From positions 195,139 through 259,138 of the forward strand of contig LCGL01000001.1 of the NCBI GenBank assembly GCA_000999715.1: a stretch of DNA of 64,000 bases. The letters are read 5' to 3'. The DNA is from Candidatus Falkowbacteria bacterium GW2011_GWF2_43_32 (lineage in GTDB: Bacteria > Patescibacteriota > Patescibacteriia > Patescibacteriales > UBA12465). Positions 1 through 64,000 of this stretch are shown here, piece after piece. The position numbers and the translations under genes were made by a program. Every line of letters begins with the position of its first letter. Position 1 is the first letter of the stretch. The notes beneath the pieces were generated by a model. The model worked only from the letters and a program-made list of their open reading frames with translations. It was not told the DNA's origin and did no database searches.

Positions 1-2216
1 CTCGTGGCTTTATTTAGCTCGGCAATCTGACTACCAAGAGAAAAGCCCTCCTGTTGACTGAAACCGGCATAATTATCGGACTTTTTATCCGAAAATTGCC
101 TCATCAAATCCTTCAAACCGATATGATCGGTTCGACCGGCGAGTGGCTGCAAAAATTCATTATCATTTCCATCCTTGGTCATCTTCAAAGTGATAGCCTT
201 GACCATGGTCGTATCGTGACTCTTAATCGCATCTTTTAAAATTCGTCCTAATTCTGTCGGATCGGTAATATCATGAATCTTCGATGACTCTTGAGAAACT
301 AATTTTTGTTCCATCGCCCGAGCCTCAAAAGAATATTCGGGAATATTTCGTTCAATCTTTTTCTTCGCTTTAGCTGCGTTAACGTCAGCTTCTTTTTTGT
401 TGGCTAAAATTTCTTCCTTATCTTTATCGGAATACACTTTTCGTTCTTGGCTCTTATCTTGAACTTGCTTAATAAATTGCTGAACCGGCTTAAGTTCTTC
501 GCCACTTTTTCTAAGATCGCTGATTCGTCCTTCATTCTGTAATCGTTCCTTTTCTAAAGCTTCAATTTTTCCCGTATCTTGAACTCGCGGATCTTTTTTC
601 TTTTCTGCCTCCAATTCTTTATCTATAACATCTATTCTATTACGAGAACCCTTGATGTCCCCAGCAATTTTATCCCTTTTATTCTCTACTTCCTGAACCA
701 ATTTAGTTCTTTCATTAACCCCATTGGCGTCTTTCTTGTTTGGATCGGTATTCGCCCATTTTTCTTCAAATTCATATCTACTTTTATCCATCTTAGCCTG
801 CCTCTCCCCTTGAAGACCCTCGTCTTTTAATTTCTGCATTCTCTTACCACCTTTAACGCGTTTCACTATTCCTTTCCAGGTAGTCACTTGATCCCAGGCG
901 TCACCGGCATTACCGGTCATGGCCAAAGCTCCATGGACACGACCACCCTCTTCCATCGCTTTCCTGGCGGCAAGTACTCCTCGACCGTAACGTTTTTCTT
1001 GATTTTCTTTCCTCTTGGCTTGTACTACGCCCCAAGATCTTTTTAAATTTAAGTCTACACCGGTTTTTTCATGTAATTTATCGGCGCCCCAAGAAAACGG
1101 CTGTTTGGCGACGCTCTTAACCCCGGATAAAGCCATGCTCTTTCCCTTATTCAACGCTTCCATCCCCTTCCCGGCCAAAGAGCCGGCTTGACCGCCGATA
1201 TCCTGAGAAATTTTCAAGCCGCCGATCAACATGCCGATGGCAATAACAAATTTAATCAAAGCGCCGGGAGTGGAGGCTTGCGTTCCGGCCAAAGCCGCCG
1301 ACGAAGTGGCCGAAGAATCTAACTCCGCGCCCTGAATTATCGCTGCGGTTTCATCCGTAATGGTCGCTCCGCTAATGTCCGCCAATTGTGCGGTATTGAT
1401 GGAATTTCCGGTTTGCAAAGCGGCGAAAGACAACCAGATAAAAAAAGCCAGAACCGGGCCGACAATCAGATTTTTGGTAAATTCGCTCCACCATTGCGAA
1501 GCATATTTTTCTCCGCCCGGGAAAGCTGACAGCAAATAAGCGAGCGGCGACAAAACGACATAAATCCAAATCATCACCAAACGCATCACCAGAATCATCA
1601 TCATCGTCGTAATCACAATCAGAGCGACGATCATATAAATCAAACCCAAAACATAGGCGCCGACTATCGCCCAAAAACCGAGATCCGCACTACCTTTAGC
1701 CATGGTGACTATTCCGTCTATGCCCAAAATGTCGGTCATATTGGCGCCGCCGACGTCCTTGAACGCATTGACAAAAGTAATCATGACCACCTGCGCGACA
1801 TCAATCAACAGACCGCAAATCGTTTTGGAAAAATTAATCAAAATCGCCATCAGCACCAGTTTCGGCAACCACTTCTTATAACTATAATTTTCCAAATGCA
1901 GAATCGTGCCGAAAGCGATAATCATCAAAATGACGATAAAAAACATGTTGCAAATATCCCGCACTATCACCCAGCCCAACACGACGACCTGCGAATCAAT
2001 AAAATGCTGATAACCGGCGATTGAAATCAATACCTTGATTACCAAAATAAGAATCAAGCCCAAAGCGCTGATAAATATATTAATGATGCTGCCCACCATC
2101 TCCCCCGCCCAATCAGCGGCCGTCGCCGAGACACTCGGCCCAAACAAAAAAATCCCGGCCACCAATATCAGCGGCAAAGAAAAGGCTAATAATTTTTTGC
2201 TGTTTATCTTACGCAT
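1..2216 (-). CDS. Multi-pass membrane protein with a long K/E-rich coiled-coil tail, tentatively TrbL/VirB6-like; the 3' end runs off the left window edge
   Basis: Absent from the ORF track because it has no in-window stop. Hand translation of the minus strand starts at ATG 2216..2214, with GGAG about 8 nt upstream, and stays open to position 1. The product begins MRKINSKKLLAFSLPLILVAGIFLFGPSVSATAADW (signal-like). About six more hydrophobic helices follow, e.g. LGFWAIVGAYVLGLIYMIVALIVITTMMMILVMRLVMIWIYVVLSPLAYLL. More than 350 aa of charged sequence then follows (KDEGLQGERQAKMDKSRYEFEEKW...). The topology resembles TrbL/VirB6, but the family is unverified. Confidence 0.7.
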   Translation of the reverse strand, partial: MRKINSKKLLAFSLPLILVAGIFLFGPSVSATAADWAGEMVGSIINIFISALGLILILVIKVLISIAGYQHFIDSQVVVLGWVIVRDICNMFFIVILMIIAFGTILHLENYSYKKWLPKLVLMAILINFSKTICGLLIDVAQVVMITFVNAFKDVGGANMTDILGIDGIVTMAKGSADLGFWAIVGAYVLGLIYMIVALIVITTMMMILVMRLVMIWIYVVLSPLAYLLSAFPGGEKYASQWWSEFTKNLIVGPVLAFFIWLSFAALQTGNSINTAQLADISGATITDETAAIIQGAELDSSATSSAALAGTQASTPGALIKFVIAIGMLIGGLKISQDIGGQAGSLAGKGMEALNKGKSMALSGVKSVAKQPFSWGADKLHEKTGVDLNLKRSWGVVQAKRKENQEKRYGRGVLAARKAMEEGGRVHGALAMTGNAGDAWDQVTTWKGIVKRVKGGKRMQKLKDEGLQGERQAKMDKSRYEFEEKWANTDPNKKDANGVNERTKLVQEVENKRDKIAGDIKGSRNRIDVIDKELEAEKKKDPRVQDTGKIEALEKERLQNEGRISDLRKSGEELKPVQQFIKQVQDKSQERKVYSDKDKEEILANKKEADVNAAKAKKKIERNIPEYSFEARAMEQKLVSQESSKIHDITDPTELGRILKDAIKSHDTTMVKAITLKMTKDGNDNEFLQPLAGRTDHIGLKDLMRQFSDKKSDNYAGFSQQEGFSLGSQIAELNKAT

Positions 2217-2250
2217 GAGAATTCTCCGAATAGACGATAAAATATAAAAT

Positions 2251-2847
2251 CTATTTATTTCCCGTTATGATACCCCAGAAACTGGGCAAAAGATGCTTGA
2301 TGGCCTCCAAAGGATTGGCAATGACATTCAACATCATCGCCACCACGGAAAAAGCGGCAATCACAATGAACAAACATCCTAAATTACAGCAAGCCAAACC
2401 CATAGGCTCAACCGTACCGATTATTTTTCCCTGATTCTTGGCTTTTTCAACCTGTGCCGACACTATATTGTCATCCAACCATTCGGCTCCCAATTTACAA
2501 AAAAACTTATTACCGAAAACCGCTCCCAAAAAAACATGAACATCAATCCAAATCAAAGTCAATCCGAAACTGTCGACAAGATGCAACCAAGCTTGCCGCA
2601 AAAGTTTGCCGGTAGCACGGTTGGCCGACGTGCCCGCGGTCGCCGTTTTATTTTCCTCATTCAAAGCGGCTTTGGCCCTTTGTCTTTTGGCCGTCTGCGC
2701 CGCCTCCCGTAAAGTGCGCGGTTCGGCCGCTTGTGCGGTCTGATCGCGACGCGCTTGTTGACGCGCTTGATTCAAAGACTCCGCGCGCTCGGCCGACTTT
2801 TTTTGTTTCGTGTCCGGCAGTTTTAACAACTGTTCATCAAGACTCAT
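2251..2847 (-). CDS. Hypothetical membrane protein with a charged Q/R/A-rich N-terminus and hydrophobic C-terminal helices
   Basis: 198-aa ORF ending 35 nt upstream of the TrbL-like start on the same strand. C-terminal hydrophobic stretches include LTLIWIDVHVFLGAVF and LGCLFIVIAAFSVVAMMLNVI. No recognisable family. Confidence 0.6.
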   Translation of the reverse strand: MSLDEQLLKLPDTKQKKSAERAESLNQARQQARRDQTAQAAEPRTLREAAQTAKRQRAKAALNEENKTATAGTSANRATGKLLRQAWLHLVDSFGLTLIWIDVHVFLGAVFGNKFFCKLGAEWLDDNIVSAQVEKAKNQGKIIGTVEPMGLACCNLGCLFIVIAAFSVVAMMLNVIANPLEAIKHLLPSFWGIITGNK

Positions 2848-3035
2848 AACCGTTAAAATATTTGCGCTTTATTTTAAAATTATACCTTATTTAAAATAAT
2901 TTTAACAGTTTCTTACCGCGATAATTAAAGAATAAAAGAGCTCGGTCGACAATCTTATTTTACTATAAAATCACGATAAAAGCAAAATGGAAAAACAGTA
3001 AAATTGCCCATTTTTTGGCAAAAATACAATATACA

Positions 3036-3064
3036 TTGACAAATATACAGACTTATGATATAAT
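3036..3064 (+). promoter_or_regulatory. Perfect sigma70-type consensus promoter: TTGACA, 17-nt spacer, TATAAT
   Basis: TTGACA at 3036..3041, 17-nt spacer, TATAAT at 3059..3064. It lies 58 nt upstream of the ATG at 3122 in an AT-rich intergenic region. Confidence 0.55.
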
Positions 3065-3121
3065 ATTAACAGATAATTCGTTCTTTAATCTGTTCTTTTA
3101 AAAACTTAAACTATATAAACA

Positions 3122-3574
3122 ATGAAAAAAATTCTGATTCTGATGCTGATCGCTATGGCAGCCATAGTAACATCATGCGAAAAAGACCCCCCGGTTATCA
3201 TTGAGCCCGATCCTGACCCGACGGAGCAATATCCGGATAGCGCCATAATAATCATTCAATTTACGGTACCGCCTTTGGAGGGATATGAAGTTGTCGGAAG
3301 TGGCATGGCTTTAATAAATAATGCCATCACCGATATATTAGGGCCTATAAGCATTAGCAATGAATTTAACGGTTCGGATACTATGTCCACACTAGTAATT
3401 TCCAAAGACGAGATGGAAAATTTCTTTAATACTCCGGTTGACATAAATTTTGTTGTCGCGGCTCAAAATCGCTCTTCTTATCCCATACAACAACGCGTAA
3501 TCAATCATCGCTTCTACGATGAAAAAATTACCGATACGCTAACTGTTCATCACCTTGAACTGACCTGGGACTGA
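3122..3574 (+). CDS. Small lipoprotein, function unknown
   Basis: 150-aa ORF. N-terminus MKKILILMLIAMAAIVTSCEKD has a signal peptide plus lipobox-like VTSC. It is AT-richer than its neighbours and has its own consensus promoter and terminator. Confidence 0.7.
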   Translation: MKKILILMLIAMAAIVTSCEKDPPVIIEPDPDPTEQYPDSAIIIIQFTVPPLEGYEVVGSGMALINNAITDILGPISISNEFNGSDTMSTLVISKDEMENFFNTPVDINFVVAAQNRSSYPIQQRVINHRFYDEKITDTLTVHHLELTWD

Positions 3575-3612
3575 AATGACCACAACGTTAATTTTTCTTA
3601 AAATCAAAACAC

Positions 3613-3645
3613 AAAAAGCCATTATTTTACATAATGGCTCTTTTT
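3613..3645. terminator. Bidirectional intrinsic terminator between convergent genes
   Basis: 9-bp stem AGCCATTAT / ATAATGGCT (3617..3625 and 3631..3639) with a 5-nt loop. An A-run lies upstream and a T-run (3641..3645) downstream. Confidence 0.5.
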
Positions 3646-3694
3646 ATACCTGAGTAATTTTTAATAACAGATTGAATAATAAGAAATAACCGAA

Positions 3695-6600
3695 TTATGG
3701 GCAATCATCCAAATAACATCTCCATCTATCCCAATTGTCTACAATCTTAATTTTGATGATATAAGGTGCATCCCTTTTGATGTAGTAATGATAAAAAGCG
3801 TGCGGTGTGGCAATATCCGGACGATGATCTTCGCCGGTAACGGACTGAAGTCCGGAATTATCGCCCCAATCAATCACGATGTGATCCAGCGGCTGTTGTT
3901 CTTTATCTACCGTCGTGTTGAAAGACAGCACATAAACGCCGGAACTTTTTACCGTCGCGGAGCCATTGCTTAAAGGCAGACCGTTCATTTTAACATTAGC
4001 TATTTGTGGCAGGACACTGCAGAAGCTGTTGGGGTTAACCCGTGAATCGGTAGGAGAGCATAACGACGGATAAGCGTCACTGTCACTACCCCCAACCCAA
4101 GTAAAACTAAGATCGGAAGCGGAAGCAGAAGCGGACTGATAACCGGAGCTGGATAAATAACTATAATGAGAATATTGCTTATAGAATATATTCCTTAAAA
4201 CCTTTTCATTATCTGCTTTAGAATGAGCAATATCTGTCTGTAGCGGCGTCGTCCACAATCTCTGACATACACCATAGTCTCCGCAACTTTTATCGTTTAC
4301 TTCATAAACGGTCTGAGTCGTGTTCGGATCGTAAATACAGAAAACGTTGAGATTGCCGCTACACTGGCCGATATTGACACAGCCCGCTTCTCCGTAAGAA
4401 CAGCCATAAGGACGACCGGCCAAAATATCATTGGCCTCGGAATATTGGCTGCGCAAATTAATCGCCGCATGACCGACTAATTGCGTATCGCTCGGCAATA
4501 TGGCGGCGCCAAAAGGAACGTCTTCGCGATTGCGACCATATTTTAAAATGTTACCGTAATAGGAAAGGAAAAATTGGGGAGTATTATCAAGCGACGAACT
4601 CGGCCCCACCCGTTCCACCCAGGCTTTATTGTTCCCTGCGCTGTCCACCAATTGCGTAAAACGATTACACTGAATTTTAAATTGTTTGTCCTCATCATCG
4701 GTATCAAAAAATTTTAAAGCACCTTCGTGATTCATGCCGGTCTTAAAAACGGCAATAGGCGGATCATAATTGGTAGACTCATTAATATTATTTACCGTAT
4801 CATCAGGAGGATCATCGGCAAGATTTGTAACAACTAAACTTCCGCTATATGGCACCCAGGCATAGGCCAAAAACTCAATTTCATCAACACAGGCGGAGGA
4901 ATCGGCGATGTCCCCCATGTCAATCATATTAGATTGGTTAGCCAAAATAGTCGGACCGGCAATCCGGGTACTAGAATCTCCTTTCGGCACACAATAAAGC
5001 ACATAGCGTACTTTATTATTACTGCTCACTTCCCGGCTAGATATCAGCTTATAACTGCTGGTATCGACACAATAATCCTCAACAAGAGCATCCTTAAGAT
5101 AAACATATCTTTCATAATCATCGCTATCGCTGTCACTATGATCACAACCGAACGAAGCCCCCACCCTATTCTTCAAATCCCAACAAGCATTACCGGTGCA
5201 ATCATCCTTCTCATTATCAAGCCACTTCTTAACCGCCGTGGCCTGTACTTTTTTCACCAACTGAAAATCTCCGTCCGCTTCCGTACAATAATACAAAGGA
5301 AATTTACCGTTATACCCGAGCGTTTGACTGGAGCGGCCGGTAAAGCCGAGCTTGTCAACCGGATACCACATGGCGCAAACCTTGGGATTCAAAGGATCAT
5401 ATTGCAGACAATAACCGTACAAACCGTCTTCGACCACATTATTATTGAAAGACGTGCAAGTCAAACTGGTGGAATTCGGATAAAGACGACAATCTTTAGC
5501 CACATAATCAAAAGCCTCGTTGCCGGTATTCGCAATCTGCAGAACCGGCTCAATATTGATATCGTCAAAATAAACGGTCGTGTCAGAACTTAACACGATT
5601 TTGATATTGCGATGTGCACCGGTATTCAAGCGATGAACTTTACGCTCCCACCCGTTTCGGGCACTATCAATAAATTCGGCGATTACCGCCTCGCTATCAG
5701 CATCTTGAATAGTCACTGTCGCCGATAAAACAGTCCCCTTGGTATTTAACAAATAATTAAGGTAATAATAACTTCCCTCTTCAACCAGAAGAGATGAACC
5801 GACTGTCACTTGCGTTTTGGCCGGTACTCCGAGATAGCCTCGGCCGTGTGCCGGATAATCGGTCGGCGCCTCGACAGGCTCCAAAACAAATAGACCATTG
5901 GGCGCACTACCATCGTTAGTTTCAAAATCAAAATGCGCCTCGGTGTCCAAGCCGACTTCTTTCATGTTGCCCAAATAATAGCGATCCAGTAAAGCGTAGC
6001 CGGCAGAATTCTTGTCGGTATTGACGTCAAACTGATGTGTCAAAGCCGTTTCCGAAGGGTCAACGAAATGCTGACATTCATTCTTATCGTCCAAACGATC
6101 GCACTCGCCGAGCGCGTAGCAAACTTTCTGACCGGCGGCATCCAAGCCGTAAGTGACGCAATCCAACCAAGAAGCACAGACCCTATCCGGCCGAACTTTA
6201 ATCAACTGATTGGCCGTACACGAACCGGCGACTGTCGAATCGCAAACTTCGGGAGACGCGCCGTCTGCCGTGGCATAGGCGTCCCAACCGGTACTTAAAT
6301 CGGCCAATCCGGCGGCGCCGTTGATAACGCGCTCGTTAAACAAAACGCAACCGTTATCCAACTTCACCGTCCCGTTACAATCGGTTTTATTGACGCTCTC
6401 TTGATGTTGATAATCAATAATCAATTCTTTGACGGTAATGGTTATTCCCGTTTTTCCGCCCGATAAGCGCGCCAAGGAATTATTCAAAGAATTAAAAATA
6501 ATCGGTTGGCCAAGGCCATCAGATATTTCCAAATTAAGCGTCGCCGTCCCTAAAGTATTATCGGCTAACAAAGGACGAACCGTTTTCGAGAAATCCAATT

Positions 6601-9600
6601 CCACCATACCGCTGATGGCACTATCGGTATTGGAGCTGACACTGAGGCTATATAGCTTGTTTTGTTTTAACGCAATCACTTGTTGCGTCTCGTTCAAAGA
6701 AGTTTTATTCCAGCTATTGCCGCTAGTATTGCCCCAACCCTCGGCCACTTCATTCGTCAATTGATAACTCGGATTGGCGACACTATTAACGGAAAACTGG
6801 CTGACCGGATCAATATATTCACTGCAACCGGCCGCGGCCGGTTCGCATAAACCGACAGCTTGATCGGGAGTCGGAATTTGATTGCCGCTTCCTCCCCAGC
6901 CGATAGTTTTGAAATAAGAAACCGAGCAAGGATAATCATTGTTATCTATCACGCAGGCCTTGTCGCCGCAATCGGTGTTGCCGGCACAAATCGCCGTACC
7001 GCTCTCCGCTCCGTTAATCGTTCCGTCGCCGTTAGAATCGCAACGCTTGACCGGAACTTTATACCAAGCTTTGCCGGAAATATTCGGATCTCGACTGGTA
7101 CGATATAGACAGGCGTCAAAACCCGGATTTTTGAAATAAGAACTGTCGCCCCGGGCATCTCGCCATTCTTCACAGCCGACATCCTCCGGACCGCAAAGAA
7201 TTTGTTCATACTGATTCGGATTGTTTCTCTTGAACACGTCGGACCAAGCCGTAATTTGCGAACTTACTTGACCTTCGCCCAAACGACTGCAACCCAAATC
7301 GGCGGCATGACATTGACGCGAAGGATCATAAACGGCATACACGGCGCTGTCGGCCGCCACGGCCACGCAATTCTGATCATCGGTATCGCAAGATTCTACG
7401 GCGACGCCATTCAGCCAATAAGCTTCATCGGGTGACGTATAATTTTTCGTTTCAATCATCTGTTCGCAACCGACGGCCGAATCCGAACACAGTTGCGTAA
7501 ATTTACGCAGGTTATGCTTTAAACCGCCGCGATCGGTATACTGAGAACAACCGAGATTATATTCCGATCCTTGATAATCGTCAAAAATGTCATAATAGCA
7601 AGTATCCGGAACTTGACTGGATTCTTCAAGCAAATAATAACGATCGGTGATTTCCGACAAAATCAAATTATCAAGATAAAATTCGTCACTGCCGGAAACG
7701 GCCAGAATTTCATTTTCGCCGACAGCATGATCCAGCGCCGCTAAATTAACCTGATAAACATTCCATTCGTTGCCGGCTTTCAAAACGAGTGGCGTGGCGG
7801 TAAAAGAAGCGACGGCGTCCGTGGCCGGATTCAAGAAATAAATTTGAACACTCGTCTGGTTGGCGGCCCGAGCCAAGAACTTCAGACTATAAGCGGCTTT
7901 TTCTCTGACCAAACCGCTTACTTTAATTTGCGCCACCACCTTTTCATTGGCCAAAATTTGTTTAATCAAAGGCGTCTTGACCAGATTCCCTCCCGGATCA
8001 ACACCGCAACTGGAGATGTCGGTGTATTGCAAAGAATGTCCGTCTTTACTATTAGCAATCGTACTTAAGGCAACGCCGCCGACACAATTAGAATGCCAAG
8101 AGCCCAAACCGTTTTCAAAATCATAAGAAGCGATTAAACGAACATTACTGCCGTTATTGCCGTTATATTCGCGACAGCCGTTTTCACTGGCGCGGCAAGT
8201 CTGGCCCTCTCCCGGAATGGCCAAATAAGTACAAGCTTTATTGACATTATCCCAGACACCGCCGTTCAAGCAGACATAACAATCGCCCGTGGCCGCATCC
8301 CAATAACGGTCATTGCGACCGGCCATGGCGCATTTTCTGGAAGTATTCAAACTGCTGTCAATATTTTTCTCGCTCAGGCGATAAGGGTGGCAATCTTCGG
8401 AACAAGTTATCACCCGTGACAATAAATGATAGGCGATTGCTCCGGAAACGTTATAAAACTCGCGGCAATCCGGATTGAAGTCCGGATGATTTACCGGCAA
8501 ATTATAAATGGTCGCATTGCATAAACTGCTGTCGTCGGCGGTCACTGCCGGTAAACCGGCGGCCGTTTTCTTCAAACTATAAGCTTTCAATTGATAACCG
8601 TCGCCGCGTCCCTCCCAAGAATAGAAAGACGCGCAAGCGGTTACGCTCGGTTTAATGCATTGCTTGAGCGAAGTGTAATATTCTTTTTGTTCCCCACCCT
8701 GCGTCAAAGCGTCCAAATTGGTAAATTCATTGCAACCGGCCGCTTCCGCTTTACAAACCGTCGCCGTTTCCGGAATCAAATTTTCAACGCGCGGCGAATT
8801 GAAATAACTTTCTTTGGTGACATAAACATCGTAATTCAAACATTCTCCCCGACAATAATCGCTGTCCAAGGCTTTGGCCGGCACAGAAAAAATATCATTG
8901 ACCGAACTGAACAATTCACAACCGACTTCATCTTTATTGCAACGGCGGGCATAATCATCACAAACCGCCGGCGCATCATTTTTCAAACGATAATCTTTGC
9001 TGGCGCCGGTCGCATTCACATAACAAATTTCTTCCAAATACGCCGGCAATAATTTTTCATAAACTTGAGCGGGGGCGTCATTGGAATAATATCCGTAAGA
9101 ATTATAATCGGTATCCCAGCCGCCCACTTCAAATTTAAGATTTTTAATATAAAAAACCACTTGACCGGAACCCGCTCCGCTGATAGTGAAGTTCGGTTCG
9201 CTATAAGCCAAATCGGACGGACGAGTGATGGTCAAATGTTGCCAAGAATTTTTGACGGTTGTCGGGGCGATAAAGCCGTCCCCTTCCGGACCGGCAAACA
9301 AGCGGACAATATCGGCGTTGGCCAAATAAACATCCACGCTTACCGTATAAGCTTGACCGAAAATCGTTTGAAAATTATCGGGCAAAAGAGAGTGAGCGGC
9401 ATTGGACACAATATTGGCCGTTGAAGATCTTCCCGACTTGGCCTGAGAAACAACCTTCATGGCCTTGCCGCTCAATCCGCCCGGCGATTTGGCGGCATCA
9501 ACGACGGTCAATGTCGGCACGGCACTGCCGGAAACATACCAGTCGTGCAACAGGCCGCCGGAGGAAGCATCGTTAATTTCTTCATTGGCAAAATCGGCGT

Positions 9601-11731
9601 CCTTGACCAAATTGGTTCCCCAAGTCGGCTTAACGCGCATCAACTCCGTACAGCCCTCGTCTTGAGCGCGACAAGTTCCCAAATTCTTGTTCAAATATAA
9701 ACTGGAAAGACCGTTCCAGGCAATCGTTCCGTCTACGGCATAATCACCGGACAAAGAATATTGCCGACAACCGGAAGTTTCCGGATTGCAAGTTCCATAG
9801 TCCAAAGTATTTTCCAAATAAGCGACGGTTTGACCAGAAACGGCATTGGTGAAAGCTTGGCAAGTATTATAAATCGGCTCGCAGGAATCCGCTTCAAAGC
9901 TCCAAACTCTTTTCTCTTGATTGCAATAACCGTAGACTTCGCAATCGCCGTTGTCCTTTTCTTTGATACAACTCTGCTCGTCGGCGCAATATTCTTCGGC
10001 GCGGAGAATATTCACTTCGCTGGAAATGCCGCCACTGCCGTCGGCCAGCGGAGTAATCGAAGGGGCACCGATAATCTGTGCGCCGACACCTTCCTTGGCG
10101 CAATAATTTAACGGCGCTTTCAATACCCAATTAGGATCAATCAATCCCTGACACCAAGCCTGATCGCGTGTATCAAATTCCGAACTGAATTGTGCATAAC
10201 CGTCCCCGGGATCGAAACAAGAAACTAAATCGTTCAAAGTCGCTTTGACGCTTTTGTTCGCCAAACTGGAAACGGCTTTCTCCCAGCCGACCGGCAAAAT
10301 GCGATACTTGCGTAAAATGGCAATATTGCGTTCGGTATAGCTGTTATTGTAGCTGTCACCCTTACTGTCAAGCGTAAATTGCCAATCGCCGTGCAAATAA
10401 CCGTTCTCCAAGGCTTCGGCCACGGTTTGCTTTTCGGAAATTCCTTGCATGAATTTGCTGTCAATCACGCAATCCGTCGGACCGGGATTATCCTTATTTA
10501 TACAGCTGGATAATTTTACCAAAATATCATAATTAGCCTGCGTATCAAACTTCGGTTGAATCAATTGACGGGTGATTTCTTTGACATTACCAACGCTATA
10601 TTGGGGAGAGCCTTCTTCGTCCCCGACCAAACCGGCGGTCACGGAGCCGGCGGTTTTGGTTTTCTTGCCCAATTCCTGCATCAAGCGATTGAATCCGGCA
10701 ATGCTCAATTGATTCAAAAATACATTGGCGGAGTCTACCAAAATATCGCCGGTCAAACGACCGAAATTTGCTTCTTGAATGGCCTGAGCTTGATCCAATT
10801 GTCTTTCCGCCTGACCGGGAATGCCGACTATACTGCCGGCGGCATCGGTTACATCCGCCCAACCTTTGTTGACGGTGAATTTCGTGTTGGCATTTTCCGT
10901 ATCAATAATCGCCTTACTGGATAAATCGGTACGGGCCAACAAATAAATGCCGAGATCGTTGGACACCGGATTGAAAATATTGGAAAAATCGTCAAGATAA
11001 TCTTTATTTTGCAAATCGGTGATTTTTTTATTGATATCCGTCTGCCAAGTCTTAACCATTTCCGAAGCGGTACAGTTAGGCGCCGGCGCGCGCGTCTGTT
11101 CTATCAAACCTAAACTGATTTTCAGTTTCGCCTCCAAGGACGAAGGACTGCAAACGTTAAAAGAAGGAGAGGCTTGCATATCCGATTGTATGCCACCGAC
11201 TTTACCTGAAGCACAGGCCGTATTTTGCTTATCGCAATTATCAAAACATCCCTGAAGCCTTATTAAGTCGCCGCTAATGGTCTCCTTACAGTTTTCCTGA
11301 CATTTCTTCAACTCATCTCCGCACTCCATCCCGGCGGTATTCAAATTATTGACAAAGCTTTCCACAAAGGTTCCGGCCGCTTCATCGCCGATTTGCGACA
11401 TATAGTCGCCGAAGTCCTGCGTGATATACAAAGGTTTTTGTCCACTGCCGGAAGCGGCGATATAATTGGCGGCATCGTAAGCGATTTTGTTGAGCGCCGT
11501 ACTGAGGGTGCGCTGAAAAGCGATGGAACCAGCTTTTTGCAAAGATCTGGCCACTATTCTTAAAAAAGTATTTTCAATATTAGCAATCGCCTGATTAAGA
11601 TCGAGCTGAGCTTGCGCCGGTTTGAGCGGCATAACCATCGTCGTCAACAACAAAAAACCCGCTAAAAAAATACCGGTTTTTCCAAGCAGATTGAAATTTT
11701 TTTTCTTTTTTGACACCAAAGAAAAATTCAT
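3695..11731 (-). CDS. Giant secreted or cell-surface Cys-rich protein (2678 aa) with three CBM4_9-like beta-sandwich modules and a PKD-like C-terminal domain
   Basis: A single uninterrupted ORF. The N-terminal signal/anchor is GIFLAGFLLLTTMVMPLKPAQAQ. I count about 94 Cys by hand. At least nine copies of C-x5-G-C-x-[EQR]-[FYLWM] occur, e.g. VCKAEAAGCNEF, TCRASENGCREY, LCEPAAAGCSEY. Three modules start like NLVKDADFANEE / SYDFENGLGSW / HFDFETNDGS and end like FYIKNLKFEV / FYLDNLILSE / VYFDDINIEP. They map to about nt 9115-9620, 7650-8130 and 5545-5940. The C-terminal IVIDWGDNSG...HAFYHYY...YIIKIKIVDNW (about 3698-3970) is PKD-like. Confidence 0.9.
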   Translation of the reverse strand: MNFSLVSKKKKNFNLLGKTGIFLAGFLLLTTMVMPLKPAQAQLDLNQAIANIENTFLRIVARSLQKAGSIAFQRTLSTALNKIAYDAANYIAASGSGQKPLYITQDFGDYMSQIGDEAAGTFVESFVNNLNTAGMECGDELKKCQENCKETISGDLIRLQGCFDNCDKQNTACASGKVGGIQSDMQASPSFNVCSPSSLEAKLKISLGLIEQTRAPAPNCTASEMVKTWQTDINKKITDLQNKDYLDDFSNIFNPVSNDLGIYLLARTDLSSKAIIDTENANTKFTVNKGWADVTDAAGSIVGIPGQAERQLDQAQAIQEANFGRLTGDILVDSANVFLNQLSIAGFNRLMQELGKKTKTAGSVTAGLVGDEEGSPQYSVGNVKEITRQLIQPKFDTQANYDILVKLSSCINKDNPGPTDCVIDSKFMQGISEKQTVAEALENGYLHGDWQFTLDSKGDSYNNSYTERNIAILRKYRILPVGWEKAVSSLANKSVKATLNDLVSCFDPGDGYAQFSSEFDTRDQAWCQGLIDPNWVLKAPLNYCAKEGVGAQIIGAPSITPLADGSGGISSEVNILRAEEYCADEQSCIKEKDNGDCEVYGYCNQEKRVWSFEADSCEPIYNTCQAFTNAVSGQTVAYLENTLDYGTCNPETSGCRQYSLSGDYAVDGTIAWNGLSSLYLNKNLGTCRAQDEGCTELMRVKPTWGTNLVKDADFANEEINDASSGGLLHDWYVSGSAVPTLTVVDAAKSPGGLSGKAMKVVSQAKSGRSSTANIVSNAAHSLLPDNFQTIFGQAYTVSVDVYLANADIVRLFAGPEGDGFIAPTTVKNSWQHLTITRPSDLAYSEPNFTISGAGSGQVVFYIKNLKFEVGGWDTDYNSYGYYSNDAPAQVYEKLLPAYLEEICYVNATGASKDYRLKNDAPAVCDDYARRCNKDEVGCELFSSVNDIFSVPAKALDSDYCRGECLNYDVYVTKESYFNSPRVENLIPETATVCKAEAAGCNEFTNLDALTQGGEQKEYYTSLKQCIKPSVTACASFYSWEGRGDGYQLKAYSLKKTAAGLPAVTADDSSLCNATIYNLPVNHPDFNPDCREFYNVSGAIAYHLLSRVITCSEDCHPYRLSEKNIDSSLNTSRKCAMAGRNDRYWDAATGDCYVCLNGGVWDNVNKACTYLAIPGEGQTCRASENGCREYNGNNGSNVRLIASYDFENGLGSWHSNCVGGVALSTIANSKDGHSLQYTDISSCGVDPGGNLVKTPLIKQILANEKVVAQIKVSGLVREKAAYSLKFLARAANQTSVQIYFLNPATDAVASFTATPLVLKAGNEWNVYQVNLAALDHAVGENEILAVSGSDEFYLDNLILSEITDRYYLLEESSQVPDTCYYDIFDDYQGSEYNLGCSQYTDRGGLKHNLRKFTQLCSDSAVGCEQMIETKNYTSPDEAYWLNGVAVESCDTDDQNCVAVAADSAVYAVYDPSRQCHAADLGCSRLGEGQVSSQITAWSDVFKRNNPNQYEQILCGPEDVGCEEWRDARGDSSYFKNPGFDACLYRTSRDPNISGKAWYKVPVKRCDSNGDGTINGAESGTAICAGNTDCGDKACVIDNNDYPCSVSYFKTIGWGGSGNQIPTPDQAVGLCEPAAAGCSEYIDPVSQFSVNSVANPSYQLTNEVAEGWGNTSGNSWNKTSLNETQQVIALKQNKLYSLSVSSNTDSAISGMVELDFSKTVRPLLADNTLGTATLNLEISDGLGQPIIFNSLNNSLARLSGGKTGITITVKELIIDYQHQESVNKTDCNGTVKLDNGCVLFNERVINGAAGLADLSTGWDAYATADGASPEVCDSTVAGSCTANQLIKVRPDRVCASWLDCVTYGLDAAGQKVCYALGECDRLDDKNECQHFVDPSETALTHQFDVNTDKNSAGYALLDRYYLGNMKEVGLDTEAHFDFETNDGSAPNGLFVLEPVEAPTDYPAHGRGYLGVPAKTQVTVGSSLLVEEGSYYYLNYLLNTKGTVLSATVTIQDADSEAVIAEFIDSARNGWERKVHRLNTGAHRNIKIVLSSDTTVYFDDINIEPVLQIANTGNEAFDYVAKDCRLYPNSTSLTCTSFNNNVVEDGLYGYCLQYDPLNPKVCAMWYPVDKLGFTGRSSQTLGYNGKFPLYYCTEADGDFQLVKKVQATAVKKWLDNEKDDCTGNACWDLKNRVGASFGCDHSDSDSDDYERYVYLKDALVEDYCVDTSSYKLISSREVSSNNKVRYVLYCVPKGDSSTRIAGPTILANQSNMIDMGDIADSSACVDEIEFLAYAWVPYSGSLVVTNLADDPPDDTVNNINESTNYDPPIAVFKTGMNHEGALKFFDTDDEDKQFKIQCNRFTQLVDSAGNNKAWVERVGPSSSLDNTPQFFLSYYGNILKYGRNREDVPFGAAILPSDTQLVGHAAINLRSQYSEANDILAGRPYGCSYGEAGCVNIGQCSGNLNVFCIYDPNTTQTVYEVNDKSCGDYGVCQRLWTTPLQTDIAHSKADNEKVLRNIFYKQYSHYSYLSSSGYQSASASASDLSFTWVGGSDSDAYPSLCSPTDSRVNPNSFCSVLPQIANVKMNGLPLSNGSATVKSSGVYVLSFNTTVDKEQQPLDHIVIDWGDNSGLQSVTGEDHRPDIATPHAFYHYYIKRDAPYIIKIKIVDNWDRWRCYLDDCP

Positions 11732-11746
11732 TTATTTATGTTGCTG

Positions 11747-12373
11747 CTAATCTTGTTCCTGGCTCGCTAAAATATTCCGATAACTGTCCAATAGATCTTC
11801 ATCACTGATATTTTCCAAATCTTCCGCCCGGGCACCGTTGGCAATCAAAAGTTGGCGGAGAGTATCGGCATCAATCTGCGCGCCTAAAGATTCCAATAAA
11901 ATATCGGACTCCGTATCCGCCGCGGCGGAATTTTCCGATAAGATAATTCCGGACTGAACGACGGCGGTATTGTCGGGCAGAGCAATTTCCAAGGGCGTAT
12001 CGCAATTTTGGCCAATCGGACAATTGGGATTGGTCTCTTCATCCAATTCCTCCCGATCGGACGGACCGTCACTGTCCGTATCTTCCAAATACGGCGAGGT
12101 TTTGTAAATATAAATTTCGTCGTAATCCGATAAACCGTCGCCGTCCGTATCGCGATTGCTTAAAACCACCAGAGAATCGGATAAAGTCGCCACCGCTTGT
12201 CCGGTAGCGGCGTCAAAAGGACGACGAACCTGAGAACGAATTTGCCAAGCGCCGAGAAACAAAATTAAAACCGCCAAAACGGTCAAAATTCCAACCAAAG
12301 CTTTTGACCTTGGCGTCGAATTCGGCGGAGTTAAATTATCATTATTCAACTGTGAAAAATTTTTTTCCGGCAT
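11747..12373 (-). CDS. Membrane-anchored protein with bacterial thrombospondin type-3-like Ca-binding repeats
   Basis: 208 aa. One TM helix (ALVGILTVLAVLILFLGAW) is followed by DTDGDGLSDYDE and DTDSDGPSDREE, both D-x-D-x-D-G-x-x-D-x-x-E motifs. The stop is 15 nt before the giant gene start. Confidence 0.75.
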   Translation of the reverse strand: MPEKNFSQLNNDNLTPPNSTPRSKALVGILTVLAVLILFLGAWQIRSQVRRPFDAATGQAVATLSDSLVVLSNRDTDGDGLSDYDEIYIYKTSPYLEDTDSDGPSDREELDEETNPNCPIGQNCDTPLEIALPDNTAVVQSGIILSENSAAADTESDILLESLGAQIDADTLRQLLIANGARAEDLENISDEDLLDSYRNILASQEQD

Positions 12374-12412
12374 AATGTCAAAACAAAACGAACCAGCGTT
12401 TTAGTAATTTTA

Positions 12413-13288
12413 TTATACCATAAACGTTCGCAAAGCCGCAAATAATTTTCGCCAATCTTCCACCGATAAAGCTTCCGCGCGGATTCCGACGGGAAAACCT
12501 TGTTTGACAAGCAAAGCGGCCATCGTTTCCGACTTGATTCTCAGTCCCGCGGCCAGATTATTTTTCAACATTTTGCGCTTGGAACTGAAGCCGAATTTTA
12601 TCATTTGAAAAAATTTTTTATTTTCCGCCGACTCGCCGGCGTACAACACGGAGGCGTCTTTAGCGGCGGTCCGGTCATGAACATCCAATCTGATAATCGC
12701 ACTGTCCACTTCCGGTTCCGGCCAAAAATTTCCGGCTTTGACTTCCCGAATGATTTTCGGAACGGCGTAATATTGGATGGAAACCGCCAAAATACTCATC
12801 TCCGGCGGAGCGGCGCAAATTCGTTCGGCCACTTCTTTCTGCAACATCAGCACCAGAGAAACCGGCCGACGATCGACGCTCAAAAACTGACGCAAAAAAA
12901 TTGAAGTGATGTTATAAGGCAAATTGGCGACAATTTTATATTTTTCCGCGGCCGCCAAATGCGCGGCTAAATTGAATTTTAAAATATCTTCATTAACCAC
13001 CGTCACGTTATCGAGGTCGGCGGCATCTATGCCGGTTTGCAAATAGGCGGCCAGCTTATCATCCAATTCCACGGCGATAACCCGTCGAACTTTTTTAGCC
13101 AACTTGGCGGTCAAAAATCCCAGTCCCGGCCCGATTTCCAAGACCGTATCGGTCGGCTGTAAATCGGCGGCGGCGATTATGCCATCGTAAATCTTGTCGT
13201 TGATTAAAAAATTCTGACCCTTGGAGCGGGCCGGTTTGATTTCCAACAGACGGCAAATTTCGTGAGTTTTGGCGGCAAGATCGGACAT
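12413..13288 (-). CDS. rsmA: 16S rRNA (adenine1518/1519-N6)-dimethyltransferase
   Basis: 291 aa. Contains KGQNFLINDKI and the SAM-binding VLEIGPGLGFLT motif, plus NLPYNITS. Confidence 0.9.
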   Translation of the reverse strand: MSDLAAKTHEICRLLEIKPARSKGQNFLINDKIYDGIIAAADLQPTDTVLEIGPGLGFLTAKLAKKVRRVIAVELDDKLAAYLQTGIDAADLDNVTVVNEDILKFNLAAHLAAAEKYKIVANLPYNITSIFLRQFLSVDRRPVSLVLMLQKEVAERICAAPPEMSILAVSIQYYAVPKIIREVKAGNFWPEPEVDSAIIRLDVHDRTAAKDASVLYAGESAENKKFFQMIKFGFSSKRKMLKNNLAAGLRIKSETMAALLVKQGFPVGIRAEALSVEDWRKLFAALRTFMV

Positions 13289-13335
13289 AATTTATCGGTA
13301 TTTATCGTTTTTATTATTTAGCTTTTGTTTAACGA

Positions 13336-15756
13336 CTATTTGACGACGATATTCAACAATTTGCCCGGCACAAAAATATTTTTAACAATTTCTTTTCCTG
13401 CCAACCATTTGCGGATGTTTTCATTTTCCTGTGCCATTCGCCAAGCCTCTTTTTCGGAAATATCGGCCGCGACTTCCCAAGTCGCCCGTAATTTACCGTT
13501 AACTTGAACAATCAAATTGATTGTTTCATCCTTAATCATTTCCCGATCATATTTCGGCCAAGTTGATCGGAAAATACTGGCCGAACCGCCGCTCTTCTCC
13601 CATAATTCTTCCGCCAAATGCGGCGCGAAGGGTGCCAAAATCTTTAACACCTGTCGGAATTCCTCGACACCGAACGGCAAACTCCGGTTTTTATTTTTAT
13701 AATCCGTCAATTCGTTAATTAAAATCATCAAGGCCGAAACCGCGGTGTTAAAATTAAAATTTTCAATATCTTCCCCGACCTTCTTGATGGTTTTGTGCAA
13801 TAAAGACAATAATTTTTTATTGTCACTCGCAATAATATTTTTCGCCGCCGGCATCGTTTCCGGATCCTCCGCCAAATTCAAAACTTTTTCCAAAAATTTC
13901 CGCGTACCGACCAGGCCGGCGGTATTCCAAACGACCGCTTGCTCAAACGGTCCCATGAACATTTCATAAACGCGCAAAGCGTCCGCGCCGAATTTTTCCG
14001 CCATGTCATCGGGATTGATAACGTTCCCCCAACGCTTAGACATCTTGCGGCCGTCCGCACCGATAATCAAGCCGACTTGTTTGAATTTAATAAACGGCTC
14101 TTCATAATTTATCACACCGAGATCATAAAGCACCTTATGCCAAAAACGGGCATAAATAAGATGACGAGTGGCGTGTTCCGCCCCGCCGACATAAAAATCC
14201 ACCGGCGACCAATATTTTTCTTTGGCTTTATCCGTTAACTCCCGATCGTTATTCGGATCAATGTAGCGCAGATAATACCAGCAAGACCCGGCCCATTGCG
14301 GCATCGTATTGGTTTCGCGTCGCGCCGGCCCGCCGCATTTCGGACATTTAACATTAACCCAATCGTCAATAAGAGCCAAGGGCGACTCGCCCGTACCGGT
14401 CGGCTCGTAACTGTCCACTTCCGGCAAGCGCACCGGCAAATCTTTTTCCGGTACCGGCACGACCCCGCACTCGGAACAATGAATCAACGGAATCGGCTCG
14501 CCCCAATAACGCTGGCGCGAAAAAACCCAATCTTTAATTTTATAATTTGTTTTTCTCGCTCCCAATTTTTTCTTTTCCAACCAAGCGATCATTTTTTTAA
14601 CGGCGACAGCGGAAGACAGCCCGGAAAATTCGCCGGAATCTTGCAACAAACCGTTGATGACCACCGTTCGAAATTCCAAACCGTATTTTTCCGCAAATTT
14701 ATAATCCCGTTCATCATGCGCCGGCACGGCCATAATCGCGCCCGTGCCGTAGGAATTCAAAACATAATCGGCGACAAAAATCGCCACCGGCTCGTTATTG
14801 AACGGATTAATCGCCTTCACTCCCTCCAAAATCACGCCGGTTTTTTCCTTGTTCAAATCCGTCCGTTGCAAATCGGTTTTATTTTTTGCGGCGGCAATGT
14901 ATTCTTCCACCGCCGGCCAATTGCTTATCCGTTTTTTCAATTCATTGATCAGTTTGTGCTCCGGCGCCAAGACCACATAAGTACAACCGAAAATCGTATC
15001 CAAACGCGTCGTGAAAACTTTGACGACCGATTCGTCGGCGACGGCTTCGGCCTCAACCCGAAAAATAATTTCCGCCCCCTCGCTCCGTCCGATCCAATTT
15101 CTTTGCATTTCTTTGATGGACTCTTCCCAACCGCCAAGTTTTTCCAAATCATTCAACAAACGTTCGGCATATTCGGTGATTCGCAAAACCCATTGACGCA
15201 AAGGCCTCTGTTCCACTTCACTGCCGCAACGTTCGCACTTGCCCTCTTCCAAATCTTCATTGGCCAAACCGGTTTGGCAAGAGGGGCACCAATTGATCGG
15301 CTCATGCGATTCAAAGGCCAGGCCCTTTTTCCACATCTGCAAAAAAATCCATTGCGTCCAACGATAATATTGCGGGTCGGTCGTGATCACTTCCCTGGCC
15401 CAGTCATAAGAAAAACCCAAAACCGCCAATTGTTTTTTAAACGCCGCGATATTGGTCTCGGTCGCTTTTTGCGGATGCAATTTATTCTTGAGCGCATAAT
15501 TTTCCGCCGGCAAACCGAAGGCGTCAAAACCCATCGGATGCAAAACGTTATAACCTTGCATCATTCTCAGGCGCGCCAAAATATCGGTGGCAATATAGCC
15601 TTTCGGGTGACCGACATGCAAACCGACACCGGAGGGATACGGAAACATGTCCAAAACATAATATTTCGGCTTGCTAAAATCCTCACCGGTTTTATATAAA
15701 CCGGAGTCTGCCCAAATCTCCCGCCATTTTTTTTCTATTTTTTGATGGTTATACAT
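13336..15756 (-). CDS. leuS: Leucine--tRNA ligase
   Basis: 806 aa. Contains the class I HIGH-like motif PSGVGLHVGHPKGY and the KMSKS motif (RKMSKRWGNV). The N-terminus KIEKKWREIW is typical of LeuS. Confidence 0.97.
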   Translation of the reverse strand: MYNHQKIEKKWREIWADSGLYKTGEDFSKPKYYVLDMFPYPSGVGLHVGHPKGYIATDILARLRMMQGYNVLHPMGFDAFGLPAENYALKNKLHPQKATETNIAAFKKQLAVLGFSYDWAREVITTDPQYYRWTQWIFLQMWKKGLAFESHEPINWCPSCQTGLANEDLEEGKCERCGSEVEQRPLRQWVLRITEYAERLLNDLEKLGGWEESIKEMQRNWIGRSEGAEIIFRVEAEAVADESVVKVFTTRLDTIFGCTYVVLAPEHKLINELKKRISNWPAVEEYIAAAKNKTDLQRTDLNKEKTGVILEGVKAINPFNNEPVAIFVADYVLNSYGTGAIMAVPAHDERDYKFAEKYGLEFRTVVINGLLQDSGEFSGLSSAVAVKKMIAWLEKKKLGARKTNYKIKDWVFSRQRYWGEPIPLIHCSECGVVPVPEKDLPVRLPEVDSYEPTGTGESPLALIDDWVNVKCPKCGGPARRETNTMPQWAGSCWYYLRYIDPNNDRELTDKAKEKYWSPVDFYVGGAEHATRHLIYARFWHKVLYDLGVINYEEPFIKFKQVGLIIGADGRKMSKRWGNVINPDDMAEKFGADALRVYEMFMGPFEQAVVWNTAGLVGTRKFLEKVLNLAEDPETMPAAKNIIASDNKKLLSLLHKTIKKVGEDIENFNFNTAVSALMILINELTDYKNKNRSLPFGVEEFRQVLKILAPFAPHLAEELWEKSGGSASIFRSTWPKYDREMIKDETINLIVQVNGKLRATWEVAADISEKEAWRMAQENENIRKWLAGKEIVKNIFVPGKLLNIVVK

Positions 15757-15775
15757 ATAAAATAGTTTGCAATCT

Positions 15776-16546
15776 TTAATCTTTCAATTCTATTCCAATC
15801 GGAGCATGGTCCGAACCGGTTATTTTATCTAAAATATAAGCTTTTTTAACGATTCTCTTAAGTTTAGCGGAGACGCAGAAATAGTCAATCCGCCAGCCGA
15901 TATTCCGGGCCCGGGCGGCGGAACGAAAGCTCCACCAAGAATATTGGATTTTCGAGCCGTTCAAGTCACGAAAGGTATCTATAAAACCGGCGGCAAGAAA
16001 TTTAGTCATCCAAGTGCGTTCGGCCAGGGTAAAACCGGCGCTGCCTTCATTCTCCCGCGGACGCGCCAAATCAATTTCCTCGTGCGCGACATTAAAATCT
16101 CCGGTCACAATAACCGGTTTCTTTTTTTCCAATTTCTTGACATATTTTAACAGCGCTTCGTTAAATTCCAATTTATAATCCAAGCGCGACAATTCATTGT
16201 TGGAGTTGGGAAAATAGACATTGACCAAAAAGTATTCGGCCCCCTCCCAGGTCTGCACGCGACCTTCAATATCAAATTTTTTTATTCCCAGACCATTTTG
16301 TATTGCTAGCGCTTTTGGCGCCCCCTCTTTGACCAACATGGCCGTACCGCTATAACCCGGGCGAACGGCGGAATTCCAATACTCGGTATAACCGGCGAAA
16401 TCAAATTCCGTCTGTAAACGCGCCGCATCGGAAATTTTCACTTCTTGCACGCACAAAATATCCGGCCGTTCCCGCTTTAAAAATTCCGCCAAACCTTTTT
16501 TGGCCACGGCTCTGATTCCGTTGACATTCCAAGAGATTATTTTCAT
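15776..16546 (-). CDS. xth: Exodeoxyribonuclease III (AP endonuclease)
   Basis: 256 aa. Contains MKIISWNVNGIRA, LCVQEVK and the C-terminal SDHAPI. Confidence 0.92.
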   Translation of the reverse strand: MKIISWNVNGIRAVAKKGLAEFLKRERPDILCVQEVKISDAARLQTEFDFAGYTEYWNSAVRPGYSGTAMLVKEGAPKALAIQNGLGIKKFDIEGRVQTWEGAEYFLVNVYFPNSNNELSRLDYKLEFNEALLKYVKKLEKKKPVIVTGDFNVAHEEIDLARPRENEGSAGFTLAERTWMTKFLAAGFIDTFRDLNGSKIQYSWWSFRSAARARNIGWRIDYFCVSAKLKRIVKKAYILDKITGSDHAPIGIELKD

Positions 16547-16608
16547 AAATTATGTTATAATAAAATTATACTTGAAAAAAGCGGTTTTTTCAATTTTATC
16601 AAATTTAT

Positions 16609-17367
16609 ATGGCTTTAGAAGAACGACTAAAATTCGCGGAAATGAAGGCGCGCCATCAAGGAGCTCTGCGCCCCTGGTATAAAAAATGGTGGGGAGCGCT
16701 TATTTTGCTGATTTTGGGCTTATTATTGATATTTTTGGTAGTCGCCGGCTTATACCTCAATGATAAAATCAAACAAATTTTGGCGGAGCGAGAGCAAAAT
16801 TTTTCGCAACAACAACAGCAAGGCTATTTAAGCGCGGTCAACGGTAACGGCGACAACCATTATCTCGGTACCGCTAAACCGCAGGTCACGATAATCGAAT
16901 TCGGAGATTTTGCCTGCAGTGTTTGTCGCCAATCGTCGGCGGGCTTCCGAGCGATGGCGGAAAAATACGGCGATCAAGTGAAAATGGTGTGGCGCGATTA
17001 TCCGGTAGTCAGCCAACATTCCATCATCCTGGCCTTGGCCGCCCGTTGCGCCGGCGATCAGGATAAATTCTGGGAATTTCACGATCGACTGTTCGCCGAT
17101 CAAGCCGACTTTGCCGGAGCTCCGTCCGACGAGGCTTTCGGCGAATTATTGGACGCCCTGGCCGCGGAACTGAAAATGGATGTCATTAAATTTGACGATT
17201 GTCTGAATCAACAAACCTATATCAAACAAATCAACCGAGACTACACGGACGGAGGATTTTTGGAAATAATCGGTACGCCCACTTGGTTCGTCAATGATTA
17301 CTACAAAATTACCGGCGCTTTGAGCGAAGAAAAACTTGAAGAATTAATTACCGGACTGCTTAAATAA
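16609..17367 (+). CDS. Membrane-anchored DsbA-family thiol:disulfide oxidoreductase
   Basis: 252 aa. TM helix WWGALILLILGLLLIFLVVAGLYL is followed by a thioredoxin-fold region with the CxxC motif (FGDFACSVCRQS) and GTPTWFVN. The stop lies 1 nt before the porG ATG. Confidence 0.8.
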   Translation: MALEERLKFAEMKARHQGALRPWYKKWWGALILLILGLLLIFLVVAGLYLNDKIKQILAEREQNFSQQQQQGYLSAVNGNGDNHYLGTAKPQVTIIEFGDFACSVCRQSSAGFRAMAEKYGDQVKMVWRDYPVVSQHSIILALAARCAGDQDKFWEFHDRLFADQADFAGAPSDEAFGELLDALAAELKMDVIKFDDCLNQQTYIKQINRDYTDGGFLEIIGTPTWFVNDYYKITGALSEEKLEELITGLLK

Positions 17368-17368
17368 T

Positions 17369-17953
17369 ATGGAACAAATCCGCGTTCACGGCCGCGGCGG
17401 ACAAGGAGTGGTGACCGCCGCCGAATTAATCGCCATCGCCGCTTTTTTTGAAGGACGAGAGGCGCAAGCTTTTCCGAATTTCGGCGTGGAACGCACCGGC
17501 GCGCCAATCCAGGCTTTCGCCAGAATCAGCGATCAAGCGATTATCGTCCGCGAACAAATATATCGGCCGACCGTCTTGATAATTCAAGATTCCTCCTTAA
17601 TCAATACCGCGGATGTTTTTGCCGGCAGTGATAAAAACACTAAAATCATCATCAACGCGCCGGACAGTCATCGCCAAAAACTAAAAACTCCTTCACGACA
17701 TATTTATTTTTCTCCGGCCACGGCCATCGCGCTGAAAATATTCGGCAAAAATATCGTTAACACCGTTATTTTGGGCGCTTTTGCCCGCTACACCGGTTTA
17801 ATTTCTTTAGAATCTTTGGAGAAGGCCGTCCGAGTCAAATTCGCTTCCAAGGGGCCGGAAATAATCAAAAAAAATATAATCGCGATTGAACAAGCTTATC
17901 GCACCGACTTGTCGCCGGACATCATCAATCAATTAACGGCCGGCCGGGATTAA
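17369..17953 (+). CDS. porG: Pyruvate/2-oxoacid:ferredoxin oxidoreductase, gamma subunit
   Basis: 194 aa. Contains RVHGRGGQGVVTAAELIAIAA...FGVERTGAP, typical of POR gamma. Confidence 0.88.
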   Translation: MEQIRVHGRGGQGVVTAAELIAIAAFFEGREAQAFPNFGVERTGAPIQAFARISDQAIIVREQIYRPTVLIIQDSSLINTADVFAGSDKNTKIIINAPDSHRQKLKTPSRHIYFSPATAIALKIFGKNIVNTVILGAFARYTGLISLESLEKAVRVKFASKGPEIIKKNIIAIEQAYRTDLSPDIINQLTAGRD

Positions 17954-17997
17954 AAAAATATCGGAGACTAAAAAACACAAAAATTCCCCTGGTCAAT

Positions 17998-18315
17998 ATG
18001 AAAAAAACGAACATAAAAAATTCCCCTATAAAAACCCCGGCTAAAAAACTGGCCGTCGTCACCGCGCCGAATACCTCTTTGAAAAATAAGACCGGTTCTT
18101 GGCGCACTCATCGGCCGGTTTTCGATCATTCTCTTTGCATCGGTTGTTCCTTGTGCTCCAAAATCTGTCCCGAGGGCTGTATCGTCATGGCCAAACAAAA
18201 AAAATACGGTCAAAAAATAAAACCGGTCGTTGATTACGATTATTGCAAGGGTTGCGGTCTCTGCGCCAAAGAATGTCCGGTCAAAGCGATAAAAATGGAA
18301 AAAGATTATGAATAA
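17998..18315 (+). CDS. porD: Pyruvate:ferredoxin oxidoreductase, delta subunit (2x[4Fe-4S])
   Basis: 105 aa with two ferredoxin Cys clusters, CIGCSLCSKICP and CKGCGLCAKECP. Confidence 0.85.
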   Translation: MKKTNIKNSPIKTPAKKLAVVTAPNTSLKNKTGSWRTHRPVFDHSLCIGCSLCSKICPEGCIVMAKQKKYGQKIKPVVDYDYCKGCGLCAKECPVKAIKMEKDYE

Positions 18316-19486
18316 TAAAAAACAAATCCTGGAAGGATCGCGAGCCATTGCGTTGGCGATAAAAAATATCTCTCCGGCGGTAATTTCCGCTTATCCGATT
18401 ACGCCGCAAACGCATATCGTGGAAGATTTGGCGAAATTCAAAGCCGACGGCGAAGCGAACTACGAATACCGACGAGCCGAAAGCGAATTCGCCGCCGCTT
18501 CCATCGTGCTGGGCGCCAGTGCGACCGGCGCGCGCGTGTACAGCGCCACCAGCTCGCAGGGATTATTGCTGATGACCGAAGTCGTTTATAATATCGCCGG
18601 CCTGCGCTTGCCGGTAGTGATGACCTGCGCCAACCGAGCCGTCTCCGGGCCGATTAATATTTGGAACGACCACAGCGATGTCATGAGCATCCGCGATGCC
18701 GGCTGGATTCAACTTTTTGCCGCCGATCATCAAGAAGCGGTCAATCAGCACATTTTAGCTTATAAATTGGCGGAAAAATTGAAACTGCCGGTCATGGTCA
18801 ACGTGGACGGCTTCATCTTGACTCATTCTTACGAACCGGTGTTGATTCCGACCGGACAAAAGATAAAAAAATATCTGCCTACTTATCGTCCGTCCGACGG
18901 CACATACCTCAACCCCAAAAATCCCGTCACGCTCGGCGCTTTTTTTACGCCCGACGATTACCTGGAAACTCGTGAAGCCTTGCATAACGATTTGCGAAAC
19001 AGTTTAGAAACAATCAAAAAAGAATATCAAGTTTTCCAACGCGCTTTCCGGGCGGAAAGCGCCAACGATCGCAATCATAAAAACGACAACGGCCTTTGGA
19101 CATATTACGGACCGGCTAAACCGAAAACCCTTCTGATAGCCATGGGTTCGGCGGTCGGCACCCTGCGCGAAGCAATCAAGAGCAATCCGACAGTCGGCGT
19201 GTTGAAAATAAAAGTCTATCGCCCCTTCCCCGCCGCAGAAATCGCCACCGTCATGGCCCGAGCCAAAAATATCGCCGTCATTGAAAAAGCCGTCAGCCTC
19301 GGCCAAGCCGGACCGCTGTATTCCGACATCAAAGCCGGGTTAAAACCGACCGCCATCAAAAATTTAAATATAAAAAACTACATCGTCGGATTGGGCGGCC
19401 GGGATTTCACGCAAAAAATGATTGCCGCGATTATCCGGGATTTGCCGCGTAAAAATGAAATTATAAAATTTATCGGGAAAATATGA
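18308..19486 (+). CDS. porA: Pyruvate:ferredoxin oxidoreductase, alpha subunit
   Basis: 392 aa. Contains EGSRAIALA...AYPITPQT...ESEFAAAS...SSQGLLLM. It overlaps the porD end by 8 nt. Confidence 0.9.
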   Translation: MNNKKQILEGSRAIALAIKNISPAVISAYPITPQTHIVEDLAKFKADGEANYEYRRAESEFAAASIVLGASATGARVYSATSSQGLLLMTEVVYNIAGLRLPVVMTCANRAVSGPINIWNDHSDVMSIRDAGWIQLFAADHQEAVNQHILAYKLAEKLKLPVMVNVDGFILTHSYEPVLIPTGQKIKKYLPTYRPSDGTYLNPKNPVTLGAFFTPDDYLETREALHNDLRNSLETIKKEYQVFQRAFRAESANDRNHKNDNGLWTYYGPAKPKTLLIAMGSAVGTLREAIKSNPTVGVLKIKVYRPFPAAEIATVMARAKNIAVIEKAVSLGQAGPLYSDIKAGLKPTAIKNLNIKNYIVGLGGRDFTQKMIAAIIRDLPRKNEIIKFIGKI

Positions 19487-20277
19487 AAATTCTAAAAATT
19501 TTAAAAATCGCGTTCGTCGTCTGTTTCGCTCTGCAAGCCGGAACGGTTCTGATTTTAGCCACCACGCCGCTAGCGGCGCAAGCGGGACTTTTTACAGACC
19601 CGAAAGCAATAGATTTCCGTCCGCAAGTATCCATTCCCAACTCGATTTTCACGACCACCGGCGCGGTCAGTAGCGGCTCGGCCGACGAAGACGGCAAATT
19701 CCAAAGCAATCTGCTGGCCAATTATATTAAAGCCATCTACGATTACGGCCTGGCCATCTCCGGCATTCTGGCGGCAATCGTTTTAATGGCGGGCGGAGTT
19801 TTATGGCTCACCTCGGCCGGCAACGACACCAAAATAACTCAAGCCAAAGAATTGATTTCCGGCAGTGTCATCGGCATTATCATCTTGTCCGGCTCCTGGA
19901 TTATTTTGAATACGATTAATCCGAATTTATGGAAACTGAAAGAAATCAGTGTCACCGGTATCGCCAAGAGGACCTACTGCTGTGATCCGGATAAAGGATT
20001 GGTACCGGCCGGAGAAGATGGCACTTGTGTCCTCGGAGAAAGCTGCCCCATTGATAAAAACTGTCAACAAGTCAACACCAGTTATAAATGCGTCAAACAA
20101 GATATTGTGTGTTGCGAATATCCAGGCATACGATACAAAACTTGCTTAAACGACATAAGCCCATCAGAGTGCGATAAATGGCACCGTTCAAATACGAAAT
20201 TCTTTGGTGGCAGTGAATTTTTTACCTGCACACCACACGAAGGATGTATTGCTACCACGGTCCTTGACTGGGAGTAA
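19483..20277 (+). CDS. VirB2/TrbC-type T4SS pilin-like protein (CPR T4SS_pilin family) with a Cys-rich C-terminal extension
   Basis: 264 aa. The long signal peptide ends in AAQA. Two hydrophobic helices flank the hallmark loop: GILAAIVLMAGGVLWLTSAGNDTKITQAKELISGSVIGIIILSGSWIILNTINP. A tail of about 110 aa with 12 Cys follows (RTYCCDPDKG...VCCEYPG...TCTPHEGC). The ATG overlaps the porA stop as ATGA at 19483..19486. Confidence 0.7.
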   Translation: MKILKILKIAFVVCFALQAGTVLILATTPLAAQAGLFTDPKAIDFRPQVSIPNSIFTTTGAVSSGSADEDGKFQSNLLANYIKAIYDYGLAISGILAAIVLMAGGVLWLTSAGNDTKITQAKELISGSVIGIIILSGSWIILNTINPNLWKLKEISVTGIAKRTYCCDPDKGLVPAGEDGTCVLGESCPIDKNCQQVNTSYKCVKQDIVCCEYPGIRYKTCLNDISPSECDKWHRSNTKFFGGSEFFTCTPHEGCIATTVLDWE

Positions 20278-20331
20278 ATTATTCACCCGCACATTACGCG
20301 AAAAGTGCATAGCTAACGATAACGGCGGACA

Positions 20332-21231
20332 ATGGTAAAATTTCCAATCCCTATGACAAAAAAAATAAAAAATAATAAATTCCTCTCCCCGGGACATAAT
20401 GCCTGTGCCGGTTGCGGGCAATTGTCGGCGGCGCAAGCCGTAATGCGCGGTTTAAATAAAGATGTGATTATCGCCAATGCCACCGGCTGTTTGGAAGTCA
20501 CCACCACCGCCTATCCGCAAAGCTCTTGGGGATTGCCTTGGATTCATTCCCTGTTTGAAAACGCCGCCGCCGTCGCTTCCGGAATTTTGGCGGCCTTGGC
20601 ACAGAAAGGCGACACTAAAACCAAGGTCATCGTCCAAGCCGGAGACGGCGGTACTTACGATATCGGTCTCGGCTTAATTAGCGGTATGTGGGAACGAGGC
20701 GAAAATATCCTTTATGTTTGCTATGATACCGAAGCCTATTCCAACACCGGCATTCAAGCTTCCGGCGCCACGCCTTACGGCGCTTCCACTACGACCACTC
20801 CGGACGGAAATGCCTCCGTCGGTTCCACACAAAGAAAAAAAGATATGCTGGCCATCGCCTTGGCGCACGGCGTCAACTACGCGGCCCAAAGCACGGCCGG
20901 TTTTCCCGACGATATTACCGCTAAAGTAAAAGCCGCCTTAGCTGTGGACGGCCCGAGCTATCTGCAAATTCTTGCCCCTTGCATACCGGGTTGGAAAATC
21001 AACAATGATGAAGCGGTACTAATGGGCAAACTGGCGGTCGCCACCGGATTGTACCCTCTGTTGGAATATCGGAACGGAAAATTAAGCGCCTCCAGTATCA
21101 CGGTCGCTTCCCGGAAAGTCGCGGTCAGCGAATATTTAAAAAACCAGGGCCGTTTCCGGCACCTGAAAAATAAAGAAATAAAAATTATTCAAAAATTGGC
21201 CGACGATAATTTGAAAAAATACCGTCTCTAA
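20332..21231 (+). CDS. porB: Pyruvate:ferredoxin oxidoreductase, beta subunit (TPP-binding)
   Basis: 299 aa. Contains SPGHNACAGCG, GDGGTYDIG (TPP motif) and CYDTEAYSNTG. The start could instead be the internal Met at 20353. Confidence 0.9.
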   Translation: MVKFPIPMTKKIKNNKFLSPGHNACAGCGQLSAAQAVMRGLNKDVIIANATGCLEVTTTAYPQSSWGLPWIHSLFENAAAVASGILAALAQKGDTKTKVIVQAGDGGTYDIGLGLISGMWERGENILYVCYDTEAYSNTGIQASGATPYGASTTTTPDGNASVGSTQRKKDMLAIALAHGVNYAAQSTAGFPDDITAKVKAALAVDGPSYLQILAPCIPGWKINNDEAVLMGKLAVATGLYPLLEYRNGKLSASSITVASRKVAVSEYLKNQGRFRHLKNKEIKIIQKLADDNLKKYRL

Positions 21232-21644
21232 GCCGTCCCTTTGTCCATTGCTTCGTTCGCCAGCCGATCCGCCTCTTCGTTTCGTTCCCGCGGAATATGA
21301 GTATAAGTGATTTTTTTAAAACTCAAGGAAAGATTATGCACGATTAAAAACAGAGGCGCCAAGTCTTTGTTTTTTACTTTATACTCGCGCTTCAATTGTT
21401 TGACGACCAATTCGCTGTCCAAATAACACTCCAATTCCGCCGCCCCCAAAGAGACGGCTTTTTTTAAAGCGGCGATGAGTGCCTGATATTCGGCCTGATT
21501 ATTGGTGGCAACGCCCAAGTATTCGGAAACTTCCGCGACCAAACGGCGATCGGCGTCATAAATCACGGCCCCGATTCCGGCCGGACCGGGATTGCCGCGC
21601 GCGCCGCCGTCGGTGTAAATGACAAGTTTATTCATAGAAGACAT
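21228..21644 (-). CDS. rnhA: Ribonuclease H family protein
   Basis: 138 aa. Contains YTDGGARGNPGPAGIGAVI, NNQAEYQALI and the C-terminal EEADRLAN. Confidence 0.85.
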   Translation of the reverse strand: MSSMNKLVIYTDGGARGNPGPAGIGAVIYDADRRLVAEVSEYLGVATNNQAEYQALIAALKKAVSLGAAELECYLDSELVVKQLKREYKVKNKDLAPLFLIVHNLSLSFKKITYTHIPRERNEEADRLANEAMDKGTA

Positions 21645-21674
21645 ATGCTTTAAATATAAAATTTCCGATTTATT

Positions 21675-23432
21675 TTATTGATTACTCGCTAGCCTCATAT
21701 CCACTATCTTCAACTGCACTTCCTTCCGACCGTTAAACTCGTTAATTTCCAAATAATAAACCACGTCCACTTTGTCGCCGTCACGGAAATCTTTATATTC
21801 CGCCGCCGCCCCGAAAGCCAACGCCCAAAAAGACGACAGGCGAAATTTAATATGTTGATTGTTCAAACCCATGATGACAATCTCGCCGATTGTCAGGCCG
21901 TAAGAAACGAAACGCGGTTGAGGATTATCCTGTCCGAATGGCGCCAACGCGTTAATTTGTCCGATCAAATCCAAAGTGATTTCTTCCGGCTTTAATTCCA
22001 AGTCCACTTTTAATTTAGGAATCAAATCCGCCGGGTCCAACTGCTCGGCCGCGGATTTCAATAAGCGTTGTTTAAAATCTGCCAGATTTTTTTCGTTATT
22101 CAAAGAAAAGCCGCAAGCCATCGGATGACCGCCGTATTTATCCAATAAATCCGCAGCCGCTTCTACGGCCGCGATCAAGTTGAATTCCGGCACGGAACGT
22201 CCCGAGCCTTTGAAAGATATTTTTGGAGCCGATTCTTGTCCGGAATTTTTATCCATATCCTCTTCTTCATTCAAACGGGTAATCACCAAAGTCGGACGAT
22301 AATATTTCTCGGAAATCCGACCGGCCACCAAACCGATCACGCCTTCATTCCAGGTCCGATCAACTTCGGCCACGCCGATAATCACCAAAGGTAAATTGGC
22401 GGGGTCAATCTGTTCTTCCACGGCGGCGGTAATCTCGGCGGTAATTTTCTGTCGGGAAATATTGCGCTCATTGAGTTCCTCGGCCAAACGTCGCGCTTCT
22501 TCGGGAACGACGGTCGTCAAAAGAGCAAACGCGCTATTGGCATGCGCCAAACGACTGGCGGCATTAAGCCGCGGACCGATTTGCCAACCGATATTCCAGG
22601 CTTCCAAAGGACGATTATGATTGGCTTTGGCGATTTTAATCAGCTCCGTCAGTCCCAAGCGTCGAGATTGATTTAAAATCTGCAAACCGCGACTGACCAA
22701 CAAACGATTTTCTCCCAAGAGGCTCACCAAATCCGCCACCGTGCCCACGGCCACCAAATCCAAACACTTTTCGCCGATCAGCCGTTTTTGATTTTCCGGC
22801 AAATCCGCTTTGGCCAAAAGCGCGCTAATTAATTTAAAAGCGACACCGACACCGGCCAGATAAGGCCAGGGATAATTGTCGCGGGGATCGGCCGGATCGA
22901 TATATAAGCAGTCGGGCAGATCTTTTTCGTCTTCGGGCAAAACATGATGATCGGTAATAATCACTTCCAGACCCAGGCTTTGCGCATAAGCGACTTCCGC
23001 TTGATTGCGAATGCCGTTGTCGACGGTGATAATCAATTTAAAACCGCGAGCCGCAATCTGATCAATGGCCGTCTTATTCAAACCATAACCTTCGGAAACC
23101 CGATCCGGCAAATAAACTTCCGTTTGGCCATGCAAAATTTTTAAAGTTTCCGAAAGAATTACGGATGAGGTCACTCCGTCCGCATCATAATCGCCATAGA
23201 CCATCAACCGACTGCCTTTTTTAATATGGCTGATAATCAAATCGACCGCGGCGGCCATGTTTTTAAATAAAAACGGATCGTGGAAGGCGGTTTCTCCGCT
23301 TAAAAATTCCGCAATCGCTTTTTTTTCTTGCAAGCCGCGATTATAAAGCAACTGCAAAACGATCGGATTAATGTCCGAATAAGCCCGAGAAAATTCCGCG
23401 GGAATTTGTGGAAGCAATTGCCATTTTTTCAT
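21675..23432 (-). CDS. recJ: Single-stranded-DNA-specific exonuclease RecJ
   Basis: 585 aa. Contains the DHH motifs VYGDYDADGVTS, ITVDNG and ITDHH, plus DHHA1 GGHPMACG. Confidence 0.92.
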   Translation of the reverse strand: MKKWQLLPQIPAEFSRAYSDINPIVLQLLYNRGLQEKKAIAEFLSGETAFHDPFLFKNMAAAVDLIISHIKKGSRLMVYGDYDADGVTSSVILSETLKILHGQTEVYLPDRVSEGYGLNKTAIDQIAARGFKLIITVDNGIRNQAEVAYAQSLGLEVIITDHHVLPEDEKDLPDCLYIDPADPRDNYPWPYLAGVGVAFKLISALLAKADLPENQKRLIGEKCLDLVAVGTVADLVSLLGENRLLVSRGLQILNQSRRLGLTELIKIAKANHNRPLEAWNIGWQIGPRLNAASRLAHANSAFALLTTVVPEEARRLAEELNERNISRQKITAEITAAVEEQIDPANLPLVIIGVAEVDRTWNEGVIGLVAGRISEKYYRPTLVITRLNEEEDMDKNSGQESAPKISFKGSGRSVPEFNLIAAVEAAADLLDKYGGHPMACGFSLNNEKNLADFKQRLLKSAAEQLDPADLIPKLKVDLELKPEEITLDLIGQINALAPFGQDNPQPRFVSYGLTIGEIVIMGLNNQHIKFRLSSFWALAFGAAAEYKDFRDGDKVDVVYYLEINEFNGRKEVQLKIVDMRLASNQ

Positions 23433-23435
23433 ACT

Positions 23436-23531
23436 TTAAAAACCGAGCATGACGGTCCAGGCCACCATGGAAACAACGACGACGAAAGAAATAAGCACCC
23501 ACAGCGCTTTGATGATTTTGCGACGTTTCAT
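23436..23531 (-). CDS. Possible 31-aa single-pass membrane peptide
   Basis: Hand-found ORF MKRRKIIKALWVLISFVVVVSMVAWTVMLGF* that fills the lepA-recJ gap exactly on the same strand. It is below the track's size cutoff and has no homology evidence. Confidence 0.3.
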   Translation of the reverse strand: MKRRKIIKALWVLISFVVVVSMVAWTVMLGF

Positions 23532-23535
23532 AAGA

Positions 23536-25380
23536 TTATCTTTTTAAAATTTTTACAAACGCGTCGGCCGGAATGTCCACGCTTCCCTTGCCGGCCGCCA
23601 TCATTTTTTTCTTGCCTTTTTTCTGCTTCTCCAGCAATTTCCGTTTGCGCGTCACATCGCCGCCGTACAATTTGGCCGTAACGTCTTTACGCATCGCCGA
23701 CAATTTTTCCGAAGCGATGATCTTGGCACCGATAGCCGCTTGAATTTTGACGGCGAACATCTGTTTTTCCAAATTATCTTTCAGAATATCGACAATTTTT
23801 CTGCCCTCCCGATAAGCGTCATCGCGATAAACGATTGTGGCCAGAGCTTCAACCGGCTCTTCCGCCACCAAAATATCCAATTTCACCACATCGGCCGAAC
23901 GATAATCCAAATACTCGTAATTGATGGAAGCATAGCCGGCGGAAACTCCTTTTATCTTATCATAAAAATCGGTTAAAATCGCGGCCAAAGGAATTTCATA
24001 ATGCAATAAAACGCGACTCTCGTCACTGCCGGTGGAAATATATTCCGTATTTTTATAAATTCCTCTTTTTTCTTGAGTCAAATTGATGACATTGCCCAAA
24101 TAATTTTTCGGCGTAATAATGTCCAACTTGACCCACGGTTCTTCCAAGGAAGAAATTTGCGTCGGATCCGGCAAACGTTGCGGCGAACGCACAATAATTT
24201 CTTCGCCGTTGGATTTCAACACTTTATAAGCGACACTCGGCATGGTCACAATCAAATCCAAATTATATTCCCGCCGCAATCTTTCTTGAAAAACCTCCAA
24301 ATGCAACAATCCCAAAAAACCGCAACGAAAACCGAAGCCGAGCGCGTCCGATCTTTCCGGTTCGTAAAACAAGGCGGCATCGTTTAATTTCAATTTATCC
24401 ATGGCATCGCGCAATTCTTTAAAATCGTTGCCTTCGCGCGGAAAAATACTGGCAAAGACCATCGGCTTCACCTCTTTATAACCGGCCAAAGCCGCCGGTG
24501 CGCCCAGACCGTCCCGATCGATCGCCGTCGTGACGGTATCGCCGACGCGACAATCGCCGACGGTTTTAAAACCGGTCACCAAATAACCGATTTCGCCGGC
24601 GCGTAAAATTCCGGTGGACAAATAATCCGGCTTGAAGATGCCGCAATCCAAAATTTCGCTGGCGGCACCGGTCGCCAAAAGTTTGATTTTATCGCCTTTT
24701 TGAAAAGCGCCGTCAAAAATGCGGACATAAGCGACTACGCCGCGATAGACATCGTATTTGGAATCAAAAATCAAAGCGCGCGGCGCACTCTGCCCGGCCG
24801 AACCGACGGTGTCGTCAACGTCGCCCGCTTCTCGCGGCGGATTGCCGGCGGCGATAACGGCGTCCAAAATTTCTATCACACCGGCACCGGTTTTTCCGGA
24901 AGCGGCGATGATTTCTTCTTCGCGACAACCCAACAATTCAACAATTTCTTTTTTGGTTTTAACGATATCGGCGGCCGGCAAATCGATCTTATTGACTACC
25001 GGAATAATCGTCAAATCCTGCTCTAACGCCAAATATAAATTGGCCAAAGTTTGTGCCTGAATTCCTTGCGTACAATCCACCAACAACACCGCCGTCTCTA
25101 CGGCGGCCAAAGAACGGGAAACTTCATAAGAAAAGTCCACGTGGCCGGGCGTATCAATCAAATTCAATTGATATCCCCGATATTTCATGGTCACCGGCTG
25201 CAACTTGATGGTAATGCCCCGCTCCCGCTCAATATCCATCCCATCCAGAATCTGTTCTTTCATTTTCCGTTTTTCTACCGTGCCGGTGATTTCCAACATC
25301 CGATCGGCCAAGGTTGATTTACCATGATCAATATGCGCCAAAATGGCAAAATTTCTGATTTGATTCATTTCTTCTATCAT
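23536..25380 (-). CDS. lepA: Elongation factor 4 (translational GTPase LepA)
   Basis: 614 aa. Contains IRNFAILAHIDHGKSTLADR, DTPGHVDF and NKIDL, with a LepA-type C-terminus. Confidence 0.97.
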   Translation of the reverse strand: MIEEMNQIRNFAILAHIDHGKSTLADRMLEITGTVEKRKMKEQILDGMDIERERGITIKLQPVTMKYRGYQLNLIDTPGHVDFSYEVSRSLAAVETAVLLVDCTQGIQAQTLANLYLALEQDLTIIPVVNKIDLPAADIVKTKKEIVELLGCREEEIIAASGKTGAGVIEILDAVIAAGNPPREAGDVDDTVGSAGQSAPRALIFDSKYDVYRGVVAYVRIFDGAFQKGDKIKLLATGAASEILDCGIFKPDYLSTGILRAGEIGYLVTGFKTVGDCRVGDTVTTAIDRDGLGAPAALAGYKEVKPMVFASIFPREGNDFKELRDAMDKLKLNDAALFYEPERSDALGFGFRCGFLGLLHLEVFQERLRREYNLDLIVTMPSVAYKVLKSNGEEIIVRSPQRLPDPTQISSLEEPWVKLDIITPKNYLGNVINLTQEKRGIYKNTEYISTGSDESRVLLHYEIPLAAILTDFYDKIKGVSAGYASINYEYLDYRSADVVKLDILVAEEPVEALATIVYRDDAYREGRKIVDILKDNLEKQMFAVKIQAAIGAKIIASEKLSAMRKDVTAKLYGGDVTRKRKLLEKQKKGKKKMMAAGKGSVDIPADAFVKILKR

Positions 25381-25652
25381 GTGAATATAGCTAAAGTTAG
25401 CTTATTTTAATCAATAAATATCGGTCCCGCCTAATCGCCGTTCGCTCGAAAAAGAAAATAAATTTTCTTTTTGCCTAAACGCCCGTCGATTCGGCAATAT
25501 TAACCGCGCTCACTCGCCTGATAACAAATAAAGCGACTTTTTTCAGATCGCCTAAAGCTGATATTATTGTAATTGATTAGAGGGCGGAGGTCAAATGAAA
25601 TTTTCTCTTGTCATGCCGACGATTCCGGCCGCTCCGTTCGCTCGGCTCGTTC

Positions 25653-26672
25653 TCAGCGAACTTCTTTTTCCAAGGCTTTCAATATCTGCAAATACATTTT
25701 TTCCACTATTTTTTCCTGGGCGCGACCGGTGCGAACATAATGATCCAGGCCGGGAGCGGCGTTGATTTCAATCACCCGATATTTTTTCGGCGCGGCGGCG
25801 ATTTCGCCGTCAATCATCAAATCTACGCCGCTTAAACGCAGGCCCATGTCTTTGGTCAATTGAATCGCAATCTTTTTGAATCCCGAGTGAATTTCGTCGG
25901 TCACGTCCGCCGAATCTCCGCCGCAAGACAAATTGGCGTTATCCAATAAAAAAATTTTCTCGCCGCGCGCCGGAATTGATCGACCGGTCAGTCCTTGTTT
26001 TTTCAAATTATTCGCCAAGCGCGAGTCATCGGATTTAATGGTCGCCGGGCGCTCCAAAACATGAAATAAACGCAATTTATTTTTGATCAACTTGTCCAAA
26101 GAAGAAATGCCGTCACCAACGACGCTGAACGGCGTGCGCCGATAAGCGGAAATAACCCGACCGTCCAAAACAACCAGGCGATAATCTTGTCCCTCAATCA
26201 CCGGTTGCACCAAAGCCACTCTGTCTTCGGAAAAAATAGTTCGCAAGGCGCGATAAAATTCCTGGCGACCCCGCACCTTGGCTACGCCCCGGCCCTGACT
26301 GCCGCTATTGGGCTTAACCATTACCGGCCAACCGATGCGACCAGCGTAACGATAAGCGGCCTCGATATTTCGCGAGGACTTAATCGCCCGACTCCAGGCC
26401 GGTGAAAAAAACGCCCGACCGGGAATCGTCGGATAACCCATTTTCTTCATAAAAAAATTGGCGTAATCTTTATCTTTGGCGATTTCCGTCGCCCCCAAAG
26501 GATTAAGGTCCAAACTGGAATAACGAAAATATCTTTTCCGCCCGTTTTTAAAAATAATCTGTCCGGCAATTTGCCAGTCCGGCTCGATTACAACTTTAGC
26601 GCCGATTTGCGGCGCTAATTTTTGTAAAATTTTTCCCAACAAAGGAAGAGTTTTTTTATTTTTCATAACCAT
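25653..26672 (-). CDS. ATP-grasp ligase (RimK / cyanophycin-synthetase-like), substrate unknown
   Basis: 339 aa. Contains WPVMVKPNSGSQGRGV, DYRLVVLDGRVISAYRR, and SGVDLMIDG...VIEINAAPGL. Confidence 0.75.
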   Translation of the reverse strand: MVMKNKKTLPLLGKILQKLAPQIGAKVVIEPDWQIAGQIIFKNGRKRYFRYSSLDLNPLGATEIAKDKDYANFFMKKMGYPTIPGRAFFSPAWSRAIKSSRNIEAAYRYAGRIGWPVMVKPNSGSQGRGVAKVRGRQEFYRALRTIFSEDRVALVQPVIEGQDYRLVVLDGRVISAYRRTPFSVVGDGISSLDKLIKNKLRLFHVLERPATIKSDDSRLANNLKKQGLTGRSIPARGEKIFLLDNANLSCGGDSADVTDEIHSGFKKIAIQLTKDMGLRLSGVDLMIDGEIAAAPKKYRVIEINAAPGLDHYVRTGRAQEKIVEKMYLQILKALEKEVR

Positions 26673-26685
26673 CCCGTTTCGCGAA

Positions 26686-28347
26686 TTAAACGCCGCGCGC
26701 TTCCCCTTGATCGCCGACTCTTATCTTCCGGAATGACAAACGTTTTTTCAAGGATGACAACAATCCGAACAATTCTTCGCTCCGGAACAAATAACAGAAA
26801 CCGATATAAACGGCGACCCCGACAAGGCCGGACACCGTCAACTGAATAAAAACGCCGCTGAACTTCGTCATATCAATCACCGGCCAAATGACAATTTTCA
26901 TGATTTGCGCCGCCAAACCGGCGGCCAAAGCGCTGACCGTGAATTTCAAAACCGCCGTCGCGACTCTCTTGAAATCCAAAGAACCGACATGAACGGACAA
27001 CCAAATCCACAGTAAACAAAAATTCAAAATATTGGCGATGGAATAAGCCAAGGCCAAACCGATAACTCCCATCCGAGCGCCGAGCATCAGCGATAAAATA
27101 ATGTTGACCGCCACGGCCGCCAAGCCCAGATAAAAAGGCGTCGCGGAATTATGGCGCGCGTAAAACACTCTGACCAAAAGCGGAATAGTCGCCTGCGCGA
27201 ACAAACTGACGGCAAAGACTCCCAAGGTATTCATGGTTAAAATCGTATCTTGCCAATCAAAATTTCCGGTTCCCAAAACCACGCGAATGATTTGCGCCCG
27301 CAAAGCGATAATCAAAACCGTGGCCGGAATGACAAAAAACAAAATCTGCCGAATGGTTTGGGAAAAATTGGCCGACAACCGTTCTTTATCAAAAGCCGTT
27401 TCGGCCAAGGCCGGAAAAGCGGCGATGGCGAAAGAAATTCCGAAGATGCCGACGGGAAAAGATTGCAAATTATTGGCAAAATTAAAAACGGTCAAGGAAC
27501 CGCTGGACAAACCGGAAGCCAAAATCGTAATCACCACCAAATTAATTTGAGAAATGGCCAAACTCAAAGTCCGCGGCACCATCATCCGCCCGATCGCCCG
27601 AGTATGAAGATCGCGCCAAATGATTCGCCAACGATACCGCCAGCCCAAATGATAAACCGTCGGTATCTGAATGGCCATATGCAGAAAGGCTCCCAAAACC
27701 ACGCCCCAAGCCAAACCGGCGATTCCCTGCCGTTCCACAAAATACAAAGCGCCGACGATAATACCCAAATTATAAAAAAGCGGCGCGAAAGAATAAATTA
27801 AAAATCTTTTGAACGACTGCAAAACGCCGCCCAAAATACCGGAGATGCCCAGAAAGAGCGGCGATAAAAACATAATTCGCGTCAACGTCGCCGTCGTGGC
27901 CTGATCCGCCGCGCTGAACCCGGGCGTAATCAGGCGCGTCAACAACGGCGCGGCGATAATGCCGACCAAAGACAAGGCGGCCAAAATAAGCAATAAAATA
28001 TTCAAAACATTGTTGGCCAAACTCCAAGCTTCTTCATTTTGAGCCTGACGAACAGCCTGACCATCGCCACCAAGCGATTCCGGTCGGCGATTTTTAATCA
28101 ATTTGGTGAAAATCGGAATAAAGCCGGCCGATAAAGCTCCCAAAACAACCAAATTAAAAATCAAATCCGGCACCCGGAAAGCGGCGTAATAAATATCCAA
28201 AGTCGTTCCGGCGCCGAATTGACCGGCTAAAATACGATCGCGAATTATACCCAATAAGCGCGAAACCAAAGACGACAAGGCAATCAGCGTAGCCGCAATG
28301 GTGATGCTGTTGGTCGGTCTTTTGAAAATTTCCCTGAATTTAAACAT
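26686..28347 (-). CDS. murJ: Lipid II flippase MurJ (MviN)
   Basis: Polytopic membrane protein. The start was moved to the internal Met (MFKFREIFKRPTNSI...SRLLGIIRDRILAGQFGAG), which is typical of MurJ. The track's 33-codon extension to 28446 overlaps the upstream gene. Confidence 0.88.
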   Translation of the reverse strand: MFKFREIFKRPTNSITIAATLIALSSLVSRLLGIIRDRILAGQFGAGTTLDIYYAAFRVPDLIFNLVVLGALSAGFIPIFTKLIKNRRPESLGGDGQAVRQAQNEEAWSLANNVLNILLLILAALSLVGIIAAPLLTRLITPGFSAADQATTATLTRIMFLSPLFLGISGILGGVLQSFKRFLIYSFAPLFYNLGIIVGALYFVERQGIAGLAWGVVLGAFLHMAIQIPTVYHLGWRYRWRIIWRDLHTRAIGRMMVPRTLSLAISQINLVVITILASGLSSGSLTVFNFANNLQSFPVGIFGISFAIAAFPALAETAFDKERLSANFSQTIRQILFFVIPATVLIIALRAQIIRVVLGTGNFDWQDTILTMNTLGVFAVSLFAQATIPLLVRVFYARHNSATPFYLGLAAVAVNIILSLMLGARMGVIGLALAYSIANILNFCLLWIWLSVHVGSLDFKRVATAVLKFTVSALAAGLAAQIMKIVIWPVIDMTKFSGVFIQLTVSGLVGVAVYIGFCYLFRSEELFGLLSSLKKRLSFRKIRVGDQGEARGV

Positions 28348-28370
28348 ATGACATAAAAATATTATCCTCG

Positions 28371-29963
28371 TTAACGATTTTCCAACAGAAACAAGCGTTG
28401 AGCAATTTCTGCATTGCCGTGGCTGATCTGCAGGCCGGCGCGCCAAAATCGCGCCGCTTCAATCGAACGATTTTGATTATAATATAAATCACCCAAATTA
28501 AACAGGGCTTTATCGTAACCGGGATTATTCTGCAATTCGGCCAAAAATTCTTCTTCCGCCCGAACAAAATCTTCCTTACCCAAATAAATAATCCCCAAAT
28601 TATTGTGAGCCATTCTTTCCGACGGATTCAATTCCAAAGCTTGCCGATATTGTTCTTCAGCTCGCTCCAAATCATTTTCAAAATAATACATCACCCCCAG
28701 ATTGCGATGTGCCAAGGGCGAATGTGGCGCGTCGGCCACCGCTCTCTCCCAAAAAACCAGCCGATTCTTGAAATTACCGCTATGCCAAAAAGTCAGTCCG
28801 GCAAAAACCGCCAAAACGATCAGACCGATTATTTTGCTGGTCGGTTTTTTGAAATTTAAATTTTTTATCCAATCAAATTCCAACAAGACGATTAAAAATC
28901 CGACCAGAGACAGGTACAGGCGATGTTCCAAAAAATCCGGCAAATCGTTCAAGCGAATGAAAGACGGCAACAGGAACATGAAAAACCAAGCCAAACCGAA
29001 TATAGCATATCGTCCGCGACGCTGACGCGATGCAAAATAGGCCAACACCAACAAGGGGCTGATGATCAGACCGTATAACAAAGTGGAGTCAAATAAATTC
29101 GGCAAAACCGACAAGTTGGCCGGCAAAATCAATTTCCCGACGCCCACCAAAATAGCCGGCAAATTATGAACAAAACCGGTGAAAGCCGACAAATAATCAA
29201 TCGGCTCGCCGCCCAAGCTGAAATTGCGCATTAAAAACCAAATGAGAGCGACCGTGCCGGAACCGGCAACAATCAGCCAACGATCGGTTTTATTTAAGCG
29301 ACCGCGATCAATAAATAAAAAATAAAAAATTATCAAAACCGGCAAAACAATCGCATTCTCTTTGGTCAGCAAAGCGCAAAAAAAGAAAAACAAATAACCC
29401 AAATAAGAACGCAGGCGCGGTCTTTGCAAAAAAGCTAAAAAAACATTAAAGGCGGCCAAGATAAAAATCGTCAACAAAGAATCGTTGCGCCCCGGAATCC
29501 AAGCCACGGCCTGCGTCAAAACCGGATGAACCAAAAAAATCAAAGACAGGAAAAAAGACAAGCGCCGTTTGCCGGTCAAAAGTCGCAAAAAATTGAACAA
29601 GAGACCGACCGCCAAACAATGCCATAAGATATTGGACAAATGGAAAAAGAAAGGCAAAGTGCCGCCCAGCTGGAAATCCAACATGAACGATAAATTGAGC
29701 AGAGGACGGTAATAAAATTTATGAACGGAAAAAAAAGCGTCAGTCGTAAACAGCTGACCGATATTTCTCACGTCCCGCAGAATCTCCGTTTTCTCCAAAA
29801 TTAAAATGCTGTCGTCAAAATAAGTAAAATCAAAAAATAAAGTCTGACTGTACAGCAGAAAACCGAGCGCCAAAATCAAAAAATAAGGCCGCCAGGCGCT
29901 TAACCAATCAACCGGCTCATTGATTTTTCTCCGAAACATTCTGCCGAAAGAAAATCCGCTCAT
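28371..29963 (-). CDS. Polytopic membrane protein with C-terminal TPR repeats (PMT/TMTC-like glycosyltransferase-type architecture)
   Basis: 530 aa. About 10 TM helices include the FYYRPLLNLSFMLD motif. TPR repeats follow (AHRNLGVMYYFENDLERAEEQYRQALELNP...). Confidence 0.8.
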   Translation of the reverse strand: MSGFSFGRMFRRKINEPVDWLSAWRPYFLILALGFLLYSQTLFFDFTYFDDSILILEKTEILRDVRNIGQLFTTDAFFSVHKFYYRPLLNLSFMLDFQLGGTLPFFFHLSNILWHCLAVGLLFNFLRLLTGKRRLSFFLSLIFLVHPVLTQAVAWIPGRNDSLLTIFILAAFNVFLAFLQRPRLRSYLGYLFFFFCALLTKENAIVLPVLIIFYFLFIDRGRLNKTDRWLIVAGSGTVALIWFLMRNFSLGGEPIDYLSAFTGFVHNLPAILVGVGKLILPANLSVLPNLFDSTLLYGLIISPLLVLAYFASRQRRGRYAIFGLAWFFMFLLPSFIRLNDLPDFLEHRLYLSLVGFLIVLLEFDWIKNLNFKKPTSKIIGLIVLAVFAGLTFWHSGNFKNRLVFWERAVADAPHSPLAHRNLGVMYYFENDLERAEEQYRQALELNPSERMAHNNLGIIYLGKEDFVRAEEEFLAELQNNPGYDKALFNLGDLYYNQNRSIEAARFWRAGLQISHGNAEIAQRLFLLENR

Positions 29964-30022
29964 AAATAAAAATTAAATTTAAAAAATAAATTTCAAACCG
30001 TCAATCGCTCGTATTCGAGCGT

Positions 30023-30745
30023 CTATTTCAAAAAGCTCCGCCGATTAAAAAGATAACGTCCGGCCGTCGCCACGGTGCCCAAACCGTATTTCAGACTCCG
30101 CAGAAAATTAATGGAAGACGCCTCTTTAAAATAACGAACCGGCGCGGGTATTTCGCCGATGCGATAAGCGCGGGCGACTATCTGAAATAAAACTTGGCTG
30201 TCAAAAACGAAATCGTCGGAATTAACCGCCCAATTTATCTTTTCCAACACTTCTTTTTTATAACCGCGCATGCCCGTATGCCACTCCGACAAATTATAAC
30301 CGCTGACCAAATTTTCCAAAATCGTCAGCAAGCGATTGAACAAATATTTATAAAAAGGCATGCCGCCGGCCAAAGCTTCGCGACGACTGCGAATGCGCGT
30401 TCCCAGCATGACGTCAAAATAATCGTCGCCGATAAACTCCGCGAAATACTTAACCAATTTCGGATCATATTGATAATCGGGATGAATCATGACGACAATA
30501 TCCGCGCCGTGATCGAGCGCCAGGCGATAACAAGTTTTTTGATTGCCTCCATAACCTTGGTTTTTTTCATGCTCAAAAACGAACAGGCCCAAACGTCGCG
30601 CCAGGGCCGCGGTTTCGTCCTGACTCTTATCGTCCACCAAAATAATTTCGTCCACCAAAGCCGGCAAATCCCGCACCGTCCTCTCCAAAGTGCCGACGGC
30701 GTTGTAGGCCGGCAAAACAACGATGATTTTTTGATTATTATACAT
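30023..30745 (-). CDS. Family 2 glycosyltransferase (polyprenol-phosphate sugar transferase-like)
   Basis: 240 aa. Contains IIVVLPAYNAVGTLERTV and ILVDDKSQDET, plus a DxD-like region. Confidence 0.88.
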   Translation of the reverse strand: MYNNQKIIVVLPAYNAVGTLERTVRDLPALVDEIILVDDKSQDETAALARRLGLFVFEHEKNQGYGGNQKTCYRLALDHGADIVVMIHPDYQYDPKLVKYFAEFIGDDYFDVMLGTRIRSRREALAGGMPFYKYLFNRLLTILENLVSGYNLSEWHTGMRGYKKEVLEKINWAVNSDDFVFDSQVLFQIVARAYRIGEIPAPVRYFKEASSINFLRSLKYGLGTVATAGRYLFNRRSFLK

Positions 30746-30751
30746 AAAATT

Positions 30752-32749
30752 CTAGAGAATGATTCTCACGTCGGCCGCGCGCACGCCTTTCTCAAAAACA
30801 AACAAAGGATTAATATCCAACTCGGAGATTTCCGGATGTTCATTGGCCAGGCGCGCCAGTTTCACCAAGGCTGTAGCCATCGCTTGAATATCATATTTTG
30901 TCCGACCGCGCGCCCCTTGCAAAATCGGATAAATTTTCAACCGATGAATAAGCTTAACCGCTTCGGTCTGATTCAAGTCGCTGACGGCCAATTGAAAATC
31001 TTTAAAAACTTCCGCGTCAACGCCTCCCTGCCCGACCATCAGCAAAGGTCCGAAAAGCGCATCGCGCTTAAAGCCCAAAATTATTTCCCGGGCTGACTTG
31101 ACTTGCTCTTGTACCACCAAATAATTGGCCGGATTTTTCAAAGCGCGCTTATTTTTTTTCAGTAAAGCAACGGCGGCCCGGCGCAAATCCGCCGGCGTTT
31201 TCAAATCGGTAATCACCCCGCCCCGATCGGTCTTATGCAAAAAATCCGGACCGCTGATTTTCAGTACCGTCGGATATCGGTAAGCGGACAAATGGCGATG
31301 ATTATAAGCCTCGGTTTTGACAATCGGCAAGCCGTATTTTTTCAGCACGGACAAAGAAGCGAGATAATCGGCCGATTTTATCGGCCGCTTGACCAAGGGG
31401 CGGGCGGCGACGAGCGGCGTTTGATACGGACGCAAGCTTTTCATTTTTTCTTGATAAGCGACCAATTTTTTAAAACTGCGAATGGCTTCTTCCGGATAAG
31501 CGAAGGTCGGCACACCGTTCTTGGCCAACAATTTTTCGGCCGACACTAAAGATTGACCGCCCACGAAGCTGGCCATAATTAATTTGCGCGGATACCTCCG
31601 AGCGGCGACCACAAGAGCGCGCGCGGTGGCCAGGGGTTCGGTGGAAGTTTGCGGCGTCAATAACACCAATAAATTATTGACTTTTTTATCGGCTAAAGTT
31701 TTATCGATTGCCTGCCGATAACGTTTGGCGTCGGCATCTCCCAGAATATCTTGATGACTGCCCAGGGTCAAGCCGCAACGGCTTATTTCGTCCACGCTTA
31801 AAACCCCCAGACCGCCGGCATTGGTAATAATGTGCAGCTCTCGGGAATTTTTGTCATGCCAAGATTCTTTTTTAAACAACAATAAAAGATTGAACAGTTC
31901 GGCCATATTTTCCAAACCGATCGCGCCGGCACGTTCCAAACCGGTCGCGACCGCCGCGGCCGAACCGACCAAAGAGCCGGTATGCGATAACGCCAAGCGC
32001 CGACCGGCAACGCTCTTACCGGCCGTCAAAATGGCCACCGGCTTACGTTTGGCCAACCGAGAAATCAGGCTCATTAATTTTTGTCCGTCCTTAATCTCTT
32101 CCAAATAAGCGATAATCAAGGCGATTTTCTTATCGGTCGCCAAATATTCCAAAATTTTATTTTCATCCAAAGAAACTTTATTGCCCAAACTGATAAAGTA
32201 GCCGAAATTAAAATCTTTAGCGCGCAGCCAGTCCAAAGCGGCCGCACCGACGGCACCCGATTGAGACAAAAGCGCGCTTTGGCCGACCGCTCGATCGGCG
32301 GCGGCAAAAGTGGCGTTCAGACCCTGCCAAGTATTGATCATTCCCAGACAATTCGGACCGAGAATATTCAAGCGGTACCGAGCGGCCAAGCGGGCGATCG
32401 CTTCTTCTCTTTTTTTGCCCGCCACGCCGCTTTCTTTAAAACCGGCGGCGATAATAATGATATTTTTAATTCCGCCGCGAGCGCATTTTTCAACTTCCGC
32501 CGGCACCAAAGGCGCCGGAATGGCGATGATTACCAACAAGGCGGCTCGCCCGCCTTTCGGCAAATCGGTCAAAGAACGATAGGCCGGCCGGCCGGCGATT
32601 TTCTTGGCGGTCAAATTAATCGGAAAAATTTTACCCTTAAAACCGCCCCGGATGATATTATCAAAAATTTGCCGACCGAGTTTCGCCGGATTATCGGAGG
32701 CACCGACCACCGCCACGGCGCGCGGATTGAAAAAATAATTCAAAGACAT
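30752..32749 (-). CDS. acd: Acetate--CoA ligase (ADP-forming), fused alpha/beta form
   Basis: 665 aa. Contains the CoA-binding N-terminus FFNPRAVAVVGASDNPAKLGRQIF, GPNCLG, and a C-terminal ATP-grasp_5-like region. Confidence 0.88.
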   Translation of the reverse strand: MSLNYFFNPRAVAVVGASDNPAKLGRQIFDNIIRGGFKGKIFPINLTAKKIAGRPAYRSLTDLPKGGRAALLVIIAIPAPLVPAEVEKCARGGIKNIIIIAAGFKESGVAGKKREEAIARLAARYRLNILGPNCLGMINTWQGLNATFAAADRAVGQSALLSQSGAVGAAALDWLRAKDFNFGYFISLGNKVSLDENKILEYLATDKKIALIIAYLEEIKDGQKLMSLISRLAKRKPVAILTAGKSVAGRRLALSHTGSLVGSAAAVATGLERAGAIGLENMAELFNLLLLFKKESWHDKNSRELHIITNAGGLGVLSVDEISRCGLTLGSHQDILGDADAKRYRQAIDKTLADKKVNNLLVLLTPQTSTEPLATARALVVAARRYPRKLIMASFVGGQSLVSAEKLLAKNGVPTFAYPEEAIRSFKKLVAYQEKMKSLRPYQTPLVAARPLVKRPIKSADYLASLSVLKKYGLPIVKTEAYNHRHLSAYRYPTVLKISGPDFLHKTDRGGVITDLKTPADLRRAAVALLKKNKRALKNPANYLVVQEQVKSAREIILGFKRDALFGPLLMVGQGGVDAEVFKDFQLAVSDLNQTEAVKLIHRLKIYPILQGARGRTKYDIQAMATALVKLARLANEHPEISELDINPLFVFEKGVRAADVRIIL

Positions 32750-32755
32750 AAAAAA

Positions 32756-32935
32756 TCAAATTATAAAAATTAAACCCACTATCAACCAAGCGAGCAAAAG
32801 ATAGTTTAAATTGAAATAAACCAAAACGATATTGGGCCAAAATATTTCCAAAATGACAAGCGCGGCCAATAAAATCGAAAAGAAATAAAAAATTTCTCTA
32901 AAAATTATTTTATTTTTGCCTTTTGTCTTAATCAT
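32756..32935 (-). CDS. Small two-helix membrane protein (hypothetical)
   Basis: The track ORF is 32756..32983. I trimmed the start to the Met at 32935 to remove overlap with the upstream gene. The product is MIKTKGKNKIIFREIFYFFSILLAALVILEIFWPNIVLVYF... Confidence 0.4.
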   Translation of the reverse strand: MIKTKGKNKIIFREIFYFFSILLAALVILEIFWPNIVLVYFNLNYLLLAWLIVGLIFII

Positions 32936-32951
32936 AAAAAATAAAAAAACC

Positions 32952-34538
32952 TCATTTTTTAAACCATTCGCCCAGCTTGTCAAAAACGGTTTTGCCGACC
33001 AACGTCACCCTAATTTCCTTGATTTCCAAATAATCATCAGCTCCGTCCGACGCCTTCAGCCCCGGCACGGAAAACATGAAAGTATATTTATCATTTTCCC
33101 GATAAGTTTCTCGCAAATCAAAAGTCGCCTGCGCGGTTTTAATTCCCTCTGTGACAAGCGGGCGCTCGTAAGAAGCGATGATATATTTAACGCCGTCTCC
33201 GGGCGTAAACCGGTGATCCATTTTCCTAAAATCCGGATTGAACAACGCGGCGCGAGAAAAACTGAAAACGCCCCGACCGGATAAAATGACATCATCAATC
33301 GGTAATTTTATTTCTTTGACGCCGGCGGCACCGACAACGCCAAACGATTCATGGGTTTTATCCAAAATAATTTCTTGTTCGCCGAAATGCAGACTCCCCA
33401 AGCTGGCCGGACTGAAAGTTTTCGCTTCCAGATATGCGCTGTCGGTGAACAAAACCAATCCTCCCCGACCGGAAACCGGCCACACTTTATCGATAAAAGA
33501 TATTTTATCCGAAGAACTGTTAATTTTGGCGATAACGATATCCGGGCTAACCTTGACCTCCACGCGATAAACTCCGGAAACGGCGTCTCCCTGAACGGAC
33601 AGCTCTTTATTTTCCGTTTGACCGCTATCCGGAGACAAGTTTTCATCAAACAAAAATTGCGTAGCAACCAATTCCTCGCCGGACCAGACTTGAACCGTAA
33701 TCGGATCGGCCGCTTTATCCTGATTAAGGTCGACAAAATCAAAACCCAAACGCCAGGGACCGTTGAAATAAACATAAAACTGATGCGCGCCGCGCAAAGG
33801 TTGATCAATCACCGCGGGAAACAACAACTGATAATCCGGCCGACGGTAATCGAGAGCTTGAGTATAATTATATAAAGCGACGCAAGCCCTAACTTCGCCC
33901 GGCAAACAATCCGGCAATTGTCCGGAATTTAAATCGCGTTCAAATTCTTCAGGAGAAGAATAATTTCTAACGGCCTGCAAAATCAATCTGTTCTCCGTAT
34001 CCTCCAAGCGCGGCCAAGAAAAGCGCAGCTCATCCAAAATATCATTTTGAATCGGTCGCATTTCGTGACTATCGGATAATTTATCCTGTAATACTCCCAG
34101 CTCAATCAACGGCGAATTTTCTCCCAACCGTTCGCGATATTTGACCGTCACCGTCGCGGTATCAAAACGGCGCGGCGTAAACAAAGAAAAATAAACTTGG
34201 TCGGCGGTTACTTTCAGACCGGCTTTATCTTTCCCGCTAAGACCATTTTCCGCGACAATCAGCCGTTCCGCCGGCTTAAAATCATAAATAAACCCCTTCC
34301 CCGAAGCCAAACCGCGCGGCCAAGCTCGAGAATAAGTAATCCGACCGAAAGGCACGATTTTAAAATACAAAAAAAGACCGATAATCATTACTAAAATCAG
34401 CCCTAAAAATAAGCGCCACTTAAATAACGGATTATCGCTCCGCGTTGTTTGCGCTCGCTCGGAAGAGTGAATTAAGTCACCCTTCTTTCGCTCACTTGAT
34501 AATAAAAATGGCCATTTTGTCAAAAACGGTTTAAACAT
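32952..34538 (-). CDS. N-terminally anchored extracytoplasmic protein, function unknown
   Basis: 528 aa. One TM helix (WRLFLGLILVMIIGLFLYF) is followed by a beta-rich soluble region. It is the first gene after the rpoC terminator in the acd / GT2 / TPR / murJ operon. Confidence 0.75.
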   Translation of the reverse strand: MFKPFLTKWPFLLSSERKKGDLIHSSERAQTTRSDNPLFKWRLFLGLILVMIIGLFLYFKIVPFGRITYSRAWPRGLASGKGFIYDFKPAERLIVAENGLSGKDKAGLKVTADQVYFSLFTPRRFDTATVTVKYRERLGENSPLIELGVLQDKLSDSHEMRPIQNDILDELRFSWPRLEDTENRLILQAVRNYSSPEEFERDLNSGQLPDCLPGEVRACVALYNYTQALDYRRPDYQLLFPAVIDQPLRGAHQFYVYFNGPWRLGFDFVDLNQDKAADPITVQVWSGEELVATQFLFDENLSPDSGQTENKELSVQGDAVSGVYRVEVKVSPDIVIAKINSSSDKISFIDKVWPVSGRGGLVLFTDSAYLEAKTFSPASLGSLHFGEQEIILDKTHESFGVVGAAGVKEIKLPIDDVILSGRGVFSFSRAALFNPDFRKMDHRFTPGDGVKYIIASYERPLVTEGIKTAQATFDLRETYRENDKYTFMFSVPGLKASDGADDYLEIKEIRVTLVGKTVFDKLGEWFKK

Positions 34539-34572
34539 ATGTTCCTCTATATTTTACTTCATTATGAACAAT

Positions 34573-34600
34573 AAAAAAAGTCCCTTCTCGGGACTTTTTT
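34573..34600. terminator. Bidirectional intrinsic terminator downstream of rpoC
   Basis: AAAAAAAGTCCC-TTCTC-GGGACTTTTTT: a GC-containing stem flanked by an A-run and a T-run, 23 nt past the rpoC stop. Confidence 0.6.
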
Positions 34601-34622
34601 ATTATTTAAAACTGGTCATCTT

Positions 34623-37600
34623 TTATTTCCCGTAATCCTCTCTTTTCTTCTTGCCCTTATAACCCGTGCCGGCCGGAATCAAACAACCGATAATAACATT
34701 TTCTTTCAAGCCTTCCAAATAATCAATCTTGCCGTTCACCGCGGCATCAATCAGAACGCGCGAAGTTTCTTGGAAAGAAGCGGCGGACAAGAAGCTGTCG
34801 GTCGTCAAAGAGGCTTTGGTGATACCCAACAATAAGCGCTCTCCTTGAGCCGGCTTTTTGATCGTGAGATTGGCGGCGCCCAAAACTTCTTCTTCCACCG
34901 TTTCACCCGGCAACAAGTTGGAATCGCCGGCTTCTTTGATCAAATAGCGAGAGAACATCTGACGAGCGATAATTTCCACATGCTTATCGTTCAAAGGCTG
35001 GCCCTGAGAAGAATAAACGTATTGAATCTCTTTGATAATATATTTCTGCGTTTCCAAACGGCCTTTTAGCTTATACAATTCGCGCAAATCAAGACTACCC
35101 TCGGTCAATTGCTGACCGCGTTCAATGGAGTCACCGTCTTTAACCATCATCATCGTCCCTTTCAAAATAGAAAATTCCTTGACCTTGTCCACTTCCTTGG
35201 CGATGGAAATATATTTATCCGTAATCGCCACGGCGCCGCCGGTTTTTGCCCGAACAATTTCCGCGCCCACTTTGAATAAATCGGTATTTTTGGAAACTTC
35301 CTCTCCGGCCTTGACCAATACTTTCACTTCCAATTTCTTGGTATCTTTGGCCGTCAATCCGCCGGCCAATTTCAGTTCATTGATTTTTTCGGAAAAATAA
35401 TATTTATCATGATCCTGACCTTTATAAAAAATGCTCAAAATCTTGGTTTGCGGGTTGCTGACCAAAATATCGTTGCCGTCTTGATCCTTGATGGTTTTCT
35501 GAGCGAATTCGATTTTAACCTTGCCGGCCACGTCGGAAATAAGCGCTTTTTTCTTCGGACTGCGCGCTTCAAAAATTTCTTCCACGCGCGGCAAACCCTG
35601 AGTAATATCATCCTGTCCGGCCACACCGCCGGTATGGAAAGTTCTCATGGTCAGCTGTGTGCCCGGTTCGCCGATGGATTGCGCGGCGATAATGCCGACG
35701 GTAGAACCCATTTTAACCGGCTTATTGTACGCCAAATCCCAACCGTAACATTTGGCGCAAACGCCTTTATGCAAATGACAGCTTAAAACCGAGCGGATGC
35801 AGACATCGGAAACGTCTTTGCTTTTCAACAAACTGATATTTTCTTCATCCAACAATTCGCCGGCCGACAAAGCCACCTTGCCTTTGGCGTCCAAAACATC
35901 TTTGGCCAAATAGCGTCCGATTAAACGTTTGAAAAAATCTTCGCCGCTCTTTTCGATTTCGGCCCGATTCAGGCTTAATCCTTCCGTATCGCCGCAATCG
36001 TCTTCGGAAATAATCACGTCTTGAGAAACGTCAACCAAACGACGAGTCAAATAACCGGCATTAGCCGTTCTTAAAGCCGTATCGGACAAACCTTTACGCA
36101 CGCCGTGCGTGGAAATAAAATATTCCAAAACGCCGAAGCCTTCTTTAAAATTTCCTTTCACCGGCAATTCGATAATCGCGCCGGAAGGCGAAGTTACCAA
36201 ACCTTTCATGCCCAAAATCTGCACCGGTTGCGCCCAGGAACCGCGCGCGCCGGAATCAATCATGGAATAAACCGGCAAAATATCGGTTAAACCTTGGCGG
36301 CAAAAATCCGCAATCTTGTCTTTGGTGTTGGTCCATTCTTCAATCACTTTGGCGTAGCGTTCGCTTTCGGTCAACAGGCCTTCATTATACTGTTCGCGGA
36401 AAAGCTCAACTTTTTTATTAGCCTCGTCAATCAAGCGATCTTTATCCGGCAAATTCGGCAAGTCGCCGAAGCCCCAAGACAAGCCCGATTTCGTAATAAA
36501 AGCGAAACTGTGATTTTTCAAGCCGTCAATGAATTTAACGGTCTCTTCTTCGCCATAAATCCGCAAGCAATCTTTAATCAGCTCTTTCAATTTTCCCTTG
36601 CCGACCACTTCATTGAGATAACGCAATTTTTCCGGCAATAAAGAATTGAAAATCAAACGACCGATGGTCGTCTTCAACATGGCGCCGTTATATTTCACCC
36701 GGATAGCCTCGTGAAGTTTGATGTAGCCGCTTTCATAAGCCAAACGCGCTTCGTCTTCGTCATAGAAATAACGCATTTCTTCCGGCTTTTTGTCTTCATG
36801 ATCCTTTTCTATCAAAGTAATGTAATAAGTTCCCCAAACGATATCTTGCGCCGGAGCGACAATCGGGTCGCCGGTCGCCGGTTTCAATAAATTATGGGTG
36901 GACAGCATCAGCGTTTCCGCTTCGTGCCGCGCTTCCTTGGTCAAGGGGACGTGAACGGCCATTTGATCGCCGTCAAAGTCGGCATTGAAAGCCGTACAAA
37001 CCAAAGGATGAATCTGGATCGCCTTGCCTTCTATCAGAATCGGTTGAAAAGCTTGGATGCCTAAACGATGCAAAGTCGGCGCACGATTCAACAGAACATA
37101 AGATCCTTTCACCACTTCTTCCAAGATATCCCAGACTTCGTCATGACCGGCTTCAATATAGCGTGAAGCACTGCGAACATTATGAACTATTTCCCGCTTG
37201 ATCAATTGAGAAACGATAAAGGGCTTAAACAATTCCAAGGCCATGATTTTGGGCAAACCGCACTGGCCCAAATCCAATTTCGGATTAACCACGATAACCG
37301 AGCGTCCGGAATAATCAACACGCTTACCCAATAAATTTTGACGAAAACGTCCTTGCTTCCCTTTCAAGGTATCGGCCAAAGATTTTAATTGTCGTTTTTG
37401 ACCGGTGGAAGCCGTCACAGTTTTTGTGTGACGGGCGCTATTGTCGATTAAAGCGTCAACCGCTTCTTGAAGCATTCTTTTTTCATTGCGACAAATGACT
37501 TCCGGCGCATTCAAATCCACCAATTGTTTCAAACGATTATTGCGATTGATGATTCGACGATATAAATCGTTCAAATCGGAGGCGGCAAAACGACCGCCGT

Positions 37601-38564
37601 CCAAGGCGACCATCGGACGCAAATCCGGCGGCACGACGGGCATCACGGTCATAATCATCCATTCCGGACGAATGTCGTTATTGCGAAAACTTTTTAATAA
37701 TTTCAAACGCTTCACCAATCTTTCTTTTTTGGAATCGATGGCGGAGCTTAATTTTTCTTCTAAAATTTTAATACTGCCATTCAAATCTATTTTGGCGAGC
37801 AAGGTGCGGATGGCTTCGGCGCCGATGGAAGCTTCAAAAATATGACCGAACTTCAAGCTCAAATTTTGATACTGCTGTTCCGACAAAATCAAAAGCGGCT
37901 TCAATTCTTTCAGTTCTTTCTGCACCTGTCCGAAATCTTCTTCCAAGCGCGCCAATCTTTCCGCTTTGGTTTTGGCGAATTCTTTGCTTTCCCGACCGCC
38001 CTCTTGAGCGCCCTCCGAACTGCCGGCTTTAGTTTTCAAATTCTTCAACTGGTTATTATAATCGTTATCGATGTTTTTAATCTTGGATTTATATTCCTGC
38101 TTGACCTGTTCCAAAGTGGATTCTTTCAAAGCTTCATCGACATCGGTGATGATAAAGCTGGCATAATAAATAACCTTTTCCAAGGATTGAATGCCCAAAT
38201 TCAGCAACAAACCGATTTTGGAAGACAAGCCGCGCAAAAACCAAATATGAGAAACCGGCACTTGCAAAGAAATGTGCCCCAAACGTTCGCGACGCACGAC
38301 ACTGCGCGTCACTTCCACGCCGCACTTGTCGCAAACGATGCCCTTATAACGGATTTTTTTATATTTACCGCAAGCGCATTCCCAATCCTTGGTCGGACCG
38401 AAAATCTTTTCGCAAAACAAGCCGTCTTTTTCCGGCTTCTGCGTGCGATAATTAATCGTCTCCGGACGGGTAATTTCCCCGTGCGACCAATTTAAAATTT
38501 CTTCGGGACTGGCGAGCTTCAGGCGAATGGCCGCAAAATCGCTGGTTTTTATCGGATTTAACAT
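34623..38564 (-). CDS. rpoC: DNA-directed RNA polymerase subunit beta'
   Basis: 1313 aa. Contains the zinc-binding [20 protein letters not shown] and the catalytic [12 protein letters not shown]. Confidence 0.98.
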
Positions 38565-38615
38565 ATATTAATTCAAGTTAGAACTAAAATTCTATTTTTT
38601 AACAATGTCTCCCGC

Positions 38616-41600
38616 TTACTCGTCTTTCTCGCTTTCCTTCAAATCAATGATGATTTCCGGTTTTTCATAAACGAATTTTTCGTCTTTTTTAATCTCTTCG
38701 TCAATTTCCGTCACCACTTCCGAAGCCGGTTGACCGCTCTGACCGCCCAACAATTCCACATTCAAGCCCAAGCCTTTCAATTCGCGAATCAAAACGTTAA
38801 ACGATTCCGGCACATTCAATTTCTCGATTTCTTCGCCTTTGATAATCGCTTCATAGGCCTTGCTGCGCCCCGGCACGTCATCCGATTTGATGGTTAACAT
38901 TTCCTGCAAAGTGTGCGCCGCTCCATAGCCTTCCAAAGCCCAAACTTCCATTTCTCCGAAACGCTGACCGCCGAATTGCGCTTTACCTCCCAAAGGCTGT
39001 TGCGTAATCAAGGAATAAGGTCCGATAGACCGTTGATGGATTTTGTCTTCCACCATGTGATTCAATTTCAAAACATATTTATAACCGACCGTGATATGAT
39101 GATCGTAAGGCAGACCGGTTTTACCGTCATATAAAAGCACCTTGCCGTTTTCCGGCAAACCGGCGGCGCGCAGTTCGCTTTTAATCTGTTCTTCGCTGAT
39201 GCCGTTCAAAGCCGGACTGACGACGCGATAACCGAGTTTCTTGGCGGCAAAACCCAAGTGAGTTTCCAATAACTGCCCGAGGTTCATACGAGAAATAATT
39301 CCCAAAGGAGACAAGATGACGTCAATCGGTGTGCCGTCGGCCATAAAAGGCATATCTTCGGCGGAAACGATTTTGGAAATGACGCCCTTATTGCCGTGCC
39401 GACCGGACATCTTGTCGCCGACCTGAATCTTCCGCAAATTGGCCACGGAAACTTGAATGGATTTCAAAACACCGGCCGATAATTTATCGCCTTCTTCCCG
39501 GGAAAATATTTTGATGTCTACGACTTTACCGTGTTCTCCGTGTTCCAGATACAAAGAAGAGTCGCGGACATCCTTGGCTTTTTCGCCGAAAATAGCGCGC
39601 AACAGTTTTTCTTCGGCCGAAAGAGTCGTTTCGCCTTTAGGCGTAATCTTGCCGACCAAAATGTCGCCGGAAGAAACTTCCGCGCCGATACGAATGATTC
39701 CGTCTTCATCCAAATTTTTCAATTTTTCTTCATTGATATTCGGAATGTCGTTGGTAATCACTTCCGATCCGAGTTTAGTGTCGCGCACGTCAATCGTGTA
39801 ATTTTCAATATGAATGGAAGAATAAATGTCTTCCTTAACCAAGCGTTCGGAAATAATGACGGCGTCTTCGTAATTGAAACCTTCCCAGGTCATAAAAGCC
39901 ACCAAAACATTCCGACCCAAAGACAATTCACCGTTATCGATTGCCGGACCATCCGACAAAATTTGTCCCTTTTTCACTTTTTCGCCCACTTCCACAATCG
40001 GATGCTGATTGATACAAGTGGAAGAATTGGACCGTAAAAATTTATTCAATTGATAAGTGGTAATATCGCCCTTCTTGCCGGTCAATTCAATCAAAGCGGC
40101 ATCGGCTTTGGTAATCACGCCGTCTTCTTTGGCGATTACAATATGACCGCTGTCGCGGGCGGCGCGTTCTTCCACGCCGGTGCCGACCAAAGGCGCTTCG
40201 CTTTTGATTAAAGGCACGGCCTGACGTTGCATGTTGGTGCCCATCAACGATCTTTGCCCGTCATTATGTTCCATGAACGGAATCAAGGAAGTCGCGATGG
40301 AAATAATTTGATTGGCGGCCACCCCGACAAAATCTATCTGGCCGACTTCTTCCATGCCCGGCTGACCGTGTTTCCGAACTTCAAATTTATCAACCATGAA
40401 ATAACCGGACGTATCCGTAGGAATGGTGGAGTCAACCGTAATATATTTTTCTTCTTCAAAAGCGTCCAGATAAACGATGTCGTCGGTAACGCGACTGCCT
40501 TTTTTGTCATGTAAAACTTTCCGATAAGGCGTCTCCAAAAATCCGTAGCTGTTCAGACGCGAATAGCTGGCCAAATGTCCGACCAAACCGATATTCGGTC
40601 CTTCCGGAGTGGCGATCGGACAAATTCTTCCGTAGTGCGTGGAGTGTACGTCGCGAACGTCAAAGCCGGCGCGCTCGCGCGTCAAACCGCCCGGGCCCAT
40701 CGCCGATAAACGTCGCTTATGCTCCAGTTCGGCCAAAGGATTGGTCTGATCCATAAACTGCGACAATTGCGAAGACATGAAAAATTCCCGCACAACACCG
40801 ATAACCGGCCGAGCATTGATTAATTTGGAAGGCGTCAGCGAAGCGACGTCGGAAGTGGACATTCTGTCTTTGATGATGCGCTCCATGCGCGCCAAACCGA
40901 CGCGAAAACGATTTTGAATCAAGCCGCCGATGGCGCGAACGCGACGATTCCCCAAATGATCGATATCGTCCTCCATCTCTTTCGTGATGTTGAGACGGAT
41001 AACTTCTTTAATTATTAAAACCAAATCTTCTTGGCGTAAAATGCGATTTTCTTTTTTATTGGCCGGCAAATTCAAATTAAAACGACGATTAAGCTTATAG
41101 CGACCGACCCGACCGAAATCATAACGGTCAAAACGAAAAAACATGGAATGAATCAGTTGTTTGGCGTTTTCCACGGAAGCCAAATCACCCGGACGAATGC
41201 GACGATAAACTTCCTGCAAGCCCTCCGCTTCATTTTTGGCGGTATCTTTCTCGATCGTCGCCTCAATGAAAGTTTTTTCTTCTTTATTCTTGACGACATC
41301 GACGTCCGCAAATAATTTAATCAACTCCTCGTCGGTTTCGTGACCGAAAGCGCGCAAAAGAGAGGTGATGGCCACCTTGCGTTTACGATCGATTCTCACC
41401 CAAATAACCTTATTTACATCGGTTTCTATTTCCAGCCAAGCGCCGCGATTCGGAATAATTTTCGCTCCGTAGCATTTTTTGCCTTTAATGAATTCAGCGG
41501 TAAACATAACGCCGGCACTGCGGATTAACTGAGAAACAACCACTCTTTCAATGCCGTTGATGATAAAGGTCCCCTTCTCCGTCATCAAAGGAAAATCACC

Positions 41601-41912
41601 GAGAAAAACTTCTTGGTTCAAAGAGCGGCTATTTTTTTTGTTCACCAAACGAGTCTTGACGCGCAAAGGCGCTTCATAAGTAATATTTTTGGCGCGGCTG
41701 TCCGCTTCCGAAAACTTCGGTTCGTCCAAATAGTAATCTTCAAAATATAGCTCCAAATCACGTCCGATAAAATCGGCAATCGGGTTGATCTCGTCAAAGA
41801 GTTCGGTCAAACCTTCTTTTAAAAACCAGTCATAGGAATCCTTCTGGATTTCGATCAAATCCGGCATGGGCATGACCTCTTTCGTCTCTGAGAATGATTT
41901 ACGCTTAAGCAT
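38616..41912 (-). CDS. rpoB: DNA-directed RNA polymerase subunit beta
   Basis: 1098 aa. Contains GTFIINGIERVVVSQL, SQLSQFMDQTNPL and GRHGNKGV. Confidence 0.98.
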   Translation of the reverse strand: MLKRKSFSETKEVMPMPDLIEIQKDSYDWFLKEGLTELFDEINPIADFIGRDLELYFEDYYLDEPKFSEADSRAKNITYEAPLRVKTRLVNKKNSRSLNQEVFLGDFPLMTEKGTFIINGIERVVVSQLIRSAGVMFTAEFIKGKKCYGAKIIPNRGAWLEIETDVNKVIWVRIDRKRKVAITSLLRAFGHETDEELIKLFADVDVVKNKEEKTFIEATIEKDTAKNEAEGLQEVYRRIRPGDLASVENAKQLIHSMFFRFDRYDFGRVGRYKLNRRFNLNLPANKKENRILRQEDLVLIIKEVIRLNITKEMEDDIDHLGNRRVRAIGGLIQNRFRVGLARMERIIKDRMSTSDVASLTPSKLINARPVIGVVREFFMSSQLSQFMDQTNPLAELEHKRRLSAMGPGGLTRERAGFDVRDVHSTHYGRICPIATPEGPNIGLVGHLASYSRLNSYGFLETPYRKVLHDKKGSRVTDDIVYLDAFEEEKYITVDSTIPTDTSGYFMVDKFEVRKHGQPGMEEVGQIDFVGVAANQIISIATSLIPFMEHNDGQRSLMGTNMQRQAVPLIKSEAPLVGTGVEERAARDSGHIVIAKEDGVITKADAALIELTGKKGDITTYQLNKFLRSNSSTCINQHPIVEVGEKVKKGQILSDGPAIDNGELSLGRNVLVAFMTWEGFNYEDAVIISERLVKEDIYSSIHIENYTIDVRDTKLGSEVITNDIPNINEEKLKNLDEDGIIRIGAEVSSGDILVGKITPKGETTLSAEEKLLRAIFGEKAKDVRDSSLYLEHGEHGKVVDIKIFSREEGDKLSAGVLKSIQVSVANLRKIQVGDKMSGRHGNKGVISKIVSAEDMPFMADGTPIDVILSPLGIISRMNLGQLLETHLGFAAKKLGYRVVSPALNGISEEQIKSELRAAGLPENGKVLLYDGKTGLPYDHHITVGYKYVLKLNHMVEDKIHQRSIGPYSLITQQPLGGKAQFGGQRFGEMEVWALEGYGAAHTLQEMLTIKSDDVPGRSKAYEAIIKGEEIEKLNVPESFNVLIRELKGLGLNVELLGGQSGQPASEVVTEIDEEIKKDEKFVYEKPEIIIDLKESEKDE

Positions 41913-42144
41913 AGGACGATAAGTTAAAAGTTATAAAGGGGAAAAATTTTATAAACAAACAAAAAAATAGCGCGAGCAAAGAATGCGGGGAAAAAATCGG
42001 AAAAATAAAAAAAAAGAAGAAAATTAACAAAAAAATCCCAATCCCAAATTGGTTTGAGTTCAAGAAATATTAAATTAATTAGTTTTGTGATATATCACTT
42101 TTTTTTGAAAAAAGTGTTAAGGTAAATTTATAATATTATATTTG

Positions 42145-43578
42145 TTATCTTTTGTCAATACACATTTTATCCACAATAGCCGCGCGAACCTCGCTTCGCT
42201 CGTCCCAGGGAATTTTATGTCCGCCGGCAACGCAAATCGCCTGCTCCGCCCCTTTGCCGGTAAACAGCACTAAATCGCCATTATTGGCTAACGATAGCGC
42301 TTTTTTAATGCCTTCGCGCCGATCTAAAATCTTAAACAAGTTCTTGTTGAGCTCTTTGCCGGCCATTTCCGCCCCCGCGGCCACCTGATTGATAATGACG
42401 GCCGGATCTTCGTCATAGGGATCTTCATTCGTCACCACGACATAAGCGGCTTTTTCCGCGGCCAAACGTCCCAAGATCGCTCGCCGAGCCTGATCGCGAC
42501 CGCCACCCGTCGCCCCCAAAAGATGGATGATGCGATTATGCGACCATAATTTTACAGTTTGATAAAGTTTTTCCACGGCACGCGGTTCAAAAGAATAATC
42601 GACAATGGCCGTAAAATCCTGGCCGGCATCGATAATTTCCAATTTTCCGGCTAAGCCCGTTACTCTTTCCAGGCCGTTTTTTATCTCCGCGGAAGATATA
42701 TTTTGATTGGCTCCGACCGCATAAGCGGCCAACGCGTTGGCGGCGTTGAATTCGCCGAGAAGCCGTAGATTTATTTCCTGACGATTAACGGTCAATTTTG
42801 TTCCGGACGCGTCGGCGAAGGTTTCCCCGCCGGAAATGACCGTAAAATCTTTCACCGCGACGTCGTTGTTCATTTTTTTCAAAAAATAATCGGCGTCAAC
42901 CGCGGCCTTGAAAGAATAAGCCAATTTCGTTTCGCTCCAAAAATTCAAAAAATAATCGGCACTATCGTCATCGCCATTGACGATAATCGTTTTAAAAACA
43001 CGGGTTAGGTCCAATTTTTTAAGTTCACTCGACGGCCTGACTACTTGCCGCAAATCATTAATGTACTTGGTCGCGCCTTTCTTCAAGTGAGCGAATAAGC
43101 GCCCTTTCGCCTCCCGATATTTCTCAAAACTGCCGTGAGACTCGATATGTTCCGGATAAAGCCCGGTAAAAACCAAAACGTCGTAATTGATAAACCGGTG
43201 ACGGAATTGTTTGATGCCTTCGGAGGTCGTTTCTACAATGGCATAACAACAATCGCTTTTAACCATCCGTCGCAAAAATTTTTGAATGAAAAAGCGACCG
43301 GGCATGGTCATCTTTTTATCGTTAAGCCATTCTCGATTACCATCGGAAAAAACGGTCGTGGACGTAAAACCGGTTTTATATCCGGCGGCCGCCAACATCT
43401 TGGCAATCAAATAAACTGTGGAAGTTTTGCCGGCCGTGCCGGTCACGCCGATAACGATTAGGCGGCGACTCGGGAAGCCATAAAATAAAGCCGCCAGCCA
43501 ATTCAACAAAAAATGATAGGCCGGCTGGAGAGCTTTAAAAAATCTTTTGGGAATAAATTTTTTTATAAATTCTAACAT
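42145..43578 (-). CDS. murE: Mur ligase family protein (MurE-like UDP-MurNAc-tripeptide synthetase)
   Basis: 477 aa. Contains the P-loop VIGVTGTAGKTST, VETTSEGIKQFR and VFTGLYPEHIESHG. The amino-acid specificity cannot be determined from the sequence. Confidence 0.75.
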   Translation of the reverse strand: MLEFIKKFIPKRFFKALQPAYHFLLNWLAALFYGFPSRRLIVIGVTGTAGKTSTVYLIAKMLAAAGYKTGFTSTTVFSDGNREWLNDKKMTMPGRFFIQKFLRRMVKSDCCYAIVETTSEGIKQFRHRFINYDVLVFTGLYPEHIESHGSFEKYREAKGRLFAHLKKGATKYINDLRQVVRPSSELKKLDLTRVFKTIIVNGDDDSADYFLNFWSETKLAYSFKAAVDADYFLKKMNNDVAVKDFTVISGGETFADASGTKLTVNRQEINLRLLGEFNAANALAAYAVGANQNISSAEIKNGLERVTGLAGKLEIIDAGQDFTAIVDYSFEPRAVEKLYQTVKLWSHNRIIHLLGATGGGRDQARRAILGRLAAEKAAYVVVTNEDPYDEDPAVIINQVAAGAEMAGKELNKNLFKILDRREGIKKALSLANNGDLVLFTGKGAEQAICVAGGHKIPWDERSEVRAAIVDKMCIDKR

Positions 43579-43583
43579 CCGAT

Positions 43584-46199
43584 TTATTTTGCGAAAAACA
43601 TTTCATCGTCATCGTCCAGCGGCGTTCGTTTGACGGTCGGTTCCGCTTTTTCCGTCGGCGTCGATGGCGCTTCTTCTTCGGCCGCCTCTTCTTCAACAAT
43701 CTCTTCCTCTTCGTCGCTATTTTCCGCCTCGACATTTTCTTCCTCGGCGTTTTCTTCCTCCTCATCTTCTTCTTCAATATTTTCTTCTTCAATATTGTCT
43801 GTCTCTTCCCCGTCGTCTTCATTATCCGCCTCAACGGCCGCGAGCGTCGCCGCCGCGTTCCCGTTCTTAAAAACCAAAGGAGCGTCGTCCTCTTCCTCCT
43901 CGGCGACTTCTTCCTCTTCCAAATAGCTGTCCGGTGCGGCGGCCGCCTGACGATTATGAACCGGCAAAGAGCTGATACCGCCGCCGGCCATGGCTTCATA
44001 TTGTTCGGCGCTGATCATCACTTCCCGCGGCTTGGCGCCGTTAGACGGACCGATAACGCCCGCCTCTTCCAACATATCCAATATTTTGGCGGCGCGACCG
44101 TAACCGATAGACAGGCGACGCTGTAACATGGAAGTGGACGCCTTGCCCGCTCTGACAATTAGCGCTTGCGCTTCTTCAAACAATTCATCCTCGTCGCCAT
44201 GCGTTCCGTCCAAACCGACGCCGGCATTGCCGCTTACCTTCTGGCGATCGGTGATGCCTTCCAAATATTCGGCCGGACCGCTCTTATCTTTAATATAATT
44301 AACGACATCATTAATTTCATTATCGCTCAAATACGCTCCCTGAATTCTTTTCGGTTTGGACAATTCCGCCGCGGTAAACAACATATCGCCTTGGCCCAAT
44401 AATTTTTCCGCTCCCGACGAATCCAAAATGGTTTTGGAGTCGACCAAGGAAGCGACCGAAAAAGCGATGCGCGTCGGCACGTTAGCTTTAATCAAACCGG
44501 TAATGACGTCCACGCTGGGACGTTGAGTCGCCAAAATCAAATGAATGCCGATGGCGCGCGACATCTGCGCCAAGCGAATAATGGCCGCTTCCATTTCTTT
44601 GCCGCTGGTCATCATAAAATCCGCCAACTCGTCTATAATGAAAACGATGTAAGGCAGTTTCTCCGCACTGGCCGCGTTATAAGATTGAATATTTCTTTTA
44701 CCGGCTTTATTCAACACATCATAACGCCGCTCCATTTCGTTCAAACACCATTTCAAAGCGTTGATCGTTTTGTTGACATCGGTGATAACCGGCGTCAACA
44801 GATGCGGAATACCGTTATAAGTCGGCAATTCCACGCGCTTCGGATCAACCATGATAAAACGTAAATCATCGGGATTATTTTGATATAACAAGCTGATGAT
44901 AATCGCATTCAAACAAACCGATTTGCCGGAGTTGGTTGCGCCGGCCACCAACAAATGCGGCATTTTGGTCAAATCGTAAAGCCAAGCCGTGCCGGCAACA
45001 TCTTTTCCCAAAGCGACCAACAGATTATTTTTGCGCGCTTTAAACGCGCCGTCTTCCAAGATTTCTCTGAGACCGACGATCGCTTTCGCCCTGTTCGGCA
45101 CTTCCACGCCAACCAAAGATTTCCCGGGAATCGGCGCCTCGATGCGAATCGGATGCGCGGCCAAAGCCAAACTCAAATCGTTGCTCAAGGTGGTCACGCG
45201 CGACAATTTGACGCCTTCGGCCGGACGAAATGTATATTGCGTCACGGTCGGACCGACTTTGGTTTCTCCCATTTCCACGACAATGCCGAATTTCTCCAAA
45301 GTTTTCTGAATCTTATGCGCGTTAATCTCCGTATCGCCGCCGATGGCTTTGGAAAATTTATTATTCAACAACTCCAACGGCAAATCTATTTTAATCGAAC
45401 GTTGCGGCCAAACGATTTTTTCTTGTTTCTTGGGCAACCCGGAAGGAGGAGACTTTTTGACCGGCAAAACCTCATCCGCTTCGTCCGCCTCGTCTTCCGT
45501 ATCAAGCTTCTCCATCTTGGCCGGCACTTCCCGTTTTTCCCAGGCGCCTAAAATTTCTTCGCGCGCTTCCGCTCCGAAATCGCGTTCCTCGCCAAAATTG
45601 TCTTCCGAAGAAAATAAACTCTTGAAAAATAAAACGAAGGGGCGCGCGATTTTGGCCAACAAACTCTCTCGGCCGACGATCTTATCCAAAGAAGCGTTAA
45701 ATACCAACACTAAAGAAATCAATAACAAGGCCACCAACACCAACACCCCTCCCCAAAAACCGAACAAATAGAAAAACAATCGGCTTAACTGCCAACCGAC
45801 ATAACCGCCGCCCTGACCGAGCCGAACCATTGCCTCCCAATTGATCGGTTTGATGAAAAAATGAAATAAAGTTTGATAAGAAACGAATAATAAAAACAAA
45901 CCGAGATAATCGGTGAAATTCAACGACTTTCTGGTTTTACGGATGAGAATCAAGGCCCAATACAGAAAAAGCAACGGCGCCAACCATTTGCCGAAGCCGA
46001 AAACAAAGGCCAACTCTCTGGATAAAAATTGACCGAAATGACCGGAAAGATTAAAAAGACCAAGCAAACTGATAACTCCCAAGACCGAAATAATCACGAT
46101 AAAAATACTGCGCTTGGCGCGATCGTTTAAATTGAACTCCGGCAAAGTCACATAATCAAAAGGATTGGTATTTTTCTTTTTTCTGGACATAAATCGCAA
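43584..46199 (-). CDS. ftsK: DNA translocase FtsK/SpoIIIE with an acidic C-terminal extension
   Basis: 871 aa. Contains N-terminal TM helices, the Walker A motif GATNSGKS, the Walker B motif VFIIDELAD, and the gamma winged-helix STSMLQRRLSIGYGRAAKILDMLEEAGVIGP. An E/D-rich tail of about 150 aa follows. Confidence 0.95.
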   Translation of the reverse strand: MRFMSRKKKNTNPFDYVTLPEFNLNDRAKRSIFIVIISVLGVISLLGLFNLSGHFGQFLSRELAFVFGFGKWLAPLLFLYWALILIRKTRKSLNFTDYLGLFLLFVSYQTLFHFFIKPINWEAMVRLGQGGGYVGWQLSRLFFYLFGFWGGVLVLVALLLISLVLVFNASLDKIVGRESLLAKIARPFVLFFKSLFSSEDNFGEERDFGAEAREEILGAWEKREVPAKMEKLDTEDEADEADEVLPVKKSPPSGLPKKQEKIVWPQRSIKIDLPLELLNNKFSKAIGGDTEINAHKIQKTLEKFGIVVEMGETKVGPTVTQYTFRPAEGVKLSRVTTLSNDLSLALAAHPIRIEAPIPGKSLVGVEVPNRAKAIVGLREILEDGAFKARKNNLLVALGKDVAGTAWLYDLTKMPHLLVAGATNSGKSVCLNAIIISLLYQNNPDDLRFIMVDPKRVELPTYNGIPHLLTPVITDVNKTINALKWCLNEMERRYDVLNKAGKRNIQSYNAASAEKLPYIVFIIDELADFMMTSGKEMEAAIIRLAQMSRAIGIHLILATQRPSVDVITGLIKANVPTRIAFSVASLVDSKTILDSSGAEKLLGQGDMLFTAAELSKPKRIQGAYLSDNEINDVVNYIKDKSGPAEYLEGITDRQKVSGNAGVGLDGTHGDEDELFEEAQALIVRAGKASTSMLQRRLSIGYGRAAKILDMLEEAGVIGPSNGAKPREVMISAEQYEAMAGGGISSLPVHNRQAAAAPDSYLEEEEVAEEEEDDAPLVFKNGNAAATLAAVEADNEDDGEETDNIEEENIEEEDEEEENAEEENVEAENSDEEEEIVEEEAAEEEAPSTPTEKAEPTVKRTPLDDDDEMFFAK

Positions 46200-46288
46200 A
46201 ATAGACTCTTAAATAAGGCTAAGCACATTATAACATATCGGCCGGATAAGCAGTAAGCCGCAATTTATCGGCCGAGCGACGGACTTGA

Positions 46289-47311
46289 TCACAATTTTAA
46301 ATTATTTTTTACTTTCTTCAACAATTCTTCCGCCCGTTCTTCATTATGGCCGAATTTTAAAAACCAATAAATCGCCGTTCTCATCGCCATCCAATTATAA
46401 TATAAATCGATCCGGGCTTGCAGTTCGGCGGTCAGCGACCGTCCGGAAATCGCCAAATAAGTATCAAGAAATAATTTTCGCATTTCCGCGCTAGCAAATT
46501 TCAGTTCATCTTTTTTATCCAGTTTATATTCCAGTTGCTGTAAAAACGTTCCTAAATCGCGAGCAAAGTCGCCCAAGCAAAAATCCGTAAAATCAATCAA
46601 GCCGATTTTGCCGATGCCGGTTCTGATAATATTTTCCGGATGGGCGTCGCCATGAATCAAGGTCAAAGAATTTCGGGAAAGAAAAAATTTTTCTTCCGCG
46701 GCAATAAAAAAACTGTAAATTTCAGATAAATCGGCGTTATATTTGTTCTGATAGCGCTCCGCCATTTCTCTAAAAATAAATTCCGTTCCGGGAATGACGG
46801 TTTTGATGCGAGAATTCAGAAAATTAAAATTTGCTTCCGGATTGGCCGGCAAAGCGTGCAGACGGGCAAAAAGACCGGCGGCGGCGATAATGATTTTTTT
46901 CACCTCGGAAAACTTTCTTTTCCGAATGTAATATAAAAGGTTGTTCCCTTTCACGGCCCGATAAAAAGTGCCGTTAAAATGCGCGGAATAAAATAAAGGT
47001 TTGGGAATATTGACGGCGCCGTTGGGAAATTTCTGCTTCCAAAGATACTGCAAACAAAGATGGACGTTTTGCCGCGGTTCACTGCTATGAGCCGAGCAAA
47101 CGAGAGGAACTTTCGTTTCTCGACCGTCGCCTTTGACAAAATAAACGTCAAAACCGATCACGACATGATAAGTCGTCTCCCAAATCATATTTTTATACGG
47201 CTTGATTTTGATCCGATTGATAGCGACAAATTTCGGATATAAAGGCAAAACTTCACGCGTAAACAAGTCCCGCACGAACTCAACGTCAAAAAGAGATTTG
47301 ATCTTGTTCAT
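46289..47311 (-). CDS. APH-family (aminoglycoside phosphotransferase-like) small-molecule kinase
   Basis: Contains Brenner motif LIHGDAHPENII and GLIDFTDFCLGDFARDLG. The start was set to the Met at 47311 (MNKIKSLF), which gives an ATGA overlap with the upstream GH57 stop. The track start is 47350. Confidence 0.75.
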   Translation of the reverse strand: MNKIKSLFDVEFVRDLFTREVLPLYPKFVAINRIKIKPYKNMIWETTYHVVIGFDVYFVKGDGRETKVPLVCSAHSSEPRQNVHLCLQYLWKQKFPNGAVNIPKPLFYSAHFNGTFYRAVKGNNLLYYIRKRKFSEVKKIIIAAAGLFARLHALPANPEANFNFLNSRIKTVIPGTEFIFREMAERYQNKYNADLSEIYSFFIAAEEKFFLSRNSLTLIHGDAHPENIIRTGIGKIGLIDFTDFCLGDFARDLGTFLQQLEYKLDKKDELKFASAEMRKLFLDTYLAISGRSLTAELQARIDLYYNWMAMRTAIYWFLKFGHNEERAEELLKKVKNNLKL

Positions 47312-48492
47312 ATGATTTTCTGCCAATATTTTTTCCAATGTTCTTCCCAAATCAATTTCTTGGTCCGCAGATAATATTTTTCCGCCTCCAATTTTATTTT
47401 TTTTGTCTTAGGGTCGGCAAGCGAACGAAGAGAGCGAATCAAGTCTTCCAGACCCCGCTCGATATCGTCCGGACTCCAGGCATAGGGACCGAAAACTTTG
47501 GAAAAATCTCGGCCGCTTGCCCACCAGAAAGTGCAACTGGCCAAACCGCGAATCAAATGCCAACGATACCAAAAAAAGTTTTTATCATTTTTGAATTTCC
47601 GGCCCGTCTCCAGAGATAAATTAGCCAACTTCCAAAGATTCGTCTGAATCTTATTGCTTTTATCCAACCATAAACGAAAAGGTCGGCCGCTCTTGACTTC
47701 CGCGACGCTGGACTCCCAGGAAGACGGCCACAATTTTATTTTTTCCGTTTTGTTTTTTTCGATTGATTTAAGAAAGGCGGACACGGTTAAAGTCTTCAGC
47801 TCTTTGATCTTCGCGACTTTCTCCAATTCCGCGGTCGGATCTTCATGACGCAAGCCATACAATTCCGCATCCGTGGCGGTAAGCAAAGTTTGCGTGCCGG
47901 CCGGAGTTTTTTTAAAAATAGCCTGCAGCTTATCCGGCGGATAACCGTTGGACAAGGCCCGATCCCGAAAGATAACTTTCAAACCGGTCGCTTCATCCGC
48001 ATAAGGGCGCTGAATATCCGGCCGACGACCGGAGGCGCCGCTGTAAGCGATTTCATCCAAAATAATCCAACGATACCCCAATCGCTTGATGATTTTAGCC
48101 ACCGTCGGACTATAAGCCATCTCCGGCAAAAAGAATCCGGTCGGCTTAAAATTTTTGCCGAAACATTTTTTCAAAATCTTTTCATTGGTCTTGATCTGAC
48201 GGACGATTTCTTCTTCCGACAAAAGCGGTAAAAATCCGTGATAAGCGGCCGAACCGGTTAATTCCAAGCGGCCTTTCTTGACCAAAAATTTCAAATGATC
48301 GATAAACTTCGATTCTTTTTCTTCCAACAGTCGTTCCAAAAGACAGCCGCTGACATTGACGGTAAAACGTAAATCAGGATGTTCCTCCGCCCATCTGATC
48401 AAACGCCAATAACTTTTATCCAGGGCTTTGCGGATATCATGAAAATCGGCGTTGGCCGGCTGATAAAAATGTAAAAAATTAAGCCACAACAT
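47308..48492 (-). CDS. Glycoside hydrolase family 57 alpha-glucan-active enzyme
   Basis: 394 aa. GH57-like conserved regions are LHFYQP, LELTGSAAYHGFLPL, FFLPEMAY and TATDAELYG. Confidence 0.8.
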   Translation of the reverse strand: MLWLNFLHFYQPANADFHDIRKALDKSYWRLIRWAEEHPDLRFTVNVSGCLLERLLEEKESKFIDHLKFLVKKGRLELTGSAAYHGFLPLLSEEEIVRQIKTNEKILKKCFGKNFKPTGFFLPEMAYSPTVAKIIKRLGYRWIILDEIAYSGASGRRPDIQRPYADEATGLKVIFRDRALSNGYPPDKLQAIFKKTPAGTQTLLTATDAELYGLRHEDPTAELEKVAKIKELKTLTVSAFLKSIEKNKTEKIKLWPSSWESSVAEVKSGRPFRLWLDKSNKIQTNLWKLANLSLETGRKFKNDKNFFWYRWHLIRGLASCTFWWASGRDFSKVFGPYAWSPDDIERGLEDLIRSLRSLADPKTKKIKLEAEKYYLRTKKLIWEEHWKKYWQKII

Positions 48493-48495
48493 AAA

Positions 48496-49983
48496 TTAGT
48501 CTTTAAACGCTTTTTTGTATAATTCCAAATATTTCTTGGCGGGAATTTCCCAGCTATTGGACTGCTTCATCGCCCTTTTAACCAAATTATTCCAAGTTTT
48601 TTTGTGTTTATAATTCTCCAAAGCGCGAATCACCGCGGCATAAAACATGGCTTCGTCTTCGGTTTCAAAAGTAAAGCCGGTGCCCCGCTTGGTCGTCGGA
48701 TTGAAATTCTCCACCGTATCGTACAAACCGCCGATTTCCCGCACAATCGGAATACAACCGTAGCGCATGGCAATCAATTGATTCAAGCCGCAAGGTTCGT
48801 GCACCGAAGGCAAAAGAAAAAAATCCGCACCGGCATAAACGTTGGTTTCATATTTTTGATTGGCTTCGTGCGAAGGAATAACGGCAATCTTATCGGGATA
48901 ACGACGAGCGATTTTCTGCAATTCGTTCAAATACTTTTTATCGCCGGAACCGATGATGATAAATTGGGCGTCCAATTTCACCAATTGAGGAAAAAGATTG
49001 ATGATAAATTCAAAACCTTTTTGAAAGGTGACTCGCGAAGTCGTGCACAGAACGGGCACGTCTTTATTCACCGGTAAAGAAAATTTCTTTTGCAACCAAG
49101 CTTTATTGTCGGCCTTGAGCTTCGGTTCCGCCGGCGAATAACGTCGCGCCAAACTCTTGTCTTCGGCCGGATTGTAAGTATTGTAATCAATGCCGTTAAT
49201 GATGCCGAACAAACGATCAGAGCGGTTTTTCAGAATCCGCTGCAAATCTTGCCCGAATTTTTTAGTCATAATCTCTTCACGATATTGTTCGCTGACGGTA
49301 TTGATGATGTCCGCCGATAAAATCGCGCGCTTCACGAAATTGATATTCTCCAAGGCCGGATCGGCCAACCGCGGCAATTTGGTCCGACCGTAATCTTTAT
49401 CGGCCAAGGACACTTCCCACCAATTTCTGCCGAATTGAAAGATGAGATTATGAATGGTAAAGATCGACTTGGCTTGTTTCAAAGTTTTGGAATAGCGAAA
49501 ATCGGTTTTTAGATAATAAGGAATGAGCCCGGTTTGCCAATCGTGACAATGAATGATAGAGGCCGGATATTTTAACAAAGAAAGCAATTTCAAGGCCGCC
49601 ACGCTAAAAACCAAAAACCGGGCATTTTCATGACTGGAACCATAGAGATATTTATGTTTGGAAAAGAATTTCTTGCACTCCACAAAGTAAACCGGCAAAT
49701 CCTCCATCAAGTAGCCGCGCCAATAATTAACTTTGATGCTTTCCTGACTATTCAGACGCACGACGACATCGCTAAAAATAATTTTCAAACGGTGTTTCTT
49801 CTTATCGATCAATCGGCCGTAAAGAGGCGTAATGATCATTACTTCCTGATTAAGTCTCCTCAGAGCCTTGGGCAAAGAGCGACTGACGTCTCCCAGGCCG
49901 CCGGTTTTGGAAAATGGCGCCACTTCGGAAGAAATATGAACAATTTTCAATTTTTTGGGCATAAGCGTAAATTTGAAGCGCAA
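48496..49983 (-). CDS. glgA: Glycogen/starch synthase (GT5)
   Basis: Contains KIVHISSEVAPFSKTGGLGDV. The likely true start is the Met at 49962 (MPKKLKIVHI). Confidence 0.9.
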   Translation of the reverse strand: MRFKFTLMPKKLKIVHISSEVAPFSKTGGLGDVSRSLPKALRRLNQEVMIITPLYGRLIDKKKHRLKIIFSDVVVRLNSQESIKVNYWRGYLMEDLPVYFVECKKFFSKHKYLYGSSHENARFLVFSVAALKLLSLLKYPASIIHCHDWQTGLIPYYLKTDFRYSKTLKQAKSIFTIHNLIFQFGRNWWEVSLADKDYGRTKLPRLADPALENINFVKRAILSADIINTVSEQYREEIMTKKFGQDLQRILKNRSDRLFGIINGIDYNTYNPAEDKSLARRYSPAEPKLKADNKAWLQKKFSLPVNKDVPVLCTTSRVTFQKGFEFIINLFPQLVKLDAQFIIIGSGDKKYLNELQKIARRYPDKIAVIPSHEANQKYETNVYAGADFFLLPSVHEPCGLNQLIAMRYGCIPIVREIGGLYDTVENFNPTTKRGTGFTFETEDEAMFYAAVIRALENYKHKKTWNNLVKRAMKQSNSWEIPAKKYLELYKKAFKD

Positions 49984-50435
49984 ACGGCAACCGCCAAGGC
50001 GTCGGCGGCATCGTCAGGCTCGGGCAATTCTTTTAAACCAAGAATTATCTTGACCATCTTTTGCACTTGTTTTTTGTTCGCCTGGCCGTAAGCCGTCACC
50101 GCTTGTTTGACTTGCGAGGGCGTACAATCGATAAGCGGCAATTTGTTTTGACTGACGGTCAAGAGAACCACACCGCGCGCTTGGCCGACAATCAAAGCAG
50201 TCCGAACATTTTTATTGAAAAATAATTGTTCGATAGCCACCAATTCGGGTCGATATTTTTTAATTATTTTATCCAGCTCCCGATGCAAAATTTCCAACCG
50301 GGCGATGAGCGGCGTCCCGACTCGAGTTTTAATCGAACCGTAAGTTAAACAAGTCAATTTACCGCTCTCGACTTTGATGACGCCATAACCGGTATCGGCA
50401 ATGCCGGGGTCAATGCCCAAGATTATTTTAATCAT
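49947..50435 (-). CDS. ruvC: Crossover junction endodeoxyribonuclease RuvC
   Basis: 162 aa. Contains ILGIDPGIADTGYGVI and the C-terminal PDDAADALAVA. Confidence 0.93.
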   Translation of the reverse strand: MIKIILGIDPGIADTGYGVIKVESGKLTCLTYGSIKTRVGTPLIARLEILHRELDKIIKKYRPELVAIEQLFFNKNVRTALIVGQARGVVLLTVSQNKLPLIDCTPSQVKQAVTAYGQANKKQVQKMVKIILGLKELPEPDDAADALAVAVCASNLRLCPKN

Positions 50436-50464
50436 AAATTATTGACCGATTTAAGCGACCGCCA

Positions 50465-51184
50465 TCACGCCAAATTGGTATAATAATCGCTGGCGTCTTC
50501 GTTGTTTTCCAATTCTTCAAAAAATTTATCCATTTTTTGTTGTTCCTCCGCACCGAGAGTCATTTTTTCTTTGGCGACATATTCTATTTCCGCCGCCTCC
50601 GGTTTCAATCCCTTCCCTTCCAAAAATTCCCGGATTTTCGGAAAATCCTTAACCTCCGTATAAACGGTAATACCCTCCGGCTCTTTTTCAAAATCCAAGA
50701 TTCCTTGATCGATGAGCTCCAACTCCAACTCTTCATTATGCAATTTATTGGCTTTGATTTGTTCGCCAGCAATCCGAATCACTCCCATTTGAGAAAAATT
50801 CCAAGCGATAGAACTGAAGGCGCCGCCGTTTTTGGCAAAAAGATGACGAATAGTGGCGCCGCTGCGATTTTTATTGTCGGTCACGCATTTGATCATCACT
50901 TGAACGCCGGGCGGAATAATTCCTTCATAATATAATTCTTCAACTTGATCGCCGGCCAATTCGCCCGTGCCTTTTTTAATTGCCCGATCAATATTGTCTT
51001 TGGGCATGCTCGCATCGCGCGCTCGGTCAACGGCCGCGCGCAAAGACGGGTTAGCGGCGGGATCACCGCCCTTTTTGGCGGCAATAGTAATAATATTGGC
51101 CAACTTGGTAAAAATTGCCCCGCGCTTGGCGTCAACTAATTCTTTCTGGCGATGAGTGGTCGCCCACTTGGAATGTCCCGACAT
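50465..51184 (-). CDS. yebC: YebC/PmpR-family DNA-binding regulator
   Basis: Contains MSGHSKWATTHRQK...PKDNIDRAIKKG. The start was trimmed from the track's 51223 to the canonical Met. Confidence 0.9.
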   Translation of the reverse strand: MSGHSKWATTHRQKELVDAKRGAIFTKLANIITIAAKKGGDPAANPSLRAAVDRARDASMPKDNIDRAIKKGTGELAGDQVEELYYEGIIPPGVQVMIKCVTDNKNRSGATIRHLFAKNGGAFSSIAWNFSQMGVIRIAGEQIKANKLHNEELELELIDQGILDFEKEPEGITVYTEVKDFPKIREFLEGKGLKPEAAEIEYVAKEKMTLGAEEQQKMDKFFEELENNEDASDYYTNLA

Positions 51185-51320
51185 AATAATTTTGGCGCCT
51201 CGCTTAAAACCAGGCGCCGACAACGATTAATTTCAATGATTATTATTTTCATCCTACCGCAAATTGAAATAAAAATCAAGATGAATTATAATGAAAACAT
51301 AAACAAAATAAAGAAAAATT

Positions 51321-52229
51321 ATGACAGCCAACAATCTGCCCAACCTTAATGACAGCGTCCGCGAGGCTTTGGATTTTTTTCGCCGAAATCGGCCACCGCA
51401 TTGGCAATCACGCTCCGGTCTGCGTTTTGTGGTCGGAAGCGTTAACGCTTATCACACCGGTAAAATGCTTTTCAGCGATCAGGCGGCCATCTTTGCGGAT
51501 GAAAGCGATTTTTCAACGGTCTTAAAAACTTATCGTCCCCTGATAAAAAATAAAACCATCAAAGAAGCGGTCGTCATTTCCGCTTCGGGAGAAAAAGATT
51601 CTGTTTGGGAAGTCAAAGCGGCTCAAGCGGCCGGATTAAAAACCCGACTGCTGACTTGCAACGCCGACTCAAGCGCCGCAAAATTGGCGGATGACTGCGT
51701 GGTCTTCAACAAAATTCCGGAGCCGTATTCTTATAATTTTTCTACTTATCTGGGCATGCTGTTGTCGGTAACCGGCGAAAGCGCGACCACCATCAAAAAA
51801 TTTCTGTCCGCGGTAAAACCGCCACTGGCTTTTAAAAAATCATCCTTCTTTTCTTTCGTTCTGCCCGACAGATTCCGTCCGATCGCGGATATGATTATGG
51901 TTAAAGACGACGAATTGTTCGGCCCTTACTCCAGTCTACGCGCTTACAGCGAAGGTCAAGCGCGACACGCCAAATTTATCGCCCGTTCGTCCCGCGAATT
52001 GATTATCAGTTTTGACACCACGGTTTACTTCGGCGACGCCAAGCAACGCTGGAACATCAAATTGCCTAAAAATGCCGACTTCGGCCTGATCTTGGCCCTC
52101 AGCTATCACCTCGTCGGACTGATTCAAAAACAAAAGCCGCCGTATTTCAAAAAAGGCCTGGCTCGTTTCTGTCGCCTGGCGCCGCTGGCTTACGGAAAAA
52201 AAGAACCTTGGGCAATGATCGTCAAATAA
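51321..52229 (+). CDS. Hypothetical protein with a SIS-like (phosphosugar-binding) pattern
   Basis: 302 aa. VVGSVNAYHTGKMLF ... AVVISASGEKDSVWEVKAAQAAGLKTRLLTCN resembles a SIS fold. Unverified. Confidence 0.55.
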   Translation: MTANNLPNLNDSVREALDFFRRNRPPHWQSRSGLRFVVGSVNAYHTGKMLFSDQAAIFADESDFSTVLKTYRPLIKNKTIKEAVVISASGEKDSVWEVKAAQAAGLKTRLLTCNADSSAAKLADDCVVFNKIPEPYSYNFSTYLGMLLSVTGESATTIKKFLSAVKPPLAFKKSSFFSFVLPDRFRPIADMIMVKDDELFGPYSSLRAYSEGQARHAKFIARSSRELIISFDTTVYFGDAKQRWNIKLPKNADFGLILALSYHLVGLIQKQKPPYFKKGLARFCRLAPLAYGKKEPWAMIVK

Positions 52230-52271
52230 ATCCGGTCGCTATCAATAATCCGATAATCGATAATTCCGTTT

Positions 52272-52302
52272 AAAAACTCCGGCGTCAATCCGGAGTTTTT
52301 TT
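52272..52302. terminator. Bidirectional intrinsic terminator between convergent genes
   Basis: 8-bp stem AACTCCGG / CCGGAGTT (52275..52282 and 52290..52297) with a 7-nt loop, flanked by an A-run and a T-run. Confidence 0.6.
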
Positions 52303-53041
52303 ATTTGGTCACTTTAATTTGATTCTTGATTTTTTCCACCGCTTGCGACAGTTCTTTTTTGGTGGCCAAATACCGATATTTTTTCGGACGCAATTTGTCG
52401 TCCAGTTCATAAACCAAGGGCAGGCCGGTCGGCACGTTCAAGGTCATGATTTTTTTATCCGAAATATTACTCAAAGATTTTATCAATCCCCGAATGCTGT
52501 TGCCGGAAGCGGAAATTAAAATTTTCTTTTTTTGTCGGAGAGCCGGGACGATTTTTTCTTTCCAGAAAACGGCGACCCGTTTCTCCACGTCGCACAAACT
52601 TTCGGTTAACGGCGCCGGAATATTCCGATATAAAATATTATCACTCTGATCGTAACGACTGCCCCGCTTGATTTTCGGCGGACGAACTTTATAGGAACGC
52701 CGCCAAATAAAAACTTGCTCTTCGCCGTATTTCTTGACCATTTCTTTTTTGTTCATCCCTTGCAAAGCGCCGTAATGTCTTTCGTTCAAACGCCAATCCT
52801 TTCTGACCAGGGGGCGCTTCCCTCCCAATTCTTCCAGCGCCAACCCGGTGGTGTCCGTACAGCGTTGATGAAAATTTTCAAAAACCAAATCAAATTTAAA
52901 ACCGGCGGCCCGCAATTTTCGACCGGCGGCCCGAGCTTCCCGACGACCGCGAGCCGTCAAATCCACGTCCGTCCAACCGGTAAACAAACCCTTTTTATTC
53001 CAAGTGCTCTCACCGTGACGCAAAAAAACTATTTTATACAT
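52301..53041 (-). CDS. gpmA: 2,3-bisphosphoglycerate-dependent phosphoglycerate mutase
   Basis: 246 aa. Contains FLRHGESTWNKKGLFTGWTDVDL and RHYGALQG. Confidence 0.93.
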   Translation of the reverse strand: MYKIVFLRHGESTWNKKGLFTGWTDVDLTARGRREARAAGRKLRAAGFKFDLVFENFHQRCTDTTGLALEELGGKRPLVRKDWRLNERHYGALQGMNKKEMVKKYGEEQVFIWRRSYKVRPPKIKRGSRYDQSDNILYRNIPAPLTESLCDVEKRVAVFWKEKIVPALRQKKKILISASGNSIRGLIKSLSNISDKKIMTLNVPTGLPLVYELDDKLRPKKYRYLATKKELSQAVEKIKNQIKVTK

Positions 53042-53220
53042 AATATATTAACCTAAAGATCGCCAGCTTGAGTTATTTTTTTATTATACCACAAATTGAC
53101 GATAAAAGTTTAAAAATGATAGTATAGATATGAACCTTAAACCAAGGGTCTTTTCATTTAAGCAACAATATCAGACGGATAATTAAGCGACAACTCAAGA
53201 AAATCGGAGTAGAAAGCGGC

Positions 53221-54534
53221 TTGCTGGGCGTTAAATCCCTGCGTTTATCGGGTCGTTTGCTTCTTAAGATTTCCCAAATCGGCGGCGGCTTTTTTCGTTT
53301 TCTTTTTAAAGGCATTCTTTATAGAATATTAGCGGAATTTTACTATGCTTTCTTTCGCTTTAAAAAAACTCCTCTGGCGGGCAAAACCCTGAATGAACTG
53401 TTTCACCATAAATCCGTCTATCTCTTTATTTTTACTTTGATCGCTCTATTAACCTTTTCCAATCTTATCCACCAAGATCGGGCCAATGCCTTGGAAACCA
53501 AAATTTCCAAAACTGTCATGGCCAAATTGGTAACTACGGACTTCAGCGCCTCGCCCGACGAAGAGTTGATTGAAGAGGTCGCCAGTCCTAACAGTTTCCT
53601 GATTGCCAATCAAGAGAAATATCTTGACCCTTCTTACACTTTAGACAAGCAAAGCGGCACAGTCATTTCCAACGAAACCAATGTCAACAATTTTCTGTCA
53701 TTCAGCAACGAAAAAGATTCGTTGTTCAAACCGCGAACTATCAGCGGCGTCGGCGACTTTATTCCGCAACGCGCGGAAATAGTTTATTACACCGTTCAAA
53801 ACGGAGATACGGTCAGCAGTATCGCCCGTCGTTTCGGTTTGACCGTCAACACCATCCTCTGGGCCAATAATTTAACCGCCTATAGTTTAATCCGTCCCGG
53901 CGACAGTTTGGTGATTTTGCCATATAGCGGTATATTATATACAGTGAAATCCGGCGATACCGTCAGCAAGATCGCTCGCTATTACGGTTTGGAAATTGAT
54001 AAAATTCTCAGCAGTAACAACCTGGGCGCCGATTTGAAAATAGGACAAAAAATTATTTTACCGGGAGCGAAAAAAATCACGCAATCGGCGGCCGTCACTC
54101 AATCGAACAATTATACCGGTTTAACGGCCATCCGCGACCTGATTAAAGCTCCGGCCGCCAAAACAAGCGGCAGTACGATGGCTTGGCCGACCAAGGGCAA
54201 CCGTATTACGCAGTATTTTTCCTGGCGTCACGCCGGTTTGGATATTGCCAATAAAATCGGCACGCCCTTGTACGCCGCCGATGATGGCGTCGTGATAACC
54301 GCGCAAGGCGGTTGGAACGGCGGATACGGCAACACTATTGTCATTGATCACGGCGGCGGCATCAAAACCCGCTACGGCCACGCTTCCAAGCTTTTTGTGA
54401 AAGTGGGCGATACGGTTCAAAAAGGCGAAAATATCGCCGCCATGGGATCGACCGGTCGCTCTACCGGCTCGCACTTGCACTTTGAAGTTTTGATTAATGG
54501 CGTCAGATACAATCCTCTTAATTATATAAGATAA
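53221..54534 (+). CDS. LysM-domain M23 metallopeptidase (peptidoglycan hydrolase)
   Basis: 437 aa with a TTG start per the track. Contains an N-terminal TM helix, two LysM repeats (YTVQNGDTVSSIARRFG and YTVKSGDTVSKIARYYG), and the M23 core HAGLDI...GNTIVIDHGGGIKTRYGH...GSTGRSTGSHLHFEV. Confidence 0.88.
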   Translation: MLGVKSLRLSGRLLLKISQIGGGFFRFLFKGILYRILAEFYYAFFRFKKTPLAGKTLNELFHHKSVYLFIFTLIALLTFSNLIHQDRANALETKISKTVMAKLVTTDFSASPDEELIEEVASPNSFLIANQEKYLDPSYTLDKQSGTVISNETNVNNFLSFSNEKDSLFKPRTISGVGDFIPQRAEIVYYTVQNGDTVSSIARRFGLTVNTILWANNLTAYSLIRPGDSLVILPYSGILYTVKSGDTVSKIARYYGLEIDKILSSNNLGADLKIGQKIILPGAKKITQSAAVTQSNNYTGLTAIRDLIKAPAAKTSGSTMAWPTKGNRITQYFSWRHAGLDIANKIGTPLYAADDGVVITAQGGWNGGYGNTIVIDHGGGIKTRYGHASKLFVKVGDTVQKGENIAAMGSTGRSTGSHLHFEVLINGVRYNPLNYIR

Positions 54535-54539
54535 ATATT

Positions 54540-54788
54540 ATGCCTTTTTTTCTCGGCTTATTGATTATCTTGGCCGGTCTCGGCTTGACCGTGAAGACCG
54601 AATGGTTTATAAATAACTTTGGAAGAATCGCCTGGTTTGAACAGAAACTAGGCAGTGAGGGCGGCTCTCGGCTCGGTTATAAACTGGTCGGTCTGACGGC
54701 CATTATCATCGGCATCATTGTCATGACCGGCGGAGGACAAGACCTTTTGGGCTGGATAACCAGTCCGTTCGTAAAATATAATCAATAG
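54540..54788 (+). CDS. Small two-helix membrane protein (hypothetical)
   Basis: 82 aa. It starts 6 nt after the M23 stop. Hydrophobic helices are FFLGLLIILAGLGLTV and LVGLTAIIIGIIVMTGG. Confidence 0.5.
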   Translation: MPFFLGLLIILAGLGLTVKTEWFINNFGRIAWFEQKLGSEGGSRLGYKLVGLTAIIIGIIVMTGGGQDLLGWITSPFVKYNQ

Positions 54789-54799
54789 CCAAAATAAAT

Positions 54800-54873
54800 G
54801 GGCCCTTAGCTCAGCTGGCTAGAGCACCTGCTTTGCAAGCAGGGGGTCATCGGTTCGAATCCGATAGGGTCCA
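54800..54873 (+). tRNA. tRNA-Ala (anticodon UGC); CCA is not encoded
   Basis: Hand-folded cloverleaf. Acceptor stem is GGGCCCT / AGGGTCC with the G3:U70 alanine identity pair. Anticodon stem is CCTGC / GCAGG with loop TTTGCAA. T-arm is ATCGG-TTCGAAT-CCGAT. The discriminator is A. Confidence 0.95.
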
Positions 54874-54885
54874 CAAACAAAGAAA

Positions 54886-54913
54886 ATTCCTAACGTATGT
54901 TAGGAATTTTTTT
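54886..54913 (+). terminator. Intrinsic terminator after tRNA-Ala
   Basis: 9-bp stem ATTCCTAAC / GTTAGGAAT with loop GTAT, followed by a run of 6 T. Confidence 0.7.
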
Positions 54914-54928
54914 GTTTATGATTCGTAG

Positions 54929-55090
54929 CTATCGGATTCGAACAGGCGGCGAGCGAAATAAAGGAGGAACGAAGTGACGACGAATATTTCGCGACGATAA
55001 ACGCGACCCGAGGGAGCGTTTAGCGGGTCCGCCGCGACAACGAGCGATGCGGCTGAGCATCGCGAGGCGGAAATCCGATAGGGTCCACCG
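54929..55090 (+). other. tRNA-Ala 3'-half-like sequence interrupted by a GC-rich, hairpin-dense insert of about 130 nt (element A)
   Basis: ATCGGATTCGAAC (54931..54943) mimics the tRNA T-arm ATCGGTTCGAATC. AATCCGATAGGGTCCAC (55072..55088) is an exact 17-nt copy of tRNA positions 54858..54874. Between them lie four hairpins: GCGAAATA / TATTTCGC, TAAACGC / GCGTTTA, GCGATGC / GCATCGC, and the enclosing CCGCC / GGCGG. Confidence 0.6.
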
Positions 55091-55096
55091 ACTAAT

Positions 55097-55125
55097 AAAA
55101 CTCCATAGAATATGGGGTTTTATTT
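55097..55125. terminator. Intrinsic terminator-like hairpin after element A
   Basis: CTCCATA-GAA-TATGGGG (one G:U pair), with AAAA upstream and TTTTATTT downstream. Confidence 0.5.
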
Positions 55126-55131
55126 ATTATA

Positions 55132-55159
55132 TTGACATTATTATAATTTTTGCTATAAT
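55132..55159 (+). promoter_or_regulatory. Near-perfect sigma70 promoter with an extended -10
   Basis: TTGACA (55132..55137), 16-nt spacer ending in TGC, then TATAAT (55154..55159). The 66-nt AT-only leader carries five TGTA(T/A)A repeats at 55159, 55179, 55189, 55208 and 55218, in phase at about 10 bp. It also carries the palindrome TACAA-TAT-TTGTA. Confidence 0.6.
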
Positions 55160-55225
55160 GTATATATTAATATAAAAATGTATAGATTTGTATAGTTTTA
55201 CAATATTTGTATATATTTGTAATAT

Positions 55226-55972
55226 ATGATAAATAATCAGAATAAATTAATAAAAATTAATGAAGCCGCAAAAATACTTAATATTTCCATACAAACATTA
55301 AGACGTTGGGATGAATCTGGGCGGCTTAAGGCTATCCGGGAAAACCAGAGAGGCCACCGCTATTATAAGTTTTCCGATATTCAACTAATGACGAACAATA
55401 TTTTTTCTTTAGCTGAAGAATGGATTTCAAGACAAACGGCCAGCGAGCCGGATAACCAATTTTTTTGTCTCGACAGCCCGACTTTTCAAGCTAGGCTCAG
55501 CCGCTTAGAAATGGCCATGCAAAAAATTCCTGAACTCAAAAAAGATTTTTCTTTTATCAGTTCAATGGTCGGGGAAATCGGCAATAACTCTTTTGATCAT
55601 AATTTGGGCTCTTGGCCAGATATTAGAGGTATCTTTTTCGCCTACGATTTAAATAAAAAACAAATTGTTTTGGCCGATAGAGGCCAGGGCATTCTAACCA
55701 CCCTTAAAAGAGTCCGGCCGGCCTTGATGAATGATGGCGAGGCCCTGCGCATGGCCTTTACGGAAAAAGTCTCTGGACGAGCTCCGGAGAACCGAGGAAA
55801 TGGCTTAAAATATGTTAAAAAAGTCGTGGTAGATATTAAAAAAGATATATCATTAAAATTATATTTCCAATCGGGCAATGCTTTTACTATTTTAGATGAT
55901 AAAACGATTAATCTAAAGATCGAACAAGCCGCTATACCCTTCCGAGGGTGTTTAGCTTTAATTAATTTTTAA
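55226..55972 (+). CDS. MerR/excisionase-type HTH fused to a minimal GHKL (RsbW/SpoIIAB-like) ATPase/kinase domain
   Basis: 248 aa. The N-terminus IKINEAAKILNISIQTLRRWDESGRLKAIRENQRGHRYY is an HTH. The C-terminus has the N-box GEIGNNSFDHN, the G1 box LADRGQGI and the G2 box NRGNGLKYV. Confidence 0.8.
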   Translation: MINNQNKLIKINEAAKILNISIQTLRRWDESGRLKAIRENQRGHRYYKFSDIQLMTNNIFSLAEEWISRQTASEPDNQFFCLDSPTFQARLSRLEMAMQKIPELKKDFSFISSMVGEIGNNSFDHNLGSWPDIRGIFFAYDLNKKQIVLADRGQGILTTLKRVRPALMNDGEALRMAFTEKVSGRAPENRGNGLKYVKKVVVDIKKDISLKLYFQSGNAFTILDDKTINLKIEQAAIPFRGCLALINF

Positions 55973-55976
55973 TAAT

Positions 55977-56264
55977 ATGCTCATTGAATTAAAAAAATTT
56001 GGCAATTTATTAACTTCTCGACAACTCGGAAAAGAATCTTTAGCCGCTCTGTCTCCTCAACTTCCTAAAGAAAATACTGAAAAAATTATTGTTGATTTTT
56101 CAGAAATTACAACTTTTTCTCCTTCCTGGGGAGACGAATTCCTGTCGCCTCTTCAACAAAAATATCAAAATAATTTATTCTTAAAAAATACTAATAATCC
56201 TTCGGTAAAAGCAACTATCGAAATTCTGGAAGAAACGAACCAAGTAAAATTTCAGGTAGAATAA
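55977..56264 (+). CDS. STAS-like small protein (DUF4325-type)
   Basis: 95 aa, starting 4 nt after the upstream stop. IIVDFSEITTFSPSWGDEFLSPL matches the 'D-F-x-x-V/I ... S-x-x-D-E-F/L' pattern of STAS-like DUF4325 proteins. Unverified. Confidence 0.65.
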   Translation: MLIELKKFGNLLTSRQLGKESLAALSPQLPKENTEKIIVDFSEITTFSPSWGDEFLSPLQQKYQNNLFLKNTNNPSVKATIEILEETNQVKFQVE

Positions 56265-56283
56265 AACTTTGCTCATCCTCCTT

Positions 56284-56332
56284 GCCCAATAATTAATTTC
56301 CCCAATAATTTTGTCTAAAGAGCGGGAAATCC
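56284..56332 (+). repeat. 49-bp direct repeat, copy 1
   Basis: GCCCAATAATTAATTTCCCCAATAATTTTGTCTAAAGAGCGGGAAATCC. It matches 58420..58468 at 48 of 49 positions. Confidence 0.95.
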
Positions 56333-56358
56333 ATTTTTTAATAACCACATAATAAAAT

Positions 56359-56384
56359 AACTCCACCCAAGTGGAGTTATTTTT
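56359..56384. terminator. Bidirectional terminator shared by the convergent island modules
   Basis: 8-bp stem AACTCCAC / GTGGAGTT with loop CCAA, with A/T runs on both sides. Confidence 0.6.
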
Positions 56385-56408
56385 CTATTTATAAATAAAT
56401 TTGAACAA

Positions 56409-57278
56409 TTATTCCGACTTATGCAACAATTCATAAAATTCCGCCAACTCATTAACCTTATCAGGATCCAGAAACATTTCTTCTTGCGGCCGGTCTTGAT
56501 TATCAAAACTAATTTTTAATTCTTTAAATTCGCCGTTATCATCAGTTTGAATATCAACATTATAAGAATCGGACGGATCAAATTCGCCTCCTATTTCTTT
56601 AATATCATTAAAACCAATTTTCCCCTTATCGCCGTTCTTAACCACTAAAGCTTGTTGCAATAAAAATTCCATTGTTCCACCATGAGTGCCGGCCGGTAAT
56701 AAAACTTTTGACCCCGAGTTCAATTTTTTAGCCATTGCTTGATAATGTTTAACTACATAGGCGAAAGAACCGGCTATTTCCTTTTTGTATTGAACGGCCT
56801 CGGGAGTAGAAAGACCTATTAAATAATTAACTGTGGCCATTTGGGCTTTCTTAGCAGCAACTATTTTTTCGGCATCGGCTAATTCGTCAAAATTATCCGG
56901 TAAATTTTTATTATAAATTTCGGTATGGTTGTAAGGCCTCGGTGAAACTAATTTTTCATAACTTAAAATATCGTTAACTCTGGTTTTAAATTTTTCATCA
57001 CCGGCAATTTCGGTGGCATAAATATCAGTCGTTTCTAAAGCCCTGCCCATTTTAATATCTTCTTTAATCGGGGAGGCATTGGAACCAATAGCTTTGACAG
57101 CATCAAAATCGTCCTGTTTTATACCGCTTTCAACCGCTTTTCTTTTTGTGATATCTCGGCCTAAGTCTAATAACTGCAAATCTTTTCCACGTTCACCGTG
57201 GCGCATAAATTTAATTAATATTTTTACATTTCGTCCGAATCTTTCCTGTTGTTCTAATCCGTTATTTATTCTTTCCAT
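56409..57278 (-). CDS. Histidine phosphatase superfamily (branch 1) protein, divergent
   Basis: 289 aa. LIKFMRHGERG carries the RHG catalytic motif, and LLPAGTHGGTMEF carries the second catalytic His. Otherwise it is unlike the canonical gpmA in this window. Confidence 0.72.
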   Translation of the reverse strand: MERINNGLEQQERFGRNVKILIKFMRHGERGKDLQLLDLGRDITKRKAVESGIKQDDFDAVKAIGSNASPIKEDIKMGRALETTDIYATEIAGDEKFKTRVNDILSYEKLVSPRPYNHTEIYNKNLPDNFDELADAEKIVAAKKAQMATVNYLIGLSTPEAVQYKKEIAGSFAYVVKHYQAMAKKLNSGSKVLLPAGTHGGTMEFLLQQALVVKNGDKGKIGFNDIKEIGGEFDPSDSYNVDIQTDDNGEFKELKISFDNQDRPQEEMFLDPDKVNELAEFYELLHKSE

Positions 57279-57293
57279 AAAATTACTTACTTA

Positions 57294-58346
57294 TTATTTT
57301 TCCTTAATAATTTTTATGATACCGTTATCAGCGTCAACTTCAACTTCATCACCGTTTTTTAAGATTTGCGTGGCTGTTTTTGTTCCGATAACACAAGGAA
57401 TTTTTAACTCTCGAGAAATAATCGCCGCATGGCAAGTCAAACCGCCCTCATCGGTAATAATCGCACCGCATTTTCTAATTAAAGGCATTAACTCCGGACT
57501 AGTACTGGTCGAAACTAAAATATCTCCTTTATTAAAAGTTAGGGATTTAATTTCGTTAGTTATTATTAAGCGCACTATGCCCCGGACTAATCCGCCACAA
57601 GCGACATTTCCCTTAATAATACCAACTGATTTAGTATTTCCCTCTATTTTCTTAATAATTTTAGTCGGATCTTTTACCCAATCAACTTTTTCCACACCAT
57701 TAAGATTTTTATAGACAAAAAATTTGCCTTTATTTGAATCTGAAATCCTTTTTTGCAAATTAATATTTTTTTTGCTTAATATCTCATTTAAAGTGAGGAA
57801 ATTAACTTCCTCTTTATTTTTTAAGCCAGCTAATTTTAATTCTTTAAACGCCAACGGTATAACAACCTTATTTATCACTCTTTCATAATAGGAAACCATC
57901 CTTAATTTCTTAACTAAATTAAAAATTTTTCTATCCTTGGCTGTTTCCGTCAAGGCGTCGCCAGATCGGAAAGGCAAAACCGTACAAAGCAAAGACAATT
58001 CAATTAAAAAATCAACGGCTGATTTAAAATTTTTAAAATCATTTTTCTTAATTGCCAAGATTGCTCTTTCGTTTAAAGCCAAACCCTTTTTTAATAACCT
58101 TTCTAGCTTACTTCTCTTTTTTAAAACTAAATTACTAAAAGTCAGAAAAAGCTTCTTTTGCTCGTTTTTGTCCCGGTAATACCTTACCATTCCTTTCGGA
58201 TATTCAACCATTAAACAATTCTTGACGTTTGCCCCGGCTATCTGTCGGCACTGTTTTGAAAGATACCATTCGTGCCACAAAGAAGTCCCAAAAAGAGTAA
58301 ACGGCCTAGCAATATATAATTCCCAGTTTTTGTCCTTAATGTCCAT
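57294..58346 (-). CDS. Protein with a C-terminal PEP-utilizing-enzyme mobile (phosphohistidine swivel) domain and an unassigned helical N-terminal region of about 250 aa
   Basis: 350 aa. The C-terminus GDILVSTSTSPELMPLIRKCGAIITDEGGLTCHAAIISRELKIPCVIG matches the swivel-domain signature GGxTxHAAIxxRExxIPxVxG. No ATP-grasp or PEP-binding TIM-barrel motifs were seen. Confidence 0.78.
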   Translation of the reverse strand: MDIKDKNWELYIARPFTLFGTSLWHEWYLSKQCRQIAGANVKNCLMVEYPKGMVRYYRDKNEQKKLFLTFSNLVLKKRSKLERLLKKGLALNERAILAIKKNDFKNFKSAVDFLIELSLLCTVLPFRSGDALTETAKDRKIFNLVKKLRMVSYYERVINKVVIPLAFKELKLAGLKNKEEVNFLTLNEILSKKNINLQKRISDSNKGKFFVYKNLNGVEKVDWVKDPTKIIKKIEGNTKSVGIIKGNVACGGLVRGIVRLIITNEIKSLTFNKGDILVSTSTSPELMPLIRKCGAIITDEGGLTCHAAIISRELKIPCVIGTKTATQILKNGDEVEVDADNGIIKIIKEK

Positions 58347-58365
58347 AGATGTATAATTATCTTTT

Positions 58366-58393
58366 ATTATAGCAAAATCCGGCTATTTTTCAA
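58366..58393 (-). promoter_or_regulatory. Near-consensus sigma70 promoter with an extended -10 for the swivel/phosphatase pair
   Basis: The minus strand reads TTGAAA, a 16-nt spacer ending in TGC, then TATAAT. It lies 19 nt upstream of the ATG at 58346. Confidence 0.55.
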
Positions 58394-58419
58394 TGAAAAT
58401 TTTATTATCCAAAACCCCC

Positions 58420-58468
58420 GCCCAATACTTAATTTCCCCAATAATTTTGTCTAAAGAGCGGGAAATCC
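58420..58468 (+). repeat. 49-bp direct repeat, copy 2
   Basis: GCCCAATACTTAATTTCCCCAATAATTTTGTCTAAAGAGCGGGAAATCC, with one mismatch to copy 1. It continues directly into element B. Confidence 0.95.
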
Positions 58469-58540
58469 GCGTTTAAACGACCACAAACAACGAGCCGCGC
58501 AGTGCGCGGCGAGGGCAAAATGCCCCTAGAGACTACCAAA
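58452..58540 (+). repeat. Element B: a diverged copy of the 3' part of element A
   Basis: The shared order is hairpin ending in GCGTTTA, then CAACGAGC, a second hairpin, GCGAGG, then AAAT.CC..TAG.G.C.ACC. The second hairpin is GCGATGC/GCATCGC in A and CCGCGC/GCGCGG in B, so the sequence differs but pairing is kept. Confidence 0.5.
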
Positions 58541-58568
58541 AAACATCCGGCAATAATTAGCCGGATGT
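58538..58568 (-). terminator. Intrinsic terminator of the fic gene
   Basis: 9-bp stem ACATCCGGC / GCCGGATGT with an 8-nt loop, followed by TTTTTT on the minus strand. It lies 18 nt past the fic stop. Confidence 0.7.
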
Positions 58569-58585
58569 TTTCAAATAAATAAATC

Positions 58586-59614
58586 CTATTTTAACTTATA
58601 ATAAGTCGCCTTACCTTTACCAACTTTTTCGATAATTCCGTCAGCTATCAATTTTCTAAAATCTAAATTCCTGGTTGGCTTGGCGCGATCAGTTAAGGCG
58701 GAATAATCTCTATCGGTGATATAACCTCTCTTTTTTATATAAGCAATGATCTTTTGATGATATTCTTTCAATTCTTTTCCTGGAGAATTATTTTCTTTTT
58801 CCAATTCTTTATTGACTCGTAAAAGTTCATCAATAATGCCGTCGGTAAAATATTCTAACCAAGGGGTAAGCTCAATTCTATCTTTAATTTCATAATAATT
58901 TCCCAAAACTCCAACTTCTTGAAAATAGCGGCTAACATTTTGATTATAATAATTTTCAAAACTGAAAAGATAAAAAGTATCGAGACCCATTTTGGCCAAT
59001 AATATCTTGGTGGCTAACCTGGCAGTTCGTCCATTACCATCCACGAAGGGATGTATAACAACAAATTGCTTATGAAAAATACCGGCTAAAATTAAAGGAT
59101 CTACTATATTCTTATTTTTATCAAGATAAAAAAATAGTTCTTTAAGCAATTTCTCCACTTCTTGATAATCTGGAGGCAAATAAACAGTTTGGCGTGTTTT
59201 AGGATTGTTAACAAAAACCGGTTCTTGACGAATTTTTCCGCAACGATAGTGCTCAATTAATCCCGCGGTAATTGTCTGCTGAATATGCGATATTAATTTT
59301 GTATCAAAAACTTCTTGACCGGATTTAATCAGAGCGTTTAATTCAACCAAAGCTTTGTTATAATTTAAAACTTCTTTTTCGCTGTCTCTGGCATTCTCCG
59401 GACTATTTTTTAAAATCCTCTTTACATCCGTCAACGGTAAAGGATTGCCTTCGATGCTGGTTGAAGAAAAAGCCGAAACTTCACGAGCTCGCTGCTCCAT
59501 ATTTAACAAAACTATGCGCGAAAAATTGCGATTATTAAGCTCGCTAATAATTTCACTAATTCTTTTAATATTAGCCAATAATTTATTAGAAATTGTATAT
59601 CTGGGGTTAAACAT
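58586..59614 (-). CDS. fic: Fic-domain protein (class II type with an N-terminal autoinhibitory motif) and a C-terminal winged-helix-like region
   Basis: 342 aa. The Fic core is HPFVDGNGRTARL (HxFx[DE]GNGRxxR). Upstream, SSTSIEGN fits the inhibitory (S/T)xxxE(G/N) motif. Confidence 0.9.
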   Translation of the reverse strand: MFNPRYTISNKLLANIKRISEIISELNNRNFSRIVLLNMEQRAREVSAFSSTSIEGNPLPLTDVKRILKNSPENARDSEKEVLNYNKALVELNALIKSGQEVFDTKLISHIQQTITAGLIEHYRCGKIRQEPVFVNNPKTRQTVYLPPDYQEVEKLLKELFFYLDKNKNIVDPLILAGIFHKQFVVIHPFVDGNGRTARLATKILLAKMGLDTFYLFSFENYYNQNVSRYFQEVGVLGNYYEIKDRIELTPWLEYFTDGIIDELLRVNKELEKENNSPGKELKEYHQKIIAYIKKRGYITDRDYSALTDRAKPTRNLDFRKLIADGIIEKVGKGKATYYKLK

Positions 59615-59624
59615 ATATAGTCAT

Positions 59625-59653
59625 ATTATAGACGATTATTAGACGATTGTCAA
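59625..59653 (-). promoter_or_regulatory. Perfect sigma70 consensus promoter for fic, with direct repeats in the spacer
   Basis: The minus strand reads TTGACA-ATCGTCTAATAATCGTC-TATAAT with a 17-nt spacer. The -10 hexamer ends only 10 nt before the fic ATG and no SD is present. A third ATCGTCT copy lies just upstream (59664..59672 on the plus strand). Confidence 0.65.
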
Positions 59654-59723
59654 TAAATATAATAAGACGATAATGCCCCGGTGACCGCTAATTATTTGTA
59701 ACCGTAAATATCTTGAGAAACAA

Positions 59724-60713
59724 TCAATAAGCCAAAGCGATAATTTTGTTCAACAGTTCCCGGTAACTCATCCCTTGATCCATCATCAACATCGGAAACA
59801 TGGAAATATCGGTAAAACCCGGCAAACTGTTTATTTCATTGAGGTAAATTTTATTTTTGGCTATCAAGAAATCCACGCGGGCAAAACCGCGACAATCGGC
59901 CAAACGATAAGCTCTGGCCGCCAACGCTCTTATTTTCTCCGTTTGCGTCGGGTCGATCGCGGCGGGAACAATCATCTGCGCTTCTCCCTTCTTATATTTG
60001 TCATCGTAATCGTAAAAATCTTTAGCGAGTCGCAGTTCTCCCGGTCGAGAAACCAATAATTTTTCGTTGCCCAAGACCGCCACCTCGATTTCCCGAGGAT
60101 TGACCAAGCCTTCTTCAATGACGATTTTTTTATCATGCTTCAGGGCATTCTTGACGGCCGTCGCCAATTGCGCCGGCTTGGTTATTTTACTGATGCCCAC
60201 CGAAGAACCGGAATTGGCCGGTTTGACATAAAGCGGAAATTTAAAATCACGACAAGCTTTATTCCGGCGACGAAGCAACTCCGCTGAAGAATCAATTTGG
60301 TAATCCAAAACAGCATATCCGGTTTGATTAATTTTATCCGCCGTCAGCAAATTCTTGAAAATCGCCTTATCCATACAAACCGCCGAACTCAAAACTCGGC
60401 AACCGCAATATTTTATTTTCTGACTGTCCAAAACCGCCTGCAAAATGCCGTCTTCGCCATAACGACCGTGCGTCATCAGCAAAGCGACATCAAACAAACG
60501 GGAAAAATCTTCAACCCCGATTCTGTTCTTCGCCGATATTTTTAATTTATCGATATTCTTGATTTTATAAAATCGCCGATCTTTTTTATGCCAATAAATT
60601 AAAATCAGTTTATAACGACCGTAATCAAAATACTTGACGACATTGCCGGCGGACATAATGGACACTTCATGCTCATTGCTCGGCCCGCCAAAAAATAAAG
60701 CGATGGTTTTCAT
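59724..60713 (-). CDS. ddl: D-alanine--D-alanine ligase
   Basis: 329 aa. Contains IALFFGGPSNEHEVS, YVKPANSGSSVGISK and NEINSLPGFT. Confidence 0.93.
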   Translation of the reverse strand: MKTIALFFGGPSNEHEVSIMSAGNVVKYFDYGRYKLILIYWHKKDRRFYKIKNIDKLKISAKNRIGVEDFSRLFDVALLMTHGRYGEDGILQAVLDSQKIKYCGCRVLSSAVCMDKAIFKNLLTADKINQTGYAVLDYQIDSSAELLRRRNKACRDFKFPLYVKPANSGSSVGISKITKPAQLATAVKNALKHDKKIVIEEGLVNPREIEVAVLGNEKLLVSRPGELRLAKDFYDYDDKYKKGEAQMIVPAAIDPTQTEKIRALAARAYRLADCRGFARVDFLIAKNKIYLNEINSLPGFTDISMFPMLMMDQGMSYRELLNKIIALAY

Positions 60714-60820
60714 ATATTTAAAAGGTAATTATATTATAGGCTAAAAGGCGATATTTTAAAAGATTGATTCTAAACAAACATCTCCTTTCCGCTCTCCGCC
60801 AAACATGGTAAAATCATTAT

Positions 60821-63604
60821 ATGTCCAAGACCAAACCTCGGCTCGTCATCATTGACGGAAACGCCTTAATCCATCGCAGTTTTCATGCCCTGCCGCCCAC
60901 CATGCGCACCAAAAGCGGCCAAATAGTGAACGCCGTCTACGGCTTCACGTCTTTTTTCTTGAAAGCGCTCAATGAATTTCAGCCGGAATATGTCGTCCTG
61001 ACTTTGGATAAAAAAGATCCGACTTTCCGGCATAAAGCTTATGCCGACTACAAGGCGCATCGCGCCAAGGCGCCCGACGAATTGTACGAACAAATCCCCT
61101 TGGTGAAAAAAGTGGCCGCAGCTTTCGGCGTACCGATTTTCGAACTCAGCGGCTTTGAAGCCGATGACTTGATCGGAACGATTTGCGCGCAGACGGACAA
61201 CAAAAAAAACTTGGAAAAAATAATCATCACCGGCGATTTGGACACTCTGCAACTGGTCGGCCCAAAAACCAAAGTCTATACCATGAGTCGCGGTCTGTCC
61301 GACAGCGTTCTCTACGGCGCCGAACAAGTCCAAGAACGCTATGGTTTGCGGCCGGATCAAATGATTGATTATAAAGCTCTGCGCGGCGATCCCAGCGACA
61401 ATATTCCCGGCGTCAAAGGTATCGGCGAAAAAACCGCCGGCGAATTAATCGGGACCTTCAAAAATCTGGACGGAGTGCTGGAAGCCGCAAAAAAAAATCA
61501 CGCCAAAATCAAACCGCGGATTATCGGCCTGCTGAAAGAATATCGGGAAGCCGCTTATTTAAGTCGCGATCTCGTCACCATCAACTGCCAAGCGCCGCTG
61601 AAATTTTCTTTGGAGGACGCCAAATTCGCCTCTTTCCGCTTGGAAAAAGTTTTGACCATTTTCAGCGAGCTGGAATTCAAATCGTTATTGGTCAAAGTCA
61701 AAGAAATCAGAGACAAACTGAATAAAACGCACAATAAAACTCTGGCCGGCGATAATGACGAAAAAACCGACACCTCGGAAACATCGGGCGATTCCGGTAC
61801 AATTAAATTCGCCAGAAACGCCGCCGACTTCGATTATCAATTGATAGACGACGATAAAAAATTTGCCGTCTTCTTGAAAAAATTAAAAACCGCGACGGCT
61901 TTCGCCATCGACACGGAAACTTCCGGTCCGGATCCGATCACCGCCCGATTGTTGGGCATCAGTTTTTCCTGGAAAAACGGCCAGGCTTATTTTGTCCTCG
62001 CCAATGACCGACGCTTGGCGGCGCTCAAACCGATTCTGGAAAACGATAAAATAAAAAAATACGGACATAATCTGAAATTTGACTGGCGAGTACTGAAAAA
62101 CCAAGGATTGGAATTGGCAGGCTTGGAATTTGATACGATGATCGCTTCTTATCTCTTGAACCCCGGCAATCGCCAACACGATTTGGATTCCCTGGCTTTC
62201 ACCGAGCTGGGCTACGAAAAAATCAGCAAAACCGACTTGGCCAACACCCAACCGACCCAGCTGACCCTAAATTTTTCTGCTTTGGATCCGAAAAAATTAA
62301 GTCTATATTCTTGCGAAGACGCCGACTTCACCCAACGATTAAGCAAAATCCTGAAAGAAAAAATTATTACGGGACAACTTAACGACGTCTTAGATAAAAT
62401 TGAAATGCCGCTCATTCCCGTTCTGGGAGAAATGGAAAACAACGGCATCAAAATGGAAATCGCGCCGCTGAAAAAACTGGACAAAGAAGTGAGCGATCAA
62501 CTGGCCAAACTGGAAAAAACCATTCATCGACTGGCCAAAAGCCAATTTAACATTAACTCCACCAAACAATTAAAAGAAGTTTTGTTTGAAAAACTGGCCA
62601 TTCCCACGGACAACATCAAAAAAAACAAAACCGGCTTTTCTACGGCCGAAGACGAATTAATTAAGTTGCGCGATTTGCACCCGATTATTCCGTTAATTCA
62701 GGATTATCGGGAATTGAATAAACTGCAAACCACCTATTTAAACGGTTTGCCACCGATGATCAGCCCCAAAACCGGTCGAATCCACACCAGTTTCAATCAA
62801 ACAATCACCGCCACCGGTCGTTTATCTTCCGCCGAACCGAATCTGCAAAATATTCCCACGCGCACCGAGGAAGGTCGCCGCATTCGCGCCGCTTTTGTCG
62901 CCGCTCCGGATTATCGTTTAATCGGTTTCGATTATTCGCAAATAGAATTGCGTCTGGCCGCTCACATGTCCGGCGATAAGAAAATGATTGCCGCTTTCGT
63001 TTCCGGAAAAGACATTCATGCCGCGACCGCCGCGGAAATAAACGACGTCACCTTGGAAGAAGTGACCAAGAGCATGCGTCGCGAAGCCAAGGCCATCAAT
63101 TTCGGCATCATTTACGGACAGGGGCCGCACGGTCTCAGTCAAAACGCCGGAATTTCCTATGCCCGAGCCAGTGAATTCATCAAAAAATATTTTCTGGCTT
63201 ATCCGGGAGTCAAAAAAATGATGGACAATTCCATCGCCGTCGCTCAAGATCAGGGCTATGCCGTGACACTTTTCGGACGCAAGCGCCCCCTGCCGGAAAT
63301 GAATTCCGCAATTCCGGCCGTCAGAAAGAGCGCCGAACGCATGGCCATCAATACGCCCCTGCAAGGGACGGCCGCCGATCTGATCAAACTGGCGATGATC
63401 AAAATCGCCGCCTTGATCAAAAATCGCGAAAATGACATCCGCCTGCTTTTACAAGTTCACGACGAGTTGATTTTTGAAATCAAAAAAGATAAGCTAGACA
63501 CTTACGCGCCGAAGATCAGGGCAATCATGCAAGAGGTTTTGAAATTACGCGTCCCGATTGTGGTTGATGAAAGTGTCGGCGATAATTGGGGAGAATTAAA
63601 ATAA
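60821..63604 (+). CDS. polA: DNA polymerase I
   Basis: 927 aa. Contains the 5'-nuclease N-terminus LVIIDGNALIHRSFHA, a 3'-5' exo-like region (FAIDTETSG), and polymerase motifs DYSQIELR, RREAKAINFGIIYG and QVHDELIFE. Confidence 0.97.
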   Translation: MSKTKPRLVIIDGNALIHRSFHALPPTMRTKSGQIVNAVYGFTSFFLKALNEFQPEYVVLTLDKKDPTFRHKAYADYKAHRAKAPDELYEQIPLVKKVAAAFGVPIFELSGFEADDLIGTICAQTDNKKNLEKIIITGDLDTLQLVGPKTKVYTMSRGLSDSVLYGAEQVQERYGLRPDQMIDYKALRGDPSDNIPGVKGIGEKTAGELIGTFKNLDGVLEAAKKNHAKIKPRIIGLLKEYREAAYLSRDLVTINCQAPLKFSLEDAKFASFRLEKVLTIFSELEFKSLLVKVKEIRDKLNKTHNKTLAGDNDEKTDTSETSGDSGTIKFARNAADFDYQLIDDDKKFAVFLKKLKTATAFAIDTETSGPDPITARLLGISFSWKNGQAYFVLANDRRLAALKPILENDKIKKYGHNLKFDWRVLKNQGLELAGLEFDTMIASYLLNPGNRQHDLDSLAFTELGYEKISKTDLANTQPTQLTLNFSALDPKKLSLYSCEDADFTQRLSKILKEKIITGQLNDVLDKIEMPLIPVLGEMENNGIKMEIAPLKKLDKEVSDQLAKLEKTIHRLAKSQFNINSTKQLKEVLFEKLAIPTDNIKKNKTGFSTAEDELIKLRDLHPIIPLIQDYRELNKLQTTYLNGLPPMISPKTGRIHTSFNQTITATGRLSSAEPNLQNIPTRTEEGRRIRAAFVAAPDYRLIGFDYSQIELRLAAHMSGDKKMIAAFVSGKDIHAATAAEINDVTLEEVTKSMRREAKAINFGIIYGQGPHGLSQNAGISYARASEFIKKYFLAYPGVKKMMDNSIAVAQDQGYAVTLFGRKRPLPEMNSAIPAVRKSAERMAINTPLQGTAADLIKLAMIKIAALIKNRENDIRLLLQVHDELIFEIKKDKLDTYAPKIRAIMQEVLKLRVPIVVDESVGDNWGELK

Positions 63605-63611
63605 AAAGGCC

Positions 63612-64000
63612 ATGTTAAAAACCTCCGACCAACTAACTGAAAAAAAACTCGCTTTACTCGGCTTAGGCTTGGATAACCGAGCGCTTTTGACATTGCTTGA
63701 TCAGACTAAAATCTTAACCGAGGTCACTATTTGCGATGCGCGACGCCGATCGGATTTGTCGCTAAATAAATTTAAAAATCTCACGATACGCTACCGGCTC
63801 GGTAAAAATTTCAATAAAGATTTGAATAAATTTGATATTCTCTCCCGCTCTCCCGGCTGGCCTCTGACTTGTCCCGGAGTTCGAGAAGCGCAACGATACG
63901 GCCGCACAAAAATTACCAGCCCCTTAAACATCTTTTTTGCGCTTTGTCCGACAAAAAATATCATCGGCGTCACCGGCGCGAAAGGCAAAGGCACTACCGC
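63612..64000 (+). CDS. murD: Mur ligase, probably UDP-MurNAc-L-Ala--D-Glu ligase; the 3' end runs off the right window edge
   Basis: Not in the track because it has no in-window stop. Hand translation gives MLKTSDQLTEKKLALLGLGLDNRALLTLL...NIIGVTGAKGKGTT, a Rossmann-like N-terminus followed by the Mur-ligase P-loop at about residue 120. Confidence 0.65.
   Translation, partial: MLKTSDQLTEKKLALLGLGLDNRALLTLLDQTKILTEVTICDARRRSDLSLNKFKNLTIRYRLGKNFNKDLNKFDILSRSPGWPLTCPGVREAQRYGRTKITSPLNIFFALCPTKNIIGVTGAKGKGTT

Follow-up and report, generated by a model that had tools for sequence, protein, structure and literature searches.

In Falkowbacteria-like Patescibacteria, a clade-wide, integrase-free chromosomal hotspot for accessory genes occupies the interval from tRNA-Ala(UGC) to ddl/polA. 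In the window, which is the whole stretch of 64,000 nucleotides analysed here, the region from tRNA-Ala to ddl is a horizontally acquired AT-rich island, comprising about 4.6 kb of foreign low-GC DNA. The hotspot sits in a groundwater Patescibacteria (CPR) genome, and its border element is apparently undescribed.

The acquired island behind tRNA-Ala

The island is framed on the left by a tRNA gene with a variant T-stem (ATCGG/CCGAT) and on the right by ddl, which is followed by polA at 60821:

54800..54874, +, tRNA-Ala(UGC), conserved left anchor of the hotspot (ARAGORN; Rfam tRNA, 69.7 bits)
54880..54913, +, terminator hairpin of tRNA-Ala (repeat search and terminator scan), at the centre of an inverted repeat with 34-nt arms (54853-54886 / 54910-54943)
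59724..60713, -, ddl, first right-hand gene with core composition (Pfam; GC3 0.49)

The sequence-only reading had proposed that the composition turns AT-rich directly after the tRNA gene and reverts just before ddl, and windowed GC, GC3 and tetranucleotide distance all bear this out. GC stays at 0.31-0.37 across about 55100-59750, against 0.457 ± 0.026 outside the island; GC3 is 0.20-0.37 in the island genes and 0.49-0.57 in the flanking genes; and the tetranucleotide L1 distance of the island is 0.441, about 8.7 sd away from the 0.162 ± 0.032 (maximum 0.265) of the 98 other windows. No amelioration gradient across the island genes was found by GC3. Elsewhere in the window, a single 1-kb stretch goes down to GC 0.348.

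A hypervariable locus in related genomes

In about 20 genomes, the locus is syntenic and consists of an M23 peptidase gene, a gene for an 82-aa membrane protein, tRNA-Ala(UGC), variable genes and polA; ddl orthologs (64-69% identity) lie beside polA in relatives L009, L010, L037, L059 and L307. The variable interval can be as short as 14 bp and as long as 8.4 kb. As the sequence-only reading had anticipated, variable alleles exist, including one in which ddl follows tRNA-Ala after only 168 bp (L010, the sole relative given as empty), and many gene sets occupy the site in other genomes. An identical five-gene island without variants in all close strains is already contradicted at the species level. 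The alternative cargo includes type III R-M, MazF-Panacea, PLD, SNase, AntA, helicases and HD proteins, as well as a Rep protein, transporters, Mur/Ddl paralogs, nucleases and housekeeping genes. Conflict or defence genes are common at this locus in relatives, as had been suggested; however, a large part of what relatives carry there is of housekeeping type, which makes the label of a defence island only partly apt, and PADLOC recognises Fic alone as a known defence gene in the island itself. The reported lack of mobility genes also holds: about 25 alleles of the locus yielded neither an integrase nor a transposase, and a search here from about 11.7 kb in the window to about 6.7 kb past its end (about -43/+10 kb) turned up no gene for a recombinase or transposase and none of phage type.

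Three insulated cassettes

The five island genes are organised as follows; the labels originally given to their products hold by Pfam, predicted structure, family profiles and PADLOC:

55132..55159, +, cassette 1 promoter, TTGACA, 16 nt, TG, TATAAT, followed by repeated TGTATA motifs (promoter scan)
55226..55972, +, cassette 1 gene 1, MerR-type HTH fused to a GHKL (Bergerat-fold) ATPase domain, 248 aa (Pfam MerR; AF2; Foldseek)
55977..56264, +, cassette 1 gene 2, DUF4325 STAS-like protein, 95 aa (Pfam PF14213)
56409..57278, -, cassette 2 gene 2, divergent histidine-phosphatase-superfamily protein with RHG and HGG motifs, 289 aa (family profile vs PDB)
57294..58346, -, cassette 2 gene 1, 350-aa protein with C-terminal PEP-utilizer phosphohistidine swivel domain (Pfam PF00391, 9.8e-26)
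58366..58393, -, cassette 2 promoter, TTGAAA, 16 nt, TG, TATAAT (promoter scan)
58545..58575, unstranded, hairpin terminator downstream of fic (read by eye; conserved with L313-316)
58586..59614, -, cassette 3, class II Fic AMP-transferase of SoFic type, 342 aa (Pfam Fic; PADLOC SoFic)
59625..59653, -, fic promoter, consensus 12/12 (promoter scan)

In cassette 1, the C-terminal domain of the 248-aa protein adopts a predicted GHKL fold (AF2 pLDDT 84.5), and its top Foldseek matches are all GHKL ATPases, namely the ATPase domains of TRAP1/Hsp90, GyrB and TopoII. N-box, G1 and G2 residues are invariant in the HTH-GHKL family, which has more than 5,200 homologs, and the N-terminal HTH shows a weak excisionase/IS607-type similarity. 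The pairing with DUF4325 recurs in L011, L006, L046 and L310, and the promoter region is kept in L011 and L006; the two proteins may constitute a partner-switching-type sensor/regulator pair. In cassette 2, NCBIfam places the 350-aa protein with the C-termini of PEP-synthase-like and rifampin-phosphotransferase-like proteins, and a 76% homolog stands at the same locus in L307. The 289-aa protein has no direct Pfam match, yet its family profile retrieves phosphoglycerate-mutase-type phosphatases from the PDB (3.4e-5), 10 of 34 relatives match His_Phos_1, and R26, H27, R79 and H199 are nearly invariant; together, the two would form a phosphoryl-relay pair. In cassette 3, Fic matches the PADLOC SoFic model over its full length (2.4e-45) and FICD and SoFic in the PDB, carries the active site HPFVDGNGRTAR and an N-terminal inhibitory motif S-x-x-x-E-G, and belongs with more than 120 clusters from many Patescibacteria, whose identity to it is 73-91%. 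This AMPylase may act as a toxin-like abortive-infection effector.

These are three separately insulated, self-contained expression cassettes, each of which is found on its own in other genomes, and the earlier division into HTH-GHKL/STAS, phosphatase/swivel and fic units is thus confirmed. The claimed promoters and hairpin terminators are confirmed as well: each unit is directly preceded by one of the three top promoter matches of the scan (12/12 at 55132, +; 12/12 at 59653, -; 11/12 with TG at 58393, -), the terminator scan gave hairpins at 54880, 55094 and 56354, and the 58545-58575 hairpin was read by eye. Homology blocks stop cleanly at the cassette borders, that of fic ending at 59663, and other cassette orders and orientations occur in L046, L310, L311 and L307. 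Moreover, between genomes the cassette proteins show higher conservation than those of the core: HTH-GHKL/STAS identity to L011 and L006 is 79-89% against 61% for M23 and 71-76% for PolA, the PEP-utilizer protein reaches 76% in L307 against 64% for Ddl, and Fic keeps 84-91% identity in genomes whose other genes differ.

It could be argued that the region is native, consisting of ancestral, fast-evolving, weakly expressed AT-rich genes with incidental repeats, since Patescibacteria genomes are compositionally patchy and one 1-kb stretch elsewhere in the window reaches GC 0.348. This explanation is barely credible, and is effectively refuted by locus variability and composition: the site is empty in one allele and differently filled in many others, the same cassettes are also low in GC relative to their hosts in L011 (0.396 vs 0.505) and L006, and the cassette proteins surpass core proteins in conservation.

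Element E and its tRNA-derived ends

A non-coding element, here termed E, lies between the tRNA terminator and cassette 1:

54928..55088, +, element E, GC-rich, structured, 160 nt (covariance model R1, 125 bits, E = 1.6e-28)
55094..55124, +, second terminator hairpin, directly 3' of E (terminator scan)

Both ends of E derive from the tRNA. The left end (54929-54943), which had gone unnoticed, is an inverted copy of the T-loop and the 3' strand of the T-stem, and the right end (55072-55088) repeats the tRNA 3' end in direct orientation; this 17-mer, AATCCGATAGGGTCCAC, occurs exactly at 54858 and 55072, as had been reported, and extends to 33 nt at 85%. E folds with z = -3.2, its family alignment has 89.6% of cells paired versus 37-45% in slid controls, and RNA-type covariation is seen in 37 of 44 base pairs. 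It matches no model in Rfam 15 and was not detected as a tRNA or tmRNA. Across genomes, E always comes after a tRNA gene and its terminator, follows at least eight tRNA species, and carries in each copy the sequence of its own tRNA, inverted copy included. The 17-mer is kept exact by selection or concerted evolution: the tRNA-derived 16-19-mer is exact at 12/12 E loci, while at nine of the 12 identity falls to 45-70% over the 40 nt that follow.

These ends bear on the proposal that tyrosine-integrase elements inserted serially, by accretion, at a tRNA attB, with integrases lost or supplied in trans (CIME-like) and with E and D1 (described below) as attR/attL remnants. The block from the T-loop to the tRNA 3' end is reportedly the typical identity block of tRNA-targeting integrases in the Williams 2002 classification, and the direct repeat here spans exactly that block without mismatch. 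Tandem E arrays after one tRNA (L220, L232, L224), a duplicated block of 72 nt in L083 that takes in the terminator, and the excisionase/IS607-type similarity of the cassette 1 HTH point the same way, and an integrase might lie elsewhere in the 418-kb contig and act in trans. Nevertheless, such accretion is unlikely: no integrase turned up in about 25 locus alleles or within 50 kb here, the exact repeat encloses just 214 bp of non-coding structured DNA and no gene module, that DNA shows RNA-type covariation, E accompanies at least eight tRNA species with matching ends, and a tRNA-derived end that stays exact while its flanks diverge is unlike the behaviour of a scar.

D1 repeats and an E remnant

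The inner borders of the island carry further repeats:

56284..56349, +, D1a, tail GGGAAATCC-N12-CCAC, between cassettes 1 and 2 (repeat search)
56344..56384, unstranded, CCAC, spacer and bidirectional terminator (terminator scan; homology to L005)
58420..58485, +, D1b, between cassette 2 and fic (repeat search)
58483..58544, +, E-type remnant (3' part) fused to a tRNA-Glu(CUC)-like 3' end ...GCCCCTAGAGACTACCA (alignment to L232)
59672..59690, +, formerly a third tRNA copy, not supported as a tRNA-derived repeat (score 10; just outside the fic homology block)

The 66-nt direct repeat D1 (56284-56349 and 58420-58485, 89% identity), previously overlooked, brackets cassette 2 with a 40-nt exact core and a period of 2136 bp. 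Assemblies at k=31 break at this core, and only a 2166-nt Logan contig (2136 + 30 nt) hints that the cassette may occur in circles or in tandem. Conserved copies of D1 occur in L009, L042 and L059 (same locus) and in L277 and L310. The segment 56344..56384 is homologous to the sequence directly after tRNA-Ala in L005 (local score 51, z = 15.1), and the D1 tail with its terminator looks like a fossil tRNA-Ala 3' junction, a resemblance that favours accretion.

The sequence-only reading had taken decaying copies of the tRNA-Ala 3' end as the partitions of the island. Neither of the two further copies resembles that end: the copy at 58518-58537 has a local score of 8 and that at 59672-59690 one of 10, where shuffled islands give a best score of 16.5 ± 1.9, and the latter is at chance level. 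The former, though, is more than noise; it lies within the E remnant, whose alignment with the E element and tRNA-Glu tail of L232 gives z = 10.2 and which falls under the covariance-model threshold because it is truncated. The partitioning sequences do not form a tRNA-Ala decay series; the idea nonetheless comes close in its spirit, given the likeness of D1 to a displaced tRNA-Ala 3' junction.

Alternatively, E, perhaps with D1, might be the end of a new non-autonomous mobile element that targets the conserved tRNA T-loop, for example with the help of an RNA guide or of a hairpin in single-stranded DNA, and that ferries or seeds cassettes, the island being its product. The termini of E, as inverted and direct copies of the host T-loop/T-stem, track even rare variants (L224, TCCGATT); units keep a constant size of 185-224 nt and also occur in tandem; E remnants lie at a cassette border in the window; and a D1-terminator-E unit, present in L310 and L009, adjoins an IS200-type Y1 transposase gene in L310. 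This origin is quite improbable, given that no protein is consistently linked to E, 64 kb hold only one full E by the covariance model, the transposase adjacency is one case, and viral contigs gave no match. IS200/IS605 elements are not known to make a target duplication, which also counts against it.

Probable independent exchange of cassettes

The explanation that probably holds is a hotspot in which cassettes are gained, lost and swapped independently of one another, likely by RecA-type recombination via flanks or boundary sequences. DNA uptake would most likely be followed by such recombination in either of two ways: the conserved flanks could lead to allelic replacement, or short conserved boundary sequences common to many clade genomes could permit Campbell-type insertion and deletion. 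Two kinds of boundary would serve, E (160 nt) and D1 (66-75 nt, duplicated here around cassette 2). Homologous recombination over 40-70-nt repeats is inefficient in model bacteria, which counts against this route. The island, the hotspot, the autonomy of the cassettes, the repeats and the structure of E are observed; the route, the order of arrival and all biochemical roles above are inferred from them.

Comparison with known systems

At the level of single cassettes, cassette 1 resembles RsbW/SpoIIAB-RsbV/SpoIIAA (GHKL kinase and STAS antagonist) in that a small GHKL ATPase gene immediately precedes a small STAS-like gene, but here the GHKL protein also contains a MerR/excisionase-type HTH as a fusion, the STAS protein is of the DUF4325 family and no sigma factor is nearby. 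Similarly, Fic shares with the single-gene anti-phage SoFic system (PADLOC/DefenseFinder; PMC12249575) a full-length model match, the canonical Fic motif, the inhibitory motif at the N-terminus and, at the C-terminus, a winged-helix region; it differs in lacking a small downstream 'AS1'-like ORF before the terminator and in its unusual conservation (73-91%) over very divergent Patescibacteria.

E, like tRNA-linked structured RNAs and tRNA mimics (tmRNA, tRNA-like 3' ends, tRNA 3' external transcribed spacer RNAs), lies in a tRNA trailer region and has a tRNA-identical strand that takes in the T-stem, the acceptor 3' strand and, at its end, the discriminator base. In contrast to these, the acceptor-stem 5' strand is absent or decayed in most copies, and the T-loop position is taken by a five-helix core some 125 nt long.

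With tRNA-gene islands built by CIME/ICE accretion, the locus shares its tRNA 3' location, a direct repeat from the T-loop, tandem build-up and integrase-free units; however, no integrase was found at the locus in about 25 genomes, and the repeat, which is maintained and not decaying, bounds a 214-bp non-coding structured element rather than the island. Core defence hotspots (P. aeruginosa cDHS, PMC10250203; E. coli hotspot catalogue, PMC10121019) have the same fixed position between conserved core genes, highly variable and partly defensive cargo, some empty sites and no mobility genes inside. Here, by comparison, the host is a CPR bacterium with a reduced genome, a tRNA gene serves as the anchor, the cargo mixes defence, signalling and housekeeping genes, and the cassette borders bear conserved non-coding E and D1, which are undescribed for those hotspots. 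Overall, the locus is an integrase-free variable hotspot with unusual boundary elements.

Composition and borders of the island

The switch to AT-rich DNA after tRNA-Ala(UGC) (54800-54874), the sole tRNA gene within the 64-kb window, is real and strong. GC falls to 0.31–0.37 over about 55100-59750, the minimum of the window, versus 0.457 ± 0.026 elsewhere, and GC3 is 0.20–0.37 in the five island genes versus 0.49–0.57 in the genes for the M23 peptidase, the 82-aa membrane protein, Ddl and PolA. A windowed tetranucleotide check gives an island-to-rest distance of 0.441, versus 0.162 ± 0.032 (maximum 0.265) in 98 equal-sized control windows; the site, a tRNA gene 3′ end followed by DNA of deviant composition, is that of a tRNA-associated genomic island. 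The sequence-only reading had partitioned this island by progressively decaying att scars of tRNA-Ala. Its exact 17-mer of the tRNA 3′ end is present at 54858 and, 214 bp downstream, at 55072, and this repeat encloses a 160-nt element (E, 54928-55088) alone, not the island; no significant tRNA-Ala-like repeat lies near ddl at the far border. The two further copies that it proposed (copies 2 and 3) score 8 and 10 against the tRNA-Ala 3′ end, versus a best chance score of 16.5 ± 1.9 in shuffled island sequence. Instead of a decay series, the borders are formed by E, by an E remnant with a tRNA-Glu-type tail, and by a duplicated 66-nt repeat (D1a and D1b). Nucleotide homology with other genomes stops exactly at the cassette borders, in the following blocks:

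54871-55088, element E
55092/55145 to 56252/56270, cassette 1 (MerR-HTH-GHKL protein and DUF4325/STAS protein)
57288-58405, gene of the swivel protein (cassette 2, with a phosphatase-like protein)
58408-58491, D1b
58578-59663, fic (cassette 3)
59730, core sequence resumes

Each of the three units has its own promoter, the three best sigma-70-type matches of the region lying directly upstream of them (12/12, 12/12 and 11/12 with TG), and hairpin terminators set the units apart. No recombinase was found from about 11.7 kb in the window to 6.7 kb past the window end (about −43/+10 kb around the island). The island and its modular, insulated, recombinase-free make-up, as first described, are confirmed, and the island is of a known kind, a variable/defence hotspot. 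Elsewhere in the window, a 2,678-aa ORF (3695-11731, minus strand) lacks a recorded Pfam family and precedes a gene for a 208-aa protein that faintly matches the TSP3 repeat; the ORF is read as a giant surface-type protein, typical of CPR genomes.

The tRNA-Ala-polA locus in related genomes

A polA-anchored scan of species-representative genomes returned 80 loci, and in about 20 of them an M23 peptidase gene, a gene for a small membrane protein and tRNA-Ala(UGC) precede, in this order, a variable interval and polA. The distance from tRNA to polA is 14 bp in L033, 18 bp in L031 and 104 bp in L014 (L-numbers denote loci fetched from relatives or metagenomes), 0.5–1.9 kb in seven genomes, and 3–8.4 kb in ten. 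An empty-site allele, of the kind that the first reading proposed to look for, exists in L010 (tRNA-Ala, 168 bp, ddl). Conserved core genes flank variable content throughout the clade, with L010, L014, L031 and L033 empty or minimal. The alternative alleles carry the following cargo.

Alternative cargo of the tRNA-Ala-polA locus
L013, L037: HD protein
L059: type III restriction-modification system
L009, L006: MazF with Panacea antitoxin
L028: PLD nuclease, AntA, TfoX
L026: staphylococcal-type nuclease
L046: superfamily-1 helicases
L042: rolling-circle Rep protein with ABC ATPase
Further alleles: transporters, SDR, Mur-ligase/Ddl paralogs

Defence-type genes (type III restriction-modification, MazF-Panacea, PLD, staphylococcal-type nuclease, AbiEii, SoFic) are mixed among this cargo with housekeeping-type genes, and neither an integrase nor a transposase was found in about 25 alleles of the locus.

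The Rep protein of L042 (4239-5093, minus strand) is a rolling-circle replication initiator of the REP_ORF2-G2P, filamentous-phage/plectrovirus type, and its position within the tRNA-Ala-to-polA interval hints at an integrated single-stranded-DNA element. The tRNA-Ala of the source genome (54846-54874) bears a compensatory T-stem variant, ATCGG/CCGAT, in place of the AAGGG/CCCTT found otherwise (compared with L005, L011, L013, L037, L046 and L307); the variant is common to L046, whose tRNA is 100% identical, and L307. Unlike several relatives, this gene has no encoded CCA (…CCACAAAC), and the copy in E reads …CCACC.

Autonomy of the cassettes

Cassette 1 lies directly after tRNA-Ala in L011, is inverted in L046, is found off-site in L006, beside MazF-Panacea, and in L310 lies beside fic. 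Its proteins are 79–89% identical to those of L011 and L006, compared with 61% for M23 and 71–76% for PolA, and in L011 too it is low in GC relative to its host (0.396 versus 0.505); for the HTH-GHKL protein, over 5,200 homologs were found. Similarly, the swivel protein is 76% identical in L307, while Ddl of that genome is 64% identical; there, its gene comes after a tRNA-Ala of the same variant and is accompanied by another swivel paralog and by a partner gene other than that of the window, at a locus that contains no E, cassette 1 or fic. Fic relatives form more than 120 clusters at 73–91% identity, all of 342–343 aa, in Patescibacteria whose PolA is 45–75% identical, and L311 likewise has fic at its tRNA-Ala locus. 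By BLAST, the island matched nothing in phage and plasmid collections, and no Fic relative was found in viral contigs.

Three further loci bear on the distribution of these families. The L310 island combines a helicase, MazF-Panacea, Fic and HTH-GHKL/STAS. A contig classed as viral (L317; IMG/VR UViG_3300022555_001665, 8.2 kb) encodes a 52% homolog of the HTH-GHKL protein. L306 (GCA_028707065.1, JAQTUZ010000006.1) contains an array of PEP-utilizer swivel paralogs, with six called genes and more suggested by tblastn, accompanied by a PPDK_N protein and a 54% homolog of the 289-aa phosphatase-like protein; the array suggests that the swivel family is expanded and diversifying in some Patescibacteria.

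Element E

The 17-mer at 55072 is the 3′ end of E, which is GC-rich. Read 5′ to 3′, the tRNA and a terminator hairpin are followed by an inverted copy of the T-loop and T-stem 3′ strand (CTATCGGATTCGAAC), a five-helix core, a direct copy (AATCCGATAGGGTCCAC) and a second terminator. The window holds one full copy. Of the 137 tRNAs in the fetched loci, 13 are followed after 40–210 nt by a near-exact duplicate of their own 3′ end, not always in the architecture of E; a metagenome scan with a conserved hairpin motif added further copies of E. E is found after tRNA-Ala(UGC), Ala(CGC), Gly(GCC), Gly(UCC), Ser, Arg, Glu and Val, in some loci as tandem arrays of 214–218-nt units, and both of its ends (inverted left, direct right) follow the host tRNA, rare T-loop variants included (L224).

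Starting from 10 copies, a covariance model also finds more distant members of the family. Compensatory changes back the secondary structure, with 89.6% of cells paired versus 37–45% when partners are slid, double substitutions in 37 of 44 base pairs, and the observed values reached by 0 of 500 shuffles, in an alignment that is fitted to the model and with a signal equally expected from single-stranded DNA. E is a structured element, acting as RNA or as single-stranded DNA, two forms that sequence does not tell apart. Moreover, the tRNA-derived 16–19-mer is exact in 12 of 12 loci, while the next 40 nt are only 45–70% identical in 9 of the 12; exactness beside diverged flanks indicates a maintained part of E rather than a decaying scar.

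These features bear directly on the main rival explanation, accretion at the tRNA by an integrase that was since lost or acts in trans. The span of the repeat, from the T-loop to the tRNA 3′ end, and the tandem arrays of E would both fit such an enzyme; however, no integrase was found across the roughly 25 alleles, E shows covariation within its fold, and the repeat is kept exact. As a third possibility, E and D1 could belong to a new non-autonomous mobile element. Compared with a MITE or an insertion-sequence-derived element, E has inverted termini (10–15 nt) and a direct repeat (≥ 16 nt), both of which are copied from the host tRNA, and is present as one full copy in the 64-kb window. In L310 a gene for an IS200/IS605-type Y1 transposase (10136-10468, plus strand, 110 aa, possibly truncated) lies beside a D1-terminator-E unit (10534-10831, minus strand), although this adjacency is a single case and only a lead.

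Several known categories were considered for E and set aside. A loose viral-contig pattern (TCGAACRGGCRG...CGAG) gave chance matches only, in GC-rich phages, and a stricter pattern none; hence these contigs offer no evidence for E as a phage attP. A known Rfam family is not indicated, as Rfam 15 (tRNA, tmRNA, group I/II introns and ribozymes included) gave no match to 54000-60500 at an E-value ≤ 5, nor to 18 E-bearing loci at the gathering threshold. A tmRNA or tRNA-like minihelix would require the acceptor-stem 5′ strand, which is mostly missing, and ARAGORN calls nothing at E. A retroviral-type primer-binding site is disfavoured because the T-loop and T-stem, rather than the 3′-terminal 18 nt, are the pairing partners of the inverted copy. 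No integron integrase is present for an attC site, whose core-site consensus we take to fit the sequence poorly. Finally, a group I intron is contradicted by the intact tRNA and the small size of E; such introns in Patescibacteria lie in the anticodon loop of otherwise undetected tRNAs (PMC13011429).

Literature searches for a prior description of E gave nothing relevant, and E appears to be new to the literature. A tentative proposal, which we regard as possible but rather doubtful, is that E represents an undescribed tRNA-templated structured RNA class or RNA-like mobile module of Patescibacteria and would serve, with D1, as landing pad and insulator for integrase-free exchange of defence and signalling cassettes. 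The proposal builds on the position of E, behind a tRNA gene's terminator and after at least eight tRNA species, on the closure of its fold by the inverted T-loop/T-stem copy, and on its terminal exact copy of the tRNA 3′ strand, taken to be kept by selection.

Some related sequences were encountered as well. Helix P4 of E is a hairpin, ACGCGACC-NN-AGGGAGCGTT, with a tandem G-A/G-A internal loop; the same hairpin lies within an unrelated ~90-nt element (...TAACGTGCGGTTAACCTGCCGACGCGGGAA[hairpin]TGGGCCCCGCG...GAACCGCTTGTTA) and in several GC-rich settings, in the metagenome loci L213, L219, L222, L226, L228, L243, L245, L261, L267, L288 and others, and may be a reusable RNA or protein-binding module. 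Other duplications of tRNA 3′ ends comprise a partial tRNA copy whose T-loop contains a 65-nt insert of two hairpins (TTTCCGCTCAT...), after both the Gly and the Phe genes of L047, and, in L064 and L019/L034/L041, three 60-nt tandem repeats of a tRNA-Gly tail and a 'GGGGC-TTC-GCCCC-TTCGA' type. The 11 nt to the left of E (54920-54930, GATTCGTAGCT) are identical to the 5′ terminus of tRNA-Val(GAC) in L277 (GGATTCGTAGCTCAG), the tRNA after which the nearest relative of this E stands, suggesting that this copy or its ancestor was once at a tRNA-Val gene.

The D1 repeat and the E remnant

D1a (56284-56349) and D1b (58420-58485), which had escaped the sequence-only reading, form a 66-nt direct repeat with 89% identity and a 40-nt exact core that brackets cassette 2 with a period of 2136 bp; in short-read assemblies of this population made with k=31, contigs end exactly at this core. 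The consensus, (AAAAACTCC)GCCCAATACTTAATTTCCTCAATAATTTCGTCTAAAGAGTTGGAAATCCGTTTTTTAACGACCAC, is followed by an A-rich spacer and a terminator. At this locus D1 is found in L009, L042 and L059; L277 and L310 carry copies too, and diverged ones lie on both sides of fic in L313-316. Its tail has the layout of the tRNA/E junction (GGAAATCC ... CCAC, spacer, terminator). The CCAC and terminator after D1a match the sequence following tRNA-Ala in L005 (z = 15), the L277 D1 flank resembles that same L005 flank when compared by eye, and in L310 and L009 D1 replaces the tRNA in a D1-terminator-E unit homologous to the tRNA-terminator-E unit of the window (z = 72). Because of these three likenesses, D1 is at best read as a putative fossil tRNA-Ala 3′ junction turned into a shared boundary element.

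On its reverse strand (56284-56366, 58420-58485), D1 contains a short ORF (VVVKKRISNSLDEIIEEIKYWAEFL..., 25–35 aa), broken in D1b, which in the copies of L009, L042, L059, L277, L310 and L313 diverges directly past the conserved part. These copies lack a consistent ribosome-binding site and show no clear constraint at the protein level; the ORF could encode a small protein or be what remains of the N-terminal part of a lost gene.

After D1b, the window retains only the last ~60 nt of an E element, probably because its interior was deleted between AACAAC microhomologies. The remnant ends in a tRNA-like tail (GCCCCTAGAGACTACCA), the former copy 2, which matches the tRNA-Glu(CUC)-linked E of L232 (z = 10.2), not tRNA-Ala; against the window's own E, by sequence only, it reaches a non-significant z = 1.8, so that the L232 comparison is the sole significant one. 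A tail of this type implies that the stretch was formerly located after a tRNA-Glu gene of another genome. Copy 3 falls immediately beyond the fic homology block and is indistinguishable from chance.

Proposed exchange of cassettes

On an island of foreign composition, with independent cassettes, conserved boundary elements, repeats around E and cassette 2 and no nearby recombinase, in a clade-wide hotspot with an empty site, cassettes are probably exchanged by homologous or short-homology recombination. Such recombination would use the conserved sequence on either side (tRNA/M23 on the left, ddl/polA on the right) together with the E and D1-terminator sequences that genomes share, with DNA possibly supplied by uptake or by circular intermediates. 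In Logan run SRR29904083, a 2166-nt contig carries exactly cassette 2, and 2166 equals the D1 period of 2136 plus k−1 (30); judged from its size, this contig is a hint of a circular or tandem form of the cassette.

Cargo proteins

The functions of the cargo are assigned from protein families. The gene labels GHKL, DUF4325/STAS, swivel and Fic of the first reading hold, and that of histidine phosphatase holds at family-profile level only; of the five proteins, which it placed among those typical of defence islands, PADLOC recognises Fic and none of the other four. SoFic is a toxin-like AMPylase that gives abortive-infection defence. The Fic protein has an intact HxFx(D/E)GNGRxxR motif (HPFVDGNGRTAR) in a SoFic-type architecture, an inhibitory S-x-x-x-E-G motif at its N-terminus, a match to the PADLOC SoFic model (2.4e-45 over residues 12–339) and PDB matches to SoFic and FICD, while its score against the NCBIfam SoFic equivalog is 64 bits, below the 550-bit cutoff; it is a putative SoFic-type abortive-infection effector. 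In E. coli, a small antitoxin is encoded downstream of SoFic (PMC12249575), whereas the source genome has no small antitoxin-like ORF between fic and its terminator.

The 248-aa protein has a GHKL/Bergerat fold (AF2 pLDDT 84.5), its top 50 Foldseek PDB matches are all GHKL ATPases, and the N-box, G1 and G2 motifs are invariant across 30 homologs. DUF4325/STAS and the swivel domain have Pfam matches. By analogy, the HTH-GHKL and DUF4325/STAS pair resembles RsbW-RsbV-type partner switching, with a fusion to a DNA-binding domain in addition; a search of the literature for earlier accounts of the DUF4325 pair gave nothing relevant. The 289-aa protein belongs to histidine phosphatase superfamily branch 1, with R26, H27 and H199 nearly invariant. 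It has no direct Pfam match itself, PF00300 is matched by 10 of 34 relatives, and its single-sequence AlphaFold model (pLDDT 37.5) is unusable; the identity comes from profile searches, in which the family profile matches PDB phosphoglycerate-mutase-family proteins at 3.4e-5. In PEP-synthase-like and rifampin-phosphotransferase-like enzymes, the counterpart of the swivel protein is the C-terminal phosphohistidine domain region, and the pairing of the swivel protein with a histidine phosphatase suggests a phosphoryl-relay switch.

Significance and comparison with known hotspots

The CPR/Patescibacteria have tiny genomes and few recognisable mobile elements, and the acquisition and shuffling of their accessory and anti-phage genes are therefore poorly understood. 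The present locus offers a concrete case for comparison: a hotspot anchored at a tRNA gene, where an empty-site allele stands beside at least 20 alternative ones, no recombinase is found and the three cassettes are more conserved across the phylum than core genes. The HTH-GHKL/STAS and His-phosphatase/swivel pairs are abundant, uncharacterised candidates for CPR conflict or regulatory systems. Element E is the most interesting lead; if confirmed, it would add a widespread structured RNA/DNA family tied to tRNA 3′ ends, and whether tRNA-derived boundary elements guide cassette exchange would become testable. Given its variable content and its lack of integrases and transposases, the tRNA-Ala-polA locus departs from a classical integrase island and behaves like the core-genome variable/defence hotspots described previously (PMC10250203, PMC10121019).

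Follow-up and report, generated by a model that had tools for sequence, protein, structure and literature searches.

The bridge RNA of IS110 and the omega RNAs of TnpB and IscB consist of a structured scaffold of approximately 150 to 180 nt that carries short exchangeable segments matching the DNA target, and the target-matching segment of the TnpB omega RNA is located at its 3′ end. In elements of the CIME type, att-like repeats flank a segment devoid of recombination genes, for which mobilization in trans is conceivable; these elements are deletion derivatives of larger ones and not conserved structured families. The smallest group I introns fall in a size range that includes 214 nt. Such introns are common in the tRNA genes of Patescibacteria (PMC13011429). 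The genomes of these bacteria are tiny, and few mobile elements or regulatory RNAs have been recognized in them. The ssrA islands of Dehalococcoides, with their DsiB serine integrase, have the same layout as one of the loci described below, L086 (PMC3146451).

The window analyzed here, a stretch of 64 kb of DNA originating from a Patescibacteria population, contains a single tRNA gene, tRNA-Ala(TGC), at positions 54800 to 54874 of the plus strand (detected by ARAGORN; 69.7 bits in Rfam). Downstream of this gene, element A (54923 to 55088, plus strand; ~165 nt) is, on sequence evidence, a complete representative of a family of Patescibacteria units that are structured, non-coding, and undescribed. 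The original prediction had placed a GC-rich stretch between two terminators at this locus. Both hairpins were recovered on the plus strand, T1 (54880 to 54913), which is long and flanked by A/T, and T2 (55094 to 55124), and the GC content of element A was 59%, in comparison to 17 to 40% in the surroundings. The duplication of the tRNA end was exact: the 17 nt at the 3′ end of the tRNA, AATCCGATAGGGTCCAC (A58 to C74; 54858 to 54874), recurred at 55072 to 55088 on the same strand and at no other place in the window, for a chance expectation of 0.08 matches. This end had been described as a tRNA mimic. The copy of the 3′ end is real, but it is an exact 17-nt duplication that recurs behind five tRNAs. 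Likewise, the string taken for a T-arm-like opening was found, but it is the complementary arm of a closing helix, P1. This left arm, CTATCGGATTCGAAC (54929 to 54943, plus strand), is the exact reverse complement of positions 54853 to 54867 of the tRNA, its 15 nt inverting the T-loop, the 3′ side of the T-stem, and AG, the first two acceptor bases. Residues 54929 to 54938 of the arm form the 5′ strand of P1 and pair with the first 10 nt of the second repeat copy (55072 to 55081), which form the 3′ strand. Since P1 pairs the 5′ arm with the copied tRNA end, each copy of the element is matched to its own tRNA.

The left arm is preceded by a conserved heptamer (54923 to 54929, plus strand), which reads TCGTAGC in the window and TCGCAAC in the consensus of alignment A1. 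Transcription may start in the region of the heptamer, immediately upstream of which the window has the −10-like hexamer TATGAT; upstream alignment located a −10-like hexamer next to the heptamer in most units. In the window, a consensus scan of the region preceding the core detected no sigma-70 promoter, and a strong terminator is located before the core. Element A also contains the Shine-Dalgarno motif AAGGAGG (54961 to 54967) and the 8-codon mini-ORF starting with GTG (54974 to 55000; MTTNISRR*) that had been noticed originally, but both are specific to the window copy and are not conserved in the family.

The five-helix fold of the family was established from alignment A1, which contains 22 distinct copies. 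Its consensus comprises P1, closing the structure by pairing of the 5′ arm and the 17-mer, helix P2, and the hairpins P3, P4, and P5. In element A, P2 (54945 to 55033, plus strand) encloses P3 and P4 and pairs GGCGG (54945 to 54949) with CCGCC (55029 to 55033), with double changes in all four pairs. Hairpin P3 (54950 to 54993, plus strand), which contains the non-conserved mini-ORF, is variable and compensated, whereas hairpin P4 (54995 to 55025, plus strand; CGATAAACGCGA...GAGCGTTTAGCG) shows no variation in the main family and covariation in the diverged subfamilies. In the family alignment, the segment that follows (55036 to 55071, plus strand) consists of the junction GACAACGAGC, hairpin P5 (55044 to 55063), and the junction GCGAGGCGGA. 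The junctions between helices are long, invariant, and purine rich (GAAC, CGAGCGAG, GAGCGACGA, GGACAACGAGC, and GCGAGGCGGAA). For element A, the predicted fold was a closed multibranch structure with a z-score of −4.3, in agreement with the four hairpins, including the GGCGG/CCGCC helix, initially drawn by eye.

Among the 43 pairs of A1, 96.1% of the cells were paired, in comparison to 30 to 43% (28 to 43% at the widest) when the partners were slid by 1 to 3 columns. Double changes were present in 23 of these pairs, and none of 500 shuffles reached the observed values. Adding the diverged members brought the pairs with double changes to 35 of 43, including all of P4, in an alignment that was fitted to the covariance model, a fit that favors the structure. 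The plus strand displayed 39 G-U pairs versus 11 A-C pairs, indicating that the tRNA-sense strand is the one that folds. The original prediction had taken the replacement of the P5 stem GCGATGC/GCATCGC by CCGCGC/GCGCGG as a sign of a functional RNA or of a structured site. This replacement proved to be one of many compensated variants of the family, and the argument now extends to 22 to 30 homologues with compensatory changes. A covariance model was built from homologues, as had been suggested, and the five-helix fold is strongly supported by the alignment. The family thereby displays the covariation and the conserved one-strand fold that are generally expected of a structured RNA. Conservation of structure through compensatory changes points to a functional RNA or to a structured single-strand site and, with double changes in 23 to 35 of the 43 pairs, not to a random scar. 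A folded single DNA strand would yield identical covariation and an identical G-T bias.

Homologues were sought in metagenomes, as originally proposed, by a scan with the pattern of elements A and B that covered public metagenome contigs and species genomes. Matches were obtained at 52 loci (42 from metagenomes and 10 from genomes), ~29 of which displayed the entire architecture of element A, and nhmmer combined with the covariance model R1 recovered at least 30 copies of the family. All copies with a preserved upstream context were on the same strand as the tRNA, 45 to 50 nt downstream of it and separated from it by one terminator; a terminator followed every unit. The size and layout of the core were constant across the family. 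The host tRNAs were Ala(TGC), Gly(TCC), Val(GAC), Glu(TTC/CTC), and Cys(GCA); a restriction to tRNAs reading GNN codons (Ala, Gly, Val, and Glu) was considered and dropped when the tRNA-Cys unit was found. The tRNA-end repeat was exactly 17 nt (A58 to C74) at 13 of 16 loci, and its acceptor side had decayed in 3 of the 16 copies. The 5′ arm was complementary to the T-loop/T-stem side of the copied segment and followed single-base variants of the host tRNA. Units were found in tandem at five loci (L016, L030, L034, L036, and L040), and several contigs stopped within a unit, an outcome that repeats would be expected to cause.

The phylogeny of the core interior mixed tRNA types, a Glu unit being for example 89% identical to an Ala unit, and units of strongly diverged subfamilies were found in tandem behind a single tRNA with a common arm type (L030 and L016). 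In two near-identical strains (L018 and L037), T1 and the left part of the unit were the only difference, T1 having been swapped. These three observations indicate that the arms have been repeatedly re-matched to different tRNAs. A T1 nearly identical to that of the window was also present in units of other species (L036 and L037). Literature searches found no published description of the family, which we filed among tRNA-end-associated elements, outside every family compared and previously uncatalogued.

A strain with 97.7% identity to the window in the upstream region, L003, lacked exactly 214 bp bounded by the 17-nt repeat. This strain-variable unit (54875 to 55088 or, equivalently, 54858 to 55071, plus strand) comprises T1, the heptamer, the structured core, and the 17-mer. 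In L003, the same tRNA gene was directly followed by the sequence that is located after the second 17-mer in the window: T1 was missing, T2 came directly after the tRNA, and position 54893 was joined to position 55072, with overlap. The filled form was detected in three other samples, with an identical filled arrangement in L002 and L067. Thus, filled and empty sites differ by precisely the repeat-bounded segment, and the unit is gained or lost as a block through the 17-nt repeat. Because two relatives, L042 and L084, also bear units or remnants at the tRNA-Ala of the window, we lean toward loss in L003 over gain in the window. Occupancy of the syntenic tRNA-Ala locus was patchy.

Element B (58450 to 58538, plus strand) was the only other trace of the core in the window, in comparison to several core copies per contig elsewhere. 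Its predicted relationship to element A was borne out by a three-block pattern that matched only A and B in the window, for 0 expected matches, and by model R1, which was built without B and detected it at 58450 to 58538 with 27.9 bits (E value of ~1e-6 to 6e-5). Element B had been considered a diverged second copy; it is indeed related to A, but it is internally deleted, aligning with R1 as a copy that lacks ~90 internal positions, and its arm is of the tRNA-Glu type. It retains the junction CAACGAGC, P5 (58494 to 58510), the junction GCGAGG, and a decayed 3′ arm, AATGCCCCTAGAGACTAC, and is followed by a terminator (58541 to 58575). This arm resembles the tRNA-Glu end ATTCCCCTAGGGACTAC and not the tRNA-Ala end, even though B is located in a tRNA-Ala locus. 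The string GCGTTTA of element B, previously regarded as a conserved flank, is probably part of a decayed tRNA-end scar and not of helix P4.

The left flank of B (58420 to 58468, plus strand) consists of the last codons of a recombinase, encoded by the minus strand, and of a decayed tRNA end, ...GACCAC. This stretch of 49 to 66 nt recurred at site C (56284 to 56349, plus strand), which is 89% identical over 66 nt to positions 58420 to 58485 and is followed by a terminator; the motif was also present in L030 and L086. In L086, the gene of a large serine recombinase extends into tRNA-Ala in the antisense direction and belongs to a conserved module (Rep [PF23343], two small ORFs, and the recombinase). 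The motif was found ~7.8 kb further, followed by ...GACCAC, a terminator, and the resident unit, placing the serine-recombinase element between tRNA-Ala and the resident T1-core unit. The attR motif of L086 is homologous to site C and to the left flank of B. This motif corresponds to the final ~20 codons that the recombinase gene would have in the circular form, whereas integrated copies of the recombinase end with ...PRGIEPLLPG, the antisense translation of a T-arm. Site C and the left flank of B both combine homology to attR, recombinase C-terminal codons, a decayed tRNA end, and a terminator. Based on the homology to the attR of L086 and on the recombinase tail, we assigned both sites as attR scars of large-serine-recombinase elements. 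The serine recombinases found nearby cross over at the extreme 3′ end of the tRNA, immediately after ..CCAC, and generate no 17-bp repeats.

In more distant relatives, tRNA-Ala was directly followed by ddl and polA, indicating that the low-GC block of the window (~55100 to 59720, no strand assigned) is an accessory island. This island encodes a MerR-HTH protein, a DUF4325 protein, an unknown protein, a PEP-utilizer-domain protein, and a SoFic-like Fic protein. It is located downstream of the copied tRNA end of A and was absent from relatives L008, L009, and L082. The location of the attR scars, downstream of A, indicates that the most likely entry point of the island was the copied tRNA end of A (17-mer plus T2), used as attB, and not the tRNA. 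Islands were also detected between the tRNA and the unit in L086, L032, L010, L035, L046, and L049, and elements encoding a rolling-circle Rep (single-stranded DNA) were present at the same tRNAs as the units.

The family was compared with catalogued sequences and with known classes of elements. When seven family members, including that of the window, were searched against Rfam 15 at gathering and permissive thresholds, tRNAs were the sole matches apart from noise below threshold, and the alignment to a known Rfam family or to a characterized attP that might have explained the region was not obtained. Three patterns produced no match or random coding matches in viral contigs, and distant blastn searches produced no match in phages of GenBank or plasmids of PLSDB; these searches revealed neither a circular nor an autonomous form of the unit. 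No recombinase or mobility gene was linked to the units, Pfam analysis of 67 neighboring ORFs revealing housekeeping functions without recombinase enrichment. The window genes located 2 to 33 kb away were of the housekeeping type. The box II motif of tyrosine recombinases was absent from the 228 kb scanned. Two features of integrative elements were observed, namely, a direct repeat of the tRNA 3′ end and filled and empty sites that differ by a repeat-bounded segment, whereas the unit contains no ORF and no integrase or recombinase gene was detected in it or next to it. The following classes were rejected. The tRNA family (RF00005) matched only positions 54800 to 54873, element A lacking a 5′ acceptor strand, a D arm, and an anticodon arm. 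A split tRNA does not account for an intact tRNA, a terminator inside the unit, and the lack of a 5′ acceptor strand. Integron attC sites were dismissed because the paired ends of the family vary with the tRNA, its interior is conserved, and there is no IntI-like gene. The units were not assigned to IS110 bridge RNAs or TnpB omega RNAs, since the neighbors are housekeeping genes, with no adjacent recombinase or nuclease. The core is not an attP arm or a single-strand origin of the serine-recombinase or Rep elements, since the L086 unit is outside the integrated element and the elements of L087 to L091 lack the core. Apart from these rejected classes, the family was compared with MITEs: it has an inverted arm pair of 10 to 15 nt, which is matched to the target and is not constant for the element, and several copies of the core per contig in other places, with none besides A and the deleted B in the window.

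The best reading of these data, which we hold tentatively, is that of a structured RNA (or single-stranded DNA) module that propagates unit by unit and is tethered to tRNA 3′ ends. The core would be a small structured RNA, probably starting at the heptamer located after the −10-like hexamer and ending at T2, and T1 would ensure proper termination of the tRNA gene. The whole unit would be gained or lost in one piece when recombination takes place within the 17-bp repeat. The unit would have moved among at least five tRNA species, spreading through recombination events at the end of the tRNA with the presumed help of a factor provided in trans. The copied tRNA end plus T2 would recreate the attachment site of the large-serine-recombinase integrative elements. 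Transcription, the mechanism of recombination, and any RNA function are elements of this scheme that we infer.

A non-autonomous integrative DNA element, the fold of which would act as single-stranded DNA in the manner of integron attC or CTX-phage attP(+), with P1 presenting a duplex copy of the tRNA site to a recombinase of the host or of a helper provided in trans, would require no RNA function. We consider this explanation doubtful. The 17-bp repeat starting from the T-loop is a classic signature of tRNA-targeted integration (PMC3146451), and a polymorphism precise to the repeat, a strand-specific fold, a window copy devoid of a canonical promoter, and the presence of rolling-circle Rep (single-stranded DNA) elements at the same tRNAs all fit such an element. 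So do tandem arrays, which are also reported for CTX (PMC3442271). However, no recombinase is linked to the units, the serine recombinases nearby have a different crossover point and yield no 17-bp repeats, the L086 unit lies outside the integrated element, and viral contigs, phages, and plasmids are devoid of copies. Furthermore, five helices and long invariant purine-rich junctions exceed the needs of known folded att sites.

Alternatively, the units could be resident, non-mobile small RNA genes linked to tRNAs, with ancient copies whose arms have been matched by gene conversion and compensatory selection, L003 resulting from a simple deletion between 17-nt repeats. Units that are native after tRNAs in many lineages, islands inserted between the tRNA and the unit at the six loci listed above, units or remnants at the tRNA-Ala of the window in L042 and L084, RNA-like covariation, and the terminator that follows every unit are consistent with residence. 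We nevertheless consider this explanation unlikely, since it does not accommodate the mixing of tRNA types in the interior phylogeny, the strongly diverged units in tandem behind one tRNA (L030 and L016), the Glu-type copy in an Ala locus, the swap of T1 between near-identical strains, or the patchy occupancy of the syntenic tRNA-Ala locus.

The module tethered to tRNA ends, as we read it, could also be programmable. The core would then be a targeting module, made of structured RNA or of a folded DNA strand, in which two exchangeable arms specify the tRNA from the T-loop to the 3′ end and direct a host or helper recombinase acting in trans to insert the unit at this site, and it could recreate the attachment site, thereby capturing serine-recombinase elements or diverting them from an essential tRNA. 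We regard this extension as improbable. If true, the unit would be a guide-bearing mobile element without a gene of its own.

The other explanations are far less probable. An inert scar, in which a classical genomic island would have been deleted and its attL/attR arms left behind, along with functionless hairpins, would explain the repetition of the tRNA 3′ end and the graveyard of genomic islands immediately downstream, but it is very hard to reconcile with a 150-nt core conserved across genera and five tRNAs, with 23 to 35 compensated pairs, invariant junctions, and a constant layout. Equally implausible is the insertion into the T-loop of an intron-like sequence, for example, a small group I intron, for which the distal 17-mer would be the true 3′ exon: group I introns are frequent in these tRNA genes (PMC13011429) and 214 nt is an acceptable size for the smallest of them, but the upstream tRNA is complete, a strong terminator lies inside the putative intron between the tRNA and the core, there was no Intron_gpI match even at E values of 10 or below, the fold lacks a P3-P8 or P7 core, and L003 has an identical tRNA without the unit. 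Least probable of all is a role linked to coding or translation (leader peptide with a Shine-Dalgarno motif and an 8-codon ORF, micro-protein of ~30 amino acids, or tmRNA-like tag RNA), for which the AAGGAGG motif and GTG ORF of the window, a ~30-codon ORF ending in the P5 loop in 9 of 22 homologues, and the tRNA-Ala-like 3′ end could be invoked, but the start codon, frame, and Shine-Dalgarno motif are not conserved, the ORF is broken elsewhere by missing starts and by changes in P4-loop length that are not multiples of three, and tmRNA was rejected because ARAGORN found none, there is no 5′ acceptor strand, and the tRNAs mimicked by the arms include those for Glu, Val, Gly, and Cys.

The family is well supported, missing from Rfam, and tied to tRNA genes, which are the main hot spots of integration. 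If the core acts as an RNA, it would define a new class with the unusual need to copy the 3′ end of its neighbor. If it acts as a recombination module, it would show how a unit without genes can use essential genes as safe targets while increasing the number of attachment sites. In practice, assemblies break at the units, which also create pseudo-tRNA ends and account for the way accessory islands are organized in these genomes; covariance model R1 is directly usable for their annotation.

Comparison with the ssrA islands of Dehalococcoides (PMC3146451) reveals a repeat that begins in the T-loop and continues to the 3′ terminus of the gene in both cases, with 20 bp in the islands and 17 nt here. 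As in tRNA or tmRNA islands of that type (PMC3146451), units follow the gene in tandem, sequence carried by the element restores the gene, and presence varies between strains. Unlike these islands, the unit of the family is 214 bp long, contains no genes, and has a conserved five-helix interior; related cores carry arms for five tRNAs; and the serine recombinases acting at these tRNAs cross at the extreme 3′ end, leaving other scars. Integron attC sites (PMC5027507) and the attP(+) site of the CTX phage (PMC3442271) share with the family a strand-specific fold, structure that is kept while stems change, an inverted arm paired with the core repeat present at each unit boundary, tandem arrays, and the lack of a recombinase inside the unit. 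The family has no IntI/attI platform, its site is a tRNA gene and not dif or attI, and its junctions are long and invariant; attC sites have a variable interior and conserved paired ends, whereas the reverse is true of the family. Similar to the guide RNAs of IS110 and TnpB, the unit combines a scaffold with exchangeable arms, and its target-identical segment of 17 nt is located at the 3′ end, as in the TnpB omega RNA. In contrast to IS110, TnpB, and IscB RNAs, it has no adjacent protein gene and no Rfam match, 10 nt of the "guide" are paired in P1, and an occupied locus would itself be a target. Finally, unlike CIMEs, the same family core recurs across genera.

Terminators located between the tRNA and the five-helix core were long perfect hairpins in all units, with flanking A-tracts and T-tracts that also pair and, in many cases, GAAT-type loops. 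Their sequences group into a few types common to different species and are better conserved than the interior of the core, as illustrated by the comparison of the window with locus L036. An ORF of ~30 codons (MS..NRATINA..AFSGS..DNERR*) was present in 9 of the 22 distinct units of the family alignment, at positions ~44 to 136 of each unit, with its stop codon in the P5 loop. The remaining units have lost this ORF through frameshifts or a missing ATG, indicating that the reading frame probably exists as a side effect of sequence conservation.

Comparison of the units of two strains, L018 (5089 to 5371) and L037 (1697 to 1980), revealed 100% identity from mid-core rightwards versus ~85 to 90% identity to the left, where the T1 terminators differ. 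This switch marks a recombination breakpoint within the unit. In a relative, a truncated 5′ remnant of the unit (L084, 2950 to 2995; GGCAAAC-TAGCGGATGAGAAC-AGGCGGCGAGCGAAAT) is located behind tRNA-Ala and its terminator, with ~600 nt of AT-rich sequence in place of the rest of the unit.

Downstream of element A, positions 55100 to 59720 of the window form an accessory island of low GC content (~32%), which is missing from relatives L008, L009, and L082. The island encodes a MerR-HTH protein with an uncharacterized C-terminal domain, its DUF4325 STAS-like partner, a 289-residue protein of unknown function, a PEP-utilizer mobile-domain protein, and a Fic protein (PADLOC SoFic match, E = 2e-45). 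A perfect sigma-70-type promoter (55132 to 55159; TTGACA, 16 nt, and TATAAT preceded by TG) lies directly past terminator T2, 5′ of the MerR-like gene.

A 66-nt direct repeat containing the motif TTAATTTCCCCAATAATT occurs at 56284 to 56349 (site C) and 58420 to 58485, with additional copies in L086 (3740 to 3830) and L030 (140 to 205 and 1755 to 1815). The repeat and the attR end of a serine-recombinase element are homologous, the minus strand of the repeat encoding the last ~20 recombinase codons (..SLDKIIGEI.YW..). A decayed tRNA end and a terminator lie behind every copy. At site C, strain L003, which lacks unit A, carries instead a 74-nt GC-rich insert (9091 to 9164; window ~56342 to 56349), in which a hairpin leads into a pseudo tRNA-like end (..GGCTTACGCC), followed by AAAAAAC and a terminator, a layout matching the 3′ part of element B.

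Loci L076 to L081, L086, L087, and L088 to L091 carry an integrative module, widespread in Patescibacteria, that comprises a rolling-circle Rep (PF23343), two ~50-residue ORFs, and a large serine recombinase. In L088 and L090, an Avd-like (bAvd) gene and a reverse transcriptase gene (RVT_1) (6111 to 8026; 1294 to 3209 in L090) adjoin Fib_succ_major-domain proteins, and this locus beside the module looks like a diversity-generating retroelement. Insertion sites of the module are tRNA-Ala and tRNA-Glu, and it also occurs near tRNA-Arg. The recombinase ORF is oriented antisense to the tRNA and extends into it, an arrangement shared with DsiB at ssrA in Dehalococcoides.

Follow-up and report, generated by a model that had tools for sequence, protein, structure and literature searches.

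Tandem accreted islands and integrase-less CIMEs situated at tRNA genes or att sites have been described for ICESt1/ICESt3 of Streptococcus thermophilus. In plasmids of Acinetobacter, the pdif/Xer sites are 28-bp XerC/XerD sites with an 11-6-11 arrangement, often found in inverted pairs. We analysed a 64-kb stretch of DNA from a Candidatus Falkowbacteria genome (the window), in which the low-GC region between a tRNA-Ala gene and ddl can be read as an array in head-to-tail order: tRNA-Ala / A / M-R1 / C-R2 / B / Fic / ddl (Table 1). R denotes a non-coding element that closes modules M and C. We characterize the R-bounded modules at tRNA-Ala as a new form of tRNA-anchored tandem islets.

The array is similar to accreted islands and CIMEs in its location at the 3′-end of a tRNA gene, its atypical GC content, its serial blocks of cargo and its direct att-like repeats. 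The resemblance to CIMEs also extends to blocks that carry no integrase of their own and to block loss by recombination between internal repeats; the modules of the window, however, are tiny (0.2–2.1 kb, with zero to two genes). Unlike accreted islands, the arrays contain no integrase that we could see; the junction is located behind the final tRNA base rather than inside the tRNA gene; and R does not reproduce the tRNA 3′-end, being a distinct 66–80-bp sequence that has only CCAC and, loosely, GAAATCC in common with tRNA. Among the marks of a Campbell-type island we found insertion at the 3′-end of an intact tRNA gene, direct repeats with a tRNA 3′ segment (module A; related locus L041) and deviant composition; an integrase gene of the island's own beside the att site was not found among the genes from tRNA-Ala to ddl.

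Integron arrays offer another parallel, as the array consists of small cargo units of unrelated function, each with a repeat at the same end, and has one anchor site; as in sedentary chromosomal integrons, the repeats are homogeneous within a genome and divergent between species. Still, intI is absent and the genes lying 5′ of the tRNA include no recombinase; R has neither the form of an imperfect palindrome nor the folded-hairpin signature of attC; the modules have promoters and terminators of their own and lie in both orientations (M on the plus strand, C on the minus strand), and the anchor is the end of a tRNA gene. With pdif modules (IMEX) the array shares gene modules devoid of their own recombinase, conserved short boundary sites and, presumably, a host enzyme acting in trans; in contrast to pdif, R is 66–80 bp long, is always in direct orientation and shows no dif-like 11-6-11 dyad as judged by eye only. 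Direct repeats around inserted DNA beside a tRNA gene are also reminiscent of the attL/attR sites that tyrosine or large serine integrases generate around prophages and satellites, but we saw neither phage genes nor an integrase in the array of the window.

Table 1. Coordinates of the features of the tRNA-Ala to ddl array (window positions)
Feature	Position	Strand	Remarks
tRNA-Ala(UGC)	54800–54874	+	ARAGORN; Rfam 69.7 bits; last four bases, CCAC (54871–54874), anchor the array
Module A	54875–55088	+	No ORF; trailer and terminator 54880–54913; inverted tRNA T-arm copy ∼54925–54943; GC-rich hairpins
Module M	55089–56348	+	Trailer and terminator 55094–55124; promoter 55132–55159; two genes; R copy 1
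MerR-HTH/GHKL-ATPase gene	55226–55972	+	In module M
DUF4325 STAS-like gene	55977–56264	+	In module M
R copy 1 (R1)	56270–56348	+	Lead-in of ∼14 nt; 49-mer 56284–56332; 12 nt ATTTTTTAATAA; CCAC 56345–56348; nhmmer E = 3e-18
Module C	56349–58484	−	2136 bp, equal to the repeat period; trailer and bidirectional terminator 56354–56383; two genes; promoter; R copy 2
289-aa His-phosphatase-fold gene	56409–57278	−	In module C
PEP-utilizer swivel gene	57294–58346	−	In module C
Cassette promoter	58393–58366	−	−35 at 58393; −10 ending at 58366
R copy 2 (R2)	58405–58484	+	Lead-in TTATCCAAAACCCCC; 49-mer 58420–58468; 12 nt GCGTTTAAACGA; CCAC 58481–58484; nhmmer E = 6e-22
Element B	58485–58538	+	GC-rich hairpin 58494–58510; degenerate tRNA-like end GGGCAAAATGCCCCTAGAGACTACC
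Fic module	58546–59614	−	Bidirectional terminator 58546–58572; SoFic-like Fic gene 58586–59614
ddl	59724–60713

The tRNA-Ala gene, preceded by genes for an 82-aa protein and an M23 peptidase, is intact, and the array begins directly after it. The GC content of the region 55100–59700 is 30–38% against ∼45% in its flanks; by module, it is 35.8% in M, 34.2% in C and 32.9% in the Fic module, the last low-GC block before ddl, versus 43–47% in the flanking genes and 44.9% in the whole window. Both M and C have a terminator and a strong sigma-70-like promoter (12/12 and 11/12 matches, respectively). Module A closes with a direct, exact 17-nt copy of the tRNA 3′-end, AATCCGATAGGGTCCAC (54858–54874 and 55072–55088), which ends with CCAC. 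As an earlier note on this DNA had claimed, the GAAATCC motif that terminates a 49-bp repeat in R is also present before this tRNA-like end (GGAAATCC); the repeat does connect to the tRNA-like copies. Element B is homologous to the 3′ part of A: the score of the local alignment of R2 plus B with A was reached by 1 of 300 shuffles, and that of the alignment of the two ends by 43 of 1000. For the array of the window as a whole, the flanking direct repeat with tRNA 3′ sequence amounts to CCACAAACAA only (54871–54880 and 58481–58490). A candidate tRNA-like end in the Fic-ddl spacer was not significant.

The earlier note had described a 49-bp direct repeat with 48/49 identity bracketing a two-gene cassette. 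We found both copies in place, 2136 bp apart and differing only by A/C at repeat position 9; what they enclose is, as claimed, two genes with a promoter and a terminator. With up to three mismatches allowed the window contains exactly two copies, versus none in 100 shuffles, hence the repeat is not due to chance; the search for further copies proposed in the note thus ended, for the 64-kb window, with none beyond the two. Where the note saw copy 1 break off at GAAATCC and continue with unrelated sequence, we observed homology extending 17 nt further with 10 positions shared (ATTTTTTAATAACCACA versus GCGTTTAAACGACCACA): 12 diverged nucleotides followed by an invariant CCAC, for 66 nt in total. 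These 12 nt and CCAC were counted within the conserved element because of the comparison with related loci L041, L045 and L050. Sequence comparison thus presents the 49-mer as the best-conserved core of a module-end element of ∼66–80 bp, R, composed of a short lead-in, the 49-mer, 12 variable nucleotides and CCAC. As both M and C end in R, C is bracketed by repeats.

The two copies agree at 48/49 positions in the 49-mer versus 6/12 in the adjoining 12 nt (Fisher P = 1e-4), a disparity that would need gene conversion or a very recent event to be explained. Copies are near-identical within a genome (48/49 in the window, 78/78 in L050), while orthologous copies differ at 6–11 positions. Across species 38–43 of the 49 nucleotides are kept, which suggests constraint and in part bears out the note's alternative of a functional site. 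All R copies within an array share one orientation. A relationship of the 49-mer to a 98-nt repeat of relative L019 was rejected as not significant (31/300 shuffles reach the score). Neither is R a decayed whole tRNA gene: ARAGORN and Rfam detected no tRNA in it, and its global alignments to tRNA-Ala and tRNA-Val were no better than those of shuffled sequences.

In related loci R directly follows the stop codon of the DUF4325 gene of M (L041/L042 and L045–L050), with 42–43 of 49 nt kept in L041/L042, 38–39 in L045–L049, and the same 12 nt plus CCAC. Module M with the same two ends was observed in L041, L045 and L050, in L041 after A2, a homologue of A that occupies the same place, and in L050 after another R, so that a perfect 78-nt repeat brackets M there with a spacing of 1256 nt. 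A third copy in L045, R′, has diverged and stands at the end of a minus-strand HTH module, and in L034/L035 a homologue of R is situated upstream of the cassette and its promoter. The T-arm of A2 is of the window type (CCGAT), unlike that of L041's own (CTCTT); therefore, A2-M-R has moved between lineages. In an nhmmer search of related loci R appeared only at module ends, and in none of the core-gene flanks of 20+ loci. In this sub-clade of Falkowbacteria-like CPR genomes, many modules end with R...CCAC. R is not obligatory: M is not followed by it in L051 and L057, and the cassette has none beside it in L040 and L019. IS elements are present near one array (L045/L046).

Each module begins immediately after ...CCAC, whether that CCAC closes the tRNA gene or the module before it, and CCAC is the only invariant block in an alignment of 15 junction sequences. 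The recurrent junction across genomes is CCAC, 16 nt downstream of GAAATCC, and not GAAATCC itself, where the earlier note had placed it. The T-loop-like GAAATCC was also rejected as a crossover point because the 12 nt plus CCAC after it in L041 are of the island type and do not match the T-stem and acceptor of the host tRNA. What follows CCAC varies with context and is often the native tRNA-Ala trailer. In L041 the genome's own trailer comes next, as a 78–86-nt direct repeat of tRNA tip plus trailer; R′ of L045 is followed by the sequence that serves as the tRNA-Ala trailer in L057; and the stretch beyond R1 of the window (CCAC plus ATAATAAAATAACTCCACC...) matches the tip, trailer and terminator located next to the cassette of L033 and L019 (3/1000 shuffles). 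In L057 M starts directly after the CCAC of tRNA-Val. An array start directly at an intact tRNA-Ala gene was also seen in L041 and, as judged by the trailer, in L045. Altogether, junctions exactly after CCAC occur in at least five independent contexts (A/M, M/C and C/B of the window; L041; R′ of L045; L050; tRNA-Val/M of L057), and in three lineages the array sits between the CCAC of tRNA-Ala and the native trailer.

The 289-aa protein of the cassette has no match in Pfam; in its family RHG...R...E...H is invariant, and its AlphaFold model (pLDDT 93) matches only histidine phosphatases in PDB. In relatives L033, L019 and L040 the cassette adjoins tRNA-Ala, contrary to the recent cassette insertion that the earlier note put forward as one option; we characterize the cassette as a long-standing occupant of the hot spot rather than a one-off newcomer. 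The same orthologues led us to reject the cassette as the only mobile part. Nor is the repeat a target duplication made by insertion of the cassette: R pre-exists, natively following the neighbouring DUF4325 gene in several genomes, as a single copy in L041 and elsewhere, and it ends other modules.

The note's link between the repeat and recombination with presence or absence of the cassette is supported, apart from target duplication by this cassette. A search for cassette-less relatives with a single repeat led to the syntenic loci L041/L042, arranged as tRNA-Ala-A-M-R-ddl with one R; L041 has the same core synteny as the window (RuvC-YebC-...-M23-84aa-tRNA-Ala ... ddl-polA), but only A-M-R, with neither cassette nor Fic, is present there. 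A candidate empty-site allele was found in the same population. Contig L010 (700 bp) is 100% identical to the window over 686 nt, after which R1 is joined to the flank of copy 2 (GCGTTTAAACGACC); this one low-coverage scaffold is the support for an empty site, and a false join through the common 40-mer would look identical. L010 ends exactly 55 nt beyond the A/C SNP, and the contig of a 99.1% identical strain (L017) ends at the base beside that SNP; both ends fit a graph branch between two alleles. The junction of copy 1 was independently assembled in other samples (L007–L009), and that of copy 2 in L015/L016. One end of L002, another scaffold of the L010 assembly, looks suspiciously chimeric. 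Many assemblies are interrupted by the repeat at precisely this position; the breaks of Logan contigs at the repeat, considered as a signal of polymorphism, are fully accounted for by k = 31. No circular junction was seen among the assembled contigs examined.

From tRNA-Ala to ddl, Pfam searches identified no gene for a tyrosine or serine recombinase, an integrase or a resolvase, and the 10 further window ORFs scanned included no integrase or resolvase; a wider scan of window ORFs showed no recombinase among the 25 families listed of 71 matching. IS transposases apart, no integrase or resolvase was found in the called genes of L041, L043 and L045–L062. The MerR-like protein of M was considered as an IS607-type serine recombinase; it has an HTH match only (25 bits against a cut-off of 110), and the identity was rejected as its C-terminal half has GHKL motifs N, G1 and G2. 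In an IMG/VR contig (L137) the gene next upstream of a MerR-GHKL homologue (52%) encodes a large serine recombinase. Among 2.9 million viral contigs there was no copy of R, and a 22-mer and two degenerate R cores gave chance matches only; on this ground a phage origin was rejected. The junctions have in common only CCAC and an A-rich stretch, a small core by the standards of tyrosine recombinases.

The locus has probably been built by serial integration at the CCAC 3′-end of tRNA-Ala, with modules stacked, R serving as their shared end and later exchange dropping or adding C. Modules would enter by Campbell-type recombination between a circular form, in which R...CCAC is joined to the module trailer, and a CCAC end, the target being the end of tRNA-Ala or of a resident module; the recombinase would be supplied in trans from a gene outside the array. 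Once two near-identical R copies point in the same direction, exchange within the 40 nt that they share without a difference could delete or re-insert the 2136-bp module C and leave one R; this exchange may be of the RecA type or a crossover by the same trans-acting enzyme.

A more ambitious version of this proposal, which we regard as rather unlikely, has R-terminated modules forming a new cassette system of CPR/Patescibacteria. A dedicated recombinase encoded elsewhere would take up self-contained mini-modules (terminator, promoter, zero to three genes, R), stack them and reorder them at the CCAC of tRNA-Ala and of resident modules; in functional analogy to an integron, the tRNA end would be attI-like and R attC-like, and the GC-rich elements A and B would be cargo-less members or by-products.

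To a similarly low degree we credit homologous recombination alone, a scheme in which R simply belongs natively to the 3′ side of the MerR/DUF4325 operon. Following uptake of DNA, homologous or illegitimate recombination would have placed the cassette, with tRNA tip and terminator, beside a second, truncated copy of this flank; gene conversion would keep the 49-mers alike, and RecA-type exchange would delete the cassette with no site-specific enzyme involved. The lack of a recombinase gene in or near the arrays (with the limit of 25 listed families given above for the wider scan) is in line with such a scheme, and the copy 2 lead-in corresponds to the sequence that separates the DUF4325 stop codon from R in L045, as would be expected of a truncated flank of M. 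The homogeneity of R within a genome fits gene conversion. The exchange point of L010 is within the identical 40 nt of the 49-mer and not at CCAC, and therefore present-day turnover needs no dedicated enzyme. Homologous recombination alone, however, leaves unexplained the exactness of the CCAC junctions in all those contexts, the repeated placement of arrays between tRNA-Ala and its trailer and the closing of unrelated minus-strand modules by R.

We consider it quite improbable that R is mainly an expression element, either an RNA element or sRNA in the 3′-UTR or a protein-binding operator or insulator, with its two copies incidental to mobility. The M operon transcript includes R as its 3′-UTR, an intrinsic terminator follows every copy within ∼10–20 nt, the sequence of R is conserved across species and a 6–7-bp AUUUCC/GGAAAU pairing is possible. 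Yet a seven-copy alignment gives only a 6-bp stem of −1.6 kcal/mol, with no covariation and no compensatory pair, and single-sequence folds are unremarkable (z = −2.4 and −0.7), hence a structured RNA was rejected. The GCGG/CCGC hairpin that the earlier note drew over the junction of copy 2 and element B is able to form but is not kept in other copies and has no covariation. At the gathering threshold Rfam matches tRNA only; at a relaxed E-value the sole match over copy 1 is FtrA (30.6 bits against a family cut-off of 134), and such sub-threshold matches were dismissed as noise, R being no known RNA family. Furthermore, the M modules of L051 and L057 exist entirely without R, in minus-strand modules R is upstream of the promoter, on the non-coding side, and the 99.1% strain already has a SNP in copy 2. 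A MITE/REP-like dispersed repeat that landed on both sides, or a 49-bp target-site duplication by a transposase, is hardly credible: R is a short conserved non-coding repeat in several genomes and IS elements do lie near the L045/L046 array, but its only two copies in 64 kb are both in the island, core-gene flanks have none, terminal inverted repeats are absent, all copies of an array share one orientation, 49–78 bp is far too long for such a duplication and the repeat predates this insertion (L041).

CPR genomes are tiny, and the ways in which accessory functions come and go in these bacteria are poorly known. At this locus we see an ordered and recurrent stacking of small self-contained modules beside one tRNA gene, carrying a MerR-kinase/STAS pair, a phosphotransfer pair and a Fic protein, with a common boundary element and no recombinase visible. 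If an enzyme does act on R...CCAC, the modules would represent a novel system for capturing cassettes within a major radiation of uncultured bacteria; if there is no such enzyme, the locus would be a clean natural case of homologous recombination between short repeats driving gene-content polymorphism in a groundwater population.

The low-GC stretch between tRNA-Ala(UGC) and ddl (30–38% GC, with ~45% on either side) carries, in order from the tRNA gene, a GC-rich element A, a module M (MerR-GHKL and DUF4325 genes), copy 1 of a 49-bp direct repeat, a cassette C (swivel and His-phosphatase genes), copy 2, a short GC-rich element B and a SoFic-like Fic gene. The two copies, 2136 bp apart, differ by a single mismatch (A/C at position 9); they were the only matches in the window with up to three mismatches allowed, and no match was observed in 100 shuffles. 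The earlier note, which described two copies identical at 48 of 49 positions around a two-gene cassette, was largely right, and the genome search it proposed, run here on the 64-kb window, returned only these two copies, both at cassette boundaries. The window DNA is part of a 418-kb JGI contig. The repeat structure is not an assembly artefact, as the copy 1 junction is spanned by independent assemblies L007–L009 and the copy 2 junction by L015 and L016.

Coordinates of features between tRNA-Ala and ddl (window positions)
Feature	Position	Context
tRNA-Ala(UGC)	54800-54874	
Module A	54875-55088	directly after tRNA-Ala
Module M	55089-56348	after A
49-mer, copy 1	56284-56332	
Module C	56349-58484	after M; followed by B, then Fic
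Cassette terminator	56354-56383	between repeat copies
289-aa gene		between repeat copies, minus strand
PEP-utilizer 'swivel' gene, 350 aa		between repeat copies, minus strand
Two-gene stretch of cassette	56409-58346	
Cassette promoter	58393-58366	between repeat copies
49-mer, copy 2	58420-58468	
ddl	59724-60713	

The repeat had been taken to end at the motif GAAATCC; its actual extent is to CCAC. Ungapped extension of copy 1 against copy 2 gives 66 nt at 89% identity: past GAAATCC, 12 diverged nucleotides (ATTTTTTAATAA versus GCGTTTAAACGA) are followed by CCACA, common to both copies, and identity falls sharply at GAAATCC, from 48/49 to 6/12 (Fisher p=1e-4). In an alignment of 15 sequences (ends of tRNAs, of A and of R, the module-end element containing the 49-mer) CCAC was the only invariant block, and the sequence 3′ of it varied with context. 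In the related locus L041 CCAC is followed by the locus's own tRNA-Ala trailer, which forms a direct repeat of 78-86 nt with the stretch 3′ of the tRNA; in L045 the diverged copy R′ is followed by a trailer and terminator as found 3′ of tRNA-Ala in L057. CCAC of window copy 1 continues with ATAATAAAATAACTCCACCCAAGTGGAGTT, the tip, trailer and terminator adjoining the cassette where it lies beside tRNA-Ala, in L033 (87% aa identity) and L019 (82%); the alignment score of this flank was equalled or exceeded by 3 of 1000 shuffles. Copy 2 continues with CCACAAACAA, a ten-base sequence that recurs across the 3′ boundary of the window's own tRNA-Ala. The left end of M (trailer, terminator, TTGACA promoter) was found after A...CCAC in the window and L041 and after R...CCAC in L050; in L057 it adjoins the CCAC of tRNA-Val. 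Given such context-dependent flanks, the region can be parsed into modules, each beginning directly after a CCAC and closing with a CCAC of its own; M and C both close with R, which is why C has R on either side.

The 49-mer is not confined to this cassette. L041 and L042, with the core synteny of the window (RuvC-YebC-...-M23-84aa-tRNA-Ala ... ddl-polA) and a MerR protein 86% identical to the window's, have one R after the DUF4325 stop codon (GTCCAATACTTAATTTCCTCAATAATTTCGTCCAAAGAGTTGGAAATCC GTTTTTTAACGA CCAC), and their stretch before ddl holds neither cassette nor Fic gene. This single R indicates that the repeat is older than the arrival of the cassette, of which it had been considered a possible product. 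R likewise lies 3′ of DUF4325 in L045–L049 (MerR 85%). L050 has a second R upstream of M, hence a 78-nt perfect direct repeat around M, parallel to the bracketing of C in the window. The third copy in L045 (nhmmer E=2e-6) closes a three-gene HTH module on the minus strand, and in L034 and L035 (cassette 68% identical) R lies upstream of the cassette promoter, oriented as window copy 2. A profile built from these copies had no further match in the window or in core-gene parts of related loci. In sequence order, R comprises a lead-in (about TCATCCAAAAACCCC), the 49-mer, a further 12 nt and CCAC; the window repeat belongs to a conserved module-end family. A perfect 98-nt direct repeat (1-98 and 848-945) in L019, a Falkowbacteria MAG contig whose end falls inside the repeat, brackets a 213-aa ORF of no assigned function that lies immediately 5′ of the cassette promoter; the similarity of this repeat to R was not significant.

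Copies of R are near-identical within a genome (48/49 in the window, 78/78 in L050), with only 38–43 of 49 positions common to orthologous copies, and copy 2 already carries a SNP in a strain 99.1% identical to the window. This SNP and the identity drop at GAAATCC show that strong constraint alone does not account for the near-identity, which reflects gene conversion or a recent event. L010, a 700-bp scaffold assembled from a groundwater sample taken at Rifle, matches the window without a difference over 55647-56332 and runs on into GCGTTTAAACGACC, the sequence flanking copy 2, which makes it a candidate for the predicted cassette-less allele; the exchange point falls inside the 40 identical nucleotides and not at CCAC. 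L010 stops exactly 55 nt past the A/C SNP and contig L017 at the base adjoining it, as would be expected if two alleles co-existed and the de Bruijn graph branched between them. L010 may also be an assembly error, two sequences wrongly joined across the shared 40-mer; L002, another scaffold of its assembly, has a doubtful end. The cassette contigs L002 and L003, from one Rifle sample, carry a T>G SNP at window-equivalent 58398, with breaks near 58410 and 56503-56510; L002 has at 1902-1951 an unrelated continuation, either a chimera or a second cassette context, whose translation resembles a histidine-kinase ATPase motif. Breaks in Logan contigs were discarded as evidence of polymorphism: k=31 accounts for them, and they are uninformative both ways.

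As to the cargo, the 289-aa cassette protein has no match in Pfam; RHG...R...E...H is invariant in its family, and its confident model (pLDDT 93) resembles histidine phosphatases only. The gene is always accompanied by PEP-utilizer swivel-domain genes (gene sets at window 56409-58346, L019 1074-5942 and L037 755-9303): one in the window, three in L019 and five in L037, some fused to PPDK_N. The association suggests a phosphohistidine relay; the pair is low-GC (32–34%) in every genome. The Fic protein (58586-59614) matches the PADLOC SoFic model (E=2e-45), so its module, the outermost in the array, is a candidate for anti-phage or toxin activity. Elsewhere in the window, one ORF of ~2680 aa fills 8 kb of the minus strand (3695-11731).

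In M, a MerR-HTH protein with GHKL ATPase motifs in its C-terminal half is followed by a DUF4325 STAS-like protein. The pair (55226-56264) resembles a partner-switching kinase/antagonist pair to which a DNA-binding domain has been fused; it is very widespread in Patescibacteria (>5000 database homologues), nearly always between tRNA-Ala (or tRNA-Val) and polA. The promoter/leader of the operon (55154-55225) contains TGTATA repeats (TATAATGTATATATTGATATAAAAATGTATAGATTTGTATA...) in a conserved series, which is present also upstream of the MerR gene in L041, L043, L045, L051 and L057 and is probably the operator of the operon's own HTH; the first repeat resembles a dif-like ATAATGTATA core.

Element A has no ORF, and its final 17 nt reproduce the tRNA 3′ end exactly. 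A elements lie directly 3′ of tRNA-Ala in the window, L041 (4468-4873) and L019 (6018-6200, minus strand), and are absent from L033 and L040. They comprise trailer and terminator, an inverted T-arm of the neighbouring tRNA, GC-rich hairpins and a direct T-loop..CCAC copy; the two tRNA-derived ends are able to pair (fold z = -2.5). Such elements may be RNA genes, modules that lack cargo, or scars of recombination. The second of two tandem A elements in L041 has a window-type T-arm (CCGAT), not L041's own (CTCTT), which shows that A-M-R moved between lineages. M proteins are 78–87% identical across genomes, neighbouring core proteins of the same genomes only 44–80%.

The architecture combines a tRNA-end position, atypical GC and direct repeats of tRNA tip and trailer with one conserved element at a single end of unrelated cargo, in uniform orientation and with a fixed junction. 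We propose that modules would integrate serially, Campbell-type, at the 3′ end of the tRNA gene, and secondarily into the CCAC ends of resident modules. Homologous exchange between the 49-bp repeats is sufficient for the present polymorphism of C, consistent with L010; the reading in the earlier note, that recombination at the repeat decides whether the cassette is there, holds in spirit, though not in detail (age, extent and family of the repeat). That homologous recombination alone originated the array is unlikely. Still less probable is a purely regulatory or RNA role of R, as no consensus structure was found and M lacks R in L051 and L057; that R is a MITE or a target duplication is very improbable.

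The closest known counterparts of the array are islands accreted in tandem, together with CIMEs, at att sites. Integron cassette arrays are a counterpart by analogy: the R array lacks intI and departs from integrons in attC structure and cassette design. A classical tRNA island would include an integrase: no recombinase was found between tRNA-Ala and ddl, nor in the other window ORFs scanned (in one scan, among 25 of 71 matching families). The phage-like IMG/VR contig 3300022555_001665 (L137, 5575-8101) encodes, in this order, both terminase subunits (small and large), a large serine recombinase of 556 aa and, directly downstream of the latter at the contig end, a MerR-GHKL homologue (52%); the recombinase may hint at what sort of enzyme moves such modules. 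Mobilisation of R modules would come in trans, a supply that, by analogy, they would share with cis-mobilizable elements.
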